Shown one piece after another: positions 1-64,000 of a DNA stretch of 64,000 nt; positions within the stretch are counted from its first letter, which is position 1; the number at the start of each line of letters is the position of its first letter. Source of the stretch: Mytilus californianus. Taxonomy: Eukaryota. Position numbers and translations under genes: made by a program. Below the pieces are notes generated by a model. That model was not told the origin of the DNA. It did no database searches and worked only from the letters and a program-made list of their open reading frames with translations. The stretch spans positions 112,468,001-112,532,000 of the forward strand of contig NW_026262712.1 in assembly GCF_021869535.1 (NCBI RefSeq), written 5' to 3'.

Positions 1-254
1 CAGGGTCATTTCTGGTTTGCTTTTTCAATGTCATATGGCTTGTAACCTTATGCAAAAAGTACCATGGCTTTATCATGTATAAATATGAAGTTAAGGCAAA
101 GGTCAAAATCTAGAACGTCAAATTTACATATGACCTTGGCCTCAATGTCAAAGTCACACACCAAGGAACTCAAATGAAAATAACCCTAGATCTTTATGTT
201 ATGTGGTTCTTGAGTTATATCACCATATGCATAATTTTTAATAAAAGAGGGGAG

Positions 255-395
255 AAGAAAAAAGTAAAATCTCAAAAACTGAACTCCGAGGAAAATTCAA
301 AAAGGAAAGTCCCTAATCAAATGGCAAAACCAAAAGCTCAAACACATCAAACGAATGGATAAACAACTGTCATATTCCTGACTTGGTACAGGCAA
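255..395 (+). repeat. Interspersed repeat family R1
   Basis: aaagtaaaat..ctgaactccgaggaaaattcaaaa..gtcatattcctgacttggtacaggca; further copies (reverse) at ~14455-14600, 55305-55442 and 63355-63490, and a partial copy at 19020-19110. Confidence 0.85.
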
Positions 396-3300
396 GAAAA
401 CTCCTATTTAATGTCAACGTACTCTTCAGCTAAAATGTATGTGTTACGACATGTTTCCAAATAACAATTTAGTAGAAATATTTTGTCAATATCTTTTACG
501 GTTTTAAAAAGTGATAATAAGCCAAAATCAAAATTAGAATATGACCTTGACCTTTGACCTCAACCTTATTTTCTTTTTTATGGACCAAGGACCTCATATC
601 AAAAGACCCTAGGTCTCTATCACTTATGGTTTGCCAGTTACAAATACATTTCATTTATATCAAATACAGAAGGGGAAATACTTCTCATATGGAATCTCTT
701 CACCGCTTAGGTCAAAATTAATCATAACATCCTGAGAATATAACGAGCAATTTGGAAAAATAAATTTGTCGGTTTCTTTTACGGTTACGAATCTATTTAT
801 CAATTTTTAACAATTGAAACCAAACATTGTCTCCTTATTAACGATATTATTCGTATTCGACCAAATAAAGCAGCTGTCTTTGTACATGCTTGATAATACA
901 CCTTTTTTAATTCATCGTTAATATATTACAAAATTATTAAGAAGCTAAGATTCCAAATGCTGCAGGAAAGTTGATATTAGAAAAATTTGGCTATTCTTCT
1001 CACGTATTTATATTTATGGCAAAAGTTTGGGTTTGAGCGTTCCTGGTAAATGAAATCCATAAAAGCGATTCAGACGTATTTTTTTTCTATACTGAGGAAA
1101 CTTTAATAGATATAGAAAGACGATAAAAAGCAAAAATATCAATTAAATTAAGTGAACAAATATTAATTCTACTGCAGCTTTAATATAATTCCAAAAGCAG
1201 TAGTTGTCAATTATTAACAATTTGAAATTTGCTGTTTATAATTATTGAAACTTGTGTAGATTGATTAGTAAAAATCAAAAACTGAAAAGATGATGATTCA
1301 TACAACTTCTACAAAAAACAGTATGACTGATTGATATTATAGTCCGGATAAAAATGTTGTCGTGTGCATGTTTTTTTGGATACTTTTGTATTTTGATGAC
1401 TGTCTGTTGATATATTATCCATATCTCCTTTTCTTAACATAATTTTATCATAGTAAATTTGCTATCCAGTACGACTGTGAGTGTTCTCTTTTCGGTACGT
1501 TTTGTATTTTGCCATATTGTTATTCTGGTAAAATCATTTTCATTTTGCATTAAGTTTTCTGAAAATTGATTTTTTTTTTGTTAATATTAATAAACACTTT
1601 GTTTTTTATATTTTTATTATGAATGTTAATTGGGTTACTTTGTAGTATACTTGAATATAAGTATCTGATTGCCTACTACAATCAAGGGCATACGATACAG
1701 TAGCAGGGGCAGATAATAACGTTTTCAAAACTTTTCGTATTGTTTTCGCGACGTTGTTAATCAGAACGTTGTTATTTCGCGATGTTTGTAATAAGAACGA
1801 TTACATTTCGCGACGTCGCTTTAGATGTAGTCACATTTGCGGAAATCCACTGACGGCATAATTCCGATTGCGCGAATTTGAAAAAAGTACCTGCAATGAA
1901 AATCGGCCAAATCACAAGAATTGTTATATTTCTTCATTAATAAGGAAGTCAACAATATTAACTTCGAATGGGAAAAAAATCAAATCCACATTCTTAATTT
2001 TGTATGTCTGTTATTTCATATAGGAAATGAATAAGAGATATGAAAAACATAAGACGTCGATGAGAGAGAAACCCAACTACACAAAAAAAAATCGGCACAC
2101 AGGAATTAGGTATTTGACAGACCAGAGTTGCAACTTATTGATGTTAAGTTACTGACCAAATACGAAGTCTTTTTGTAAAGGAGTTTCTCCGATAAGAAAC
2201 AAAATATTTGTTGGACCGGACAAACAATGTGGTTCCACTCACTCCTAGATTGAAGGTATAATACAGACAAGTAATTCAGTGACTATATGTACCGTAATAA
2301 AAAAAAAATACCCTGGAGACAAGCTTAGGTAACTTATCTATTGATACAGAATCATTAAATTTCATGCTCTAATATCGACTGCTATATGACATGTTATACA
2401 TTTTTGTACTACACTGTAATGGACTAAGCTGACCCGATTTAATGTGGGTATGATTATGTGTTCATGCAATGCCTATAGAGTAGGTCGTTAGTTTTCTTGT
2501 TTGAATTATTTCACATTGTCATGTCGGGGCTTTTTAAAGCTGACCATACGGTGTGGCTTTTTCTTTTTCTTTTTTGTTGTGTTGAAGGCCGTAGGGTGAC
2601 CTTTAGTAGCGTTTATCTTCGTCATTTGAACTATGGTTGATAGTTGTCTCATTTGCAATCATATCAAATGTTCTTATTTTTATATCATCCCCTTGCTTTA
2701 TAATTGTTGCACATTTTGTCATGTCGGGGCCTTTTGAATAATTAAAACTATGTTCAAGCTGTGTTGTCTACATGAATTGTATGACTAATGTCGGACAGAG
2801 ATGCAAATTAATTTATTATTATATATATCTGTTTTGTTTCCAAAACATTTCTTTTCTAAAAGTTATTTACTAGAATACTTTTTCTATACAAGTTTTAATT
2901 CGTAACAATTCATAAAGGTTTGGCAAATATGATGCTATTTTACGAGGAGCCAGCTTTATTAATTTTCATGATTAATATTATTGGTTTAAAAAAAAACACC
3001 TTGGCTCTACCACTGAAATCGACAACGTAGTAGTGAACTGCGGGAAAGATTTCACGACGTTGTTGCGAATAAAACTTATTCCAATTTAGTTTGGCGCCTT
3101 ATTGGCAAACGTCCCGTTTGCCAATAAAAATTAAGGTTTATTGCTTTTAATGAAAAAACAAGCACATGGACCCCCAGTTTTTTCTTTTGCAATCGATCAA
3201 ATTCTGTTTCAAGAACGCTCCGCCAAAATTTTAAGAAAAAATCAACGATAGAATTTTTTCTGCACTTCTGTGTAGATGCAAAAATATTTTCAACTTCTTT

Positions 3301-3689
3301 ATTTCACTTGTATTAAAAGAATTTAGGATATAATTATTTATTTCAACCGTTAACTTGTTACAGCATTATGATGCCATGGATCAAGGCGACATTTTACAAA
3401 AAACCCGGTTAAATTATGACTGTTTGTTCAAAAGTATTGGTACTTTCCTTAAAAGTCCCTATTTTAGAATTTTCAGTGTTTTTCCTTCAAATATGCAAAT
3501 TTCGAACCAAATTATCTCAAAAAGTAAGTCATGAAGGTATATTATTCTTTGCATATTTCAAAAGTACACATCGAAATTGACCTTCTACCTAAATTTGCTG
3601 ATTGTATGATTTTCAAAGTTTCCGTTAAATGTATTCATTAAAAGATGTGAGATATTCAGACGCAAACATCGCCATCAACTCGTTTTACT

Positions 3690-4380
3690 GATCATGATAT
3701 ATTGCTGTATCAGAATTTTTGCGTTAAATTATCATAAAATTCTGCTGTATCAGCGCCTGGGTTTTTCATATCATGAAATACTGCTGTTTCAGCACCTGGG
3801 TTTTTACTTATCATGAAATATTGCTGGTTCAGCATCTGGGTTTTTATGCCCCACCTACGATAGTAGTAGGGGCATTATGTTTTCTGGTCTGTGCGTCCGT
3901 TCGTCCGTCTGTTCGTCCGTCCGTCCGTCCGTCTGTCCCGCTTCAAGTTAAAGTTTTTGGTCAAAGTAGTTTTTGATGAAGTTGAAGTCCAATCAACTTG
4001 AAGCTTAGTACACATGTTCCCTATGATATGATCTTTCTAATTTCAATGCCAAATTAGAGTTTTGACCCCAATTTTACGGTTCACTGAATATAGAAAATGA
4101 TAGTGCGAATGGGGCATCCGTGTACTATGGACACATTATTGTTACTTATCATGAAATATTGCTGTCTCAGCCCAATGGATATTCCATATCATGAAATACT
4201 ACTGTTTAAGCACATGGCTTTTTACATATCATGAAATATTGCTGATACAGCACCTGGGTTTTTACATATCATGAAATATTGCAGATTCAACACCTGGGTT
4301 TTTATATATCATGAAATATTGCTGTTTAAGCACCTAGGTTTTTACATAACGAGAAATAGTGCTGTTTCGGCATTTGGGTT
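3690..4380. repeat. ~40-bp minisatellite (ATATCATGAAATATTGCTG..CAGCACCTGGGTTTTTAC) interrupted by a HINE-like element
   Basis: About 9-10 diverged units visible on both sides of 3843-4143. Confidence 0.9.
3843..4143 (+). mobile_element. Non-autonomous Helentron-associated (HINE/DINE-like) element
   Basis: 5' ATGCCCC..GGGGCAT hairpin, internal (CGTC)n microsatellite, 3' GGGGCAT repeat followed by a short GTGT..ACAC stem-loop. Inserted after a T-run with no TSD. Confidence 0.75.
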
Positions 4381-5899
4381 CACTTTGATTTTTATGGAGT
4401 TCCAAAATGCTTAAATTCAGTTTTCTGTGTTTTGTTGTATTCAATTTATCGTTTTGATTTTGGCCATTGTTTTATTTCCCAAGTTTAGTTTTATTTTCTA
4501 ACTTTTTTTTTTTATTATAGACTGTTCTTTGTCTTTTTGTCTGTTTTCTGTTTTAGCCATAATTTTGTAAGTATCTTTACGAATTATGGGGTTACATTTT
4601 TCAATTTGTATCTTCCGCCTTCTTTCAGATGGAATGTCATTACTAAAGTTGCAACTGTCTGGATTACACCAACTATAAATAAAGCTTAATGTATATCTAG
4701 GATACTGTTCAAGAAAAAAATTTGAACGAAAAAGGCTTTACATATACTTAGACATTTAATGCAAACAAGCACAATTATAATACGACTCCTTAATGGAATT
4801 CTTTTATGATAATTGTTGAAATGATTGACAGAAACTTTTATAATAAAATTGTCAGCGAGTTCAGAAGTCAAAACCTGTAAATATCACTGAAATTGTCATT
4901 TGTTTTCTTTCATGGGTTAATAACCTTATCTTACAAGATTTTTGATAATTCTAGCGGTTTGTTTTCTTTGATCATGAGTTCAAATATTTAAAATCAGACT
5001 GTTTTTAATTTTTGGCATCAATTGAAAATTGCACTCAAACTTCTGAAAGATCTATTACACATAATTACGATTTACCTGTGAACATATTTGTCTTTCAACT
5101 TCCTGATATTCAATACATGACTTTGTCTTCATTTATAGTGTCAATGAATAATGAAGAGGTGTCCTAAACATTCACACATACTTATATTATTATCCCAAAA
5201 TGAATAATAAAAATAAATAAGTACACCAAAAATTATAGAGGTAAGACAAACATTTAAGAAAAAAGAAAAAAACAATAAATGATCTTGAAAAGAAAATGTT
5301 ATTATTCATTGCATCTAGATCGAAAACTGTAGGTGTAGTTAATAACGTAATAGGTCTTTTCTTTTAACGCACTCCTGCTGGCACATGTGTCCATCGGTCT
5401 CCATTAAGACGGCTTCGTACAACTCGGTCAAAAATATTTTTGTAAGCATTATTATACATCTATTAAACTAAATGAGAACAGAAGAGATATCAAGGAATCA
5501 ATGACCAATTCAAAATCCGATATAAAACGGAAACTACAATGCCTAAAACTAAATCGACAAAAAGACATACAGCAATTACAATAATGAACACTGCCAACTC
5601 GGGACAAGTACAAAAACTTAAACGAATTTGTTAAAAAGTCAAGTTGCAATTCAATTTCGATATAACTTTATTCTGTTAATCAGATTTTATTTGTATAGTT
5701 ATCTTGTATTGCCATGGTGATTTATATTTGTACAGTTACCTCGTATTAACATGGCAAATCATATTTGTATAGATATCTCGTACAGGTATAAGTATTGCAG
5801 ATTATATTGTTAAGTTATTTCGTATTATAATATCATTGTATTTTGATTAACTTTTTTTATGTACACTGCCTTTATTATCTATATAAAGCTATTTTATGT

Positions 5900-7730
5900 T
5901 TTAGCGACCCAAGCCTTTCGTCAGGCCACTGTAAAAGATATGCATAATTCCAAATGTACGAAAACCCAATGGGAATATCAGTTATTGTAATATCTATTGT
6001 TATAAATAATACGCTCTACATTTTTTGTAATCTTTTCATATTTTGATCTGTCGAGTTCAAACAAACAATCACATGACAATATGAATTCTGGTGTGATAAT
6101 AAAATATAATGTATCTGCTGTTTTGGATGCTCTCTGCCTCGTTGTCTGCATGACTACTTCCACCTAAAAAATCGCGTTCTTTAATGCATAACGTCAGTCC
6201 CTAATTGTCCTTAAGTTTTGGTGCTAAGACATCTTTTATTCAATACACACTCTCTCCTTCATATGATATATAAACGTCATACTGATAGTTCCTCCGGACT
6301 TTAAGCTGAACAACACGGCGAATGAATCCATAAATAGAGAATATGATCTTCAATCTTTTACATTACAACACAAGCAGCAGGGTTATTACGACAAATGTAG
6401 ATATTAAAGTTGATGGAAAAGTTAACCACATAGTACTCTTACAGTCCGCAAACAAGTCGGATAAAGAGTTGTAGGCAATAAGTGTATCAATAACTGAACC
6501 ATTAGATAATTTACATTTGTATGACCGGCTGTCCAGATTAACTTTTGTGTCTTTTATTCACCTTATCAAATCTACATTATCACAAGTGCACTCAAATGCA
6601 TTACCACCGATATACAGATGAAGTTGATGCCTTTTGTCCGCCCAGTTTCTGATGACTGAACTCACACTTGTTAATAGATTCTGTCTTATATCAAGCATCT
6701 TTATATTAGTGAGACCAGTTCACCGTTCATGAATAGTTTTGAGAAAATCTTTTGTTCAAAATAAACTTGACAAATTAAGCATTTGCTGTACAAGACCGTT
6801 TGGAAAATACCAAATATCATTTTCATATATATCCAACGATACGACAGATAAAAAATTTTGAAACAATCGGTTTCCTTGAAACTTTATTCCATCACTAAAA
6901 CCAACATTTTTCCACACACTAATGTTTTAGGGTTATGAGAAGGAAAACGATTAAACTCGTTCAATAAAAATGAGTAGTATCCTCAATCACAAATGAAAGT
7001 TCCAGATGAAGCTGACTGTTATCAATGGACCAATTTGCTTGTGAATAAGACATATCCATAAATGTAATGTTGTTGTCAGCAGGAACAATAAACATTTTTC
7101 GTGGGAAATATCTAAGGATCGTGTAGCTGACATTCATTTTCTCCAGGTATTTTGGAACTATTTGAATTAAAACCAGAAACATCTGAATTTTTCAGCATAT
7201 ATTTGACAGCCTTACAAGAAAAGTCAAATGATTTCAACCCAACGGCTTCTTCAAAAAACGTCTTGCCCCATTTAACCTTTCCCGTTAGCAAGCAAAAACC
7301 TTTTTCATTTAAAGGAGAGATGTAAACATTCCGGACGTTTAAGGGATAATAAAGACCCAGGTTCGTAGTCAACAATGCCATTCACGGATAAATCTATATC
7401 ATTATATCGGACGTGATAGTCAAAGCAAAGGTGAAATCACTACTATCTAAACTGACGTCATTAACATGACCTAAATTAATTGTAGTTATATTAGCATTAC
7501 TGAATATCCGTACCAGCTTCAATGCAGGCTTCAAAAGCATAAACGTTCCAGATAAGTATATATACGTAGATGTGGAAACGGCAGCAAGGCATACTTTTCC
7601 GAAATTACAAAGTTAAACCGACAATTTTTGAGAGCTCTTCTATGGAAGATGAAAACCTCTAAAGCGTTTTATTTTTTGACAGGCTTATTAAATAACATGA
7701 TTGGAATTGTAATTCATTAAGGTTATTCAT
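5900..7730 (-). pseudogene. TLR A, 3' part (LRRs, LRR-CT, TM, TIR), degraded
   Basis: Fragments read FIITPEFILSCDCLFELDRSKYEKITKNVERII (TIR), KERDFLGGS, GNAFECTCDN and MNNLNELQFQSCYLISLS; many frameshifts. Confidence 0.88.
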
Positions 7731-10700
7731 TCGACTTAAAATACAACTGTGATGTAAATCTTTTGTTCAAACTCTCCATTATTTTCAGGAATGGAGAGTT
7801 ATTTTCTTTTGTTCATCTTCGTTCATCCGGACGTTTTGCCCTTTGGATATTTCCATGGGCACTTTTTTAAAAAGTTTTCACCCATGGAAATAATCCTCAA
7901 GGTCGAAACGCGATATTGAATGAAGATGAAAACTTACTAAAACGACTGTTAATGGATTTAAAAAAAAAAAATAGGGATCGTAGTAATACAATGAACACCA
8001 AATAACTCATTATTAATAAACAGCTGTTATTTGCGAGTTGTAATTCCATTGTATAACATATAGTATCGTTTTTACTAAAATTTCATTACATTATCCATAT
8101 TTTGTTTTCCGATGCAAATCGTGGCTGCATTTTTGTCACGGATAGTATCCAAGGGGTAAAAACGGATATTTTCCATTGAGTGCCATTCCTCTTCTGTGCA
8201 TCTACAAAATATCAAATGTGTTTACTCAGTTGAATTCTTTTGTGATATTGAACACATTAGAATTATTCAATAAGGAAAATTAGTCTTATAGATGCATGAT
8301 TTTTTTTATTAGTTGTTTTTGGCTTTGAACTAGCTGTCAGTAACTGCGAGTACTCTCAGATCTGTACTTAGTGTCTTTTTGTTGTAGGGATGTATAAGTA
8401 CCCTGCCACGTCCACTCTGTGTTTTTGTCACTTGTTTTTGTGCTTAGAATCTATCGGATGAGTTAAGCCCTTTTCAGCTGATTTTTATAGTTTGTTCATA
8501 TGTTGTACTGTTACACCACTGTCCAAAGTTAGGGGGAGGGTTGGGCGCCCGCTAACATGTTTAACCCCGCCACATTCTGTATGTGCCTGTCCCAAGTAAG
8601 AAGCGTGTAATTCAGTGTTTGTCGTTTGTTGCCGTATATCATATTTGTTTTTATATAATGTTGTATATTATTTTATACATAAATCGGGCCGTTAGTTTTC
8701 TCGTTTGAATTGTTTTACATTTGTCATTTCGAGGCCTTTTATAACTGACTATGCGGTATGGGCTTTGCTCATTGTTGAAGGCCATACGGTGACCTATAGT
8801 TGTTAATTTCTGTGTCATTTGGTCTCTTGTGTAGTTGTCTCATTGACAATCATACTACATTTTCTTATTTCTATATTTAATTACAGATTTGATTTTAATT
8901 TTACCGTTTAAGATATCATTTGCTTGAAATTTAAAGTGTTGTATTTTGATTTTGTACAGCAAAATCGTTTGTTCCATTTTATAATAAATATACATTAACA
9001 AAAGAAATATTACTCGGATAGTTTCAACAACAGTATTGTGGTTAAATAGAATAAATAGTTCAAGAAACTGAAGTGGTGAAAATGGCGTATTCGGTATATC
9101 ATTTGATTTTTTGTTGTTATAATTTGAATATAGTGTTAATAAATAGAATTTGAGGGGGGTATGGATAACATTTGAATAAGACTTGAGTTAAATATTGGGT
9201 GGGATGGTTATTCAATTTTCAACAGAAACGCGTAACATAATCGAATTCGTTTACTGTTGTTATATGTCCAGTGGCATATATAAAAGTTATATCGGGAGTG
9301 CAAATGACGGCGTTAATCTTGAAATGTTTTAATGAAATAAAAAAAAAAATAACTCACAAATCTAGATATTAATAAATCAACCGGGACCGATGGAGTTGGC
9401 CCAAGAATATTAAAAGTATCAAAGTCAATAATTGTAGATTCTCTAACTCATATTTTAAACCTTAGTTTATGTACATGTATATTTCCAGATATTCTAAAGT
9501 ATGCAAAAGTAACTCCAATTTTCAAAGCCGGTAATAAGGATGATCCGAACAATTATCGTCCTATCTCAATTTTACATACAGTGTCCAAGATTTTTGAGAG
9601 GACTGTGTTTAAACATTTATATTCATTTTTAACTAAATACAAACTACTAGTACAACAACAATATGGATTTAGAGAAAAACACTCATGCCACCCAGCAAAA
9701 TAATTGACAAATGGTTAGAAGAATTTGACAAAGACAACTTCACTGCTGTTTTATTTCTAGATTTAAAAAAAGCATTTGATACTGTTAACCATAACATCTT
9801 ATTATCGAAACTTAATTTATATAAATGTGATGGTCACTCTGTTAAGTGGTTTTCGTCCTACCTTTCAAATAGATTGCAAAAGGTTAAAATTGGAACAACT
9901 GTATCAGGATACAATAATGTAACATTCAGGGTCCAACAAGGTTCCATATTAGGACCTTCATTATTCTTAATCAATATAAATGATCTCCCGTTTACATTAA
10001 AACACACAGAGTCTGAACTATATGCTGATGACACAACTTTGCATATATCGTCCAAATCTATTTCAAACTTAAACTCTTGCTTAAATAAAGACTTTGAAAA
10101 CGTAATTGAATGGTGTGCTAAAACAATATGATAACAAATAATAAGAAGTCCAAATGTATGCTTATGGGATCTGAGAGAAAACTTGAGAATTGTAATGATG
10201 TCTTGTGTGTATTATCGCAAAATCAGACTTTATTTGACAATATGGAAGTAGAAAAACTTCTTGGTATCCATATAGATAAAAATCTATTATGGTCAATTCA
10301 CATAGATAAAGTATGTGAGATTTTTTCAAGCAGATTATACCTGCTACGTTAAATAGATTAAAACGATACTTTCCTCGCAAAGGTCTTATCCTTTTAACAA
10401 CAGTTATATATTACCAATAATTGATTATTGTTGCACCATATGGGGTTTTACCGCAAACTGCAACATTGAGCGGATTCATAAGCTGCAAAATCGCACAGCA
10501 AGATTAATTTTGAATAAACCTTTTGATTATCCATCAATATCAATGTTTAAAGAACTTAATTGGATGACCATTTTTACACGGATAAAATATTTTCAAGCCA
10601 TTTTAATGTTTAAATGTATGAATGGGCTAGCGCCAGATTATCTTACTAGTAAATTTACTGCGTGCAGTGATCTATATAGTTATTCTCTTAGGTCAACAAC

Positions 10701-11628
10701 ATCTGGACATCTTCATTTACCAAGGCCAAAGTCTGAATACTTCAAAAAGACTTTTCAATATTCTGGTCTAATTATTTGGAATAGTTTGCCTAATGATATA
10801 AAAGATTCAAGTCATATAGAAAGCCTTAAGGTGAAATTTGCTAATCTTTTTTTCACAAAACAAAATGAGTAGACAAACATTTTTTTCACTTAGGACATTC
10901 TTGCCATGCTAGTTCTACAGTCTGTTTTCATGCTTGTGTATATAGATTTGTAATTGTGTACATCTCTATTGATTATTGTGTTATATGCATTAATTGTTAT
11001 ATGTATTAATTGTTCATTTTAATGTGTATAGGCCTCGTGTGAGATTAACAATTGTATGTAAAATGAGTTACCTTCGTTAAATAAAGAATTTATTATTATT
11101 ATAAGTAGTTTTCCACTCAATTTAAAGACTACAAAAAGCAATCTAGAAATGTTTTTAATCACGCGGGTTTTTTTTTCTAAATCTTTTTTGCCTCCTTTCT
11201 GATATTAGGTAAGAATGAAAAATATTTTCAGTTTGCTTGTATTGCTATTTAAGACTTATCTGCTAAAACATGCATAACATTTTTTTCGTTGTTATGAGCA
11301 AAGGGAAAGAAAAAAATGTTGGGGTATGCATGAAACATGAAACACTGTTTTCTTGTATAATTCTATTTGATCTAATATAATGGTTTGAAATATCGAATTA
11401 TGTGGATTATTGGGTACAACACGGGGAAATGAAAAGAAAACCATTACAAAATGAAATATTTTTTTTTATTAAATGTTATAATCTAAAGATTCGTTCTTAA
11501 TATTTAAGGTGTATTTTAAGTTAGCGAAAGTCCAAATAATTGTCCATTCCTGGGAAATAATGGGCGTCGGCCCTACGGGCCTCCGCTCTATTATTTCTCA
11601 GGAATAGACAGTTATTTGGACTTTTTCT
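7731..11628 (+). mobile_element. 3.9-kb insertion with no TSD, sub-terminal inverted repeats and long terminal hairpins (Helentron/Helitron2-like, tentative)
   Basis: Removing it restores the TLR A frame exactly. Inverted repeat ACTTAAAATACAACT (7734-7748) matches AGGTGTATTTTAAGT (11507-11521) at 14/15. Imperfect hairpins at 7812-7930 and 11526-11627. Confidence 0.7.
9352..11103 (+). mobile_element. 5'-truncated non-LTR retrotransposon (LINE, CR1/L2-like RT), degenerate
   Basis: RT motifs FLDLKKAFDTVNHNILLSKL, QGSILGPSLFLININDLP and LYADDTT, and a C-terminal FQYSGLIIWNSLP segment, split over frameshifted ORFs 9685..10872. AATAAA at ~11080 followed by a (TTA)n tail. Confidence 0.9.
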
Positions 11629-12167
11629 ATAACTGAATCCACTTCCGAAATGGTGCATAGGCATATTGTCGATTGCTAGGAAAGACAACTTTCTAAGAAC
11701 ACCGAGTGCATGATCAGAGTAGTAAAACACTGTGACAAAATCTTCTAGTAAGAGCTTATTACTCCAAATATCCAATTTTGTTAGATTTCCGATCGGAAAA
11801 AGTAGTTCTGCCGAATACACTTTAGATAAATGAAGCAAAATGTGAGACATGTCTAGCTCTGAAAGATTGCATAACCATCAAAACGATTCACTTGATAAAT
11901 TACTAAATTTTTTTTAACCTAAAAACAGTTCTATAATTGACGAAAGAATTGTTTTTAATGCTTGTGATCAGATTTGAACGCAGATCAAGATAAGTTATGT
12001 CCACTTGTAAAATTTGACGTTTAAACGTAAGTCCTCTGTCTGAACAATTAGCTACTTTAACGTTCTCTCGTCCTTTAATTAAATGTTTGATATCACAGTC
12101 AGATGAATCTAAATATTCATCACAGTTCATAACACAAAAAATATTGTATAATGATAATCATCACCAT
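11629..12167 (-). pseudogene. TLR A, 5' part (signal peptide, LRR-NT, first LRRs)
   Basis: ORF fragments DCDIKHLIKGRENVKVANCSDRGL and YSAELLFPIGNLTKLDI..MPMHHFGSGFSY. Joins in frame with the 7730 side: GGA TTC AGT TAT|ATG AAT AAC CTT. Confidence 0.88.
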
Positions 12168-13134
12168 ATTTTTACCTGAATATCAAAGACAGGAATTTCC
12201 ACCGTTTTTGTAATAGAAATTATTAAGAAAGTCCTTAGCAGACTGTCCCAGGTGTTTATGAAATATTCTATTACCCTCATAATTTTGCACCCATTAATGA
12301 CACACCTGTATCAGATTTAATTTACATAATGAAAAGTCATGTGATGTCTGTTATAGTTGACGCGTATTTTAAAGTTTTCTTGTCGTTGATGGTGTCCGGA
12401 ATGATCAAATGAAAGACCAACCGTACGCATTTCTTTCATTTAACAATCTTGACATATCACGGTGTGTTATACGACAAAAAAACCTTCAATATGCATAATA
12501 CCACCTATATAACGTAAAGCAATATTCAGTTTCTGCAGCGTTTAGGTTTAAATACACGCTAAGACTTATTTATTATAAAAATAAATCTAACTAATTATTC
12601 TAGATATAAACTTTAGATATCACTGTTCTGTTACAACACAAATATTCCTGTAGCTGCATGAAGTATGAAGTATATAAAATCACTTTGTAAGTAATTTATT
12701 AATATAACCTTATAAAAGAGAGATGCTATGGGCTTTTCTTGTAACACGATACTGCAGAAAAAACAAATTTTTCTCAAAACGTACTATTCAGAATAATTGT
12801 ATTCCCTCTTATGTCTGGCAGTACATTTATGTTTTCAAAAATTGAGAATCAAGATCAAATAGTAAAGCACCCCATTTTTCTCTAATATAAAACACGTGGC
12901 TGTTCCCATATAGAAATTGAGAATATTTGATCATACGATTAAATAAAAGGGGGAATGGAATTTTTCTGTCTTAACCATATCATAGATAGAATATTGAAAG
13001 GTAAAGCCGAAATTGGCAACAACGCACAATACTTGTGAAATTAATTAAATATTTGAGAAAAGTGTGGTTTGCATTATAATGAAGCAAAATATTACCCCTC
13101 TACATGTCGTTTTGTTATGCTTTAATATGCAAAT

Positions 13135-13340
13135 AAGGAGATGCTGTATGATTGCCAATGAGACAACCATCTACCCAAGTTCAAATGAAGTGGATGTAAG
13201 CAATTATAGGCAACCGTGTGGCCTTCAACAATGAAAAAAAATCCATACCGTATAGTCGGCTATAAAAGGCCCCGACATAAAAAATATGAAGCAATTCAAT
13301 TGAGAAAGTAAAGGCCTAATTTATAACAAAACAATTTGCC
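13135..13340 (+). repeat. Interspersed repeat family R2
   Basis: agatg..gtatgattgccaatgagacaac..ggccttcaacaatga..agctataaaaggccc; other copies at ~2470-2665(-), 8690-8870(-), 27950-28120(+), 41605-41790(+), 56350-56560(+) and 61335-61510(-). Confidence 0.85.
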
Positions 13341-13749
13341 TTAAACCCATTTCATTGAAACTTTGATTAGGGTTAGGGTATCGTCCGCGTTGTTTCTACA
13401 AAAGAATGACATATCGTTTTGAAAGAAAATATGCATATAACGGCATTGTACATGATAAAAAGGAGATGCGGGAGATTCCTAAGATTTATTCAAACTCCTT
13501 AATCGAAGACAGCCTGACAACAACCCTATGACAAAAAACCAAAAAAAAAGAAATACCAAAAGACATACAGCAGCCTACAAAATACAACATAGAAAACTAA
13601 AGACTGAGCAACACGAACTCCACCAAAATTCGGGAACGATCTTACATGTCAGGTGATCTAAGAGGGTAGACAGATACTTCTGCACATGTGGAAACCGTAC
13701 TATTTTGACAAGTTCTCCGAAAAGGATATTATCGAAATCGAAGTGCTAA

Positions 13750-14130
13750 AACAAACTATCGAGAAACATGTTTGTTTGGTTTAGCTGATTATTCATACAG
13801 CAGACAGTCGTTATTGTATACCACTACTGGTCGATTTATTATTGTACTAATGTGAAGAAAAAATAATACAGAACATTCTAAAAGACAAAACTAAACAACA
13901 TCTTGTATAAATTCATTTTCTCACTTTCAGTGATGATGTCCTGTCACTCAATAACCCTCATTTCAATAAGTGCTTGTATCTTATATATCTCAGTGAACTT
14001 GATATTAGGGATACTACCAAAAGTAGAAGCTCTACTGCATATCTTTTACTCGATATTAACATAGATGGACTACTTCTAACTAGAATCTAAGACAAAAGTG
14101 ATGATCTCAATTTTCCAATTGTCAACTTCC
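13750..14130 (+). mobile_element. Degenerate Penelope-like RT fragment
   Basis: DNA homologous to the reverse complement of 19990-20340 (gatgatgtcctgtcactcaataaccc, gacaaaagtgatgatctcaattttccaattgtcaactt). Confidence 0.75.
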
Positions 14131-14699
14131 AGCTTGGCTCGGTATTTATATATCCCGCCATTGTGTTATTGTGCTTTGGTCATTTTTTGTATTCTTGTCT
14201 TTCATGTTTGCTTATGTGCTTTGTCTATGGAGTGTCTACATGCCATTTTGTTTTTCTTTGTTGACGTAGTTGTTTGTTTTATAGTGATTAAGATTATAAC
14301 ACAATATTGACTGCTGTACCCCAATTTTTGACATTTTTACCTATTATGTCTGTTTGTTTTGACTACACATTGTTGTCACAATAATGGAATGTTATGCGTC
14401 TGTCATACAAGTGAGAGGTTTAGTCAGCTTACAACCTGGTTTAAACAATTTTTTTTCTGCATAAGGAAATGCCTGCACCAAGTCTGGAATAGGACAGTTA
14501 TTTTCCATTCGTTTGATGTGTTCGAGCGTTTGATTTTTTCATTTGTTAAAGGACTTTCTGTTTTAAAACTTCCTTGGAGTTCGGAATTTTTTATTTTCCT
14601 TTTTTTCCAATTTTTTCAGCCGTTATATACCCCTTGTTCCGTCGTCGGGTGTTACATATCTCAGTTAAAATTTCACTTTTGTCCATGTTCAAACAAGAC

Positions 14700-14840
14700 G
14701 TACTCTGTTAACAGGGTTGGGCTCCAAAAACAAACACTGCTCAAGCAGTGTTATGAGAAACCTAGAACGAAGGCAATCGACGCTACACACCATCATGAAT
14801 TTGTCGACCGATACGCTGTGTAGGTGTCTCAACTCACTCA
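14700..14840 (+). mobile_element. Penelope-like RT C-terminal fragment
   Basis: Reads LLKQCYEKP..HHHEFVDRYAV, matching the thumb region of the 19718 element. Confidence 0.65.
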
Positions 14841-15187
14841 CAACTGGCAAATTCCATGATTAGGACATTTTGACTGAATAAAAATTTGCAAGAGGCCTCA
14901 TTTGATGACCTTTGAAAGGAAGCTCCAGGGGCAGTGTCTAGAAAACAAAAGAAATTCAAATATACATCTATGTACAACATGAAATAGGAATGTAAACGAT
15001 TTTTCAATAATCGAATTGGCTAGATCACTGGCTTTATTTTTACAAATGCAGAAAACCAATTTTCATGCAATATATATAATTTTTTTTTAAGTAAATGACT
15101 TATCCGGAATAGTTTTTTAATGGCAGAATATATGTGTATAGTTATCTCGTTATATAACAGAATTGCATTTCAAAAGAATTTTATCTA

Positions 15188-17673
15188 TTAAGCTGTGTAT
15201 TTGTTAGAAACTATGCTATCTGCAAATAACATTCTCAGTCTTCTCCATGTATCTTCTAAACTGTAGGGATCCTTTGGCCATTCAATAAGATATGCATAAT
15301 TCCAAATGACGGAAAAGTCCACAGGAATATCAGTAATTGCTATATCTTTTGTAATGACAATAATACGCTCCAGAGTTTTTGTAATTTTCTCGTGTTTTGC
15401 TCTATCGAGTTCAAATAAACAATCACGTAAGGATTTGAATTCAGGCGTGATGAGAAAAATAATGGATCTGCTGTTTTGGATGCTTTCTGCTGTACTATCC
15501 GCAAGACTCGATCCACTTAAGAAATCTCGCTCTTTTATGCACATGGTCAGTCCCCACTCGTCCTCAAGTTTTGGTACTAAAACATCTTTAATCCAAATGG
15601 CAATTTCCCCTTCATATGATATATACACGTCATATTGATAGCTGTTATGAACTTTACGCTCAACAACACGGCGAATAATTCCATAAGTAAAAAATATGAT
15701 CTTCCATCTCTTACTATACACCACAAGCAGCAGTGATAATGTGATAAATGTAGAAAGTAATATCGAAGCCAGGGTTAACCACATAGTACTCTTACAGTCC
15801 GCAAACAATTCGGAAATAGAGTTATAGGCAATACGTGAATCAATTATTGTTCCATTTGATAATTTACATTTATATGATTGGCTGTCCAGATCAACTTTTG
15901 TAGCCTGTATCCACCTTATCAAATCTACATTATCACAAGTGCACTCAAATGCATTACCATCAAGATACAAGGTCATTCCATGGATTTCATGCATTTTATC
16001 TGCCCAATTTCTAATGGTCGAACTAACGCTTGTAAGGAGATTGTTTCTAACATCAAGCCTCTTTATTTTTGTAAGCGTACTCAGTTGTTCTGGAATAGAT
16101 TGTAGTAAATTGTTGGTTAAATAAAGGTTTGACAAATTTTGCAGTAGTTTAAATATATCGTCCGAAAAATACCATATATTATTTTCAGATATATCAAGTG
16201 TCTCGACAGATTGAACATTTGTGAACAAGTTGTTTCCTTTTTTTGTTTATTCCATCATTTAGGGCAGCGTTTTTCAATACAATCGTTTTTATGTTGTTTT
16301 TCGGAAATAGGTGTAATTCGATCCAAGTTGATGTGTACCTGGTTCCAGCAGAAATATATGTTTCTAGCCGAAGTGTCATAAAAAACATTGCAACAGTTGT
16401 AGTTGTATATGATATATCCAAATGAGTAAGGTTATTGATTGACGGAACTATAAACAAGGGTGGGTGTAACGGGTTTACTATTGTGAAACTAATATCTAAT
16501 TTTTCTAGTGATTTTGGTAATATAGCGTAACTTCCACTAGAACTTGTAAAATTCAAATTGGAATTTAAAGAACTTTTAATGATGAAGTTAACGACATTAT
16601 AAGAATAATCCAAAGATTTCAATGGTAAAGTTTTTCCAAAAAAAGAGTTAAGTTCTTTCTGATGTTTTCTTTTAGGAATCGAAAGTCTGTTTCCTTTCAA
16701 AGAAAGATGTTGTAAACATTCTGGGTAATCAAAGGAAAATAAAGAGCCATGTGTGTAATCAACTATTCCAGATTTTCTATGCAAATTGTTTTCAGATACT
16801 TCATGTTATCGGATGTAATTGTCAACGCATATGGGAACTCATCACTATCAATGACATGGCCAAGATTGATTGTAGTTAAAGATGCATTATTGTATGGATG
16901 TAAGAGTGTAATGCACGCGTAAGATGCATAAACGTCCCAAAAACGTCTTACGAACGAAAATTAGGAAACGGACACAAAGCACCAACTTCTGTTAACACAA
17001 AGTATAACCGACAATTTCTGAGAGACAGCTCTTCTACAGACGACGAAAACGTCTAGAATATTTCATTTGATAGACGTACTAAATAACAAGAATCAAAATG
17101 CAATTCTCCAAGGTTGGTCATTTGAATGAATCCGCTTCCGAAGTTTGGCAATGGCATCATATCAATTCCTAGGAAAGTCAATTCTCTCAGAACACCGAAC
17201 GCATGATCTGGATAGTCGAATTCCTTATTATAATTCTCAGGTTGAGGCATAATACTGCTGATATCCAATTTTATTAAGTTTTGAATTGGAAAAAAAAGTT
17301 GTGTTGAATATGCATAAGAAAAATCAATCGAATTGTGAGACATATCGAGCACGGCCAGATTGTGTAATCCCTGAAATGATTTATTCGATATATCCTCAAG
17401 TTTATTTTAGCCAAAATAAAGTTCTTGTAGATATTGATAAGTAATCAACGAACCGTTTTCAATACTTATTAACTGATTTGAAGATATATCTATAACATTT
17501 ATTTCCCTGGGTAAATTTTGAGGAACAAACTGCAGTCCTCTGTTTTTACAATCGGCTATTTTAACTCCGAATTTTCAATTAAATACATATTTGATATCAC
17601 AATCTGATGATCGAGAGATTTCATCACATAGAATTACAATACAAATTACTGCATAAATTATAACCCATACCAT
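15188..17673 (-). pseudogene. TLR: Toll-like receptor B, multiple lesions
   Basis: ATG at 17673 (MVWVIIYAVICIVILCDE), premature TGA at 17577-17575 (GGA in D and E), and several frameshifts/small deletions. Fragment ORFs 17053..17352 and 16194..16784, plus an intact LRR-CT/TM/TIR ORF 15188..16228. Confidence 0.9.
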
Positions 17674-18477
17674 TTTAACAAGGATCTCAAAGACTTAATA
17701 TTACAGCAGTCCTATAGTACAAATGGCTCTTCTTGTTCCGAACACATTAACCAGGCGACAGAGGTCAAATAATGAATATTAATTTTATCAAATTACTTTT
17801 TTAATTTCTGACGAAACGATAAGAATCTCACTATATTAAAAATAAACTATTGACGTTCCGTATCTTAAAATGTATATAATACTCACATTACTATTCATCT
17901 TTTTGACTTGAGATGCTAAGCCTCAATGCTCACTACTTTAACTTTGTTCGATTTCTTAACTGAAAAACCGGTTATTAATGGCAACCATTGTTTATCGATT
18001 ATCAAATATCATAAAACATATAGAAGCTAAGTTTCTAAATAACACAACAAAAACTGGAGGAATTGCATAAAATCGGGAAGTATGAGAATATCAATACTGG
18101 GGGCGTCGACAGGGTTAACCGCTCCTGCTATATATACATGCCCTACGTATTTGTGAATGAATATTCTCCATTCCCTTCATTAATTAGTTTTTTTATGTTT
18201 TCATCACAAATCAGGTTCTCTCCTGTCAATACGCTTTATATTTCAGATTGTTTTCGACTTGTGAATTTGAATGTTCCTTTGATATTTCTGGCTTTTTTTT
18301 ATTCAATTGTTTATTTATATGTAAACATTAGTTTGCTATTGTATTCAATATAATGTTATAATATATTTTTTCGATTTGAACTATTTTATATGAAAAAAGT
18401 ATATATCAACTGTGTCTTTACATTAGAAAATAACTGAAAACATTTAATAATGATATGTTTTTCATCAACACAAAATT

Positions 18478-18820
18478 ACCAAAACCCATGAATTCTTCTA
18501 CAGCAGGGTTTGCTATGAAACATTATATTATTTACAGTACAAAACCAGTCAAATATAAAGGTCTAAGCTATGTGTCATGATAACTAGTGAAGACAAGGGT
18601 TGTATTAAATTGGCATTTAAGATAATAAGTTCAATAAAATAGACAACATAACGGCGTATATACATAAAACGCAAAGACAAACATCAATAACAAACCACCT
18701 CATTCAAGACAGAAATTTGATGAGTAAACCATCACCGCCAATACCATTCCAGCAGGGTCTACTATGAAACATAACATTTACAAAACAAAACAAAATATAT
18801 AAAAGTCTAAGCTATGTGTC
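18478..18820. repeat. Diverged direct repeat of ~75-90 bp
   Basis: cagcagggt..ctatgaaacat..aaagtctaagctatgtgtca occurs at ~18503-18577 and ~18750-18820. Confidence 0.7.
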
Positions 18821-19717
18821 AATACAACAAGTAAACTGAAATTGAGGATACCAAGGGGACAAGACAGATAAAGGCAACAGTAGTATGTCGCTGTTCAAAA
18901 GTCATAAATCGTTTGAGAGAAAACAAATCCGGGTTACAAACTAAAACCGAGGAAAACACATGAACTATAAGAGGAAAACAAAGTGCAACAAAAACAAACG
19001 CCAACATACATAGAAATGAAATATTTGATAACAACTGCCATATTCCTGACTTGGTACAGGACATTTTAAGACAAAATGGTGGGTTGAACCCGGTTTTATG
19101 GCTATTTAAACCTCCAAACAAATATCGCTAAAATGACAACACTACGTGACAGAAATACAGCACAAACAAACGCATGAACACTCATCACAGAGAAACGCAC
19201 AAATAAATAATATAATAGTCATGTAAACCGCAGAATAACAACGAACATCTTCCATTAACGACAGACAGCACAGGGCATCACAATCATTGACGTATTTTTT
19301 TAACAAATATATAATCTTGAAATTCATACAATTTTTTTCACAATACTAGTCCAAACAATTATCATAATAATGACGGTATTGGAAGGATATTTTAAATAAA
19401 TGCTGTGATGACGTCATAATTATTTGGACTAACACAATACTTTATCCATAAAAAATGGAAATTAATTCGACTATACTGACAAATAAGACATCTGTAAAAT
19501 GTACAGAAAGTATAGAATTCTAACCACAAACGATAAGACATAGCACATTATTAAACCGAAATCACAACAAAAACATCATTAATAAATACATGAATGTTGG
19601 ATGCATAAAATACCGAGACACGTCGTATAGCAGTTTAAATTCAAACTCGGCAAAACATTCGGGAATAGTTAAAGTTCGGTACTTAGCAGACAGACGAAAT
19701 AGATGTTAAACCACAAT

Positions 19718-20370
19718 CTAAGACGTGGTAAAAATGTCATTAGTTAGTTTAGACACAGACATATCATATAGATCAACCAATTCGTGATGGTGTCCATAAA
19801 ATTTACGGAGTGTCATTTTTAATTTTTCCTCCTCATAACTCTGTTGGAGCAGTTTCTGCGTAAGGAATACACTCCTGTATATAAAGTCCGTATAGTGTGA
19901 ACATGCACGAGTATAACGTATGAATTGAGATATGTAAACACCATACGACGGAGCAGAGGGTATGTTACTGCTGAGAAATGGTAAATTGATAATTGGGAAG
20001 TTATAAATCATCCCGTTTGTCATAGATTTTAGTGTAAAGTCGACCATCTGTGTCAATATTAAGGAAAAGATCAAGGTATGAAGCAGTCCTTCTTGTATCA
20101 GTAGTATCCATAATTTCAAGTTCACTGGGATATATGAGATGCAAGAACTGACTGAAATATGGGTTATTTAGTGATAGGACATCATCAATATATCTGAAAG
20201 TAAAATTAAAGAATTTTGCAAGGTGCTTTTTCTTTTTGTCTTTTAGAAGGTTCTGAATGAACTCTGCTTCATACGAGTACAAAAACAAGTCGGCCAGAAG
20301 GGGTGCACAATTAGTACCCATTGGAATATCGACTGTCTCTTGAAATATCAATCCTCCAAACTCAGAAACA
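19718..20370 (-). mobile_element. Penelope-like element RT/thumb fragment
   Basis: IPMGTNCAPLLADLFLYSYE, FRYIDDVL, SYLDL, YDKRDD, YGVYISQFIRY and LRKFYGHHHELV across two frameshifted ORFs. Confidence 0.85.
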
Positions 20371-22294
20371 GACAACAACATGGCCAAGAAACTAAATGAC
20401 GACAAATCGAACAAAAATAGCACAACTCAACCGATCCAACTGAAAAAGGGTGATTTATCTTTCTAGCTTCTGGAATGATGGTCAGAACTGAACTTCCTTT
20501 TTAACAAGAAATTTCGGCAGCAGGATCTTGTAAATGATCGTGAGAACAAATAAAAAGAATTTGACTTGAAATCAAAAGTTGCATACCAAGACTTTCAACA
20601 GTACGACTTACACCATGATCTGCAATGTACCTTACATGACTTCAAATACTAAGTTTCTCCTACAATCTAAATTGCGCAATCAGAAACACATAACTCTTTA
20701 AAAAAAAACGGGCTTCGTAGTAACTATTGAGTATGACAGTAAGTCGGACTTTTCTCTATGTCGACGATTTATATCTCCTGATCACAATAAGCTCGATCTG
20801 AATAGACTGTTTATTACAACTGCTGTCTTCACCAAGTATTTTTTTATCCCGTACTGGAATCTCTCGGGAAAAGATTTTGTATTAAGAAGTTAAAAACAAC
20901 AGATTCAGTTGATGTGCTAAAGAAAATGAATTTAAATATTAAGTGCATGCTCTAAATGCTTCAATGGTGTGACTGTTTCTGACGACATTTCATTAGAATC
21001 TGGTACTGTTGTTGTCTATTATCGTAAATATTTTCTATTGATTTATTCTGTGAGGTAATTAAAACGTTCTTCTCTTTATCATTCGATATTAAAAAGGAAA
21101 ATCAAAAATAATTCAAAAAAAAAAACGACAACACCATGGCAAAATAAACCTTTGCCAAGACCTTTTTGCGCAAACTCATCTTTTTGTAATGCAATAGAAA
21201 TAGAATCGGAATAACAGTACTTTAGTTAAAGAGTTGCTACCGGTATCTGGGATATGACGTCTTCACCTACAGTATTATTTTTCTTTAAATCCATGGCTTA
21301 GTTCTTCGGCATTTTTGAGCATGTTGTATCGCTGATCATGTTTGATTTGTACTGTTTCTACCTTTCTATTGTAGTTTCTTCAAAAAGCGTGTAAAATTAT
21401 TCTTTCAAGTGCAATAACTCCTATTAGGTGTCAAATGACGAGATTTCGGCTATGTTGCTAAATATGTAGATTTTATTTAACTAAATATTTTGGCTGTTAC
21501 AATTTCTGTCAGTCTAATATCGTTCTGCCAAAATACCTGTTTTATATTATCTCTATCGATTACAGTTTCTGCAAAGATCTCAATAAAAAATTAACAAAAT
21601 TACATTTCAAGGATAATAACTCATTTATGAGGGCAATATTCCAACCTTTTTGTAGATCTTATTTTGTTGAGCATTTCTGTTGTTTATGGTTTCTCTCCAT
21701 ATATAAAAGTTTCTGAAGAAAAAAAAAGCTGCTAAAATCGTCTTTCAGAGCCAATAACTCCTATAAAAAGAAGCAGAAGATACTAAATTGACATTCAATC
21801 TCAAAACGCGAAGACACACTGACAACGCCGTTGCAAACAAGGAAAAAGGAAGAAAAGACAAAAAACAGTAAACAAGACACATCATAGAACCTAGAGATTA
21901 AGCAATCCGAACCTAACAAAAAAACGAATGGAATTTCAGGTGCTCCAGAAGGGGAAGCAGATCTTGCACCACATGTGGCACCCATCGTTTTGCAGATTCA
22001 AGTTCAAATTCGGAGAACATTCTAATTCGGAGACGTATCAGAGCAACGGGAACGGTATTGATGTAACGGCAGTTGGAATATATCGGTCATAATCAGTGTC
22101 AACCAACTCATGACATTCATAATTTTTTTTCTGATGGATGACTGTTTAAAACTTTGAATATTTGAAATATTTAGGCTTTTCTACCTCAGGAATAGATTAC
22201 CTTAGCTGTATTTGGCAAAACTTTTAGGAATTTTTGGTCCTCAATGCTCTTCAACTTCGTACTTTATTTGGCCTTTTTACCTTTTTTGATTCGA

Positions 22295-22338
22295 GCGTCA
22301 CTGATGAGTCTTTTGTAGACGAAACGCTCGTCTGGCGC
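22295..22338 (+). ncRNA. Minimal type I hammerhead ribozyme motif in a retrozyme/PLE-associated repeat (~22160-22380)
   Basis: GCGTCA-CTGATGA-GTC(TTTTGTA)GAC-GAAA-CGCTCG-TC-TGGCGC: stem I GCGTCA/TGGCGC, core CUGAUGA and GAAA, stem II GTC/GAC, very short stem III, GUC cleavage triplet ending at 22332. Confidence 0.8.
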
Positions 22339-22399
22339 AAATACAAAATTTCAATCCTGGTATCTATGATGAGTTTATTCACTTTCACACTCTGAATCT

Positions 22400-22900
22400 G
22401 TTTTCAAAGCAGGAACACTTTTTCAAGAACATAATGATAGGAAACGCAGAAACTTGAATATCGTATCAACCGGGGTATATGTACTCCATATGTAGGATCT
22501 GTGGAAATGATGCTGCATATGAATGAAAAGTTCGTAATTGGGAACCTGTAATCATGTGTTTTGTTTAAAAAAAAAATTCTCATCAGACTCTTATTGTCAA
22601 TTTCTAGATATATGTCGTCAAGAAGATATAAGGAAGACTTAACCGACCTGTGGTCTCCTTTATGCCATGTTCTATGGGGTATATATTCGTCAACACACAT
22701 TGAATAACTTAGTGAAAAGACATCGTCTATATAGCTTATCGTAAAGTTTAAAGATAATGCTAGTTTCTTTTGCAGTCTTCCTCAGAAAACCAGGTAGTAC
22801 CCCTGCCTCATATGAATTAAGAAACAAGTCGGCCAGTAGAGGCACACAGTTGATGCCTACTAGTATGTTGTTTATTAGAAAAACAACTCTTTAAAATGTA
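22400..22900 (-). mobile_element. Degenerate Penelope-like RT fragment
   Basis: Reads FPITNFSFICSIISTDPTYGVHIPRLIRYS; upstream DNA matches the GIPMGTNCAPLLADLFL region (tagtaggcatcaactgtgtgcctctactggccgacttgtttc). Confidence 0.7.
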
Positions 22901-23460
22901 TTCATAAAATGTCAATTAAGAAATCAAACATATAGATAATGTCAGTTTCAGATCATATTATGCATAAGGACGATTTTCGAAATGTTGGCTCTTTGTAGAA
23001 CTAATTTTACAGAACAAATTTGTTTGGAGCAACATCCTTGCTTGGTGATGGATCAAATCTTCTGATACAATTTTCGGACTTTATTCTATAAGCACTACTA
23101 GGTAAAGCTTTGAACATTAAGCCCATAGTTCAGTGATTTCATCAAACGTTTACATCGACGAAGGGACGGACTGGCATCCGACCACTAAATAAGAGCTAAA
23201 AAGACCCAATCGATTAGAAATGCTGCGAGATCATGTTTTGTCTTACACTGAGATTACTGATTGAAATTGAGTTCTTTCCAAATAAGGGAACATTTGTATA
23301 GAAAGCACATACAATCGGCGAGAAAAGTTCTAAAGTTTGTCATAAATCATAAAATCTCCAATTTCTATTTTATAGAATTTTTAAATATTATATGTAGTTG
23401 ATATAAAATGTCCGTTTAAATGATACAAAATAAATATATGGATAACGACTGTTGAAGTCT

Positions 23461-25983
23461 CTATAGAGTTACTTGTTTGTTAGCAACTGACCCTACTGTG
23501 AATAACATTCTCAATCGTCTCCAAGTATCATCTAAATCTCCTTGATCATTCGGCCATTGTACAAGATATGCATAATTCCAAATGTACGAAAACTCGTAGG
23601 GAATGTCGGTAATTTTAATATTTTTTGTTATAACAATAATTTTGTCCAGATTTCTCGTTACTCTCTCATATTTAGCTCTGTGGAGTTCAAACAAGCAATC
23701 ATTTGACGTTTTGAACTCAGGTGTGATGAGGAAAATAATGTACCTACTCTTTTCGATACATTCGGCCTCAGTATCCAGAAGACTCTCACCACCTAAAAAA
23801 TCTCGATCTCTTATACACATGGTCAGTCCCCATTCGGCCTCAAGTCTTGGTACTAAGACATGTTTTATCCATATGACAATCTCTCCCTCATAAGACATAT
23901 ACACGTCGTACTGATAACTCTTCCGAACTTTTTGTTCAATAAAACTCTGAATTATTCCATAGACAGAGAAGGCAATCTTCCATCTCTTACTATACAACAC
24001 AAGCAGTAAAGAGATTGTACCAGATGTAGCTAACAACGTTGATGCAAAGGTTAACCACATAGTACTCTTACAATCCGCAAACAAGTGCGAGAACGAGTTG
24101 TAGGCAGTAAGTGTATCAGTAACGGTTCCATTCGATAATTTACATTTATAAGATTGACTGTCCAGATCAACTTTTGTAGTTTTTATCCATCGTATCAAGT
24201 CTAAACTATCGCAGTTGCACATAAATGCATTGCCATCGAGATGCAAAGTCATTCCATGCCGTTCTTGCATCTTATCTGCCCAATTTCTAATGGCTGAACT
24301 TACAGTTGTTAGGAGATTGTTTCTCACATCAAGCACCTTTATTTTAGTATGACCAATCAACTGTTCTGGAATAGCCTGAAGTAAATTTTTTCCTAAATAC
24401 AAACATGACAAATTTGGCATTGGTTTTAAAAACTCGTTTGGAAAATACCAAATATTATTTCTAGATATATCCAACGACTCAACAGATGTTAATACATCGA
24501 ACAACCGGTTTCCTTGTTCTTCTATTCCTTCATTAAGGTAAGCTTCTTTCCATACAACTGTTTTCAAATTGTGTTCAGGAAAACGTTTTATTTCTCTCCA
24601 GGCAGTTTCGTAGAGTCCAGTAGATATAAATGTTTCTATTCGAATTTGAAGAAAAAATAACGGCATATTGGTCCTTGCATAAGATACATCCAAATATTTG
24701 AGGTTGTTGTTTTCAGGAACTATAATCCATACTTCAGGGTAAGTGGTTAGTATTGTGTTACTCATATCGAATTTTTCTAGTGATTTTGGAAGTGTCACAT
24801 AACTACCATGATAACTATCTATCTCTAAATTGGAAATCACAGAGTTGTTCATGATATAGTTGACAGCATTATATGAATAGTCTATCGATTTTAGTAGAAC
24901 AGCTTTTCCACAAAAAGAATTAAAATCGCTAATCGTTCTTTTAGTAACAATAACAAACCGGTTTCTTTTAAAAGAAAGAGTTTGTAAACATTCAGGGCGA
25001 TCAAAGGTGAATAAAGATCCAGATTCGTAATCAACTATGCCATTATTTGATAAATCTAAATTTTCAACGCAAATTGTTTTCAGATATTTCATCATATCGG
25101 GTGTAATTGTTATAACAAAAGGTAGTTCACTGCTATCAATACTAGCGTCACTAACATGACCAAAATTAATTGTAGTTAGATTTGAATAACTGTACGGGTG
25201 TAATAAATGCAGTGCTCGTCTTAGATGCATAAATGTTCCGTGAAAATCTATTACACGGAGATGTGGAAACGGAAGCAAAACATCATCTTCCGTCCTTACG
25301 GCTTTTAAGCGACAATTTGTTAGACTAAGCTCCTGTACAAAATATGGAAACGCTTGAAATGTTGTATTAGACAAGCTTACTAAATAGCATGATTGAAAGT
25401 GTAATTCTCGAAGGTTAGTAATATGACTGAATCCCCTTCCAAAACGTGGCACAGGCATCATATCAATTCCTAAGAAGGACAACTCGCTCAGAACACCAAA
25501 TACGTCGTCGGGGTAAATAAAATCCTTATCAAAATCTATTGGTTGGGGCATATTACTTCTGATATCCAATTTTGTTAAGTTTTTAATTGGAAGAAATATT
25601 TCCGCTGAATATACTTTTGATAAATCAAGCATATTGTGAGACATGTCCAGCGCAACAAGGTTGGATAATCCTTTAAATGACTCATTAGATAAATCTTCAA
25701 GTTGGTTTTTTCCCAAAACCAGTTCTTGTAAGTACTCATAATTAACGAAAGAATCGTTGTTGATAGCTGTTAATTTGTTCGAACTAAGATCTAGAACATT
25801 GATATCTCCCGGTAAATTCTGAGGTATAAAATTCAGTCCTCTGTTTTTACAATCGGCTAATTTAACTTCCTTGGTTTTTTTAATAACATATTTGATATCA
25901 CAGTCTGATAAATGCAAGATTTTTTTACACTCAATAATCTTAACAATGTAAAAGATAACTAAATAAATCGAAATCCTCGTCAT
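23461..25983 (-). CDS. TLR: Toll-like receptor C, intact, 840 aa, single-cysteine-cluster type
   Basis: Uninterrupted ORF (track 23461..26088). The likely start is the ATG at 25983 (MTRISIYLVIFYIVKIIEC, signal-peptide-like), colinear with paralog F. It has LRR motifs (LxxLDLSxN), LRR-CT GNAFMCNCD..WI..C, TM MWLTFASTLLATSGTISLLLVLY, and TIR YDVYMSY..RDFL..FEL. Confidence 0.95.
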   Translation of the reverse strand: MTRISIYLVIFYIVKIIECKKILHLSDCDIKYVIKKTKEVKLADCKNRGLNFIPQNLPGDINVLDLSSNKLTAINNDSFVNYEYLQELVLGKNQLEDLSNESFKGLSNLVALDMSHNMLDLSKVYSAEIFLPIKNLTKLDIRSNMPQPIDFDKDFIYPDDVFGVLSELSFLGIDMMPVPRFGRGFSHITNLRELHFQSCYLVSLSNTTFQAFPYFVQELSLTNCRLKAVRTEDDVLLPFPHLRVIDFHGTFMHLRRALHLLHPYSYSNLTTINFGHVSDASIDSSELPFVITITPDMMKYLKTICVENLDLSNNGIVDYESGSLFTFDRPECLQTLSFKRNRFVIVTKRTISDFNSFCGKAVLLKSIDYSYNAVNYIMNNSVISNLEIDSYHGSYVTLPKSLEKFDMSNTILTTYPEVWIIVPENNNLKYLDVSYARTNMPLFFLQIRIETFISTGLYETAWREIKRFPEHNLKTVVWKEAYLNEGIEEQGNRLFDVLTSVESLDISRNNIWYFPNEFLKPMPNLSCLYLGKNLLQAIPEQLIGHTKIKVLDVRNNLLTTVSSAIRNWADKMQERHGMTLHLDGNAFMCNCDSLDLIRWIKTTKVDLDSQSYKCKLSNGTVTDTLTAYNSFSHLFADCKSTMWLTFASTLLATSGTISLLLVLYSKRWKIAFSVYGIIQSFIEQKVRKSYQYDVYMSYEGEIVIWIKHVLVPRLEAEWGLTMCIRDRDFLGGESLLDTEAECIEKSRYIIFLITPEFKTSNDCLFELHRAKYERVTRNLDKIIVITKNIKITDIPYEFSYIWNYAYLVQWPNDQGDLDDTWRRLRMLFTVGSVANKQVTL

Positions 25984-25991
25984 ATTGTGAC

Positions 25992-26173
25992 CTGTATATC
26001 CACAAAAGAAATTCAAAAAGCGCTTTGATACTAATAGCTTCAACAACGAACGATTAGATACATTAAAATTGAGATTTCCATGCTTCAATCATTCTGCATG
26101 AATGGATGAAATACAATAGATTTTAATGTTTTTAGATGACATAAGGGATGGTTTCTCCTTACATATTACATAC
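25992..26173 (-). other. Predicted 5'-UTR intron of TLR C
   Basis: Donor AAG|GTATGT and acceptor TACAG|GTCACAAT-ATG. The same arrangement occurs in F (52411-52614). Confidence 0.55.
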
Positions 26174-26774
26174 CTTGATTTTTGATCTGCTAAGATGACA
26201 TAGGTAAAACATCAAAACGTCACTGTCCGTCAATGATCTAAATACAGTAAAGTTATATATAAAAAAAAAAACCAAGTTGGACCATGTGTGCTTTTCTATT
26301 ACTTGGAATGCGATTTACGTCTGCAATTTAATATTCTTTCGAAAACAAATAAATCATTTTCAACAAAATTTTAATGAAGCCAACTGTATGATATGTAGTA
26401 TGGAGTAATTTCTGTAGAAATAACTAAGTGGTAAACAGATTTTGGCGTTTTTCAGCGAATGGTACAACCATATATATGACTTTGTTCATGAGTATAGCAC
26501 AAATGGTAGAAAAAAATATGGTAGAATTTATCTTATGTTACCAATTTATCGGTTTATGTACAGCGTATTTTTTTCATATGTTTTGGTACAGTTTATTGTA
26601 TGTTTCAATGGTACCAGTACAATGCAATTTTGAGCAAAAGCTACATACACATAAGGCAGTTTGAAGTGTATAGTTTAAAGTATCTGACAGAAATTTACAG
26701 GTTATTTTATAAATGTATTTCGTAATGTTGATAGTGTATACAAATAGGAGGCGTAAGATACACAGGGGACAGTC

Positions 26775-27245
26775 TAATATCAAGAAGTGAATGTCAAATA
26801 TTTCCTTAGATTACTTTGAATTTACATTGTTTGTGTAATTTCGTTCTCTCTTATGAATAAATGGGGATTACGCCATAATAATTAATAGTCCATCATTGTC
26901 AATTTCTAGCATTGTCTCTATACTTTAAAACTGATCACTTACAGCTACAATAAGTGTTATCATTTTTAACGGTTCACCTATGTTTGCAAACATTAAAACG
27001 TTTTGATTTCTTTAGAATTATTGAGGTTGACCAATGGTCTATGCGATTGTATTTTTATACCTCTGCATATTAAGCGACTAAATTCTTTAAATTCTTTCTT
27101 GTAGCTGTTTGTTTTTTTTTTTATTTGCTGTCTCATTGACACATAAGTGTAATCCCCATTTATTCATAAGAGAGAAGGAAATTACACAAACAATGTAAAT
27201 TCAAAATAATCTGAGGAAATATTTGACATTCACTTCCTGATATTA
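26775..27245. repeat. 97-bp near-perfect inverted repeat with 277-bp spacer
   Basis: Arms 26775-26871 and 27149-27245 are reverse complements with only about 4 mismatches. Confidence 0.9.
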
Positions 27246-29734
27246 AATTTTATTGCTGTGACATCACCGTATATTGTCAATGCATTATGCAGATGAAGTA
27301 ACCGTAACCTTTACTTTTACATATGTGGAAACTCCAAAATGAATCGTAAAGTTGGGTAAATTTGACTTTTAGTAATTGATTATAACAGATTCCTCAATGA
27401 AATAATTTCGACATAAAGTACAGATATAGAACTGTCTTCACGTTATACATATTATAACGTCTATTTAGCAGCTTTCAATTTTATTTCGGCATCACTAAAG
27501 TAAATCATTAAAACATTCATTTAATCTACATTTTGTTACTTGCTCATTTATATGCAAAAAGTAAAATTATTACATGTCCTGAATGCACTTTGTGTGTCCT
27601 GAGTGCACTCATGAGGTCCTGAGCGGTTTTTAGACGTTCCGCTTGGTAAACACAGCGTCCTTGCAAGTAGCAAGCCTCTTTCAAGAAAATAGAAAAGGAA
27701 ACCAGAGCCCTATACAATTGTATCGTATAGTATAGCGAATTTTATAGTTTATTCGTTATTTTCATTTCAAAAGCAAGAAGAAAGTGATTTCCAATTCTAC
27801 ACACCCATCAAAGCACTTACTATTCTGAGTTTGTTGTAATTGAAATCTAATATATCTGTCACGTGCACTGTAAACGTACTGGTATTGTTAAATCTTAACA
27901 TATTCTAAACGTCTGAAACTAATTAATTGTCAGTGAAATTGTAAAAATAGGAAGATGCAGTATAATCGCAAATGAGACAACTCCCCACCATAGAGCACAT
28001 GACATAGAGGTTAACAACTATAGGTCATCGTACGGCCTTCAACAATGCGCAAAACCCATACCACATAGTCAGCTATTAAAGGCCCGAATTCACAAATATA
28101 AAACATTTAACAGTCTGATTTTAGTAAATAATGAACGCAAAAATGAAAAAATAGTTTATCTAGAAAAAAAATTATTGCTGAGTTACACAAAATGATACTG
28201 TATTCGATGAATATGTGATGATAGATTTATACTAGAACGTCATAATTTTAAACAGTCTGGTAGAACTAATACGAATCTCATTTCAGGAACATAAAACACC
28301 AAGATAAATATCATAACCCTATACTACGATACAATAAGTTCTTATAAAACTGTTCCTATATGATTTTTTTTTCGAATGTAAGCTTTTCACTTGTGTTGCA
28401 GTTAATTTCATGAACTTTCAAAAGCCGAATATGTATCGTCTTTACAAGCAGCCTGTAATAAATAGGGTTAACCTTTTTTCTTTTTCTTTTTTGTTTACAA
28501 ATATTCGTAAGAACAAACAGAATAAAGAGATTTATTATTCCAATATCTTATTATATAACTGAATATTTAGATATTAAAACAGTTTAGCCATTTCAATGAT
28601 TTTTATTCTCATATTTTGGAAATTATTGATATTAAAGTAAAACTTTGACGACGGCATTTGCTAAACATCAAATGTCGCTATTCTATAATGATTTGGTATA
28701 CTTTTGATCTTCCTTTTATTCCGAATGCATTTTTTTGCGGGGGAGGGGTAGGGAATTATCCGTATGGTATAGCCACGCTAACAAACAATAACTTCTGCAG
28801 TTCTCTTTGTAGAGGCATATATTTAGTGGAGTTGCCGTCGGTTGCTGAATCTATACTAGAAAAACATTGACGCGTTGTAAACTATAAAAACTTGACTGAG
28901 AGGAAAGCATTTGCTAACGCTCTGTCATGATTTGTAATACTGAATGATTTTTGAATAGAAAATCTAATTACAATGAAGCGGTTAAACATATACATGCCAC
29001 TAATTCGAAAAATTCTTTGAAAGCTGGATATTATGAAGAAAAAATGGCTATAATAGACCCAAATATAATATAATATGTAAAACATTTCAAGTGAGAAATC
29101 TATGTAACTGAAAACTTCTATGAAATTATTGCTTGTATATTAGCTATTCCTCATTTTTAAGAAAAACAGAATCTCAGACGGAACTCTAATTATCTACATT
29201 ATATTTACACCCCAGTTCTATTGTTACACTTCATTGTTTCTATTTCTGAAACAAGTGTAAATTGAATAGATCTATTGTTACGAAAGACAATGGATTTTGA
29301 CCACAGGGTGTGACGAGCGGGGTTTCTGAAAAACCCTGCTCCTACATCCCGAAAACACAGTCCATTAGTATTTATAACAATAGAAAATGTTTTTATTAAT
29401 AGCATGTACAGAAGAGATTACAAATAGTGTTCACTATAAGTTGTTTCAACCCATATTAAAAAAAAACATATTTCAGGATATTCCAATAGCGAAAAAAATA
29501 TTTAGCATCTATTTTGAAGAAAAAAAAACATTTAAATGTATAGTTCAAATAAAAGTTCTATACATGTATGTTCTTTAAGACATTGCCGTTTGGGATTAAA
29601 ATTTTAGCTCCAAGCAAATTTATAAATTTATTGAATATGTTTTAGTTGGGGGGTCACTTGATTGTTGCTTGTTACACACTCGTTGATTCAATGTCAAAAC
29701 AAGATATCAAAAAAATCATTTGTTTTCTATGTTG

Positions 29735-30035
29735 AAATTAGTTTTATTTAAGGTGGTTTGGGAAACATAGTATTGCAATTCATATTAATCACTTTCCACT
29801 TTGCGGGTGCGAGTTCTGCCTTGTAGCGGCTTTAGCATGCTATTTTTTTCAAAAGTTACAAGGGTATTTTTTACGTGCAAGAGATACGGCCCTCTCTTAA
29901 CCATAGCCATTTATTGTCCCCTTCTGACAGACAATGATCGTTTCACAAGACCATACTCGCAAATGGTGCCAAGGGAAACCGAACATTCAGTCCCTGAATT
30001 TTTTTCTCCGGAACGGGGATCGAACCGGGAACTTT
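29735..30035 (-). mobile_element. tRNA-derived SINE-like element with a Deu/Nin-like central domain
   Basis: Minus strand has B-box-like GGTTCGATCCC at ~30025, then CTTGCACGTAAAAAATACCCTTG, resembling the Deu/Nin domain (from memory, not aligned). Confidence 0.5.
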
Positions 30036-32672
30036 TCTGTTAGTAGTCCTGTAAAATTATTGACATTATGTACAGGCTATCACGAACATTCTTCATTCTT
30101 CATAACCATGTCCTCCTTGTCGGTGCCTGATGTAGCAAGGATAAAATTGGAGGACTACATATTTCCATATCCAAAAATTTACATTTTATCAAAACTAAAG
30201 AAAACTCCATTAGCTCTAACTTAACATATCAACAATGTTATGTTTTGTTGGTCTTGCATTCAGTTTTAAAGCTACAGACATAGATAATTTTGATTTTTTA
30301 AAACTATTGGTATTACGTTGTTATTTCATTCCAAACTTGACTATTTTATGCAAATCACATTAAAAACATAAAGGGTGTACGAACTGTTTTTAATGTAATA
30401 CATAGCAGGTGTGATTATAGTTGTTAGATATGTGAAAAGGGAGAAAAAAGATGACGGGAGCCACATAATTTTGCATCCAAGATAATAGCTTCTAGTAAGT
30501 TTATTTTCTACTGCCCTGTTAATAAAAAAACAAAATTACTAAAATAGTGATAAATGAATATTGGTTATTGATTAAGAAACAACAAGACATTTGAAGGGCA
30601 TTCTTTGTGATTAGCATTTTGTTCTCTTCAAAATTAAGTATACACATTTTATTTTTCAAACAATAAGACTGCGGCACCAGACAGGTTTTGCATTTATATT
30701 CACACCCAAAGATGTTGAAACTTCAAAAGTTGAAACTTTTTTCAATTGATTTTTTATAGGGAAAACGCAGGACCAAACAATGCTTCCATTGTCGACTAGT
30801 GAATAATAACTTTCGTGTTACCTTATGAAACAAACATGATTGTAATACCGGAGGGTTTTGGCATGATAAAAGTTAACAAATATCTTTGTTTCATTTAACA
30901 TTAAACAGTCCTTATATGATCATACTCATCTAATCATAGTGCATTGTTGTACTTTTCCTCTTTGACTTATCAGACTAAACATCAGACAAAAACGCAATCT
31001 TATTATCTGTGTGACATAATTTGAACATTTATTTGATAATAAGAAGTAAACTATCGTTCTATTTATTTCCAGAGATATTTATGTACATGACATTTACCCG
31101 ATCGTTATGTACACAAATTTTGATTATTGAATGATAACTCACTGACTAAAATATTTAAATTTTAAGAGACTAAAGTCAAATCCATGCAGTGTTGAAAATT
31201 TGTATTATCGATTGGATGAATTAATTAAAAATACATTTTTCAAGAAATAAATTATTGCAGATAACATATACATGTTAACAACATATACATATATGGAGAA
31301 GGGCGTGAGCGTGTTAAAAACTCAGGGTTTAAAACAGGACGTTATCGTAACAATTTGTCGCCAAGGGTAAACAACAACATGTTCAGATGACAGGCTGTAA
31401 TCAGCAATATGTTACCGTACGCCTTTAGCAATAAACGAATCCATTACCATGCTATCAACTATAAAAGATCTCAAAATATTATTGACAACGTTTTTTAAAT
31501 TCTGGCTAGAAATTCATAAGCTTTTAGCAAAAATCACTCTGTTAATAGAATACATCACAATCGGATATGATACTACAAATACTTTATCACATTTTATCAA
31601 AAAAATAAGATATATACAATCAACATCTCATTTTTCTTGACTGATAAAAAGATAATTGGCTTTTTTACATATTTCGGTCTATTTTGCAGCTGTTTCGTTT
31701 CTTGAACTGCAACGAACTATCGCATCACCTTTAAGATCGATATATTTTTAGGTAATCCGTACTAATAAACTTATAGCAGTTTCCTAACATTAGATATACA
31801 ACCTTCAATAGCATTATTTCCCCTAATCACATAGTTTCTATAAAACTCTTACTTGCTGTTAATTGTTAGATGAATGTTAACAAATAATGAGATTACGGTA
31901 TGATCAGCTGTATAAGATCTTTATCATGATGTTTGTTCTACCACATAGATTTCTGATTGATATTTTATCGTTGAGTTATTGTAACACTTGTTTTACCACC
32001 TTTATTATTTATAATGGTTCATCTTTTGAATTTTGTCAAAATCAATGTGTATCGATATTATTGTTTCTATAATGAACTGGTGGATGTCAATCGCGATACC
32101 AGAAAACGCTGATTAAGGGTATACTTGTAAATCTAGAAGGATAGTGTTTGACCTCAAAATAAATCCCTATTTATCTTTATTGAGATATTTTTTTTCAAAT
32201 ATTTCAGCAATTCTCAAATGTAAACACGACTGTATTATTGTCATAATGATAAATCTAGATCACCAGAAGATCCATAATCTAAATAGTAGTTTCATTTGAC
32301 TGTGTTTTCAAACCACAAGAGACATTTGTAACTAAAATTTCAGAATAGTAGTCTAGCAGTTGGATTTGCATGACAACATAAATATGTAATACCCGTCAAC
32401 AATTAGCTTTCAGATACACAAATTCGTGTTCTAATTAATTCACTTAACGAATTAAACTAGTACATAATCAAACCTAATATCAATTCATTTTTAAATGCAG
32501 AAATTAATGTAAAAATAGACAGACTATATTTAGTTGCATTATTTCAAATTACAACCCTTTGTAAACGTATTATGTATTATGTTTTTATCATAGTAGGTTT
32601 TTAAAACTTTGAATTATCAGTTGAATGTAGAACTCCACTATATAAGGTTGGTTTATGTTTGTTAATTAAGCC

Positions 32673-33150
32673 ATGGTTTTTTTGCTCCTTTCGTGTTTTG
32701 TGACAATTCAAGGGTTTCTTCTAGATGGGAGTACATCGTTGCCTAAAGCTGGAACTGTTATGACTGATTCTCACTTTAGCATGCTACTTAATTTACTGGT
32801 GGAAGAACGTAATTCTCGTGAACAGTTGGAACAAATTGTAAAACAAAATTAACAGGAAATAACCAATATCAATGAAAAGTTTAGCCGTTGTAACTGTAAC
32901 AAACAAGACGTGAATGTCAATGTCATTAACAATGAGATCGCACAGTTGGAATATAAAGTAGACGTTTTACAGGAAACCGTTCATTCCATACAGGTTATAA
33001 ATGCACAGATAAAACTCAAACAGGTCTTGACAGAAAACAGTTTTAGAAATTTAAAGAAAAACATTTCAGGACTTAAACAATTCTTCCTTAGATAACGTAC
33101 ACAAAACTCTGGATTCGACAATAAAGCAAGTGGCGCATATATCAAACAAA
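32673..33150 (+). pseudogene. First exon of a secreted coiled-coil protein gene, resembling bivalve C1q-domain-containing proteins; disrupted
   Basis: ATG 32673: MVFLLLSCFVTIQG|FLLDGSTSLPKAGTVMTDSHFSMLLNLLVEERNSREQLEQIVKQN* (TAA 32850). It continues in frame as heptad-rich sequence, has an apparent +1 shift near 33070, and ends at donor GTAAGA (33151). No C1q exon found. Confidence 0.55.
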
Positions 33151-33329
33151 GTAAGATTTATAAATCATTCTCCTAAGTTGTATTTACCTATATTACCAAT
33201 TGTCATGAACATCGCTCTATCAGTTTTCGTCGTGATATTTCATTACCAAGATAGTTATATATGTTTTATGCACTTGACACATGTTCCTGGTAAACTGTCA
33301 TAATGTCGAAACTTAAGAGGCGACATTTT

Positions 33330-33530
33330 CCTAAACAAACCCGGGAAAAAGTCTAATTCGGTAGGTCACATTCGTGAAAAGGGAAGGGGATTGTAGTAAC
33401 GACATAAGGAACATATCCGACATCATCTCGTGATGGCGTACATAAAATTTACGAATGGATGATTTCAACTTAACCAGTTGGAACTCTTGGTTATATAGCT
33501 TCCTTGTGTTAACATTTCTATACATGTTTT
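33330..33530 (-). mobile_element. Penelope-like RT C-terminal fragment
   Basis: Reads KLYNQEFQLVKLKSSIRKFYVRHHEM. Confidence 0.7.
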
Positions 33531-36114
33531 TTTTTAATTACATATACATGTAGCCTTTGCTTTTGTTTGCCATGATTGACCATTTTACAATTTTATAAAC
33601 TGAGAGAAATAGGAGTAAGAGATGAATTTTATATCACAACAATTCACAAACATGGATGTAAGCAACAGTATGCTCTTGACATGGAACAGGCATATACACA
33701 ATATGAGCGCTCATCCCTCCCCTTTAAATGGGACAGTGGTGCAACAATACAACAGAAGAACAAACTAAAAAAATCAGTTGAAAAAGGTTTAGGTGAAACT
33801 TTGATTGGTTAACCAGTAATGGTTATTGTCTTATTTGCAATGAAATGTGATGTGAAATTGTATCAAATGAACTGGACATGATAAAACTGTACTCATGCCA
33901 AGTACTTTTTTATTTGAAACTACTAATAAGGGAAAATTAGTGGTCGTATTACACCTAACATGAAAGGTGAACATGCACCTTTGACCTTGTGTGTACTCTC
34001 ATTTGTAAAATAAATTATGCCATTTAAGTGAAATATTACCAAAATGAAATATTCTGAGTGGATTGAGTCTCAAAAACTCATTTTATGAGAATATTGCCTT
34101 GAAATATGACTCTACCATGAATAGTAGTAGACAGAACAAGTCATACTCAGTGTTTTTGGGGAGCTTTTACTGACTTTTTCTTATATGTTGTTACAATAGA
34201 AAACTGTTTTCTAAGTACGACTTTATCTTAAATACTTCAAATACTCATTTATTGTTACATCTCTTTCATAAATGAGTGGAAATTACCCAAAAATTTGTAT
34301 TTATTAGCCTAAAAAGATGAAATTTTGATGAAATGAGAGATTAAAAGGACCAAAAGGGACTTTATAATGAAGACAAATAGGAACATTAATGGTATTTATC
34401 ACCCTAAAAGTTGCACTTTGTAAATTCAGCTGTTTCACAAACCACGCCTCTTTTGATGAGATATATAATATTCATAGACAATTTGTTTTGTTTACCTTAT
34501 GGTTCCCAGATAATATCTTTATTAGCATCTCAAAGAGACATAAATTGGGAATGTCACCAGTAAAAATGAAAAAAATATATAGCTGCGACCTTGAATTCTG
34601 ACGGAGACCAAAAGTAAAGGTTGGTGTAGTATATAATTTAGGTATAGGTTTAAACTCTTAGATCTTCGGGGCATATAAATGTTAAAAAATATGCTGCATA
34701 GCCCTATATTGTGACCTTTGAAAAAGATAGCAGTGCATATGAGCTTTCCATTACAGGATATATTTTTTCCGAAACTTCAAAGTAAAAGTGGTAGAGTGTA
34801 CGCCGTAAAAGGAGTTCCTATGGGAAATTACATTGTCTATATTTACAGAAATGCAACGTATATTAGGTGAACAAAGAGAACATGTAGAATTTCACCAAAT
34901 CTGGTTTATCTAATGAAATTAACTCAAATATGAAATTATATTAATATTTCATCAACATTAAAAAATCCTTGGCCCTTACTATGATGAATCAGCATAAATT
35001 CAGTTTACAATATGCATAGATTACCTATTTGTAATTAATTTTTTTGAATTGTTACGCTGTGCTTATATTTACTCTTCGCAGTACTTGCAACTCATTGAGT
35101 CTTGGTGAATATTGTTGTTGGGGTGTTTTTGTCCTGTCGAAAACCAAAACGTAAGCCATAACACCTCAATGATTCCTATGTTGTGTTTTGTTAACTATTC
35201 TTTGTTTGTTTGTCTTTTTCTTTTTTAGCCATGGCGTTATCAGTTTTATTTTTGACTTATTAGTATTAATGTCCTCCTTTGATATCTTCCTCCTTTTAAT
35301 CTTATCAATTCTTATATAATATTTAGACAGATAAGATACCTGTCCATTTGTTATCACATTAATGTCCATTTTTAGTAAAACACATAATGTATCGAATCAA
35401 TGCATTACTTGCTTTAAACTTAGTGCCTACCTTGCGAAAACATTTGACGTAGGGGCATGTACATTCACTCATATGGCAAATTGTCGCACATCCACACATC
35501 GGTTCCGCTTTCAACCTATTAACCATACAAATATGTTATTGCCTTGACAACCCATTTCGTGTTCACCATAGGTTATTGCTTCGAACATATATGAAGAGGT
35601 ATTGATTTTGAAAAGAACACTCGATGCAATACAATGAGTAACATTGAATGTTAAAAAATGTTGATACGGAAAAATAATATTGATATCTATTAATTTGTCA
35701 ACCATAGAATTGATGCGGTATCCTAGCTCTCGACAAAATAGATGTAAATACAAATTGGAGTTATTGCGCTTTTTTCATTTTGTAATTTATAGTTGCTTAC
35801 AAAATGCAACAAACTATACAATATATTTTTTTTACAAAAGACATCAGTAGCTTCATTTGGAGATAAAGACTTCATTAAATCAGTTTTTAGAACAGACTCT
35901 GCTAGAGAAAAATTGTTTTTTTCCAAATAATATAGGTATCTGTAGTTTTGATTTTCTTTTACTAGTGTTTAGTTATTCCTCTCGCCCATTTATTTTGCAG
36001 CTTTGAAAATATACCTAAGCTCTCTCGTGTAATTATAAATACTACATTAATTAAAAACCAATCGTTCAGAGAACAATTGAAGGTCTTTCCACATCAATTT
36101 TCAAAGTTATTGAA

Positions 36115-36400
36115 AAGAAACTACTTCCAGTTTACTCAAAGTGGAATGTACTATCCAATCATAAGTTTCGTCATACTGATGCGATATATAAATGGTTTCC
36201 TTATACTTTTTAGTGAAATAAGGGAGATAATTAGCTACTTCCGGTAAAGTAAATGTCACTTCCGCTCTCATATGAAAGCTTTTTTCACACTGATTCCAAA
36301 AATATATAGTTTCTATATACTTTTGCCTGTAAACCAGGAGACAATTTGCAACTTCCGGTTTATTGAAAGTCACTTCTAGTCTTTAGTGCTAAGTTTATGT
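36115..36400. repeat. Degenerate ~113-bp tandem repeat (about 2.5 units) abutting the TLR D truncation
   Basis: Recurring (c/a)ACTTCC(G/A)GT..aagt..cacttc at ~36122, 36236 and 36350. Confidence 0.6.
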
Positions 36401-36414
36401 ATTAAAATTACAAA

Positions 36415-37883
36415 ATTTCATGCATCTGATCTGCCCAATTTCTAATGGATGAACTTATACTTGTAAGGAGATTGTTTCTAACATCAAGCACTTTCATTTT
36501 GTATGCGTATTTAGCTGTTCTGGAATAGATTGTAGTAAATTGTCAGTTAAATAAAGGTTTGACAAATTTGGCATTGGTTTGAATATATCGTCCGACAAAT
36601 ACCATATATTATTTTTTAGAATATATCAAGTGTCTCGACAGATTGAAGATTTGTGAATAAGTTGTTTCCTTTTCTGGTTATTCAGTGATTTAGGACAGCT
36701 TTTTTCAATACAATCGTTTTTATGTTGTTTTTCGGAAAAAGGCGTAATTGGTCCCAAGCGAAAGTGTACCCGGTTCCAGCAGAAATATATGTTTCTAGCC
36801 GAAGTGTCATAAAAAGCATTGAAATAGTTGTATTTGAATAAGATATATCCAAATAAGTAAGGTTATTGATTAACGTTACTATAAACAAAGGTAGAGGTAA
36901 TGGGTTTACTATTGTGAAACTAATATCTAATTTTTCTAGTGATTTTGGTAATATAGCGTAACTTCGAGATTTTCTATGCAAATTGTTTTCAAATTCTTTA
37001 TTATTTCGGATGTCAGTGTCAACGCATACGGGAGGTCTTTGCTATCAATACTTAGGTCACTTACATGGCCAAGATTGATTGTAGTTAAAGATGCATTAGT
37101 GTATGGATGTAACAGCTGTAATGCACGCGTAAGATGCATAAACGTTCCAAAAAAGTCTAAAGAACGAAAATTAGGAAACGGACACAAAGCGCCAACTTCT
37201 GTTGATACAAAGTGTAACTGACAATTTCTGAGCCAAAGTTCTTCTACAGAAGATGAAAGTGTCTGAAATGTTTCATTTGATAGGCGTACTAAATAACAAG
37301 ATTCAAAATGCAATTCTCCAAGGTTAGTCATTTGAATGAATCCGCTTCCGAAGTTTGGCACAGGCATCATATCAATTCCTAAGAAAGTCAATTCTCTCAT
37401 AACACCGAACGCATGATCGGGATAGTTGAATTCCTTATCATAATTCTCAGGTTGAGGCATATTACTCCTGATATCCAATTTTGTTAAGTTTTGAATCGGA
37501 AAAAAAAGTTCGGCTGAATATTCATAACATAAATCGAGCAAATTGTGAGACATATCAAGCACGGCAAGATTGTGCAACTCCTGAAATGACTTATTAGATA
37601 ATTGTTCAAGTTGATTTGAGCTCAAATAAAGTTCTTGTAGATATTTATAATTAATAAACGAACTGTTTCCAATACTTCTTAAATAATTTGAAGATATATC
37701 TAGAACATTTATATCCCTGGGTAAATCTTGAGGAACAAACTGCAGATCTCTGTTTTTACAATCAGCTATTTTAACTACAAGTTTTCCATTAAATACATAT
37801 TTGATATCACAATCTGATGATCGAGAGATTACATCACACTGAATTACAGTACAAAGTACTGCATAAATAATAATCCTTACCAT
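36415..37883 (-). pseudogene. TLR: Toll-like receptor D, ectodomain only, internally deleted and 3'-truncated
   Basis: ORF 36936..37883 (315 aa, signal+LRRs) goes out of frame at a ~250-bp deletion relative to B (~36968). Homology continues to WADQMHEI at ~36415 and then stops. No LRR-CT, TM or TIR is found nearby. Confidence 0.88.
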
Positions 37884-40800
37884 TTTTTTTGCATGAATCT
37901 CAAAAACTAAATTTTACATTAGTCCTAAGTAAAAATGGCTCTGTTAGTTTACAACACTCAAACCAAGCAACAGAGCTGAAATGATGTATATTGCTTTTAT
38001 AGAATTTCTTTTTTTATTTCTAACACATCGATATAATCTTACTATATTCAAAATAAAGTATTGACGTTATATGTATTTTAAAATTCATATATATATATAT
38101 ATATACTCACATTTCTATTCATCTCTTTGAACTGATATGCTAAGCCTCAATGATCACTACTTTAACGGTAGTGATTTGTTCTATTTCTTTACTGTATAAA
38201 ACGGTTATTAAAGGTATCCGTACTTTATCGTTGATCAAATATAAAAAAACATATAGAAAGCTACATTTCTAGGTTAAACACAAAAAAACTGGAGGAATTG
38301 CATACACTCTGAAAGTATCGTGGAGCGTTGACAGGGTAACCCTCTCCTGCTATATATTCATGACCGGCATATTTGCGGATGACATTGTATTTTAGTCGGT
38401 TACTCCATTCCCTGCATACATTAGTTTTTTTTAGGTTTCCATCACAAATCAAGTTCTCTCCTGTCAATCCCTCGGTACGATTTATTTGTTGTGCAAAAGA
38501 TAGGACAGACACTAAAAGGACATTCAAACTCATAAGTCGATAACAAACTTGCAATGCCATTGCAAAAAACAACCGAAAGACAAACAGCTGTACACAAAAC
38601 ACAACATAAAAAACTAAATGCAAAGCAAGATGAACAAGATCTCAATTAAGGTGGAGGGGAGGGGATGTTATCTCATGTGATACGCAAGGGTTATTGAATA
38701 GATCTGATTCATAGATTTCAACATTGATTGGTTACAGCTTCCTGTTTTTGTATATACAAGTGATCCCTGTCTTTTTTTTTTCTTCAACAGGTTTTGTCTC
38801 ATTTCCACAATTACATAGTTGTGACCAATACAATGCCATTAAACGATAACAAAACACACCGAGCGCTCAAACTTGGTTTTAAACAATATATATTCTATAA
38901 ATCAAATCATGATACGTATAAGATAATACATTATTTACAATTGGATCAAAAAACAATGGAACTTAATTACAGAGATTTATTATACCAAAAAGCCTTACTT
39001 GACAAATATTTACTAGGAGCAGGCACATAAACATGTATTTAGGCTTTTTTTAAATTTAAATCTCAACTGATTTTTCTATTCCGTGAAAAAAAGGCGGGAG
39101 AGACGAAAGGGATATTCAAACTCATAAATTGAAAACAACATGGCGATGTCATTTCAAAAATCCAAAAGATACAGTCTACGAAAAAACATAGAAAATTAAA
39201 AACTGAACAAAACAAACCCCACTAAAAACAGAGGGTGATCGCATGTGCTCCTTAAGGGTGAGCTAATCTTGCTGCACTTGCATTTGTCGTGTTACTCCTA
39301 TTATTGGCGTTACTAAGTTTTATCAAGTGATATATAAAACATCACGCAATAGCAGATAACTAATTGATTATAATGTAATCCTAAGATATCAGCATTTTCA
39401 TTAATGTATCGTTATCACTTGAAGTTCGTTGGCGTGATTTGTCGTTTATTATTATGTAAAACCGCCTCCTATATGAACTAACTATTTCAAAATGTTAGTC
39501 TGAACGTTGTATTGATATTTCTGGTGTTGTTTATATCGGACAGTTTCAATTAACAAAGTTCCTCTACTACCTTTACTGTTAAATGTTTATAGATGTGTTT
39601 GTACAAATACTAGTGTCACTGAACTGTCGTTTTATCTGTCAATACATGGTTCAAATTAACATGTTTTTATCTATAGTAGTCTGTATGAAACACTTTGTTT
39701 AAGTATACAGTATGATAACTTTGATATTGTTAAAGATAGAAAGATATTAATTTTAATGCACTGATAAACTTTAATATATGCAAACATTGGACATTTTTCT
39801 AGTATGAGGTACGACGTCAAGTGTATGTTAACATGCATGAATAACATTTTTACATCCATTCCTGATTTTTATACAATTATGTAAATTACACTAGTAGTTC
39901 ACTTTTATGTTTTACGTGTGATTTATTTTCTTTTATAAATTACAAAAGTAGCTTGTGCAAACTAAAATTAATTTATCAGAATATAATGTTATCTTACACA
40001 GATTCCAAAAATATATTGTTTGTGGTTCTTTCCTTTGAATAAGTGAGATGATCAGGTACTTCCGCTTTAAAACAGTCACTACATGTGTCATCTGAAAACG
40101 TACTTTCTTTCATTACAAATATATATATATGTGAAATAAGAAGAAAATTAGCTGTTCACTTTCGGTGTCATATGATAACTTTCATTACACTGCTCCGAAA
40201 ACAAAACATAGTTTCTTAATGTTATTGCTTACAATAAGGGAAATAATTTCTTACTTCCAGATTATATGAAATATTGATTTATACTGATGCTGAAGATATA
40301 ATGTAACTAGGTACTTTTACATGAAATAAGTATAGAAAAATTCAAGTAAACATTTACGAACGTTCTATTTTGCTTGCGTTTTTGAAGGTCATATGACATC
40401 CATTCTAATGCGAAGGATTATACGACCTGATCATGTAACAACATTAAGATATAGCAAAGGTCGAAATATAGAACGCAATTTTAAAATCCCAGGTTCATAT
40501 TATAAGAAGTATTCCTACCAAACACATTATTTTTAAAACTTCCAGTGAGAAATTAAACTTCTTGTAAATGTAACAAGAGCACTTCAACTCAAATGTATTT
40601 GCGTGTCGCAACTTAAAATTTACCTAAAACCGTATGTTGATTGCTTTTTACGGTTTTCTGATGAGTTGCTATAAAAAGATGAATTAAAAAATATGATAGA
40701 TTATTCATGAGTCAGGCGATATACTACCAAACAGATCATTTCAAATATTTTGGGGAGAAAACTTAAAAGTTACCAAAGCACTTCGACAGTTATGTATGAA

Positions 40801-42563
40801 GTTGTGAGATATCGTTAATAACCATTTGATATACAAAATCTTTTGTCAATAACTCTTATGGTTTCTGATGGTTAACGATAACATGCAAACTTCAAAATTA
40901 AAAAAGTAACATACACCTTTGACCTTGTTCTAGAATTTCTTTTGATCAAAAATGAACCCCAAGTCAGAAAACTTGGGCCTCTATTCATTTTGATAGATGA
41001 TCTACTTATATCTCTTATCATTAATACAGGAAAAAAGAAATAAAACACTCTCATACGGAGTCGCCAGATCGCTTTAGTCAAAATTAAACAGAACATTCTG
41101 AGAATATAACGAGAAATTTGGGAAATCAATTGTCAATTTTGTTTTTGGATGCGAACGAGTAATGAAAAACAGAGGACAGGGAGAAAATACAACTTGTTTG
41201 TTTACACAAGAGCAACTGCATAAGCATATTAATTGTTCAATATCATGTATTATGTGCCAAACATCTTTTCGATATCTGACAAAACAAAACTAAAAAACCT
41301 AAACATCTTGAAGTGACAGAGGAACGAAAATAGATTTAACGGAAAGATGGAATTAATTATGGTGCGAATACACATCCAAAATGTTCTTTCTCTAGTGTTA
41401 ATCGATTACTGTCATCATTTCTTAAAATCTTAAATGACGAGACAGAAGATCAAGATAAGTTTAAAAAAAGTGTTTGTATTATGCAACGTTCAAATAATAT
41501 ATTCGTTCAGATACTTAGTAGAAAACAAACGATACTGAATATTGCATGCAGTACAGACCATAACTTTCAAGTAATACAAGTTATCAGATAAATATAGAAA
41601 AAAGAAGATGTGGTATGATTGCCAATGAAATAATTCCCCCCACGAGACTAAATGATGTAGAAGTATGTAACTATAAGTCACCTTACAGCTTCAACAATGA
41701 TCAAACGGAATCCAACAAGGCAAGCTATAAAAGACCCTGAAACGACAATTGTAAAACAACTCAAATGCGAAAGCTATTTATGCACGAAACAATAAACAAA
41801 ACAATAACATGATAAAGATCAACAAACACCAACCACTGATTTACAGGCTCCTGAGTTAGTACATGCACATACAGAATAAGGAACTGTTAAACATGTTTTT
41901 TGGCGCCCAACCCTCCCCGTAACATACATGCATTTAACTAATACAATATGATTAAATATCAACATTACATGAATTTAACCAATAAAGAATTAAATAAGCA
42001 GTAGACATAATAGTACTTTATAATTCTTTAAAAAATTACATATCTATAGATATTCAAATGCTCATGAGTTCTTTTTTTGTTTTGTTTACGTTTGAAAGAT
42101 AAATTTGCGGAAACTATTCAGTAACCTTTGTTAAAACGTTGTCAATTTACCTGTATTGTGTGCAATATCTGATGGAATCCTTGTGTTTTAATAAAATAGT
42201 AATTAGGGGAAATACTAAAACATTTGGCGGAAAATTATAAGAATTAAGGTCAGATGACAGTAAATGGGTTATGCTACAGATTTTGGTTAATGTTGCATAC
42301 AACTTTGACTCGTTGAACTATTACCAAAAATCGAACAGTTAATGCATTTGTCTCTTATATGATTTGAATATTAATGATTGAACATTTGTATAGAAATCAC
42401 ATAAAATCGGCCAATACGTTCTTAAATGTTTCATAAAATCTGCAAACCTCCAGTTTCAAACTCATTGGTTTTTTTAATTACAAGACGTTGATACAACATT
42501 TCTGTAAATGATATTTAATAATAATGTTGTCACCGACTGTTGAAATCTCTATGGTGTTACTTG

Positions 42564-45061
42564 TTAATTATGAACTTGTCCATCTGTTAGCAACATCTTC
42601 AGTCGTCTCCAAGATTCATTTAAATCTCTTTGATCTTTCGGCCATTGTACAACATAGGCATAATTCCAAATGTACGAAAACTCCAAGGGAATATCGGTAA
42701 TTATAATATCTTTTGTTATAACAATAATTTTGTCTAGATTTTTTGTTACTGTCTCATATTTTGCTCTATCGAGTTCAAACAAGCAATCACGCGACGATTT
42801 GAACTCAGGTGTGATGAGGAAAATAATGTACCTACTGTTTTTGATACATTCGGCCTCAGTATCCAAAAGACTCTCACCAATTAAAAAATCTCGATCTTTT
42901 ATACACATGGTCAGTCCCCACTCGACCTCAAGTTTTGGTGCTAAGACATCTTTTATCCAAACGACTACCCCTCCTTCATTAGACATATACACGTCGTACT
43001 GGTATGTCTTTCGAACTTTTTGTTCAATACTACGCTGAATAACTCCATAGATAGAGAAGGCAATTTTCCATCTTTTACTATACAACAGAAGCAGTAACGA
43101 GATTGTAACACATGTAGATAACAATGTCGAAGCAAAGGTTAACCACATAGTACTCTTACAGTCCGCGAACAAGTGTGATAAGGAGTTGTAGGCAGTAAGT
43201 GTATCAGTAACGGTTCCATTTGATAATTGACATTTATAAGACCGACTGTCCAGATCAACTTTTGTAGTCTGTATCCATCGTATAAAGTCTAAATTATCGC
43301 AGTTGCAAATAAATGCATTGCCATCAAGGTACAAAGCCATTCCATGGATTTCATGCATTTTATCTGCCCAATTTCTAATGAGTGAATTTATACTTGTAAG
43401 GAGATTTTTCTAACATCAAGCACCTTTATGTTTGTTTGCGTATCCAGCTGTTCTGGAATAGATTGGAGAAAATTGTCAGTTAAATAAAGATTTGACAAAT
43501 TTGGCATTGGTTTAAAAATATCGTCCGAAAAATGCCAAATACTATTTTCAGATATATCCAGTGACTTGACTGATTGACATTTCATGAAAAACCTGTTTCC
43601 GTATGTGTCTATTCCATCATTAAGGGTAGCGTCTTTCAAAACTATTTTTTTTAGGTTGGTCTCTTGAAAACGATTTAATTCCTTCCAACCGAAACTTTAC
43701 CTCGTTCCAGCAGAAATAAATGTCTCTAATCGAAGTTCAATAAAAAGCATGGTCACAGTTGTATTTGTATAAGATATATCCAAATAAGTAAGATTATTGA
43801 TTTTAGGAACTATAAACAGTAAGGGTAATGTATTAACTATTGTGAAACTGATATCTAATTGTTCTAATGATGCTGGCAAGATTACGTGACTATCACCAGA
43901 ACTTTTAAAATCAGAATCTGAGGTCAATGAATTTTCAATGAAGAAGTTGACGACATTATATGAATAATCCAAAGTTTGCAATCGCAAAGCTTTTCTAAAA
44001 AAAGAGTTAATCTCTTCGTGATTTTTTATATAAGCTAGTAAAAGTCTGTTTCCTTTCAATGAAAGATGTTGTAAACATTCTGGTTGATCAAAGGAAAGTA
44101 AAGATCCATGTTTGTAATCAACTATTCCATTCTGTGATAAATCTAGATTTTCTATGCAAATGGATTTCAGATTTGTCATTATATCGGATGTAATTGTCAG
44201 AGCATACGGGAAGTCGTCGCTATCAATAGTTAGGTCACTCACATGGCCAAAATTAATTGTGGTCATATTTCTATAACGGTATGGATGTAAAAGTAGTAAA
44301 GCACGAGTGAGGTGCATAAACGTTCCAAAAAAATCCAGTACACGTAGATGTGGAAATGGACTCAAAGCGTCATCTTCTGTTTTCACAAATTTTAATCGAC
44401 AATTTCTGAGATAAAGCTCTTCTACAGATGATGAAAACGTCTGGAATGTTTCATTTGATAGACGTACCAAATAACAAGATTTAAAGTATAATTTCCGAAG
44501 TTTCTTCATTTCACTGAATCCGCTTCCGAAGTTTGGCACAGGCATCATATCAATTCCTAAGAAAGTCAATTCTCTCAGAACACCGAACGCATGATCGGGA
44601 TAGTTGAATTCCTTATCATAATTCTCAGGTTGAGGCATATTACTCCTGATATCCAATTTTGTTAAGTTTTGAATCGGAAAAAAAAGTTCGGCTAAATATG
44701 CATAAGATAAATCAAGCAAATTGTGAGACATATCAAGCACGGCAAGATTGTATAATCCCTGAAATGACTTATCAGATAAATATTTAAGTTGATTCGTTCT
44801 CAAATAAAGTTCCTGTAGATGTGGATAAATAATCAGCGAACTGTTTTCAATACTCTTTAACCGATTTGAAGATATATCTAGAACATTTATATCCCGAGGT
44901 AAATCTTCAGGAATAAACTGCAGTCCTCTGTTTTTACAATCAGCTATTTTGACTCCGAGTTTTCCATTAAATACATATTTAATATCACAATCTAATGATC
45001 GAGAGATTTCATCACACTGAATAACAATATAAATTACTGAGTAAATTAGAATCCGCACCAT
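42564..45061 (-). pseudogene. TLR: Toll-like receptor E, full-length chimeric copy with an in-frame stop and a frameshift
   Basis: ORF 43697..45061 (454 aa) ends at an in-frame TAA (AGTR*, where B reads AGTRY) and the frame continues (SFGWKELNRF..KDATLNDG). There is a 1-nt loss in an A-run near 43405 (DVRKISLQV* instead of DVRNNLL). ORF 42564..43358 encodes LRR-CT, TM and TIR. Confidence 0.88.
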
Positions 45062-45669
45062 TTTGTGACATGGATATCAAAAACAGGACTTTCACATGGT
45101 TTCTATAGTAACAATGACTTTGTAAGTCAACAACACTTTATATCTAGGACACAAAGGTCGACAAATGGAATTTTAACATCTTAAATTGGTTTCAATATAT
45201 AGGACGCATGTATTAATACTTTACTATTTTTAAGATATTATATTGATTTTAAACATGTCTACACGTCATGCAAGTTCTTGTTTTTACAAATTTATTTACC
45301 TTTTACTCTATCAATTGACCAAATATTTGAATTTTCTGTTATATTCAAAGAGAAACAACCGCGTACTTATTAAATGGGGACAGGATAATATTGTATTTTG
45401 AAGAAAAAATATGAAATTCCAGACACAAGAGAAAAAGCAAGTATTCGAAATAGTTAAATAAATTATCAGCCTTTTATTGGTCATGAAACAAGACAAAATA
45501 CATGGCATCTCCCTTTGTAAAATTGATGTAATAAATTACTTACAAGTGACTTTTAAATTTTGTACACCGTACCAATTCATTATTTCTTTCTTCATATACC
45601 ATCTCAATTATATTTTGTTATTGTGGACAGTAATTATAAAGTTTAATATGTAGTTAGTTACTGTACGGT

Positions 45670-45800
45670 TCTCTCTGCCGACCTCTCCTTCCTTTCATAG
45701 GATTTGAATTTCCTTCAGACACTTGTCAAAACAGGAAGAACAAAGAAGCAAGATCATTTAATTTCACATTCAGATATATTGATGATGTTCTTGCCATTAC
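45670..45800 (+). mobile_element. Short Penelope-like RT fragment abutting the truncated end of TLR E2
   Basis: atttaatttcacattcagatatattgatgatgttct encodes FNFTFRYIDDVL. Confidence 0.7.
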
Positions 45801-45812
45801 CAATCCGAACAA

Positions 45813-46690
45813 GATGTAATTGTCGTAACAAAAGTTAGGTCACTGCCATCAATACTGTCGTCAATAACATGACCAAAATTTACTGTGATTAGATTTGAAT
45901 AGCTGTACAGGTGTAATGAATGCAGTGCTCGTCTCAAATGCATAAACGTTGCATGAAAGTATATTACACGGAGATTTGGAAACGAAAGCAGAGAACCATC
46001 ATCCGTCCTTACGGCTTTTAGTCGACAATTTGTAAGACTAGACTAAGCTCCTGTAGAAAATATAAAAACGCTTGGAATATTGTATTAGACAAGCTTACTA
46101 AATAGCATGATTGGAAGTGTAATTTTGCAGGTTAGTAATATGACTGAATCCCCGTCCTACTTCTTGTACAGGCATCATATCAATTCATAAGAATGACAAT
46201 TCACTTAGAACACCAAATACATGGTCGGAATAAATAAAATCCTTATTAAAATCTATTGGTTGGGGCATATTACGTATGAGTCTTCTGATATCCGATTTTG
46301 TTAAGTTTTTTATTTGAAGAAATATAACCGTTGAATATACGTTTGATAAATCAAGCATATATGAGACATGTCAAGCTTAGCAAGATTATATAATCCTTTA
46401 AATGGATCACAAGATAGATCTTCAATTTGGTTTTTTTTCCAAAATCAGTTCTTGTAAGTACTTATAATTAACGAAAGAGTCATTTTAAATAGCTGTAAAT
46501 TGGTTTGAACTGAGATCTTGAACATTGATATCTCCCGGTAAATTCTGAGGTATAAAATTTGTTTTTACAATCAGCTAACTTAACTTCCTGGATTTTCCTA
46601 ATAACATATTTGTTATCAGAGTCTGATAAATGTAAGATTTTGTTACACTCAATAATTTTAAGAATGTAAACAATAAGTAAATAAATGATA
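45813..46690 (-). pseudogene. TLR fragment E2: degraded 5' part of a C/F-type gene
   Basis: DNA is colinear with C 25100-25975 and F 51520-52390 (e.g. ctccggtaaattctgaggtataaaa, ctattggttggggcatatta). It has frameshifts, and the start codon region is deleted so the sequence joins directly to upstream DNA homologous to C ~26390. Confidence 0.85.
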
Positions 46691-49600
46691 TGTAGTATGT
46701 CGTAATCTCTGTAGAAGTAACTACGTTGTAATCAGATAAGGACAGCGTGTGATACCCAAATATTTGGTACTGTTGTGATAGAATATAAGTTCCCACATAA
46801 TATGTGTTCTAAATAACTTTCATCATATAACAAAAGTTTCATTGGGAACTTTCCTAATATATTTTATCCAATGTTATAAGAAAATTTCCTTCACACAGGA
46901 AAACAAATTTACATAATGAAAGTTCCCAACAGAACTTTTGTTATATTCTAAAAGTTCTTTGTTCACACATTGTTGTCAATATAATGGAATTATATGCGAC
47001 AGCCATACAAGTGACATGGTTAGCTAGCTATAAAACCAGGTTTATCATATACTTAATAGTTAATACAGATAAATTGCATGTGTAATACGGTCAACGTGTT
47101 GTATCAGCTATCCGTGATGATCTCGATATCAGTCACGGTTGAAAAGGCTTTATCAAACCCCCTAATTTGTATGAAGTCATGTCAAACCTCTAATCTGTAT
47201 GTCGTCATTTAGAAAATGGTGGATTGAAACTGGTTTTATAGCGCTAAACCTCTCACTAGTAGGACAGTCGCATCAAATTCCATTATATTGACAACGATGC
47301 GTGAATAAAATAAACAGACATAAAAGGTAAAAATGTCAAAATAGGGGTACAGCAGTCAACACCGTGTCACAATCTTATAAACGACTTCAAGTACAAAAAG
47401 CATGCAACACCATGGCCAAGAAACTAAACGACGACAAGTCAAACAAGAATAGGAAATCAAAATTGATCCCACTCCCAAAAGGTGATTCGTTTTGTCGACA
47501 GTAATGAATTAACATGTAAACAAATGACAAGAATTTGACTGGCATACCGAAACTTTCAACAGTTAGACAGTATGACTTACACTATGATTTGGAATTTAGC
47601 TTGCATGACTTTAAATTCTGTCAATTTCTGTAATGTAAATTGGGCAGGCAGAACAACCATCTCGCAAAATATCGATAGGCTTCGTCGTGACAATTTAGAT
47701 GTCCTGATTGCACTAAGTTTGATCTGAACTAGCTGCCTATAAATTAGGATTTATTTAGGTGATGTAATCTTTCGGGAAAAGACTTTGTATGAAACAGTTA
47801 AAAAAGAGGCATCGGTTGATATGATCATGAAAATGAAAAAAAATTTCATGTGCATGTTCTAATTGCATCAATGGTCGTTAGTGACGATTTTTCCAAACGG
47901 ACCCGTGTATTTTTTTCTTTGTAAACCATTTTAAGCTCTAATGTATTATTTCTTTTTGTAATGCATTAGAATCGGAATACATGTATTACTACTGTAATCA
48001 AAGAGTTCTTACCGACAACTGGGATATGACGTCGGCAACGATCAAACGATGGTACTATTAATAATACTAAGTATTATTCATTAAATCCGATGAATTCGTT
48101 CTTTTCCCTTTTAGAGTATCTTGTATTTCTGATAATTTTTGCTGTTAATTTTCAAAACCTTATGTCGATAGATTTTGATGGTTTTCCGAGGAGTTGCGAT
48201 AACAAGATAACAAACAAAATTCGAAAATATGATAGATTATTTATGGTTTAGGAGATATAGGCCAAACAGATCATTTCAAATATTTAAGGTGGGAAAACTT
48301 CTATTAAAAGTTACCAAACTATTTCACCCCTTATATATGAAGCCGTGACATGTCGTAACTAACCATGTGATATGCAAATCTTTTGTCCATAACTCTTATT
48401 ATGATTTCTGATGGTTAACGACAGCAAGCAAACTTCAAAAATGATAAAATGTCCTTTATCATTGTCCTCGTTCTAGAATTCCTCTTGATGGAGAAGTTGA
48501 ACCATAAATCAGAAAATTTAAGTCTTACTTACGAATAAATCTATATATCCCTTATCTTAAATACAGAATACGCTCATACGGTGTCTCCAGATCGCTTTTG
48601 CCAAACTTAAACAGAACATTCTGAGGATATAACGAGCAATTTGAAGAATCAATTGTCGATTGTTTGTATGAATGCGAAGGAGTTCTGAAAAACAAAGTAC
48701 AGGGAGATAACGAGGAGATAACACTCACAGGAAAATAACTTGTTTGTCAACACAAGAGCAAATGCATAAGTATATTCATTGTTGAATATCTAATATTATG
48801 TGCAAAGCATCTTTTCGATATCTTGCAAAATAAAACTAAAAACCTCAACATCTTAAAGAGACGGAATAACGAAATTTATAATGATGGAATGATGGAATTG
48901 ATATCGCTTATGGTGCCAATATATAACTAAAATTGTCTATCTCTAGTGTTAATCAATTTTCTGCAAGTTTTAAACGACGAAAAAGAAGACCAAAGTATGG
49001 TTTCAGAAATCTGTATCTATTATACAACGTTCAAACATATTTGCGCAGATAGCTAATAGAAGACAGCGATAATAGCTTTTAGCTAATACAATTTATTAGG
49101 CTAAGCTAAATTTAGAAACTATACGGTAAAGTTTGGAAATATTAAGACCCATAATTTAGTCGAGAAAATGATTTAATAGTTTATATCAACGAACGAACGA
49201 ACTAACAGACTACAACAACTTACGGGCCACTGATCTTAAAAGGTCCGATTGATTTAAAATGCAACAGGATATTTGAAGTTTCGCTTTTTTGTTTAGCTAT
49301 CGCCCTAATCACCAAAGTACGTGTCATTATAATGAAATACATAGTATTCTAATAACTATACACATAATAATTAGAATAAGACAGGTTTAAGTTCTAACAT
49401 TGTTTAATTTTGTATAGAAATCGATGAAAATTCTCTAAATTATTGTTCTAGAACCAATTGCTTACTTCTGTGTTCCTGTTGTTCATTTGTTTCCCTCTTA
49501 TAGTTGATGTGTTTCCCTCGGTTTTAGTTTGTAACCCGGATTTGTATTCTCTCAATCGATTTAGGACTTTTGAACAGCTTTATACTACTTTTGCCTTTAT

Positions 49601-49879
49601 TTAAAACATAATCTTTAAAGAGAGATTTAAAACATTTAGAGAACAATTACTTTTATTATATGAAATAATACTGATTTCAGAATAAGTAAACATTTTCCTG
49701 GTTTATATGATGAGTTTATTTTCATAGATAGCACATTGAATTTCTGAAAAAAAGTTCAAAAATTTGTCATCAAATCATGAAATTCAAGATTTTTTTTAAT
49801 CGTACATGTATGTTGTTAATACATAAATTTCCGTTTTAATGATACAAAACAATCGTATGTTCACCGATCGTTAAAATCT

Positions 49880-52402
49880 TTATAAAGTTACTTGTTTGTT
49901 AGCAACTGACCCATTGTTAAGCAATATCCTCAGTTTCCTCCAAGTATCATCTAAATCCTCTGGATCCTTCGGCCATTGTACAAGATATGCATAATTCCAA
50001 ATGTACGAAAACTCATAGGGAATATCGGTAATTCTAATATCTTTTGTTATAACAATAATTTTCTCCAAATTTTTTGTTACTCTCTCATATTTTGCTCTGT
50101 CGAGTTCAAACAAAAAATCGTGTGACGATTTGAAATCGTGTGTGATGAGGAAAATAATGAACATACTGTTTTGGATACAATCGGCTTCAGTATCCAAAAG
50201 ACTGTCACCAATTAAAAAATCTCGATCTTTTATGCACATGGTCAGTCCCCATTCGGCCTCAAGTTTTGGTACTAATACGTTTTTTATCCAAACGACTACC
50301 TCTCCTTCATAAGACATATACACGTCGTACTTGTATCTTTTGCGAACTTTTTTTTCAATAGTACGCTGAATTACGCCATAGATAGAGAAGGCAATCTTCC
50401 ATCTCTTACTATACAACACTAGCAGTAAAGAGATTGTAACACATGTAGATAACAATGTTGAAGCAAAGGTTAACCACATAGTACTCTTACAGTCCGCAAA
50501 CAAGTGTGATAAGGAGTTGTAGGCGGTAAGTGTATCAGTAACGGTTCCATTCGGTAATTGACATTTATAAGTTTGACTGTCCAGGTCAATTTTTGTATTT
50601 TTGATCCATTTTATAAAGTCTAAATTATCGCAGTTGCACATAAATGCATTGCCTTCGAGATACAAAGTCATTCCATGCCGTTCTTGCATCTGATCTGCCC
50701 AATTTCTAATGGTTGAACTCACACTTGTAAGGATATTATTTCTAAAATCAAGCACCTTAATTTTAGTATGATCAATCAACTGTACCGGAATAGCCTGAAG
50801 TAAATTTTCTCCTAAATACAAACTTGACAAATTTGGCATTGGTTTTAAAAGCTCGTTCGGAAAATACCAAATGTCATTTCGAGATATATCTAACGACTCA
50901 ACAGATGATAATACTTCGAACAACCGGTTTCCTTGTTTTTCTATTCCTTCGTTAAGGTAAGCCTCATTCAATACAACGGTTTTCAAATTTTTGCCAGGAA
51001 AACGTTTTATTTCACTCCAGGCAGTTTCGTATAATCCAGTAGAAATAAATGTTTCTATTCGAATTTTAAGAAAAAGTAATACCATATTAGTCCTTTGATA
51101 AGATTTATCTAAGTATTTGAGGTTGTTGTTTTCAGGAAATATAAAGAATATCGGAGGGTATGTGCTTAGTATTGTGTAACTCATATCTAATTTTTCTAGT
51201 GATTTTGGTAATATCGCATAACTGCCATGAGACTTATCTATCTCTAAATTTGAAATCACAGGGTTGACGATTTTATAGCTGACAGAATTATATGAATAGT
51301 CTATCGATTTCAATAGAACAGCTTTTCTGCAAAAAGAATTAAAATCACTAACCGTTCTCTTATTAACAATAGCAAACCGGTTTCTTTTAAAAGACATATT
51401 TTGTAAACATTCCGGGTGATCAAAGGAGAATAAAGATCCGGATTCGATATCAACAATTCCATTATCCGATAAATCTAGATTTTTTACGCAAATTGTTTTT
51501 AGATATTTCATCATATCAGGTGTAATTGTCGTAACAAAAGGTAGCTCACTGCTATCAATACTGTCGTCACTAACATGACCAAAATTTATTGTGGTTAGAT
51601 TTGAATAGCTGTACGGGTGTAATAAATGCAGTGCTCGTCTTAGATGCATAAACGTTGCGTGAAAGTCTATAACACGGAGATTTGGAAACGGAAGCAAAGA
51701 ATCAACATCCGTCCTTACGGCTTTTAGTCGACAATTTGTAAGACTAAGATTCTGTACAAAATATGAAAATGTTTGGAATGTTGTATTAGACAGGCTTACT
51801 AAATAGCATGATTGGAAGTGTAATTCTCGAAGTTTAGTAATATGACTGAATCCCCTTCCAAATTTTGGCACAGGCATCATATCAATTCCTAAGAATGACA
51901 ACTCACTCAGAACACCAAATACATGGTCGGGATAAAAAAAAACCTTATCAAAATCTATTGGTTGGGGCATATTACTTCTGATATCCAATCTTGTTAAGTT
52001 TTTAATTGGAAGAAATATTTCCGCTGAATATGCTTTTGATAAATCAAGCATGTTATGAGACATGTCAAGCGCATCAAGATTGTATAATCCTTTAAATGAC
52101 TCACTAGATAAATCCTCAATTTGGTTTTTTCCTAAAATCAGTTCCTGTAAGTCCTTATAATTAACGAAAGAATAATTTTTAATAGCTGTTAATTGGTTCG
52201 AACTAAGATCTAGCACATTGATATCTCCCGGTAAATTCTGAGGTATAAAACTCAGTCCTTTGTTTTTACAATCGGCTAATTTTACATCCAGTGATTTTTT
52301 AACAACATATTTGATATCACAATCGGACAAACGTATGAATTGTTTACACTCAATCATGTTAGAAATGTTATACATAACTAAATAAATCATAATCCTCATC
52401 AT
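49880..52402 (-). CDS. TLR: Toll-like receptor F, intact, 840 aa; close paralog of C
   Basis: 840-aa ORF with the same signal-LRR-LRRCT-TM-TIR layout; same length as C and the same C-terminus GSVANKQVTL. Confidence 0.95.
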   Translation of the reverse strand: MMRIMIYLVMYNISNMIECKQFIRLSDCDIKYVVKKSLDVKLADCKNKGLSFIPQNLPGDINVLDLSSNQLTAIKNYSFVNYKDLQELILGKNQIEDLSSESFKGLYNLDALDMSHNMLDLSKAYSAEIFLPIKNLTRLDIRSNMPQPIDFDKVFFYPDHVFGVLSELSFLGIDMMPVPKFGRGFSHITKLRELHFQSCYLVSLSNTTFQTFSYFVQNLSLTNCRLKAVRTDVDSLLPFPNLRVIDFHATFMHLRRALHLLHPYSYSNLTTINFGHVSDDSIDSSELPFVTTITPDMMKYLKTICVKNLDLSDNGIVDIESGSLFSFDHPECLQNMSFKRNRFAIVNKRTVSDFNSFCRKAVLLKSIDYSYNSVSYKIVNPVISNLEIDKSHGSYAILPKSLEKLDMSYTILSTYPPIFFIFPENNNLKYLDKSYQRTNMVLLFLKIRIETFISTGLYETAWSEIKRFPGKNLKTVVLNEAYLNEGIEKQGNRLFEVLSSVESLDISRNDIWYFPNELLKPMPNLSSLYLGENLLQAIPVQLIDHTKIKVLDFRNNILTSVSSTIRNWADQMQERHGMTLYLEGNAFMCNCDNLDFIKWIKNTKIDLDSQTYKCQLPNGTVTDTLTAYNSLSHLFADCKSTMWLTFASTLLSTCVTISLLLVLYSKRWKIAFSIYGVIQRTIEKKVRKRYKYDVYMSYEGEVVVWIKNVLVPKLEAEWGLTMCIKDRDFLIGDSLLDTEADCIQNSMFIIFLITHDFKSSHDFLFELDRAKYERVTKNLEKIIVITKDIRITDIPYEFSYIWNYAYLVQWPKDPEDLDDTWRKLRILLNNGSVANKQVTL

Positions 52403-52410
52403 ATTGCGAC

Positions 52411-52614
52411 CTGTATATATACGAACTGAATTTAAAAAGTGCTTTGAATACTAATAGTTTCAACAGTGTATAACACTTTATTTCGAATAAACACATTACA
52501 ATGTACTTAAGTTTTCATGCTTCAATCATTCTGTATGCACGAATGAACTACAATATATCTAAATGTATTGGTAGCGTTGACTAAATGGATGATTTATCCT
52601 AACATACCACTTAC
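52411..52614 (-). other. Predicted 5'-UTR intron of TLR F
   Basis: Donor CAC|GTAAGT and acceptor TACAG|GTCGCAAT-ATG. Confidence 0.55.
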
Positions 52615-53269
52615 GTGTTTTTGTTGTAATAAGATGCTTAAACAACAAAATCTAACTGCCCGTTAATCAACAAGGTCAAAACAGTAAAATCAAGTAAAAC
52701 AATTTGAACCATGTGGTTTTTTTTTTACTTCAGACGCGATGTACGTCTGCAATTTTTACATTTTTATAAATATTCTCTTCGAAAACAACTAAACCATTTT
52801 AACTAAATGTTATAAAAGCCAACTGTATGATATGAGTTTGGCGTAATCTCTGTAAAAATAACTACGTTGTAAACGGATTAAGACAGCGTGTGGAACTCAG
52901 ATAATTTATTCTGTCATATGGGCGTTACAGATGTGTATGATCATTTTCAGTGAATGGCACAAGCATATATATGAAATTGTTCAGAGTGTAGCACAAAAAT
53001 ATATCATGTATATGGTAGAGTTTACAAATGTACCTTATGTTACCAATTTATCAGTTAATGGTTAATGTACAGTACAATGTAATGTTGAGCGCTAATTACA
53101 TACAAAGTAGGCAGTTTTGAATGTATAGTTTAATGTACATGGTAGTAATTGACATGTTATTTTATAACTGTATTTCGTAATGCTAATAGTGTATACAAAT
53201 AGTAGGCGGAAGAAACAGAAGGAACTTTCCAACCTCATAATGTCGGGATTGTAGTTACGACAATTGGAA

Positions 53270-53490
53270 TATATCCGTCGTCATCTGTGACACAGATATT
53301 TTATTACGGTATACCAACTCGTTATGGAATCGTTAAAACTTTCAAAGGCATGGGTTCAACTTCACCCCTAGGAATCTTGGTTTGATAGTTTCCTTGTAAG
53401 CAGCAACTTGTCTCAGGAAAATCATGATGAAAATTCACAGCTATGTGGTTTCGTATCAACATTGGGATATATGGAAACCTGGCTGAAAAT
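53270..53490 (-). mobile_element. Penelope-like RT C-terminal fragment upstream of TLR F
   Basis: Reverse complement resembles KLLxQGxxxVKL..LxKF..RHxELV.RYxISVSQMT. Confidence 0.6.
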
Positions 53491-55479
53491 GTCTTACAAA
53501 AAATGCAAAGGTATAATTAGAAAGCTGAAATCATCTCTATTGTTCTGTACTTAAAAGACCATCAATGACATTTTCTAGATGTAATGTTATGTAATTTTCA
53601 AGCAGTGTCTCTATAATTCAATACTGATCACTTACACCTACAATAAACCTAACCGTGTGTCAAGTTGTACTGTTTTTGCAGGCATTCAGACGTTGTAATT
53701 TTCTAAGAATTTTCAAGGTTGAGCAAAGTTTCATGCGGTTGTATTGTGATATGATAACTTTTTATTTCAAACGACTAAATTATTTGATATATATTTCTAT
53801 TTGGACCACAATATGCTCCTTTCTGGAGATGTTTTCTATTTGTGTCTTGGAGTTGTTGTCCTATTGACACATAACATACATCGTTATTTATTAATGAGAG
53901 AGAGGGAAATTACAAAAAAAGAATGTCATTTCAAAGTAATCTTAGTATTTCACTTTCACTTCCTTATACCAAAATCCATTGCTGTCATCACCGTATATTG
54001 TCTATGCATTACGCACATGAAGCAACCGTAACGTTCAATTTTACCTGTAGGGGAAAACTTCAAAATGAATCGGAAAGTTTGGTAATTTAAATTATCTTGC
54101 AGTAAATGATTATAACAGATTCCTAAAAGAAATAATTTTAGTATAAAATACAGATATGGAGCTGTCTGAAAGTTATACATATATCCTAATTTCTATTTAT
54201 CAACATATTTTTATTTTATTTGGGCATTAGTAAAGAAAATCATTGCTTCATTCATTTGATTTAATTTCCGTTATTTGTATATGTATAAGCGTTTTTGACC
54301 ATAGATGAATTTCTCTAATGCAAGTACGCATATATTAGTAATATAGCATGTCGTATTACAATACATGCATCATCTATATTTATCAGCTAGCGCGTGTGAT
54401 ATAAATTAACCTGTCAATAGATATCGTTAACAGAAATTGTCGTTTGTACAATCGTAACTACACTTGGTAATTGTACTAGTTGAACAACACTTGGATAGCA
54501 TTCAAAACATATTCTTGGCGAAGATACCAAAAGGGTATCCAAACTCATAGGTCGAAAACAGACTGATAATGTCATGGCCTTGGTGAAACTTTAATTCAAA
54601 GTACAGTTAGGGACAATATCATTTTTTAGTTTAAATGAATGAAGGTACACAAACAATGACAATACTTTAGCATAGCCCTTCATTAGACATCTTCACTATT
54701 AGTCATAATTAAAACCAAAACCGGTACCACAATTAAAGGAAACAGGGTTAAAATTCGCTTTTGTCAATGTAAATGTCACTGGTAATAAGTTTAAATGGAC
54801 TTAACCCGATTCTATTAGATGAAATCAGAATATATTAGAATTATTATTACTCAATTCACATGAATCGTTTCATTCCCATTTTTTAGATATTACAGTATAC
54901 TAGTAATTAGTGAATTGAAATACTAAATGCACGCACTAGTTTTCGAATTAACAGTAATTCAACTTCTTCCGAATACACTATTGCAAATAATAAACAATTT
55001 ATTTATAACGTGTTGCTTTTATTTTTAAGATAGATAGTATTTATGAGAGGCACAGTTAGGAGTAAGCAGCAACACACTTTAATCCTAATGATGTCCATAA
55101 AGATGGTCTGAGGTAGACACAGGTATGATGCAATTGATTTTGTTAAAGCAGGTTCTGATATTGTTTATAAAGCACGATGCCATGCTGGTGCACTATTAAA
55201 CATCACATTTATTGAACAAAAGAAATGCACCAGGTGCGAGTTTTGACAATAACTGTCTGTTTAGTGATGCTTGAGGCTAACATTTGTCATTAATGGGCAA
55301 TAACTCCTGTACCAAGTCAGGAATATGACAGTTGTTATCCATTCGTTTGATGTGTTTGTTTTTTTGATTTTGCCATTTGATCGGGGACTTTCGTTTTTGA
55401 ATTTTCCTCGGAGTTCAGTATTTTTGTAATTTTACTTTTTCCTATAAGAATTTGTTTAACAGTTTTGATGACGTATATG

Positions 55480-55812
55480 GACAATTGGTAGAGCTCATTA
55501 TTCTGAACATTTTTGCCTCTTTCAGATTTTCTCTATTTATTATGGTTCAAAAAATAATAGACAAAGCTTGCATTGTTTACCCCTATGTTCTATTTTTAGC
55601 CATGGCGGCCATCTTGGATGGCAAGTCGGGTCATCGGGCACATTTTTTAAACTAGATACCCCAATGATGATTGTGGCAAAGTTTGGTTAACTTTTGTAAA
55701 GTAGTTTCAGAGAAGACGATTTTTGTAAAAGTTAACGACGGACGACGACAGACGACGAACGCCAAGTGATGAGAAAAGCTCATTTGGCCCTGTCGGCCAG
55801 GTGAGCTAAAAA
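55480..55812 (-). mobile_element. Partial HINE/pearl-like element
   Basis: Reverse complement starts TTTTTAGCTCACCTGGCCGACAGGGCCAAATGAGC (hairpin), followed by a (GTC/CGTC)-type microsatellite. Confidence 0.65.
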
Positions 55813-56794
55813 CCGAAATCTAAATACAGACGTAAAAGAGATGGTAAAACCAAATGAGACCAATAAATAGAGCCAAATCTGGATAAATAATTTATGACGG
55901 AATACATCCGTTAATTCAAAATTATTTTACAAAAATGTAGACATACAGAAAAATTTTCATCTCCTCCTTATTTGGTGGCAGTCCTGACTCTACTGAATTG
56001 GTTATACTGAGTAAAACCTTTCTACGAAATAAATGCAAAATCATATTTCCGATTCTTAAACTAAAGGCATATTCCTCATTTTGACATATTGATACCTCGA
56101 CGCATGCATGAGTCTTGGAAACAAATAAGATTATAAAATCTTACCAATTATGAAGTTGACTGCGATAAATGCATACTGCAATTCCTAATTTAAACATTTG
56201 ATCTGGACAGTCGATTGCATTTGCAAATCATTATGTAGAAGATTAGTTTCTAACTTGGTAAGGCAGAGTTGGCCTCAGATAAATTAGACTATTTTTAAGT
56301 TCTGTTTAAGTCGTATTTTCAAGTATTGCTCTTAACTTTTCTATATAGATTTAAGAAGATGTGGTATGAGTGCCAATGAAACAACTCTCGATCCAAGTCA
56401 CAATTTATAAAAGTAAACCACTATAGGCCAAAGTACGGTCGTCAACACGGAGCCTTGGCTGACACAGAACTGCAAGCTATAAAGGGCCCCAAAAATGACT
56501 GGAGTAAAACCATTCAAACGGGAAAACCACGGTCTTATCTATATAAAAAAAAACGAGAAACTAGGAACACTACGAACCACATAAACAATTAACAAGTGCG
56601 ATTCAGACGCACAAAATCTATGAAGTGTAATTTTCGTCATATCATGCATGATGATTGAAGTATGTTTACAATTCATTACTCCAGTACACTTTTAAATATT
56701 TGTTTAATAAATATCTAGTCATAAAGTGTTGATCTAATTTAATTGTCATTAAAAACTTTACAAACCCGGTTGTTAAATACTTGTACCGATTTAA

Positions 56795-57052
56795 TGTCTG
56801 GACTAAACTGTCTGCAAGATAAATATCATATACTCAGTGTCTGGACTAAACTGTCTACAAGATAAATATCATATACTCAATGTCTGGAATAAACTGTCTA
56901 CAGGATAAATATCATATAATCGATGTCTGGACTAAAATGTTTACAAGATAAATATCATATAATCAATGTCTGGACTAAACTGTCTACAAGATACATATCA
57001 TATACTCAATGTCTGGACTAAACTGTCTACAAGATACATATCATATACTCAA
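56795..57052. repeat. 43-bp minisatellite, 6 units
   Basis: Unit TGTCTGGACTAAACTGTCTACAAGATAAATATCATATACTCAA starts at 56795, 56838, 56881, 56924, 56967 and 57010. Confidence 0.95.
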
Positions 57053-57432
57053 TTATTTATATGTTAGCAGTGATAATATTGTTTTTTCTACTTCGTGATA
57101 TTTATGACATTGCTTTGTCATCACCATGTATTATCATTGCAGTATGGACATACAGTACCGGTGATATTTATCTATACCTGTACTGTCATTGTAGTAGGGA
57201 CATGCTGAACTGGTGACATTTATATATACCTTTATTATCATTAATAAATAACTGTAGATTGCACTAGAATCCCTTTACTTTGATAATATATAAATGTATA
57301 GAATACAATATTATTTTGCATGTGTTTATCAGCTAACAAAAGTATTGTTGAAATGAATTATTTTTGTAAAAAAAAACAAAAAAAAACATTTTTGTGGTAT
57401 GTGCATTGCCTTGATAATTTCTATAATGATAT

Positions 57433-59936
57433 CTATTGTTTAGCAATTAACCCATCAGTAAGCAGCATCCTCAGTTTCCTCCAAGTATCATCCAAATCCT
57501 CTAGATTTGTCGGCCATTGTACAACAAATGCATAATTCCAAATGTACGAAAACTCTACAGGAATGTCAGTTATTGTTATATTTTTTGTAATGAAAATAAT
57601 ACGCTCAAGATTTTTTGTAATTCTCTCATATTTTGCCCTGTCAAGTTCAAACATGCAATCACGTGACGATAGGAATTCAGGCGTGATGAGAAATATAATG
57701 GCTCTACTGTTTTGAATGCTTTCTGCCTCGTTGTCCGCTTGACTCGGTCCAGGTAAAAAATCTCGATCTTTTATACACATCGTCAGTCCCCACTCGGTCT
57801 CAAGTTTTGGTATTAATACATTTTTAATCCAAATGACAATATCCCCTTCATATGAGATATACACGTCATATTGGTAAATCCTCCAGACTTTGCGCTCAAC
57901 AACACGTCGAATTACTCCATAAATAGAAAAGATGATTTTCCATCTCCTGTTATAGGCTAAAAGTAACAGTGAGATCGTGATAAATGTCGATAATAATGTT
58001 GATGCAAAAGTTAACCACATAGTATTCTTACAGTCAGCAAACAAGTCATATAGAGAGTTGTATGCAATAAGTGTGTCAATAACTGTTCCGTTGGACAATT
58101 TACATTTATATGATCGGCTGTCGAGATTAACCTTTGTAGTCTGTATCCATCTTATCAAGTCTATATTGTCACAATTGCACTCAAGTGCATTATCAGTGAG
58201 CTGTAACGTCATTCCATGACGCTCTTGCATCTTATCTGCCCAGCCCCTGATGGTTGAACTTACACTTGTCAATCGATTCTTCCTTACGTCAAGCATCTTT
58301 ACTTTAGTATGATCGCTCAGTTGAACCGGAATAGACTGAAGTGAATTTTTACTTAAAAAAAGATATGTCAAGTTTGGCATTGGATTTAATAGGTCGTCCG
58401 GAAAATACCAAATATCAATTTCAGATATATCCATTGACTGGATAGATCTTATACCTTTAAAGAACTGATTTCCGTATAGTCTTATTGCATCATCTTGTCG
58501 GCGTTTTTCCATACAATCGTTTTCAGAGTATTATAGGAAGAACGTTTTAATTGATTCCATGCAAATGAATAGTCTCCACCATTAGAAATGAATGTTTCAA
58601 CTCGAATTTGAAGAATAAGTATGGCAATATTTGAATTTGAATAAGATACATCAACATATATAAGGCTGTTATTTTTAGGAACTATTAGATATATTATTGG
58701 GAACGTATTTGCTATTGTGTAACTAAGATAAATTTTTTCAAGTGACTTTGGTAATATCACACAACTGTGAAGTGAACAATTTAAATCTGAATTTGAAGTA
58801 ACTGAATTTTTCATCACATAGTTGACAGCATTATATGAATAGTCGATCGATTTCAATTTAACAGTTTTACTAAAAAATATTTGTATCTCATTTAGATTTT
58901 TATCGCTAAAAAGCATAAACCGGTTCCTTTTAAATGAAATATGTCGTAAACATTTCGGGTGATTGAAGGAGAACAAAGATCCAGGCTCATAATCTACTAT
59001 TCCATTTTCGGATAAATCAAGATTTTCTACACAAATAGTTTTTAGGTTCTTCATTATGTCCACTGTAATTGTCAGAACATACGGGATATCGGCCCTGTCA
59101 ATACTAACGTCACTCACATGACCGAAGTTTATTGTCGTAATATTTTTATTACAGTATGGATGTAATAGTTGCAATGCGTGCTTCAAATGCATGAATGTTC
59201 CAAAAAAATCTATTACACGGAGTTTTGGAAATGGCAATAATGCGTTATCTTCTGTAACAACAAAGTGTAACCGACAATTTCTAAGAGTCAGCTGTTCTAC
59301 AGAGGATGAAAATCTCTGAAAGGTTCTATTTGACAAACGTACTAAATAACATGAGTCGAAGTGTAATTGTTTTATAATCGTCATTTTACCGAATCCGCTT
59401 CCAAAGTGTGGCAAAGGCATCATATCGATTCTTAAAAAAGACAACTCTGTCAGAATACTGAATGCATGGTCGGAATAAATATAATCCGTAACAAAATCTA
59501 TCGGCTGAGGCATATTACTCCTGATATCCAATTTTGTTAAGTTTGTAATTGGATGAAATAGTTCTGCTGAATATACTTTAGATAAATTAAGTAGGTTTTC
59601 AGACATGTCGAGTATTGCAAGTTTTTGTAATCCTTCAAATGATTTGTTAGATAAATAACAAAGTTGATTGTGACTCAGGTAAAGTTCTTGTAGGTATTTA
59701 TAATTAACAAAAGAACTGTTCCAAATCATTCGTAACAGATTAAAACTCATATCTAGAACATTTATATCTCCCGGTAAATCCTGAGGTATAAAAGTCAGTC
59801 CTTTGTTTTTACAATCTGCTATTTTTACTTCCTCATTTTCCTTAAATACATATTTGATATTGCAGTCTGATGCATATACGAATTCATTACAGATGATGAT
59901 AATAGATAATACTGAATAAAGTATAATCCTCTCCAT
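57433..59936 (-). pseudogene. TLR: Toll-like receptor G, full length with one frameshift near 58495 (or assembly indel)
   Basis: Overlapping ORFs 58482..59936 (signal+LRRs, 484 aa) and 57433..58512 (LRRs, LRR-CT, TM, TIR). Comparison with paralogs (KDATLNDGIDTYGNRF) suggests KNAD-x-DDAIRLYGNQF with 1 nt missing. Confidence 0.85.
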
Positions 59937-60489
59937 TTTGTGACCTGAATATCTGAAATACCCTTCTTGAAGTACTAGATGTTAAGAAGCAATCCGATCT
60001 TTATATCGTATTCATCATAGGTTTTAAGTTACATATTTAAACACAGTCAAGTAATTACAATACTTTTGCACGCATCAATAAAACACCTGTATATAATTTA
60101 AAATAGAAAGTGCCCTAACAGTAAGGAAAATGTATTATGAGGAAGAAAAACTTAAATACATCAATTTAATGGTCACATCAACAAATTAGTTGTCGGATTC
60201 CATCTGTTTAAACTCACTAGATACACGTTTGTGTGGTTTACTAGATCTTTAGTCACCATAAACATCGTCTGACGTGTAAGTGTAGAGGTTATGTACTGGT
60301 GGTGACATTTTTGACTGATTGTCGATTTGCATGCCGGGTGATGCGTAGAAGAGACGCCATCCATATCGTTGTATGATATGGAGTTCAAGTAGAAACAACA
60401 TTATACATTTCCAGGATGTCAAATAAACTTTAAGACTTTTTGAACAGAAAAAGGTTAGAACAAGCATAAATCAATGAATTCCGTTAATG

Positions 60490-60920
60490 TGGAGCACATG
60501 AAAAAACAGTTATATCTTGTCACCATCTTATGGTGTTGATATATCTCAACTTGTAAGATTCGCTCGTGTATGTAACAACGTATTAGATTTTAGCGAGAGA
60601 AACTTTTGTATTACTGAAAAATTATTACACCAGGGTTTTCGATATCACAAACTAGTCAAAACATTAACTAAATTTTATCATCGGTACAAGGACATCATTC
60701 TTAAATATAATTCAACATGCAGACATCTTATACGTTCGGGTATTTCACATCCAATTTTTTATGGTAATATTCTTTACAAAGCACAAAAAAGTCGGCATTC
60801 ACCTCAAAAGCTAACAAAATCTTTAAACAGACTTATTAAGAAGGGATATAGTTACGATACTGTTGTCAGGTCTTTAAAGATTGCACATTTTGGCATTAAT
60901 ATTGATTACTTATAGGGTCT
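60490..60920 (+). mobile_element. Penelope-like RT C-terminal fragment, second subfamily
   Basis: SPSYGVDISQLVRFARVC..ITEKLLHQGFRYHKLVKTLTKFYHRY. Confidence 0.75.
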
Positions 60921-63900
60921 TTGCATCGGAAATAAACACATTTATTCTAAAACCAGTTGTAGGCATGATACGGGTTATTTTGTTCTCATATATTTTATGA
61001 TGGTATAATACTAAACCCCTAACGAGAGGGATTGTACTTCGTATTCATATGATGACGACATAATATTTCAATGAGTTTAATTGAGGTCTGGATCTGGCAT
61101 GTCAGTAACTGCTAGTAGTCCTTTGTTAATTTATGTATCATTGTCATTTTGTTTAGTTTCTTTTGTTGCATATTCTGACATCGGACTCGGACGTCTTTTG
61201 AACTGAGTTTTACTGTGCGTATTGTTGTGTGTTTGTTTTTTCTACATTGGCTAGAAGCGCGGGAACAGAATGTACGTCTTGTTCATTAACTGAAAAATCT
61301 CTTTACATTAATAACAAGTTATATATATTACAGTCTTTATGTTTTCCCGTTTGAATGGTTTCACACTAGTAATTTTTGGGGCTCTTTATAGCTTGCTGTT
61401 CGGTGTGAGCCAAGGCTCCATGTTGAAGACCGTACCTTGACCTATAATGGTTTTACAAATTGTGAATTGGATGGAGAGTTGTCTTAATGGCACTCATACC
61501 ACATCTTCTTATAACTTTTTATGGAATTTTTCAATCTATCTACCGAATTCCTGGAACAAAACATAATTTCAACATGATTTATCATCACTGTTTTACAGAA
61601 AACCGGAATCTTCGAGATAGCAGATTGAAATGTGAAATATCCAATTTTTGTATGTTTTTCCTCAAATATTCTTCGTAACATTTGATCTACTCGTGGTTAC
61701 ATTTCGACTTCTTGTTCATACTGTAAACATAAATATTGAGAATCATAACACAAATACCATAAAACAGAAGTATACATTCACGATTTCAATACATCTTAGC
61801 TTTTAAAAAGAAGGACTCACAACGTTCACTATAACAACTAGCAGAACCAAGGTATTGTGTGCATATATTGTTGTATAGAATCTAGAACTAAAGAAAAATT
61901 ATAGTTATTACGGGGGAAAACAACGGACGTATCATTAGTATAAGTTTCTTATCTTTAATGCAAGAAATGATATACAATACTGTATGACCAGAGGTGTATG
62001 TGCAGTTTTACCTGATGAACGACTTATGTCGCTTAGTCTTGGAAATCTTAAACAAACCTTATCTCAACAACATTTACATCCACACGCTAAGAAACTAGAC
62101 AGGAACGCTAGACCTATTGGACAAAAACAAAAAAAAACTAAACATTATATCTGTATCCCCAAAAACAATAGATGTCCGAACATGGGGTTTGGTTTTATTC
62201 GATCAAATCTCCCGGTACTCAACCAAATCGAGAATAGTAGCCATGGTGTTGTCTGTTTATTATCGATATATGTGTTTTAATGTCCCGAAGGTATTTAAGC
62301 CCCTCTTTCACGAATGACTAGATTAAGCCCAAGGTATAATGTGTTTTTTTTTTATCAGACCAAAATACCACCGATTTCACATAAATATAGTTGTGGTATA
62401 AGTAATAACACAAAACAATTTTATTTTTCACCTCAAATTCAAATTAGAAGTAATGAATGCTGCTTTACTTGAGTTGTCACGTCAGTTTTTGTCTAATTTT
62501 CCATCATTTCTTTTAACAAAATTTACATTGGGTGTATCCCTTTTTCAATTTTTTGGTGTGTTTAGGAATTCGATTTTTTTATGAATTGACACTAGCAATA
62601 TCTTAGGAAACATATACATGTACTAGTATAAATTCACCTTTCGTTGTTTTGTATATAATTACTTTTGTGTATTTTTTTTATATTAAAGGAGTAATTGGAT
62701 ATCATCGAGTACTGTACATATTTGATTTTATTTTATGAATAAACGGTCTCAACATACATTTTAAACATGATTGAAGACAAGTAACTTTTAAAAGATATCT
62801 AATGACAAGAATGGATTGAAAATCCCTCATAGCTTTGCTGTAACCGACAACAGCAGAAACGAGTACCAAACAGGTTAAATTTGATAAAATATGAGTAAAT
62901 ATGAGGTATATACGTAGAAGATGAAAATTATTGGTCACCGTACGGCCTTCCAAAAGAGTTATAAACCAATACCACATAGTACGATATATATGCTTGCACT
63001 TATAAGGATCGATTACAATGTCTTACAATTGGTCTTCATTTAACTATAGGTACGAGTTTATTTCTATAATTTGGTAGAATGTTTGTATTCTTGTCTTTCA
63101 TTTTCGCTAATGGGCTTTGTCTTTATGCCTTTTTGGGTTTCTTTGTTACATATTTGTTTGTTTTTATAGTGATTAAGATTATAACACAATGTCGACTGCT
63201 GTAACCCTATTTTGACATTTTTACCCATTACGTCTGCTTGTTTTGTTCACACATCGTTGTCAATATAATGGAATTCTATACGACGTTCATATCCATGAAA
63301 GATTTAGCTAGCTTTACAACTAGGTTTAATCCACCATTTTCTACGAAAGAAAAAACATTTACCAAGTCAGGAATATGACAATTGTCATCAATTTGTTTGA
63401 AGTGTTTGAGCTTTTGATTTTGCCTTTTGGTTATGGAATTTTCGGTTTGAATTTTCCTCGGAGTTTCGAATTTTTGTGATTTTACTTTTTATGAACCACA
63501 TCAACAAACGACAACTACTGGACATCAGGTTAATATCTGTATATATTCTATGATTATTTACCCTCTATTTTTCAAAATTTGCCCAAAATAGAATTGCAGC
63601 ACACAGCCACATCATTAAGGTATAACAATGCAGCACTCCTTCTGTATGCTAAACAGATGTTGGATTGACTGAATTTTTTATTTGTAAAGTAGGTACAAAT
63701 GCATGTTGCCGTTTCAGACTTCAGTCGATGGCTTTAAGTCAAATATTGTTTTATAGTGTAAATGTTCTTTAGACTTGTAATAACATATCAAAGATTACAA
63801 TCATACAATATGGTACAATAGAAGTGTTTTTCTTTCACATATAAAAAGCAACAAGTCAATATTTGGCAACATCAATGAAAACACAATATGTTCGTTTTAT

Positions 63901-64000
63901 CTGTATGAGATTCATAAGTTGCGATGGTGTAAACAATAGTTTATTATGAATTATACAAGTACATTTTGTTTGTATTTTGAAACAAGCAACAAGTGTTTAT

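What the first reader, a model, noticed from the sequence alone, without database searches (positions are those of the whole stretch)
7731..11628. A TLR split cleanly by a 3.9-kb element with no TSD, sub-terminal inverted repeats and ~100-120-bp hairpins at both ends
Joining 7730 to 11629 restores the codon-perfect TLR frame (GFSY|MNNLNELQFQSCYL, matching GFSHITNLRELHFQSCYL in C), so no bases were lost or duplicated. The ends are not GT-AG, so it is not an intron. A 14/15 inverted repeat sits 3 bp from the left end and ~107 bp from the right end. A ~48-bp-arm hairpin (11526-11627, centre GGCCC-TAC-GGGCC) runs almost to the right end, and a second long hairpin lies at 7812-7930. Asymmetric sub-TIRs plus a 3' stem-loop and no TSD fit Helentron/Helitron2 rolling-circle elements, but these hairpins look unusually long. 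It may be an unannotated non-autonomous family, here with an exactly defined empty site.
Basis: partly seen in the sequence, partly recalled or inferred. Interest (0 to 1): 0.75.

Follow-up and report, generated by a model that had tools for sequence, protein, structure and literature searches.

The report
Rolling-circle-type transposon inside dead TLR gene
The 3.9-kb block that splits this mussel Toll-like receptor pseudogene is one old copy of a roughly 300-copy, non-coding Helentron/Helitron2-like transposon that later took in a LINE fragment, so it is an ordinary mobile-element insertion with a few unusual end features.

Summary
The insertion is real, but two details of the finding are off.

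- **Ends.** 36-37 other copies, five exact head-to-tail junctions and one paralogous empty site place the element at 7736-11633, not 7731-11628. Both cuts restore the TLR frame.
- **Composition.** The block is composite. About 2.1 kb belongs to the transposon. A 5'-truncated LINE (9345-11102, RVT_1) is nested in it, and it also holds a hyper-abundant repeat (about 8290-8860).
- **Family.** It has at least 260-330 copies and basic forms of 1.75-2.5 kb. The two ends co-occur in the same orientation at many loci. None of 16 full copies has a TSD.
- **Anatomy.** A 13-bp inverted repeat sits at base 1 and again just before a 108-nt near-perfect 3' palindrome, which ends 4 nt from the terminus. Two 5' hairpins and an optional 320-bp central tandem repeat complete it.
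- **Target.** The element inserts immediately 5' of D-T-A-A-T, not between two T's.
- **Classification.** This fits non-autonomous Helitron2/Helentron (HLE2) elements. No RepHel partner carrying these ends was found, although HLE2-type RepHel genes exist in the genome.
- **Host.** The TLR is a pseudogene with at least 7 frame changes, and it was duplicated together with the insert.

The scan has noted other Helentron-like elements elsewhere in this genome. Verdict: new member of a known kind, low to moderate interest.

The parts
5914..7735 (-). Downstream (3') part of the host TLR pseudogene
   Evidence: tblastn of the intact paralog (23461-26088) gives pieces in changing frames from 7739 down to 5914.
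11634..12157 (-). Upstream (5') part of the host TLR pseudogene. Its first 5 bases on the + strand, TGAAT (11634-11638), are the target motif.
   Evidence: tblastn. TGAATCC is conserved in the TLR paralogs, so it is host sequence. It fits the family's right-flank motif D-T/G-A-A-T.
7736..11633 (+). The whole inserted block: one copy of the HLE2-like non-autonomous element with its later additions (3898 bp)
   Evidence: Family ends from 36-37 copies, head-to-tail junctions and the piecewise match to reference copies.
7736..7748 (+). 5' terminal inverted repeat (ATIR): TTAAAATACAACT, 12 of 13 bases complementary to the 3' repeat. The family consensus TTAAAATACACCT is 13 of 13.
   Evidence: I19; 13-nt exact reverse match in L069.
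7770..7800 (+). 5' hairpin 1, with an 11-bp stem. Its 3' arm and the sequence that follows repeat, in direct orientation, the right arm of the 3' palindrome (about 32 nt, 91%).
   Evidence: z -6.1; 32-nt 90.6% direct match between reference positions 339-370 and 1994-2025.
7812..7930 (+). 5' hairpin 2, a long imperfect hairpin of about 120 nt
   Evidence: I4; -29.6 kcal/mol, z -7.5; in L061 z -6.7.
7736..8222 (+). Conserved 5' module shared by all subfamilies
   Evidence: 89% identity to L061 positions 301-783; 9.0% divergence from the family consensus.
8223..9034 (+). Segment specific to the long (about 2.5-kb) subfamily. It includes a hyper-abundant genomic repeat at about 8290-8860.
   Evidence: Shared at 88-95% identity with L068, L074, L070, L072, L073, L067, L071 and L076. 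Contig depth is 4e5-1.3e6. The repeat's tail motif occurs 7 times in the window.
9035..9344 (+). Element body up to the LINE insertion point. From about 9180 it is the first part of the 320-bp central-repeat unit.
9345..11102 (+). Nested 5'-truncated non-LTR retrotransposon (LINE) fragment with decayed RT reading frames and a (TTA)n tail
   Evidence: RVT_1 at E 2.4e-17. Absent from L068 and from the paralogous copy L076. Contigs that skip 9342->11103 occur in runs X1 and X2.
11103..11398 (+). Element body after the LINE (rest of the central unit). It is followed by an internal deletion of about 390 bp relative to L061 positions 1420-1809.
11401..11633 (+). Conserved 3' module
   Evidence: 94% identity to L068.
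11507..11519 (+). 3' inverted repeat (AGGTGTATTTTAA), two bases upstream of the palindrome
11522..11629 (+). 108-nt 3' palindrome with loop centre GGCCC-TAC-GGGCC. It is followed by the last four bases, TAAC (11630-11633).
   Evidence: I1; z -10.4; consensus-like copy L061 -51 kcal/mol, z -17.7; 35 copies, near-identical.

Best explanation
Window 7736-11633 is an old copy, about 9% diverged from the family consensus, of a non-coding transposon family. The family is built on the Helitron2/Helentron (HLE2) plan and has at least 260-330 copies in this mussel genome.

**History of this copy**
- It landed in an exon of a TLR paralog without duplicating or deleting any host base. The insertion point was between ...CATTCGAC and TGAATCC..., immediately 5' of a D-T-A-A-T-type motif.
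- The TLR gene together with its insert was then duplicated; the second copy lies 140 kb away and is 94.5% identical.
- Afterwards the window copy took in a 5'-truncated LINE and lost about 390 bp. The host gene decayed.

**Proposed mechanism (inferred)**
- A RepHel (HUH nuclease plus helicase) supplied in trans by an autonomous HLE2 element nicks one strand at flank|TTAAAAT.
- It unwinds or copies 5'->3' and stops at the 3' signal, which is the inverted-repeat copy plus the 108-nt palindrome plus TAAC.
- The single-stranded circle is pasted 5' of a DTAAT site that resembles the element's own 5' end (TTAA...).
- Failure to stop gives head-to-tail multimers.

**Shown here:** exact ends, no TSD, the target motif, the hairpins, the end-to-end junctions, the lack of coding capacity, and the presence of HLE2-type RepHel genes in the genome.

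**Inferred:** that such a RepHel moves this family.
For: **Family and ends**
- Each end has more than 400 first-look candidates, of which 40 were scored, at up to 95% identity.
- Pattern counts are 330 (5') and 261 (3'), against 0 for the controls.
- The two ends are paired in one orientation, 1.5-5.4 kb apart, in 16 fetched loci.
- The ends are invariant: TTAAAATAC... and ...CTCTATAAC.
- No TSD is present in 16 full copies.
- Uninterrupted paralogs of the L045/L046 flank (in L021 and at window 55594-55703) run straight on from ...GATACCCTA, the base before that copy's first T, into ATGATGATTG....

**Target motif**
- The right-flank motif is seen in 37 copies: T at +2 in 27, A at +3 in 27, A at +4 in 27, T at +5 in 24, and never C at +1.
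- The motif is host-derived in both cases that could be tested, the TLR and the L021/window paralogs.

**Structure**
- The 13-bp inverted repeat sits at base 1 and directly before the palindrome. The palindrome folds at -51 kcal/mol, z -17.7.
- The 5' hairpins have z -6 and -7.
- A 320-bp central unit is repeated 2.5-3 times in L069 and L075.
- No ORF exceeds 101 aa in the 1.75-kb form.

**Rolling-circle indications**
- Five exact head-to-tail junctions exist. In L087 a copy's 3' part, and in L088 a nearly whole copy, is followed by a 233-nt or 133-nt 5' fragment of a second copy.
- The genome has at least 126 Helitron_like_N matches, some in open frames longer than 2000 aa.
- Two of these that I scanned carry DUF6570 plus Helitron_like_N. 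PMC11417382 gives DUF6570 as the HLE2 marker.

**Literature plan:** PMC3627910, PMC4067079, PMC7492417.
Against: - No RepHel-coding copy with these ends was found. None of the 126 Rep matches lies inside the three long (8-14 kb) end pairs or near any listed end.
- Ten Rep loci share no DNA with the element.
- Insertion is not between T and T. The base at -1 is A in 18, C in 8, T in 6 and G in 4 of 36 copies.
- The 5' inverted repeat does not form the 5'-terminal hairpin described for Helitron2. The minimum free energy is 0 in the consensus-like copy.
- The palindrome is several times longer than described ones.
- No empty-site allele was seen in reads, so the window's own empty site is inferred, not observed.
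Confidence: 0.78

Rival explanations
1. The element is moved by a site-specific (tyrosine or serine) recombinase, in the manner of a Crypton or an IS607-like element. A circular form would recombine at a short core (T)TAA shared between its own joined ends and the target, which would also leave no TSD.
For: - There is no TSD.
- The target D-T-A-A-T shares TAA(+T) with the element's first bases TTAA.
- No RepHel partner was found.
Against: - Cryptons are not known to carry terminal or subterminal inverted repeats with a 3' palindrome (my knowledge of the family, not tested here).
- The asymmetric repeat plus palindrome is the published HLE2 signature (PMC3627910).
- The base at +1 of the target varies (A, G or T) while the element's first base is always T, so the shared core is at most 3 nt.
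- Head-to-tail copies followed by partial second copies are typical of run-on replication.
- No recombinase gene was looked for or seen with these ends.
Confidence: 0.07
2. The element is a cut-and-paste TIR element (a MITE or foldback type) moved by a DDE transposase.
For: It is short and non-coding, has inverted repeats and long hairpins, and has a high copy number.
Against: - None of 16 full copies has a TSD, and the TLR length is exactly conserved.
- The inverted repeat is asymmetric: terminal on the left and 114 bp inside on the right.
- The two ends are otherwise unlike each other.
- TTAA at the left is constant while the right flank varies, so it is not a piggyBac-type TTAA duplication.
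Confidence: 0.03
3. The 3.9 kb is a chance neighbourhood of independent insertions, or a non-canonical intron, and not one element.
For: The block does hold at least three unrelated repeats: the element, a LINE and a hyper-abundant repeat.
Against: - The two outer ends recur together in the same order and orientation at many unrelated loci.
- Those loci are not TLR genes.
- The block has no GT-AG ends, and no shifted splice reading keeps the frame open (sequence).
Confidence: 0.02
4. The element belongs to a separate, undescribed lineage of single-strand (HUH-type) transposons. It would share only the general logic of Helitron-like elements, and its own nuclease would read a 5-nt target and a giant palindrome.
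For: Three departures from the HLE2 description:
- The target is DTAAT, not T-T.
- The 5' repeat is not inside a hairpin.
- The palindrome is 108 nt long.

No partner was found.
Against: - Target motifs other than T-T are already known inside Helitron2. FoHeli1/2 insert between TNAT and A (PMC5148889).
- The genome is rich in HLE2 RepHel genes.
- The remaining features match HLE2.
Confidence: 0.1

Closest known systems
Helitron2 / HLE2 non-autonomous elements (Bao & Jurka 2013, PMC3627910; HELIANO, PMC11417382)
   Same: - A short asymmetric inverted repeat, 0-2 bp from the 5' end and again immediately upstream of a 3' hairpin.
- T as the first base.
- Hairpins near both ends.
- No TSD.
- No coding capacity.
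   Different: - The 3' repeat lies 114 bp from the end, not 20-30 bp, because the hairpin is a 108-nt palindrome.
- The 5' repeat is not part of a 5' hairpin.
- Insertion is 5' of DTAAT and not between two T's.
- No RepHel partner is linked to the family.
HINE / DINE-1-type Helentron-associated interspersed elements, including oyster Cg_HINE and the bivalve pearl/MgE-type elements (PMC4067079, PMC7492417)
   Same: - A left module with the 5' repeat and a right module with the 3' repeat followed by a palindrome.
- An optional array of central tandem repeats, here a 320-bp unit present in 1-3 copies.
- No TSD.
- Bivalve host.
- High copy number.
   Different: - No microsatellite in the left module.
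- No inverted repeat complementary to the subTIR next to it.
- The target is not T-rich.
- The right module is much longer than the roughly 60 bp of Cg_HINE.
- I could not compare sequences with MgE or Repbase entries because they are not held here.
FoHeli1/2 of Fusarium oxysporum (non-canonical Helitron2, PMC5148889)
   Same: Asymmetric inverted repeats, and a multi-base target preference other than T-T (TNAT|A). Joined ends were detected for FoHeli1; here the analogous evidence is genomic head-to-tail junctions.
   Different: - FoHeli elements are autonomous and fungal.
- The termini have different sequences.
[quoted passage not shown]
Canonical Helitron (HLE1)
   Same: No TSD, a 3' hairpin, an inferred single-strand rolling-circle logic, and tandem multimers.
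   Different: No 5' TC and no 3' CTRR, no A|T target, and inverted repeats are present.

Membership tests
HLE2 (Helitron2/Helentron) non-autonomous element | No target-site duplication or deletion | tested here: met
   The flanks of 16 full copies share no repeat. TLR length is exactly conserved against 6 paralogs. A paralogous empty site fixes the 5' junction of the L045/L046 copy.
HLE2 (Helitron2/Helentron) non-autonomous element | Asymmetric terminal inverted repeats: the 5' one 0-2 bp from the end, the 3' one immediately upstream of the 3' hairpin | tested here: met
   A 13-bp perfect repeat in the consensus, at base 1 and 2 bp before the palindrome, in 35-36 copies.
HLE2 (Helitron2/Helentron) non-autonomous element | [quoted passage not shown] | tested here: met
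   A 108-nt palindrome that ends 4 nt from the terminus, z -10 to -18. It is much longer than those described.
HLE2 (Helitron2/Helentron) non-autonomous element | 5'-terminal hairpin that involves the 5' inverted repeat (Helitron2 sensu Bao & Jurka) | tested here: not met
   The first 35 nt do not fold: minimum free energy 0, z +1.3 in L061 and z +0.8 in the window copy. Two other hairpins start 34 and 77 nt inside the end.
HLE2 (Helitron2/Helentron) non-autonomous element | Insertion between T and T / T-rich target (described as usual, not absolute) | tested here: not met
   Position -1 is A 18, C 8, T 6, G 4. Position +1 is A 17, T 11, G 9, C 0. Positions +2 to +5 are T-A-A-T. Host origin of the motif is shown twice. 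Exceptions are known within Helitron2 (PMC5148889).
HLE2 (Helitron2/Helentron) non-autonomous element | An autonomous RepHel-coding partner with the same termini | tested here: inconclusive
   At least 126 Rep matches exist in the genome, including DUF6570 + Helitron_like_N ORFs. None lies near a listed end or inside the long end pairs, and none shares DNA with the element. Only 100 of the 330 and 100 of the 261 end matches were listed, and more genome DNA could not be fetched.
HINE (Helentron-associated interspersed element) | Central tandem repeats between a left and a right module | tested here: met
   A 320-bp unit is repeated 2.5-3 times in L069 and L075 and is single in most copies, including the window.
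HINE (Helentron-associated interspersed element) | Short inverted repeat complementary to the 5' subTIR right next to it, and a microsatellite in the left module | tested here: not met
   There is no stable pairing of the first 35 nt, and Tandem Repeats Finder reports no microsatellite in the left module.
Canonical Helitron (HLE1) | 5' TC, 3' CTRR, insertion between A and T | tested here: not met
   The ends are TTAAAA... and ...TATAAC.
Cut-and-paste TIR transposon / MITE | Symmetric terminal inverted repeats flanked by a TSD of fixed length | tested here: not met
Spliceosomal intron | GT-AG (or AT-AC) ends at a position that keeps the frame | tested here: not met
   Sequence. In addition, the same block is dispersed at non-TLR loci.

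The most novel reading that the evidence does not exclude
This family may mark an HLE2 sub-lineage, or a sister lineage of single-strand transposons, in mussels. Its nuclease would choose a 5-base target (D-T-A-A-T) that mimics the element's own 5' end, and its stop signal would be a giant 108-nt palindrome in place of a short hairpin. If so, it would give a natural, sequence-defined system for working out how Helentron-type enzymes recognise ends and targets, which has not been done biochemically for HLE2.
Probability: 0.25. Interest if true: 0.45.

Novelty: new member of a known kind. Interest (0 to 1): 0.27.

Why it matters
This is mostly a matter of annotation.

- It explains a 'split' TLR as a pseudogene disrupted by a known kind of transposon. 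It also shows that the disruption predates a local gene duplication.
- It gives exact ends, a target motif and a structural description for one abundant mussel repeat family. Helitron-like elements are easy to mis-annotate in bivalves, so this helps repeat masking and structural-variant calling.
- The non-T-T target, the very long palindrome and the exact head-to-tail junctions are modestly useful for understanding end recognition in Helentron-type elements.

Tried and rejected
Rejected. They would require a copy that lacks the family's last 5 bases and carries 5 extra bases at the 5' end. The TLR paralogs cannot decide between the two joins, because both are in frame and similarly alike.
2. 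**TTAA or other TSD.** Rejected.
3. **Intron.** Rejected.
4. **Search for the autonomous partner.**
   - I paired the listed exact 5' and 3' matches. Three long pairs (8.2, 9.1 and 14.2 kb) hold no Rep match.
   - BLAST of the element against ten Rep loci found nothing.
5. **Empty-site allele in reads.** Contigs of runs X2 and X10 bridge both junctions (the filled allele). No 7735->11634 joint is among the listed joints, and 1022 joints were not shown, so this is inconclusive.
6. **Chimeric empty-site search within the fetched DNA.** It gave only one usable paralogous site. The right flank of the L068 copy is just the tail of the hyper-abundant repeat and was not usable as an empty site.
7. 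**Covariation in the palindrome.** The copies differ only by single, unpaired changes from one master sequence, so no test was possible.
8. **Earlier scan notes looked up by sequence.** Blank.
9. **Table of oyster HINE palindrome lengths.** Illegible in the held supplement.
Full report
**What is at the coordinates**

- The window is AT-rich (about 32% GC) eukaryotic DNA, G000:C132:112468001-112532000 of a 1.65-Gb assembly in 175 pieces.
- It carries a tandem array of minus-strand Toll-like-receptor paralogs at about 17, 25, 37, 44, 52 and 59 kb.
- Earlier notes of this scan call the genome the California mussel. I did not check that.
- One TLR copy is interrupted. Its frame runs down to 11629 (...GSGFSY) and resumes at 7730 (MNNLNELQFQ...).
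- Removing 3898 bp restores the length exactly against all six paralogs.
- No GT-AG reading keeps the frame open.
  - right palindrome: -36.5 kcal/mol, z -10.4;
  - 7812-7930: z -7.5;
  - a third hairpin, small, at 7770-7800: z -6.1.

**It is one member of a repeated family, and the two ends belong together**

- The last 200 bp and the first 255 bp each find more than 400 first-look candidates in the genome, of which 40 were scored, at up to 95% identity.
- A 32-mer of the 5' end matches 330 places and a 33-mer of the 3' end matches 261 places, with up to 3 mismatches. The control patterns match none.
- In many loci the two ends lie in the same orientation, 1.5-5.4 kb apart. I fetched 16 such loci.
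- The shortest common form is 1.74-1.75 kb (L061, L062). A longer subfamily is about 2.5 kb (L068).

- Thirty-five of 36 other copies begin TTAAAATAC, and 36 of 37 end CTCTATAAC. In the window these positions are 7736 and 11633.
- Both excisions, 7731-11628 and 7736-11633, restore the frame (GFS-Y-MNN versus GFS-R-MNN). The paralogs fit both about equally.
The family-based choice needs nothing special.
- Three independent checks support the family-based ends:
  1. Five places in the genome carry the exact head-to-tail junction CTCTATAAC|TTAAAATAC.
  2. The copy in L045/L046 sits in another repeat. Uninterrupted paralogs of that repeat (in L021 and at window 55594-55703) read ...GATACCCTA|ATGATGATTG... 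This places the first T of TTAAAATAC inside the element.
  3. GAC|TGAATCC becomes contiguous again, as in paralogs 25k and 52k.
- A 2-bp (AC) and 1-bp (T) ambiguity remains. It does not change the inferred empty site, ...CATTCGAC|TGAATCC...

**The 3.9 kb is composite**

Against reference copies:

| Window | Content |
|---|---|
| 7736-8222 | Conserved 5' module |
| 8223-9034 | Segment shared by the long subfamily; holds a hyper-abundant repeat at about 8290-8860 |
| 9035-9344 and 11103-11398 | Element body, including one 320-bp central unit |
| 9345-11102 | 5'-truncated LINE on the + strand |
| between 11398 and 11401 | About 390 bp lost relative to L061 |
| 11401-11633 | 3' module |

- The hyper-abundant repeat has summed contig depth 4e5-1.3e6, against 5-10 for single-copy flanks, and its tail motif occurs seven times in this window.
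- The LINE matches RVT_1 at E 2.4e-17. It is absent from L068 and from the paralogous copy. Contigs of runs X1 and X2 skip 9342->11103.

**Host gene and history**

- The host TLR is a pseudogene. Against the intact 875-aa paralog it needs at least seven frame changes.
- A second TLR copy 140 kb away (L076) has the same insertion at the same base and the same flanks, is 94.5% identical, and lacks the LINE.
- The order of events was therefore: insertion, then duplication of gene plus insert, then LINE entry and decay.
- The 5' module of the window copy is 9.0% from the family consensus. The family median is 6.3% and the youngest copies are at 1.3%.
- Contigs of two other runs bridge both junctions, and no empty allele was listed.

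**Anatomy of the family (consensus-like copies L061, L062, L064)**

- *5' end.* A 13-bp repeat, TTAAAATACACCT, starts at base 1.
- *5' hairpins.* An 11-bp-stem hairpin spans +35 to +66. A long imperfect hairpin spans +78 to +196.
- *Body.* It has no ORF over 101 aa. An optional tandem array of a 320-bp unit is present in 2.5-3 copies in L069 and L075.
- *3' end.* The complementary repeat AGGTGTATTTTAA comes first. Two bases later comes a 108-nt near-perfect palindrome (-51 kcal/mol, z -17.7), followed by TAAC.
- *Shared motif at both ends.* The right arm of the palindrome recurs in direct orientation at the first 5' hairpin (32 nt, 91%), so both ends carry a similar motif.
- *No covariation test.* Across 35 copies the 3' end differs only by scattered single changes from one master.

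**Insertion behaviour**

- None of 16 full copies has a TSD.
- The left flank is only weakly A-rich.
- The right flank has a clear motif. Position +1 is A, G or T and never C. Position +2 is T in 27 of 37 copies (G in 8). Positions +3 and +4 are A in 27 each. Position +5 is T in 24.
- In both cases where the pre-insertion sequence can be inferred, the motif is host sequence: TGAAT in the TLR and ATGAT in the L021/window paralogs.
- The element therefore inserts immediately 5' of D-T-A-A-T. This resembles its own first bases (TTAA...).

**Classification**

The plan matches the published Helitron2/HLE2 and HINE descriptions (PMC3627910, PMC4067079, PMC7492417, PMC11417382):
- a terminal 5' repeat paired with a 3' repeat placed just before a 3' stem-loop;
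- T as the first base;
- hairpins near both ends;
- no TSD;
- optional central tandem repeats;
- non-coding.

Head-to-tail copies fit run-on rolling-circle replication. In L087 a copy's 3' part, and in L088 a nearly whole copy, is followed by a 233-nt or 133-nt 5' fragment of a second copy, and L089 is a dimer.

The genome holds at least 126 Helitron_like_N matches, some in open frames longer than 2000 aa. Two that I scanned have DUF6570 plus Helitron_like_N, the combination that PMC11417382 gives as the HLE2 marker.

Departures from the description:
- the target is not T-T, although FoHeli1/2 of Helitron2 insert at TNAT|A (PMC5148889);
- the 5' repeat does not sit in a hairpin;
- the palindrome is far longer than described ones, given that the whole right flank of oyster HINEs is about 60 bp (PMC7492417).

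The decisive link is missing. I found no RepHel gene between these termini, and I could not fetch more genome DNA to look further.

**Verdict**

- *Observation:* partly confirmed. The insertion, the hairpins, the absence of a TSD and the frame restoration are real. The ends are off by 5 bp, the block is a composite, and the host is a pseudogene.
- *Interpretation:* partly supported. It is a Helentron/Helitron2-type non-autonomous family by structure and behaviour, with its partner unproven.
- *Novelty:* a new member of a known kind, in a genome where this scan has already noted many Helentron-like elements on other DNA.
- *Interest:* low to moderate. The non-T-T target motif, the giant palindrome and the exact head-to-tail junctions are the only features beyond routine.

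Noticed in passing
window 8290-8860 (tail motif also at 2645, 13146, 27960, 41613, 56364, 61480): A repeat of about 570 bp with enormous copy number. Summed contig depth is 4e5-1.3e6, against 5-10 for single-copy DNA, in three runs. There are seven tail-motif hits in 64 kb. It has no tRNA-like head by ARAGORN. It is embedded in the long subfamily of the element.
   Followed up: partly
G000:C2:38957276, C88:28731926, C88:59259026, C99:80234271, C99:83723286 (L087-L090): Exact head-to-tail junctions of the family (3' end directly abutting a 5' end). In L087 a copy's 3' part, and in L088 a nearly whole copy, is followed by a 233-nt or 133-nt 5' fragment of a second copy. L089 is a dimer. L090 has the first 70 nt of the element twice, 91 bp apart.
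   Followed up: partly
G000:C2:61784195/61789001/61793814 and C99:83718451/83723303: 3' ends of the family spaced about 4.8 kb apart on two chromosomes. They are probably tandem arrays of a longer form.
   Followed up: no
G000:C165:24526925(-) and 24527008(+): The 3' 33-mer occurs on both strands 116 nt apart, with 0 mismatches. This is a palindrome whose two arms both run out to ...TATAAC, as if two 3' ends were fused head to head.
   Followed up: no
window 11486-11646 in run X7 (another species label): That run holds the family's 5' module and body (depth 11-98) but almost nothing over the 3' palindrome (0.82). Either the relative's copies have another 3' end, or the palindrome is not assembled there.
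   Followed up: no
L076 = G000:C132:112618000-112622500 (minus strand): A second TLR pseudogene copy 140 kb downstream has the same element at the same base (94.5% identical, no LINE). This is a segmental duplication that post-dates the insertion.
   Followed up: partly
window 5914-7735 and 11634-12157: The host TLR has at least seven frame changes relative to the intact paralog at 23461-26088. It is dead independently of the insertion.
   Followed up: yes
L060 (G000:C46:15824339-15827594), left flank of the element copy: This copy of the family sits at the edge of a minisatellite with a 55-bp period and at least 12 units.
   Followed up: no
window 55594-55703 and L021:2843-2952: Members of another dispersed repeat (...GATACCCTA|ATGATGATTGTGGC...). 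They serve as paralogous empty sites for the L045/L046 copy. The nature of this repeat was not examined.
   Followed up: no

What the first reader, a model, noticed from the sequence alone, without database searches (positions are those of the whole stretch)
42380..45061. TLR E is a chimera: B/D-type ectodomain fused to C/F-type TM-TIR and 3' flank
The N-terminus of E matches D and B (MVRILIYSV..CDIKYVFNGKLGVKIADCKNRGLQF) through MHEIHGM. From CNCDNLDF onward it matches C/F (TVTDTLTAYNSLSHLFADC, KIAFSIYGVIQ, SLLDTEAEC), not B (TIIDSRIAYNSISE, KIIFFTYGIIRR, SLADSTAES). Its 3' flank also matches those of C and F. The switch maps to ~43321-43343, at the start of the LRR-CT. This is sensor/signalling module swapping by unequal crossover, a route to new receptor combinations.
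Basis: seen in the sequence. Interest (0 to 1): 0.7.

Follow-up and report, generated by a model that had tools for sequence, protein, structure and literature searches.

The report
Old chimeric mussel Toll-like receptor gene
Copy E in this mussel Toll-like receptor array really is a hybrid of two paralogue types, but the hybrid arose before Mytilus species diverged, was kept under selection, is intact in M. trossulus and is a broken pseudogene here, so it is a clean example of a known process.

Summary
E (45061-42555, minus strand) is B/D-type from about 190 nt upstream of its ATG to 43346. It is C/F-type from 43334 through the stop and 172 nt of 3' flank.

- **Switch:** maximum chi-square places it at 43326-43320 (chi2 112, 0 of 2000 permutations).
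- **Trees:** the two halves give conflicting trees, each with 100/100 support, and AU tests reject the swapped placements.
- **Silent sites:** E-B rises from dS 0.38 to 0.77 across the switch and E-C falls from 0.73 to 0.27, while B-C stays at 0.77-0.86. E is therefore the recombinant, not B.

The interpretation needs correcting on three points.

1. **The event is old.** The genome is Mytilus californianus. Syntenic loci in M. trossulus, M. edulis and M. coruscus carry the same chimera and the same upstream C/F-type relic (E').
2. **This copy is dead.** It has an in-frame stop (43699-43697) and a 1-nt deletion (43407/43406). The M. trossulus orthologue is an intact 839-aa gene, and dN/dS between the two is about 0.22 in both halves, so the hybrid receptor functioned for a long time. 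Lesions differ between species.
3. **The mechanism is not settled.** Unequal crossover is not distinguishable from replacement of the middle of one C/F-type gene by a B/D-type cassette.

Paralogue exchange of this kind is already described for TLR1/TLR6 and for mollusc Tolls. This scan had not reported this finding on other DNA.

The parts
42555..45061 (-). Copy E: chimeric Toll-like receptor pseudogene (LRR ectodomain, LRR-CT, TM, TIR)
   Evidence: tblastn with B and F; Pfam LRR_8 and TIR on its pieces; lesions
43346..45250 (-). B/D-type part of E: about 190 nt of 5' flank plus codons 1 to about 578
   Evidence: Identity 83-84% to B and D against 72% to C and F; clade (E,(B,D)) 100/100; upstream homology to D reaches about -190
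43334..43346 (-). Recombination joint, in register, in the last LRR just before the CNC motif of the LRR-CT
   Evidence: Max chi-square 43326-43320; lineage-diagnostic sites 43353-43346 are B/D-type and from 43334 C/F-type; it lies at the 3' edge of an 86-nt block that is 85-89% identical between the two types
42564..43333 (-). C/F-type part of E: LRR-CT, transmembrane helix, TIR; ends at a TAA four codons early (42566-42564)
   Evidence: 88% identity to C and F, 76% to B; clade (E,C,F) 100/100; dS 0.27-0.28 to C and F, 0.77 to B
42380..42563 (-). 3' flank of E, homologous to the 3' flanks of C and F only
   Evidence: Local alignment scores against shuffles; blastn HSPs
43697..43699 (-). In-frame TAA stop (codon 455 of E)
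   Evidence: exact contig 43613-43777 in run X1 and contig 43519-44024 in run X3
43406..43407 (-). 1-nt deletion (frameshift) relative to all other copies and to three orthologues
   Evidence: exact contig 43338-43544 in the independent run X3
45251..45811 (-). Spacer of unknown origin between E' and E; conserved in the three other species; no TLR coding trace
   Evidence: 79.6% over the whole spacer in M. coruscus
45812..46690 (-). E': decayed C/F-type 5' relic (codons about 4-295) with many frameshifts and stops
   Evidence: groups with F 99/95; relics at the same place in L001, L002 and L003
40626..41527 (-). Block downstream of E, homologous (73%) to the block downstream of F (49065-48154)
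   Evidence: a weaker match at 460-791, so a repeat element is not excluded
36415..38468 (-). Copy D: truncated B/D-type pseudogene whose homology ends at the E-equivalent position 43349
15188..17673 (-). Copy B: B/D-type pseudogene with its own type of TM/TIR part
23464..25983 (-). Copy C: intact C/F-type gene (840 codons)
49883..52402 (-). Copy F: intact C/F-type gene (840 codons)
57424..59936 (-). Copy G: outgroup paralogue with one 1-nt deletion
   Evidence: orthologue in L001

Best explanation
E is the Mytilus californianus copy of an old hybrid Toll-like receptor lineage. Before the living Mytilus species separated, one in-register homologous exchange joined two genes.

- The 5' part came from a B/D-type gene: about 190 nt of flank plus the signal peptide and nearly all LRRs, to about codon 578.
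- The 3' part came from a C/F-type gene: LRR-CT, transmembrane helix, TIR domain and 3' flank.
- The joint lies at the edge of the DNA block that is best conserved between the two types, which is where homologous pairing is easiest.

The hybrid gene then evolved under purifying selection as a working receptor. It is still intact in M. trossulus and has been disabled independently in other species. In this window the disabling changes are a stop codon and a 1-nt deletion.

Shown: the chimera, the joint, which lineage is the recombinant, the age, the past constraint and the present lesions.

Inferred: the route. I put about 45% on unequal crossover between neighbouring genes, with the upstream relic E' being a separately truncated gene. 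I put about 40% on replacement of the middle of a single C/F-type gene (E' plus the 3' part of E) by a copied B/D-type cassette, homologous at its 3' end and end-joined at its 5' end. The remaining 15% covers other routes.
For: Chimera: sliding identity, segment identities, max chi-square with 0/2000 permutations, conflicting DNA trees at 100/100, and AU tests with p 4e-96 and 1e-9.

Not a constraint effect: the switch is also seen at silent sites, with B-C unchanged.

Flank.

Species and age:
- The window's own proteins lie on a 120,330,192-bp contig shared with proteins named M. californianus.
- P0003, an 839-aa M. trossulus protein, is the best match of both halves of E, at 84-85%.
- Protein trees place E with P0003 and P0018 next to B and D in the ectodomain (100/100). 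They place E with P0003 inside the C/F clade after the switch (clade 100/100, pair 93/97). AU p values are 7e-7 and 2e-5.
- The syntenic order G, E' relic, spacer, E is seen in L001, and the same E', spacer, E order in L002 and L003.
- The trossulus gene has its own significant breakpoint at 43403-43392.

Function in the past: dS between E and the trossulus gene is 0.31 and 0.30 in the two halves, with dN/dS 0.23 and 0.21.

Independent decay: the lesions are at different places in californianus, edulis and coruscus.

Lesions here are backed by contigs of an independent run.
Against: - No contig listed bridges 43346-43320, so in this species the joint rests on the assembly. Three other assemblies show the same joint.
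- E is closer at silent sites to C and F (0.27-0.28) than the trossulus orthologue is (0.46-0.47). This implies either later short conversion inside M. californianus or rate differences. A fully independent conversion in each species is not formally excluded, because no trossulus C/F-type gene was in the tree.
- An outgroup clade does not resolve whether the B-type 3' part is the native partner of B/D-type ectodomains (AU p 0.50 against 0.42). That E rather than the C/F ancestor is the recipient rests on parsimony and on the flanks.
- The small indels in M. coruscus may be assembly errors.
- RNA evidence is negligible: 9 reads, mostly partial.
Confidence: 0.8

Rival explanations
1. One reading: a recent unequal crossover within this very array, between neighbouring B/D-type and C/F-type copies, made E as a new receptor combination in M. 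californianus.
For: In-register joint. C/F-type 3' flank. Tandem array with alternating types.
Against: The same chimera, spacer and E' relic occur at syntenic loci in three other species. dS to the trossulus orthologue is uniform across both halves. The nearest in-window relatives of either half are 12-17% diverged. The copy is a pseudogene.
Confidence: 0.04
2. Recurrent gene conversion of the TLR1/TLR6 kind: in each species the C-terminal part of the E gene is repeatedly overwritten by a neighbouring C/F-type gene.
For: E is slightly closer at silent sites to C and F (0.27-0.28) than to its orthologue (0.30). In the first 122 residues after the switch E sits nearer F than P0003. There are scattered sites where E follows C or F against its three orthologues. 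Precedent in PMC2077338.
Against: E and P0003 are sisters over the whole 3' part, 93/97. Orthologue identity is the same in both halves, 89-91%. The C/F-like tract runs through the stop into the 3' flank instead of ending inside the gene. There are no long identical tracts between E and C or F (the longest run spans 45 nt).
Confidence: 0.1
3. E is not the recombinant: the C/F ancestor took its 3' part from the E lineage, and B later replaced its own 3' part.
For: Outgroup placement of the 3' parts is unresolved.
Against: This needs two events instead of one. B|G,C shows no breakpoint (387/2000). A second B-type gene on the same chromosome (P0020) pairs a B-type ectodomain with a B-type 3' part. 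E is bracketed by C/F-type sequence on both sides (E' upstream, 3' flank and a downstream block).
Confidence: 0.04
4. Assembly artefact: collapsed or mis-joined tandem paralogues created a false chimera.
For: No listed short-read contig bridges the joint.
Against: Four assemblies of four species show the same joint. Read-derived contigs of two studies match both sides exactly and depth is continuous.
Confidence: 0.01

Closest known systems
Gene conversion between mammalian TLR1 and TLR6 (Kruithof et al. 2007, PMC2077338), and the vertebrate TLR1 family generally (PMC3125219; title and abstract only seen)
   Same: Tandem TLR paralogues exchange the C-terminal module (last LRRs, LRR-CT, TM, TIR) while the ectodomains stay distinct. 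It is detected by conflicting trees and breakpoint tests. The 5' boundary lies in the late LRRs.
   Different: There the tract ends inside the TIR, the 3' UTR is not included, and the events recur independently in each species, keeping paralogues alike. Here there is one old exchange that runs through the stop into the 3' flank, inherited by four species, joining two clearly different subfamilies.
[quoted passage not shown]
   Same: Mollusc Toll/TLR paralogues with statistically detected mosaic segments.
   Different: That paper gives program-level signals from coding sequences. It does not, in the passages read, give genomic context, flanks, orthologous loci or the fate of a product. The large bivalve TLR survey PMC10279657 does not mention recombination, conversion or chimeras at all.
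Birth-and-death evolution of expanded invertebrate TLR families (sea urchin, PMC3367398)
   Same: Tandem intronless TLRs with many pseudogenes and fast turnover. In this window only 2 of 8 copies are intact.
   Different: That paper does not discuss exchange between paralogues.

Membership tests
Toll-like receptor (type I LRR-TM-TIR receptor) | Leucine-rich-repeat ectodomain | tested here: met
   Pfam LRR_8 at 1.2e-19 and LRR_4 on the 454-aa piece of E; the same families on F
Toll-like receptor (type I LRR-TM-TIR receptor) | C-terminal TIR domain | tested here: met
   Pfam PF01582 at 1.1e-11 on the 3' piece of E
Toll-like receptor (type I LRR-TM-TIR receptor) | LRR-CT cysteine motif followed by one transmembrane helix | tested here: inconclusive
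   A CNC motif and a hydrophobic stretch of about 23 residues are visible in the translation. No predictor was run.
Toll-like receptor (type I LRR-TM-TIR receptor) | Uninterrupted reading frame | tested here: not met
   TAA at 43699-43697 and a 1-nt deletion at 43407/43406. The M. trossulus orthologue is intact.
Inter-paralogue recombinant gene | Significant breakpoint and well-supported conflicting trees on either side | tested here: met
Inter-paralogue recombinant gene | The switch is also seen at silent sites, so it is not caused by differing constraint | tested here: met
   dS E-B 0.38 to 0.77, E-C 0.73 to 0.27, B-C 0.77 to 0.86
Unequal crossover product | In-register joint with the 5' flank of one parent type and the 3' flank of the other | tested here: inconclusive
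   The joint is in register and the 3' flank is C/F-type. The 5' flank is B/D-like for only about 190 nt, and a C/F-type relic lies upstream.
Unequal crossover product | Loss of the DNA between the parents, or a reciprocal product | not testable with these tools
   No pre-event locus was available. No reciprocal type (C/F ectodomain with B-type TIR) appeared among 19 full-length relatives.
TLR1/TLR6-type concerted gene conversion | Tract bounded on both sides within the gene | tested here: not met
   C/F-type similarity continues through the stop into 172 nt of flank
TLR1/TLR6-type concerted gene conversion | Independent recurrence in each species, so that paralogues of one species group together | tested here: not met
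   E and P0003 are sisters at 93/97 and orthologue dS is uniform. No trossulus C/F-type gene was in the tree, so this is not final.

The most novel reading that the evidence does not exclude
The boundary between the last LRR and the LRR-CT may be a recurrent breakage and exchange point in mussel TLR genes, a built-in seam at which ectodomain cassettes are swapped or lost. Two things hint at this. The young truncated copy D loses homology 2-15 nt from the old E joint. The block just upstream of the joint is among the best conserved between subfamilies. If true, a genome-wide survey would find many TLR chimeras and truncations ending at this same position.
Probability: 0.1. Interest if true: 0.6.

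Novelty: new member of a known kind. Interest (0 to 1): 0.35.

Why it matters
Bivalves hold the largest TLR repertoires known. The survey read here explains them by duplication and divergence only. This locus gives a fully resolved case in which an ectodomain of one subfamily was joined to the signalling half of another. The product was kept under purifying selection across the Mytilus radiation and is now being lost independently in several species. It shows that module exchange contributes to receptor diversity in mussels, and it supplies a natural hybrid, intact in M. trossulus, for testing whether ligand-binding and signalling halves are interchangeable. It does not reveal a new mechanism.

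Tried and rejected
- **Assembly artefact:** rejected by three other species' assemblies.
- **Similarity from stronger constraint on the TIR:** rejected by silent-site distances.
- **B as the recombinant:** control triplets show no breakpoint.
- **Outgroup test of which 3' part is native to B/D-type genes:** inconclusive.
- **Spacer 45811-45251 as decayed TLR coding sequence or as B/D upstream flank:** no trace beyond about -190.
- **Region downstream of D (below 36415):** no repeats, ORFs or homology that explain its truncation.
- **Expression:** one RNA run gave 9 mostly partial reads, so nothing can be said.
- **Contigs in run X1 with an extra G after 43406, which would restore the frame:** their summed depth is 205 against about 40-60 for single-copy pieces. 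B and D are identical to E over that short block apart from the extra base. They are therefore best read as paralogue contigs. An intact allele is not excluded.
- **Searching the database for an intact E-like protein with E alone:** not possible, because of the tool's length limit and the rule on stops. I used a profile of F plus the three E pieces instead.
Full report
**What is in the window.**

| Copy | Coordinates | State |
|---|---|---|
| A | 12233-11628 and 7739-5924 | Split by a 3.9-kb insert |
| B | 17673-15188 | Pseudogene |
| C | 25983-23464 | Intact |
| D | 38468-36415 | Truncated |
| E | 45061-42555 | The finding |
| F | 52402-49883 | Intact |
| G | 59936-57424 | One 1-nt deletion |

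Pfam finds LRR_8/LRR_4 and TIR domains on F and on the pieces of E. Only C and F are open reading frames. B has three frameshifts and several stops, and A, D and E' are badly decayed.

- On a MAFFT alignment of all copies, E is most like B and D from its start to about 43435, and most like C and F from about 43340 to 42700.
- Segment identities in the ectodomain are E-B 82.8, E-D 84.1, E-C 72.7 and E-F 71.6. After the switch they are E-C 88.1, E-F 88.5, C-F 87.9, E-B 76.3 and B-C 76.0.
- Maximum chi-square on informative sites puts the breakpoint at 43326-43320 (chi2 112 with parents B and C, 123 with B and F, 0 of 2000 permutations). Triplets without E give weak or no signal.
- DNA trees give (E,(B,D)) 100/100 before the joint and (E,C,F) 100/100 after it. 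AU tests reject E with C/F in the first part (p 4e-96) and E with B in the second (p 1e-9).
- The 3' flank of E aligns with those of C (score 113 against a shuffle maximum of 34, 42551-42380) and F (46 against 35), and not with those of B, G or A.
- With four orthologues in the alignment, the last B/D-type diagnostic sites are 43353-43346 and the first C/F-type site is 43334.

**It is recombination, and E is the recombinant.** Nei-Gojobori silent-site distances remove the objection that TIR domains are simply better conserved.
- E-B goes from dS 0.38 to 0.77 across the joint, and E-C from 0.73 to 0.27.
- B-C stays at 0.77 and 0.86, and C-F at 0.24 and 0.29.
- After the joint E, C and F form a three-way split of equal depth, and B is as far from E as from C and F.
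- A second B-type gene on the same chromosome (P0020) pairs a B-type ectodomain with a B-type 3' part.
- The alternative, in which the C/F ancestor borrowed its 3' half from the E lineage, needs a second replacement in B and does not explain the C/F-type sequence on both sides of E. An outgroup clade could not settle this formally (AU p 0.50 against 0.42).

**The copy in the window is broken.** E carries a TAA at 43699-43697 (codon 455) and lacks one base at 43407/43406 that all other copies and all three orthologues have. It also ends four codons early.
- Contigs from an independent DNA study match 43338-43544 exactly, and 43519-44024 with one difference at an unlisted position.
- A contig of another run matches 43613-77 exactly, that is 43613-43777.
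- Contigs with an extra base after 43406 have several-fold higher depth and are best explained as paralogue sequence.
- No listed contig bridges the joint itself.
- The one RNA run gave only nine, mostly partial, reads. Expression is therefore unknown.

**The chimera is old and was functional.** A word search with a profile of F plus the three pieces of E returned only Mytilus proteins. It also showed that the window's own products lie on a 120,330,192-bp contig shared with proteins named M. californianus.
- P0003, an 839-aa M. trossulus protein, is the best match of both halves of E, at 84.3% and 84.9%.
- In protein trees E groups with P0003 and the M. edulis protein P0018 next to B and D for the ectodomain (100/100). 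For the 3' part E groups with P0003 (93/97) inside the C/F clade (100/100). AU tests reject the swapped placements (p 7e-7 and 2e-5).
- The M. trossulus locus is syntenic, in the order G orthologue, short C/F-type 5' relic, spacer, E orthologue, with 84.7% identity running from the spacer through the 3' flank.
- M. edulis and M. coruscus show the same relic, spacer and chimeric gene.
- The trossulus gene has its own significant breakpoint at the equivalent of 43403-43392.
- Between E and the trossulus gene, dS is 0.31 before and 0.30 after the joint, with dN/dS 0.23 and 0.21. The hybrid was therefore under purifying selection for most of the time since the species split.
- The lesions differ by species. 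Californianus has a stop and a 1-nt deletion. Edulis has a 254-nt deletion at codon 643, which gives the TIR-less model P0018. Coruscus has a 61-nt deletion and small indels, in an older assembly that may contain errors. Trossulus has none.

**How it was made.** The joint is colinear with no indel, so it was made by homologous pairing. It sits at the 3' edge of an 86-nt block that is 85-89% identical between B/D-type and C/F-type genes, against about 71% for the ectodomain as a whole. That block holds exact runs of 20-28 nt. Two routes fit.

The upstream relic E' would then be a separately truncated C/F-type gene.
2. **Cassette replacement.** A single C/F-type gene, made of E' (codons about 4-295) and the 3' part of E (from about codon 583), had its middle replaced by a copied B/D-type cassette. 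The 3' end joined by homology and the 5' end by end-joining.

In favour of the second route:
- E' and the 3' part of E are complementary and do not overlap.
- E' keeps a trace of C/F-type upstream flank (clearer in L001).
- The 3' flank and a downstream block resemble those of F.
- The arrangement is ancestral to four species.

In favour of the first route:
- It is simpler, and pseudogene fragments are frequent in this array.
- B/D-type homology upstream of E ends at about -190.
- The 0.56-kb spacer has no recognisable origin.

I cannot separate the two routes and give them about 45% and 40%.

**Later exchange.**
- D and E share a 121-nt identical tract at 44692-44581 (43 variable sites, 0 of 2000 permutations).
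- Between 44828 and 44528 there is a cluster of sites where E follows D against its three orthologues.
- E is also somewhat closer at silent sites to C and F than the trossulus gene is (0.27 against 0.46).

Short gene conversion within M. californianus is the likely cause. This is why I leave 10% for a recurrent-conversion reading.

**Unexplained.** D, a young copy (B-D dS 0.21) that is absent from the trossulus locus, loses all homology at the E-equivalent position 43349-43348, 2-15 nt from the old joint. The two cannot be one event. It may be chance, since several boundaries were inspected, or it may hint at a fragile or exchange-prone seam.

**Comparison with what is known.**
- Exchange of the C-terminal module between tandem TLR paralogues is well described for TLR1/TLR6. 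There the tracts cover LRR16-19, LRR-CT, TM and most of the TIR, end inside the gene, and recur independently in each species (PMC2077338).
- Recombination signals in mollusc Toll genes have been reported from RDP, Geneconv and MaxChi (PMC4929906).
- The large bivalve TLR survey and the sea-urchin TLR paper do not mention recombination, conversion or chimeras.

The present case is therefore a new, unusually well-resolved member of a known kind. It is a single old exchange between subfamilies, inherited, constrained and then decaying.

**Verdict.** The interest is moderate to low.

Noticed in passing
window 36415-36420 (end of D), against 43349-43334 in E: The truncated copy D loses homology to B and E within 2-15 nt of the E recombination joint, although D is much younger than the chimera.
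   Followed up: partly
window 44581-44692, and 44528-44828: A 121-nt tract is identical between D and E, and there is a cluster of sites where E follows D against its three orthologues. This is later short gene conversion inside the array.
   Followed up: partly
window, all TLR copies: Only C and F are intact. G has a single 1-nt deletion at 58498. B, A, D and E' are decayed. Three copies carry lesions at codons about 296-310: the end of E', a 16-nt deletion in B and a 250-nt deletion in D.
   Followed up: partly
window 45740-45805 and 42300-42450: Short stretches with very high word depth in DNA runs (over 100,000 and about 5,000 in run X1). These are high-copy repeats next to E' and downstream of E.
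   Followed up: no
window 46554-46557 joined to 44921-44922 (run X1, table 5c): Contigs join homologous positions of E' and E with 3-5 odd letters between them. This is either another paralogue elsewhere or a recombinant allele.
   Followed up: no
L001 (M. trossulus) 5944-8391, against window 57416-46690: The intact gene F and its flanks (about 8 kb) are absent between the G orthologue and the E' relic in M. trossulus but present in M. coruscus (L003). No D-like copy lies within 10 kb downstream of the trossulus E orthologue.
   Followed up: partly
L002 7919 (M. edulis): The edulis E orthologue has a 254-nt deletion that removes the TM-proximal part of the TIR region. The annotated 643-aa 'toll-like receptor 2' is therefore a TIR-less product of a broken gene.
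   Followed up: partly
window 7739-11628: Copy A is split by a 3.9-kb insert, already noted by the scan. blastn confirms that the two halves abut in TLR coordinates.
   Followed up: no
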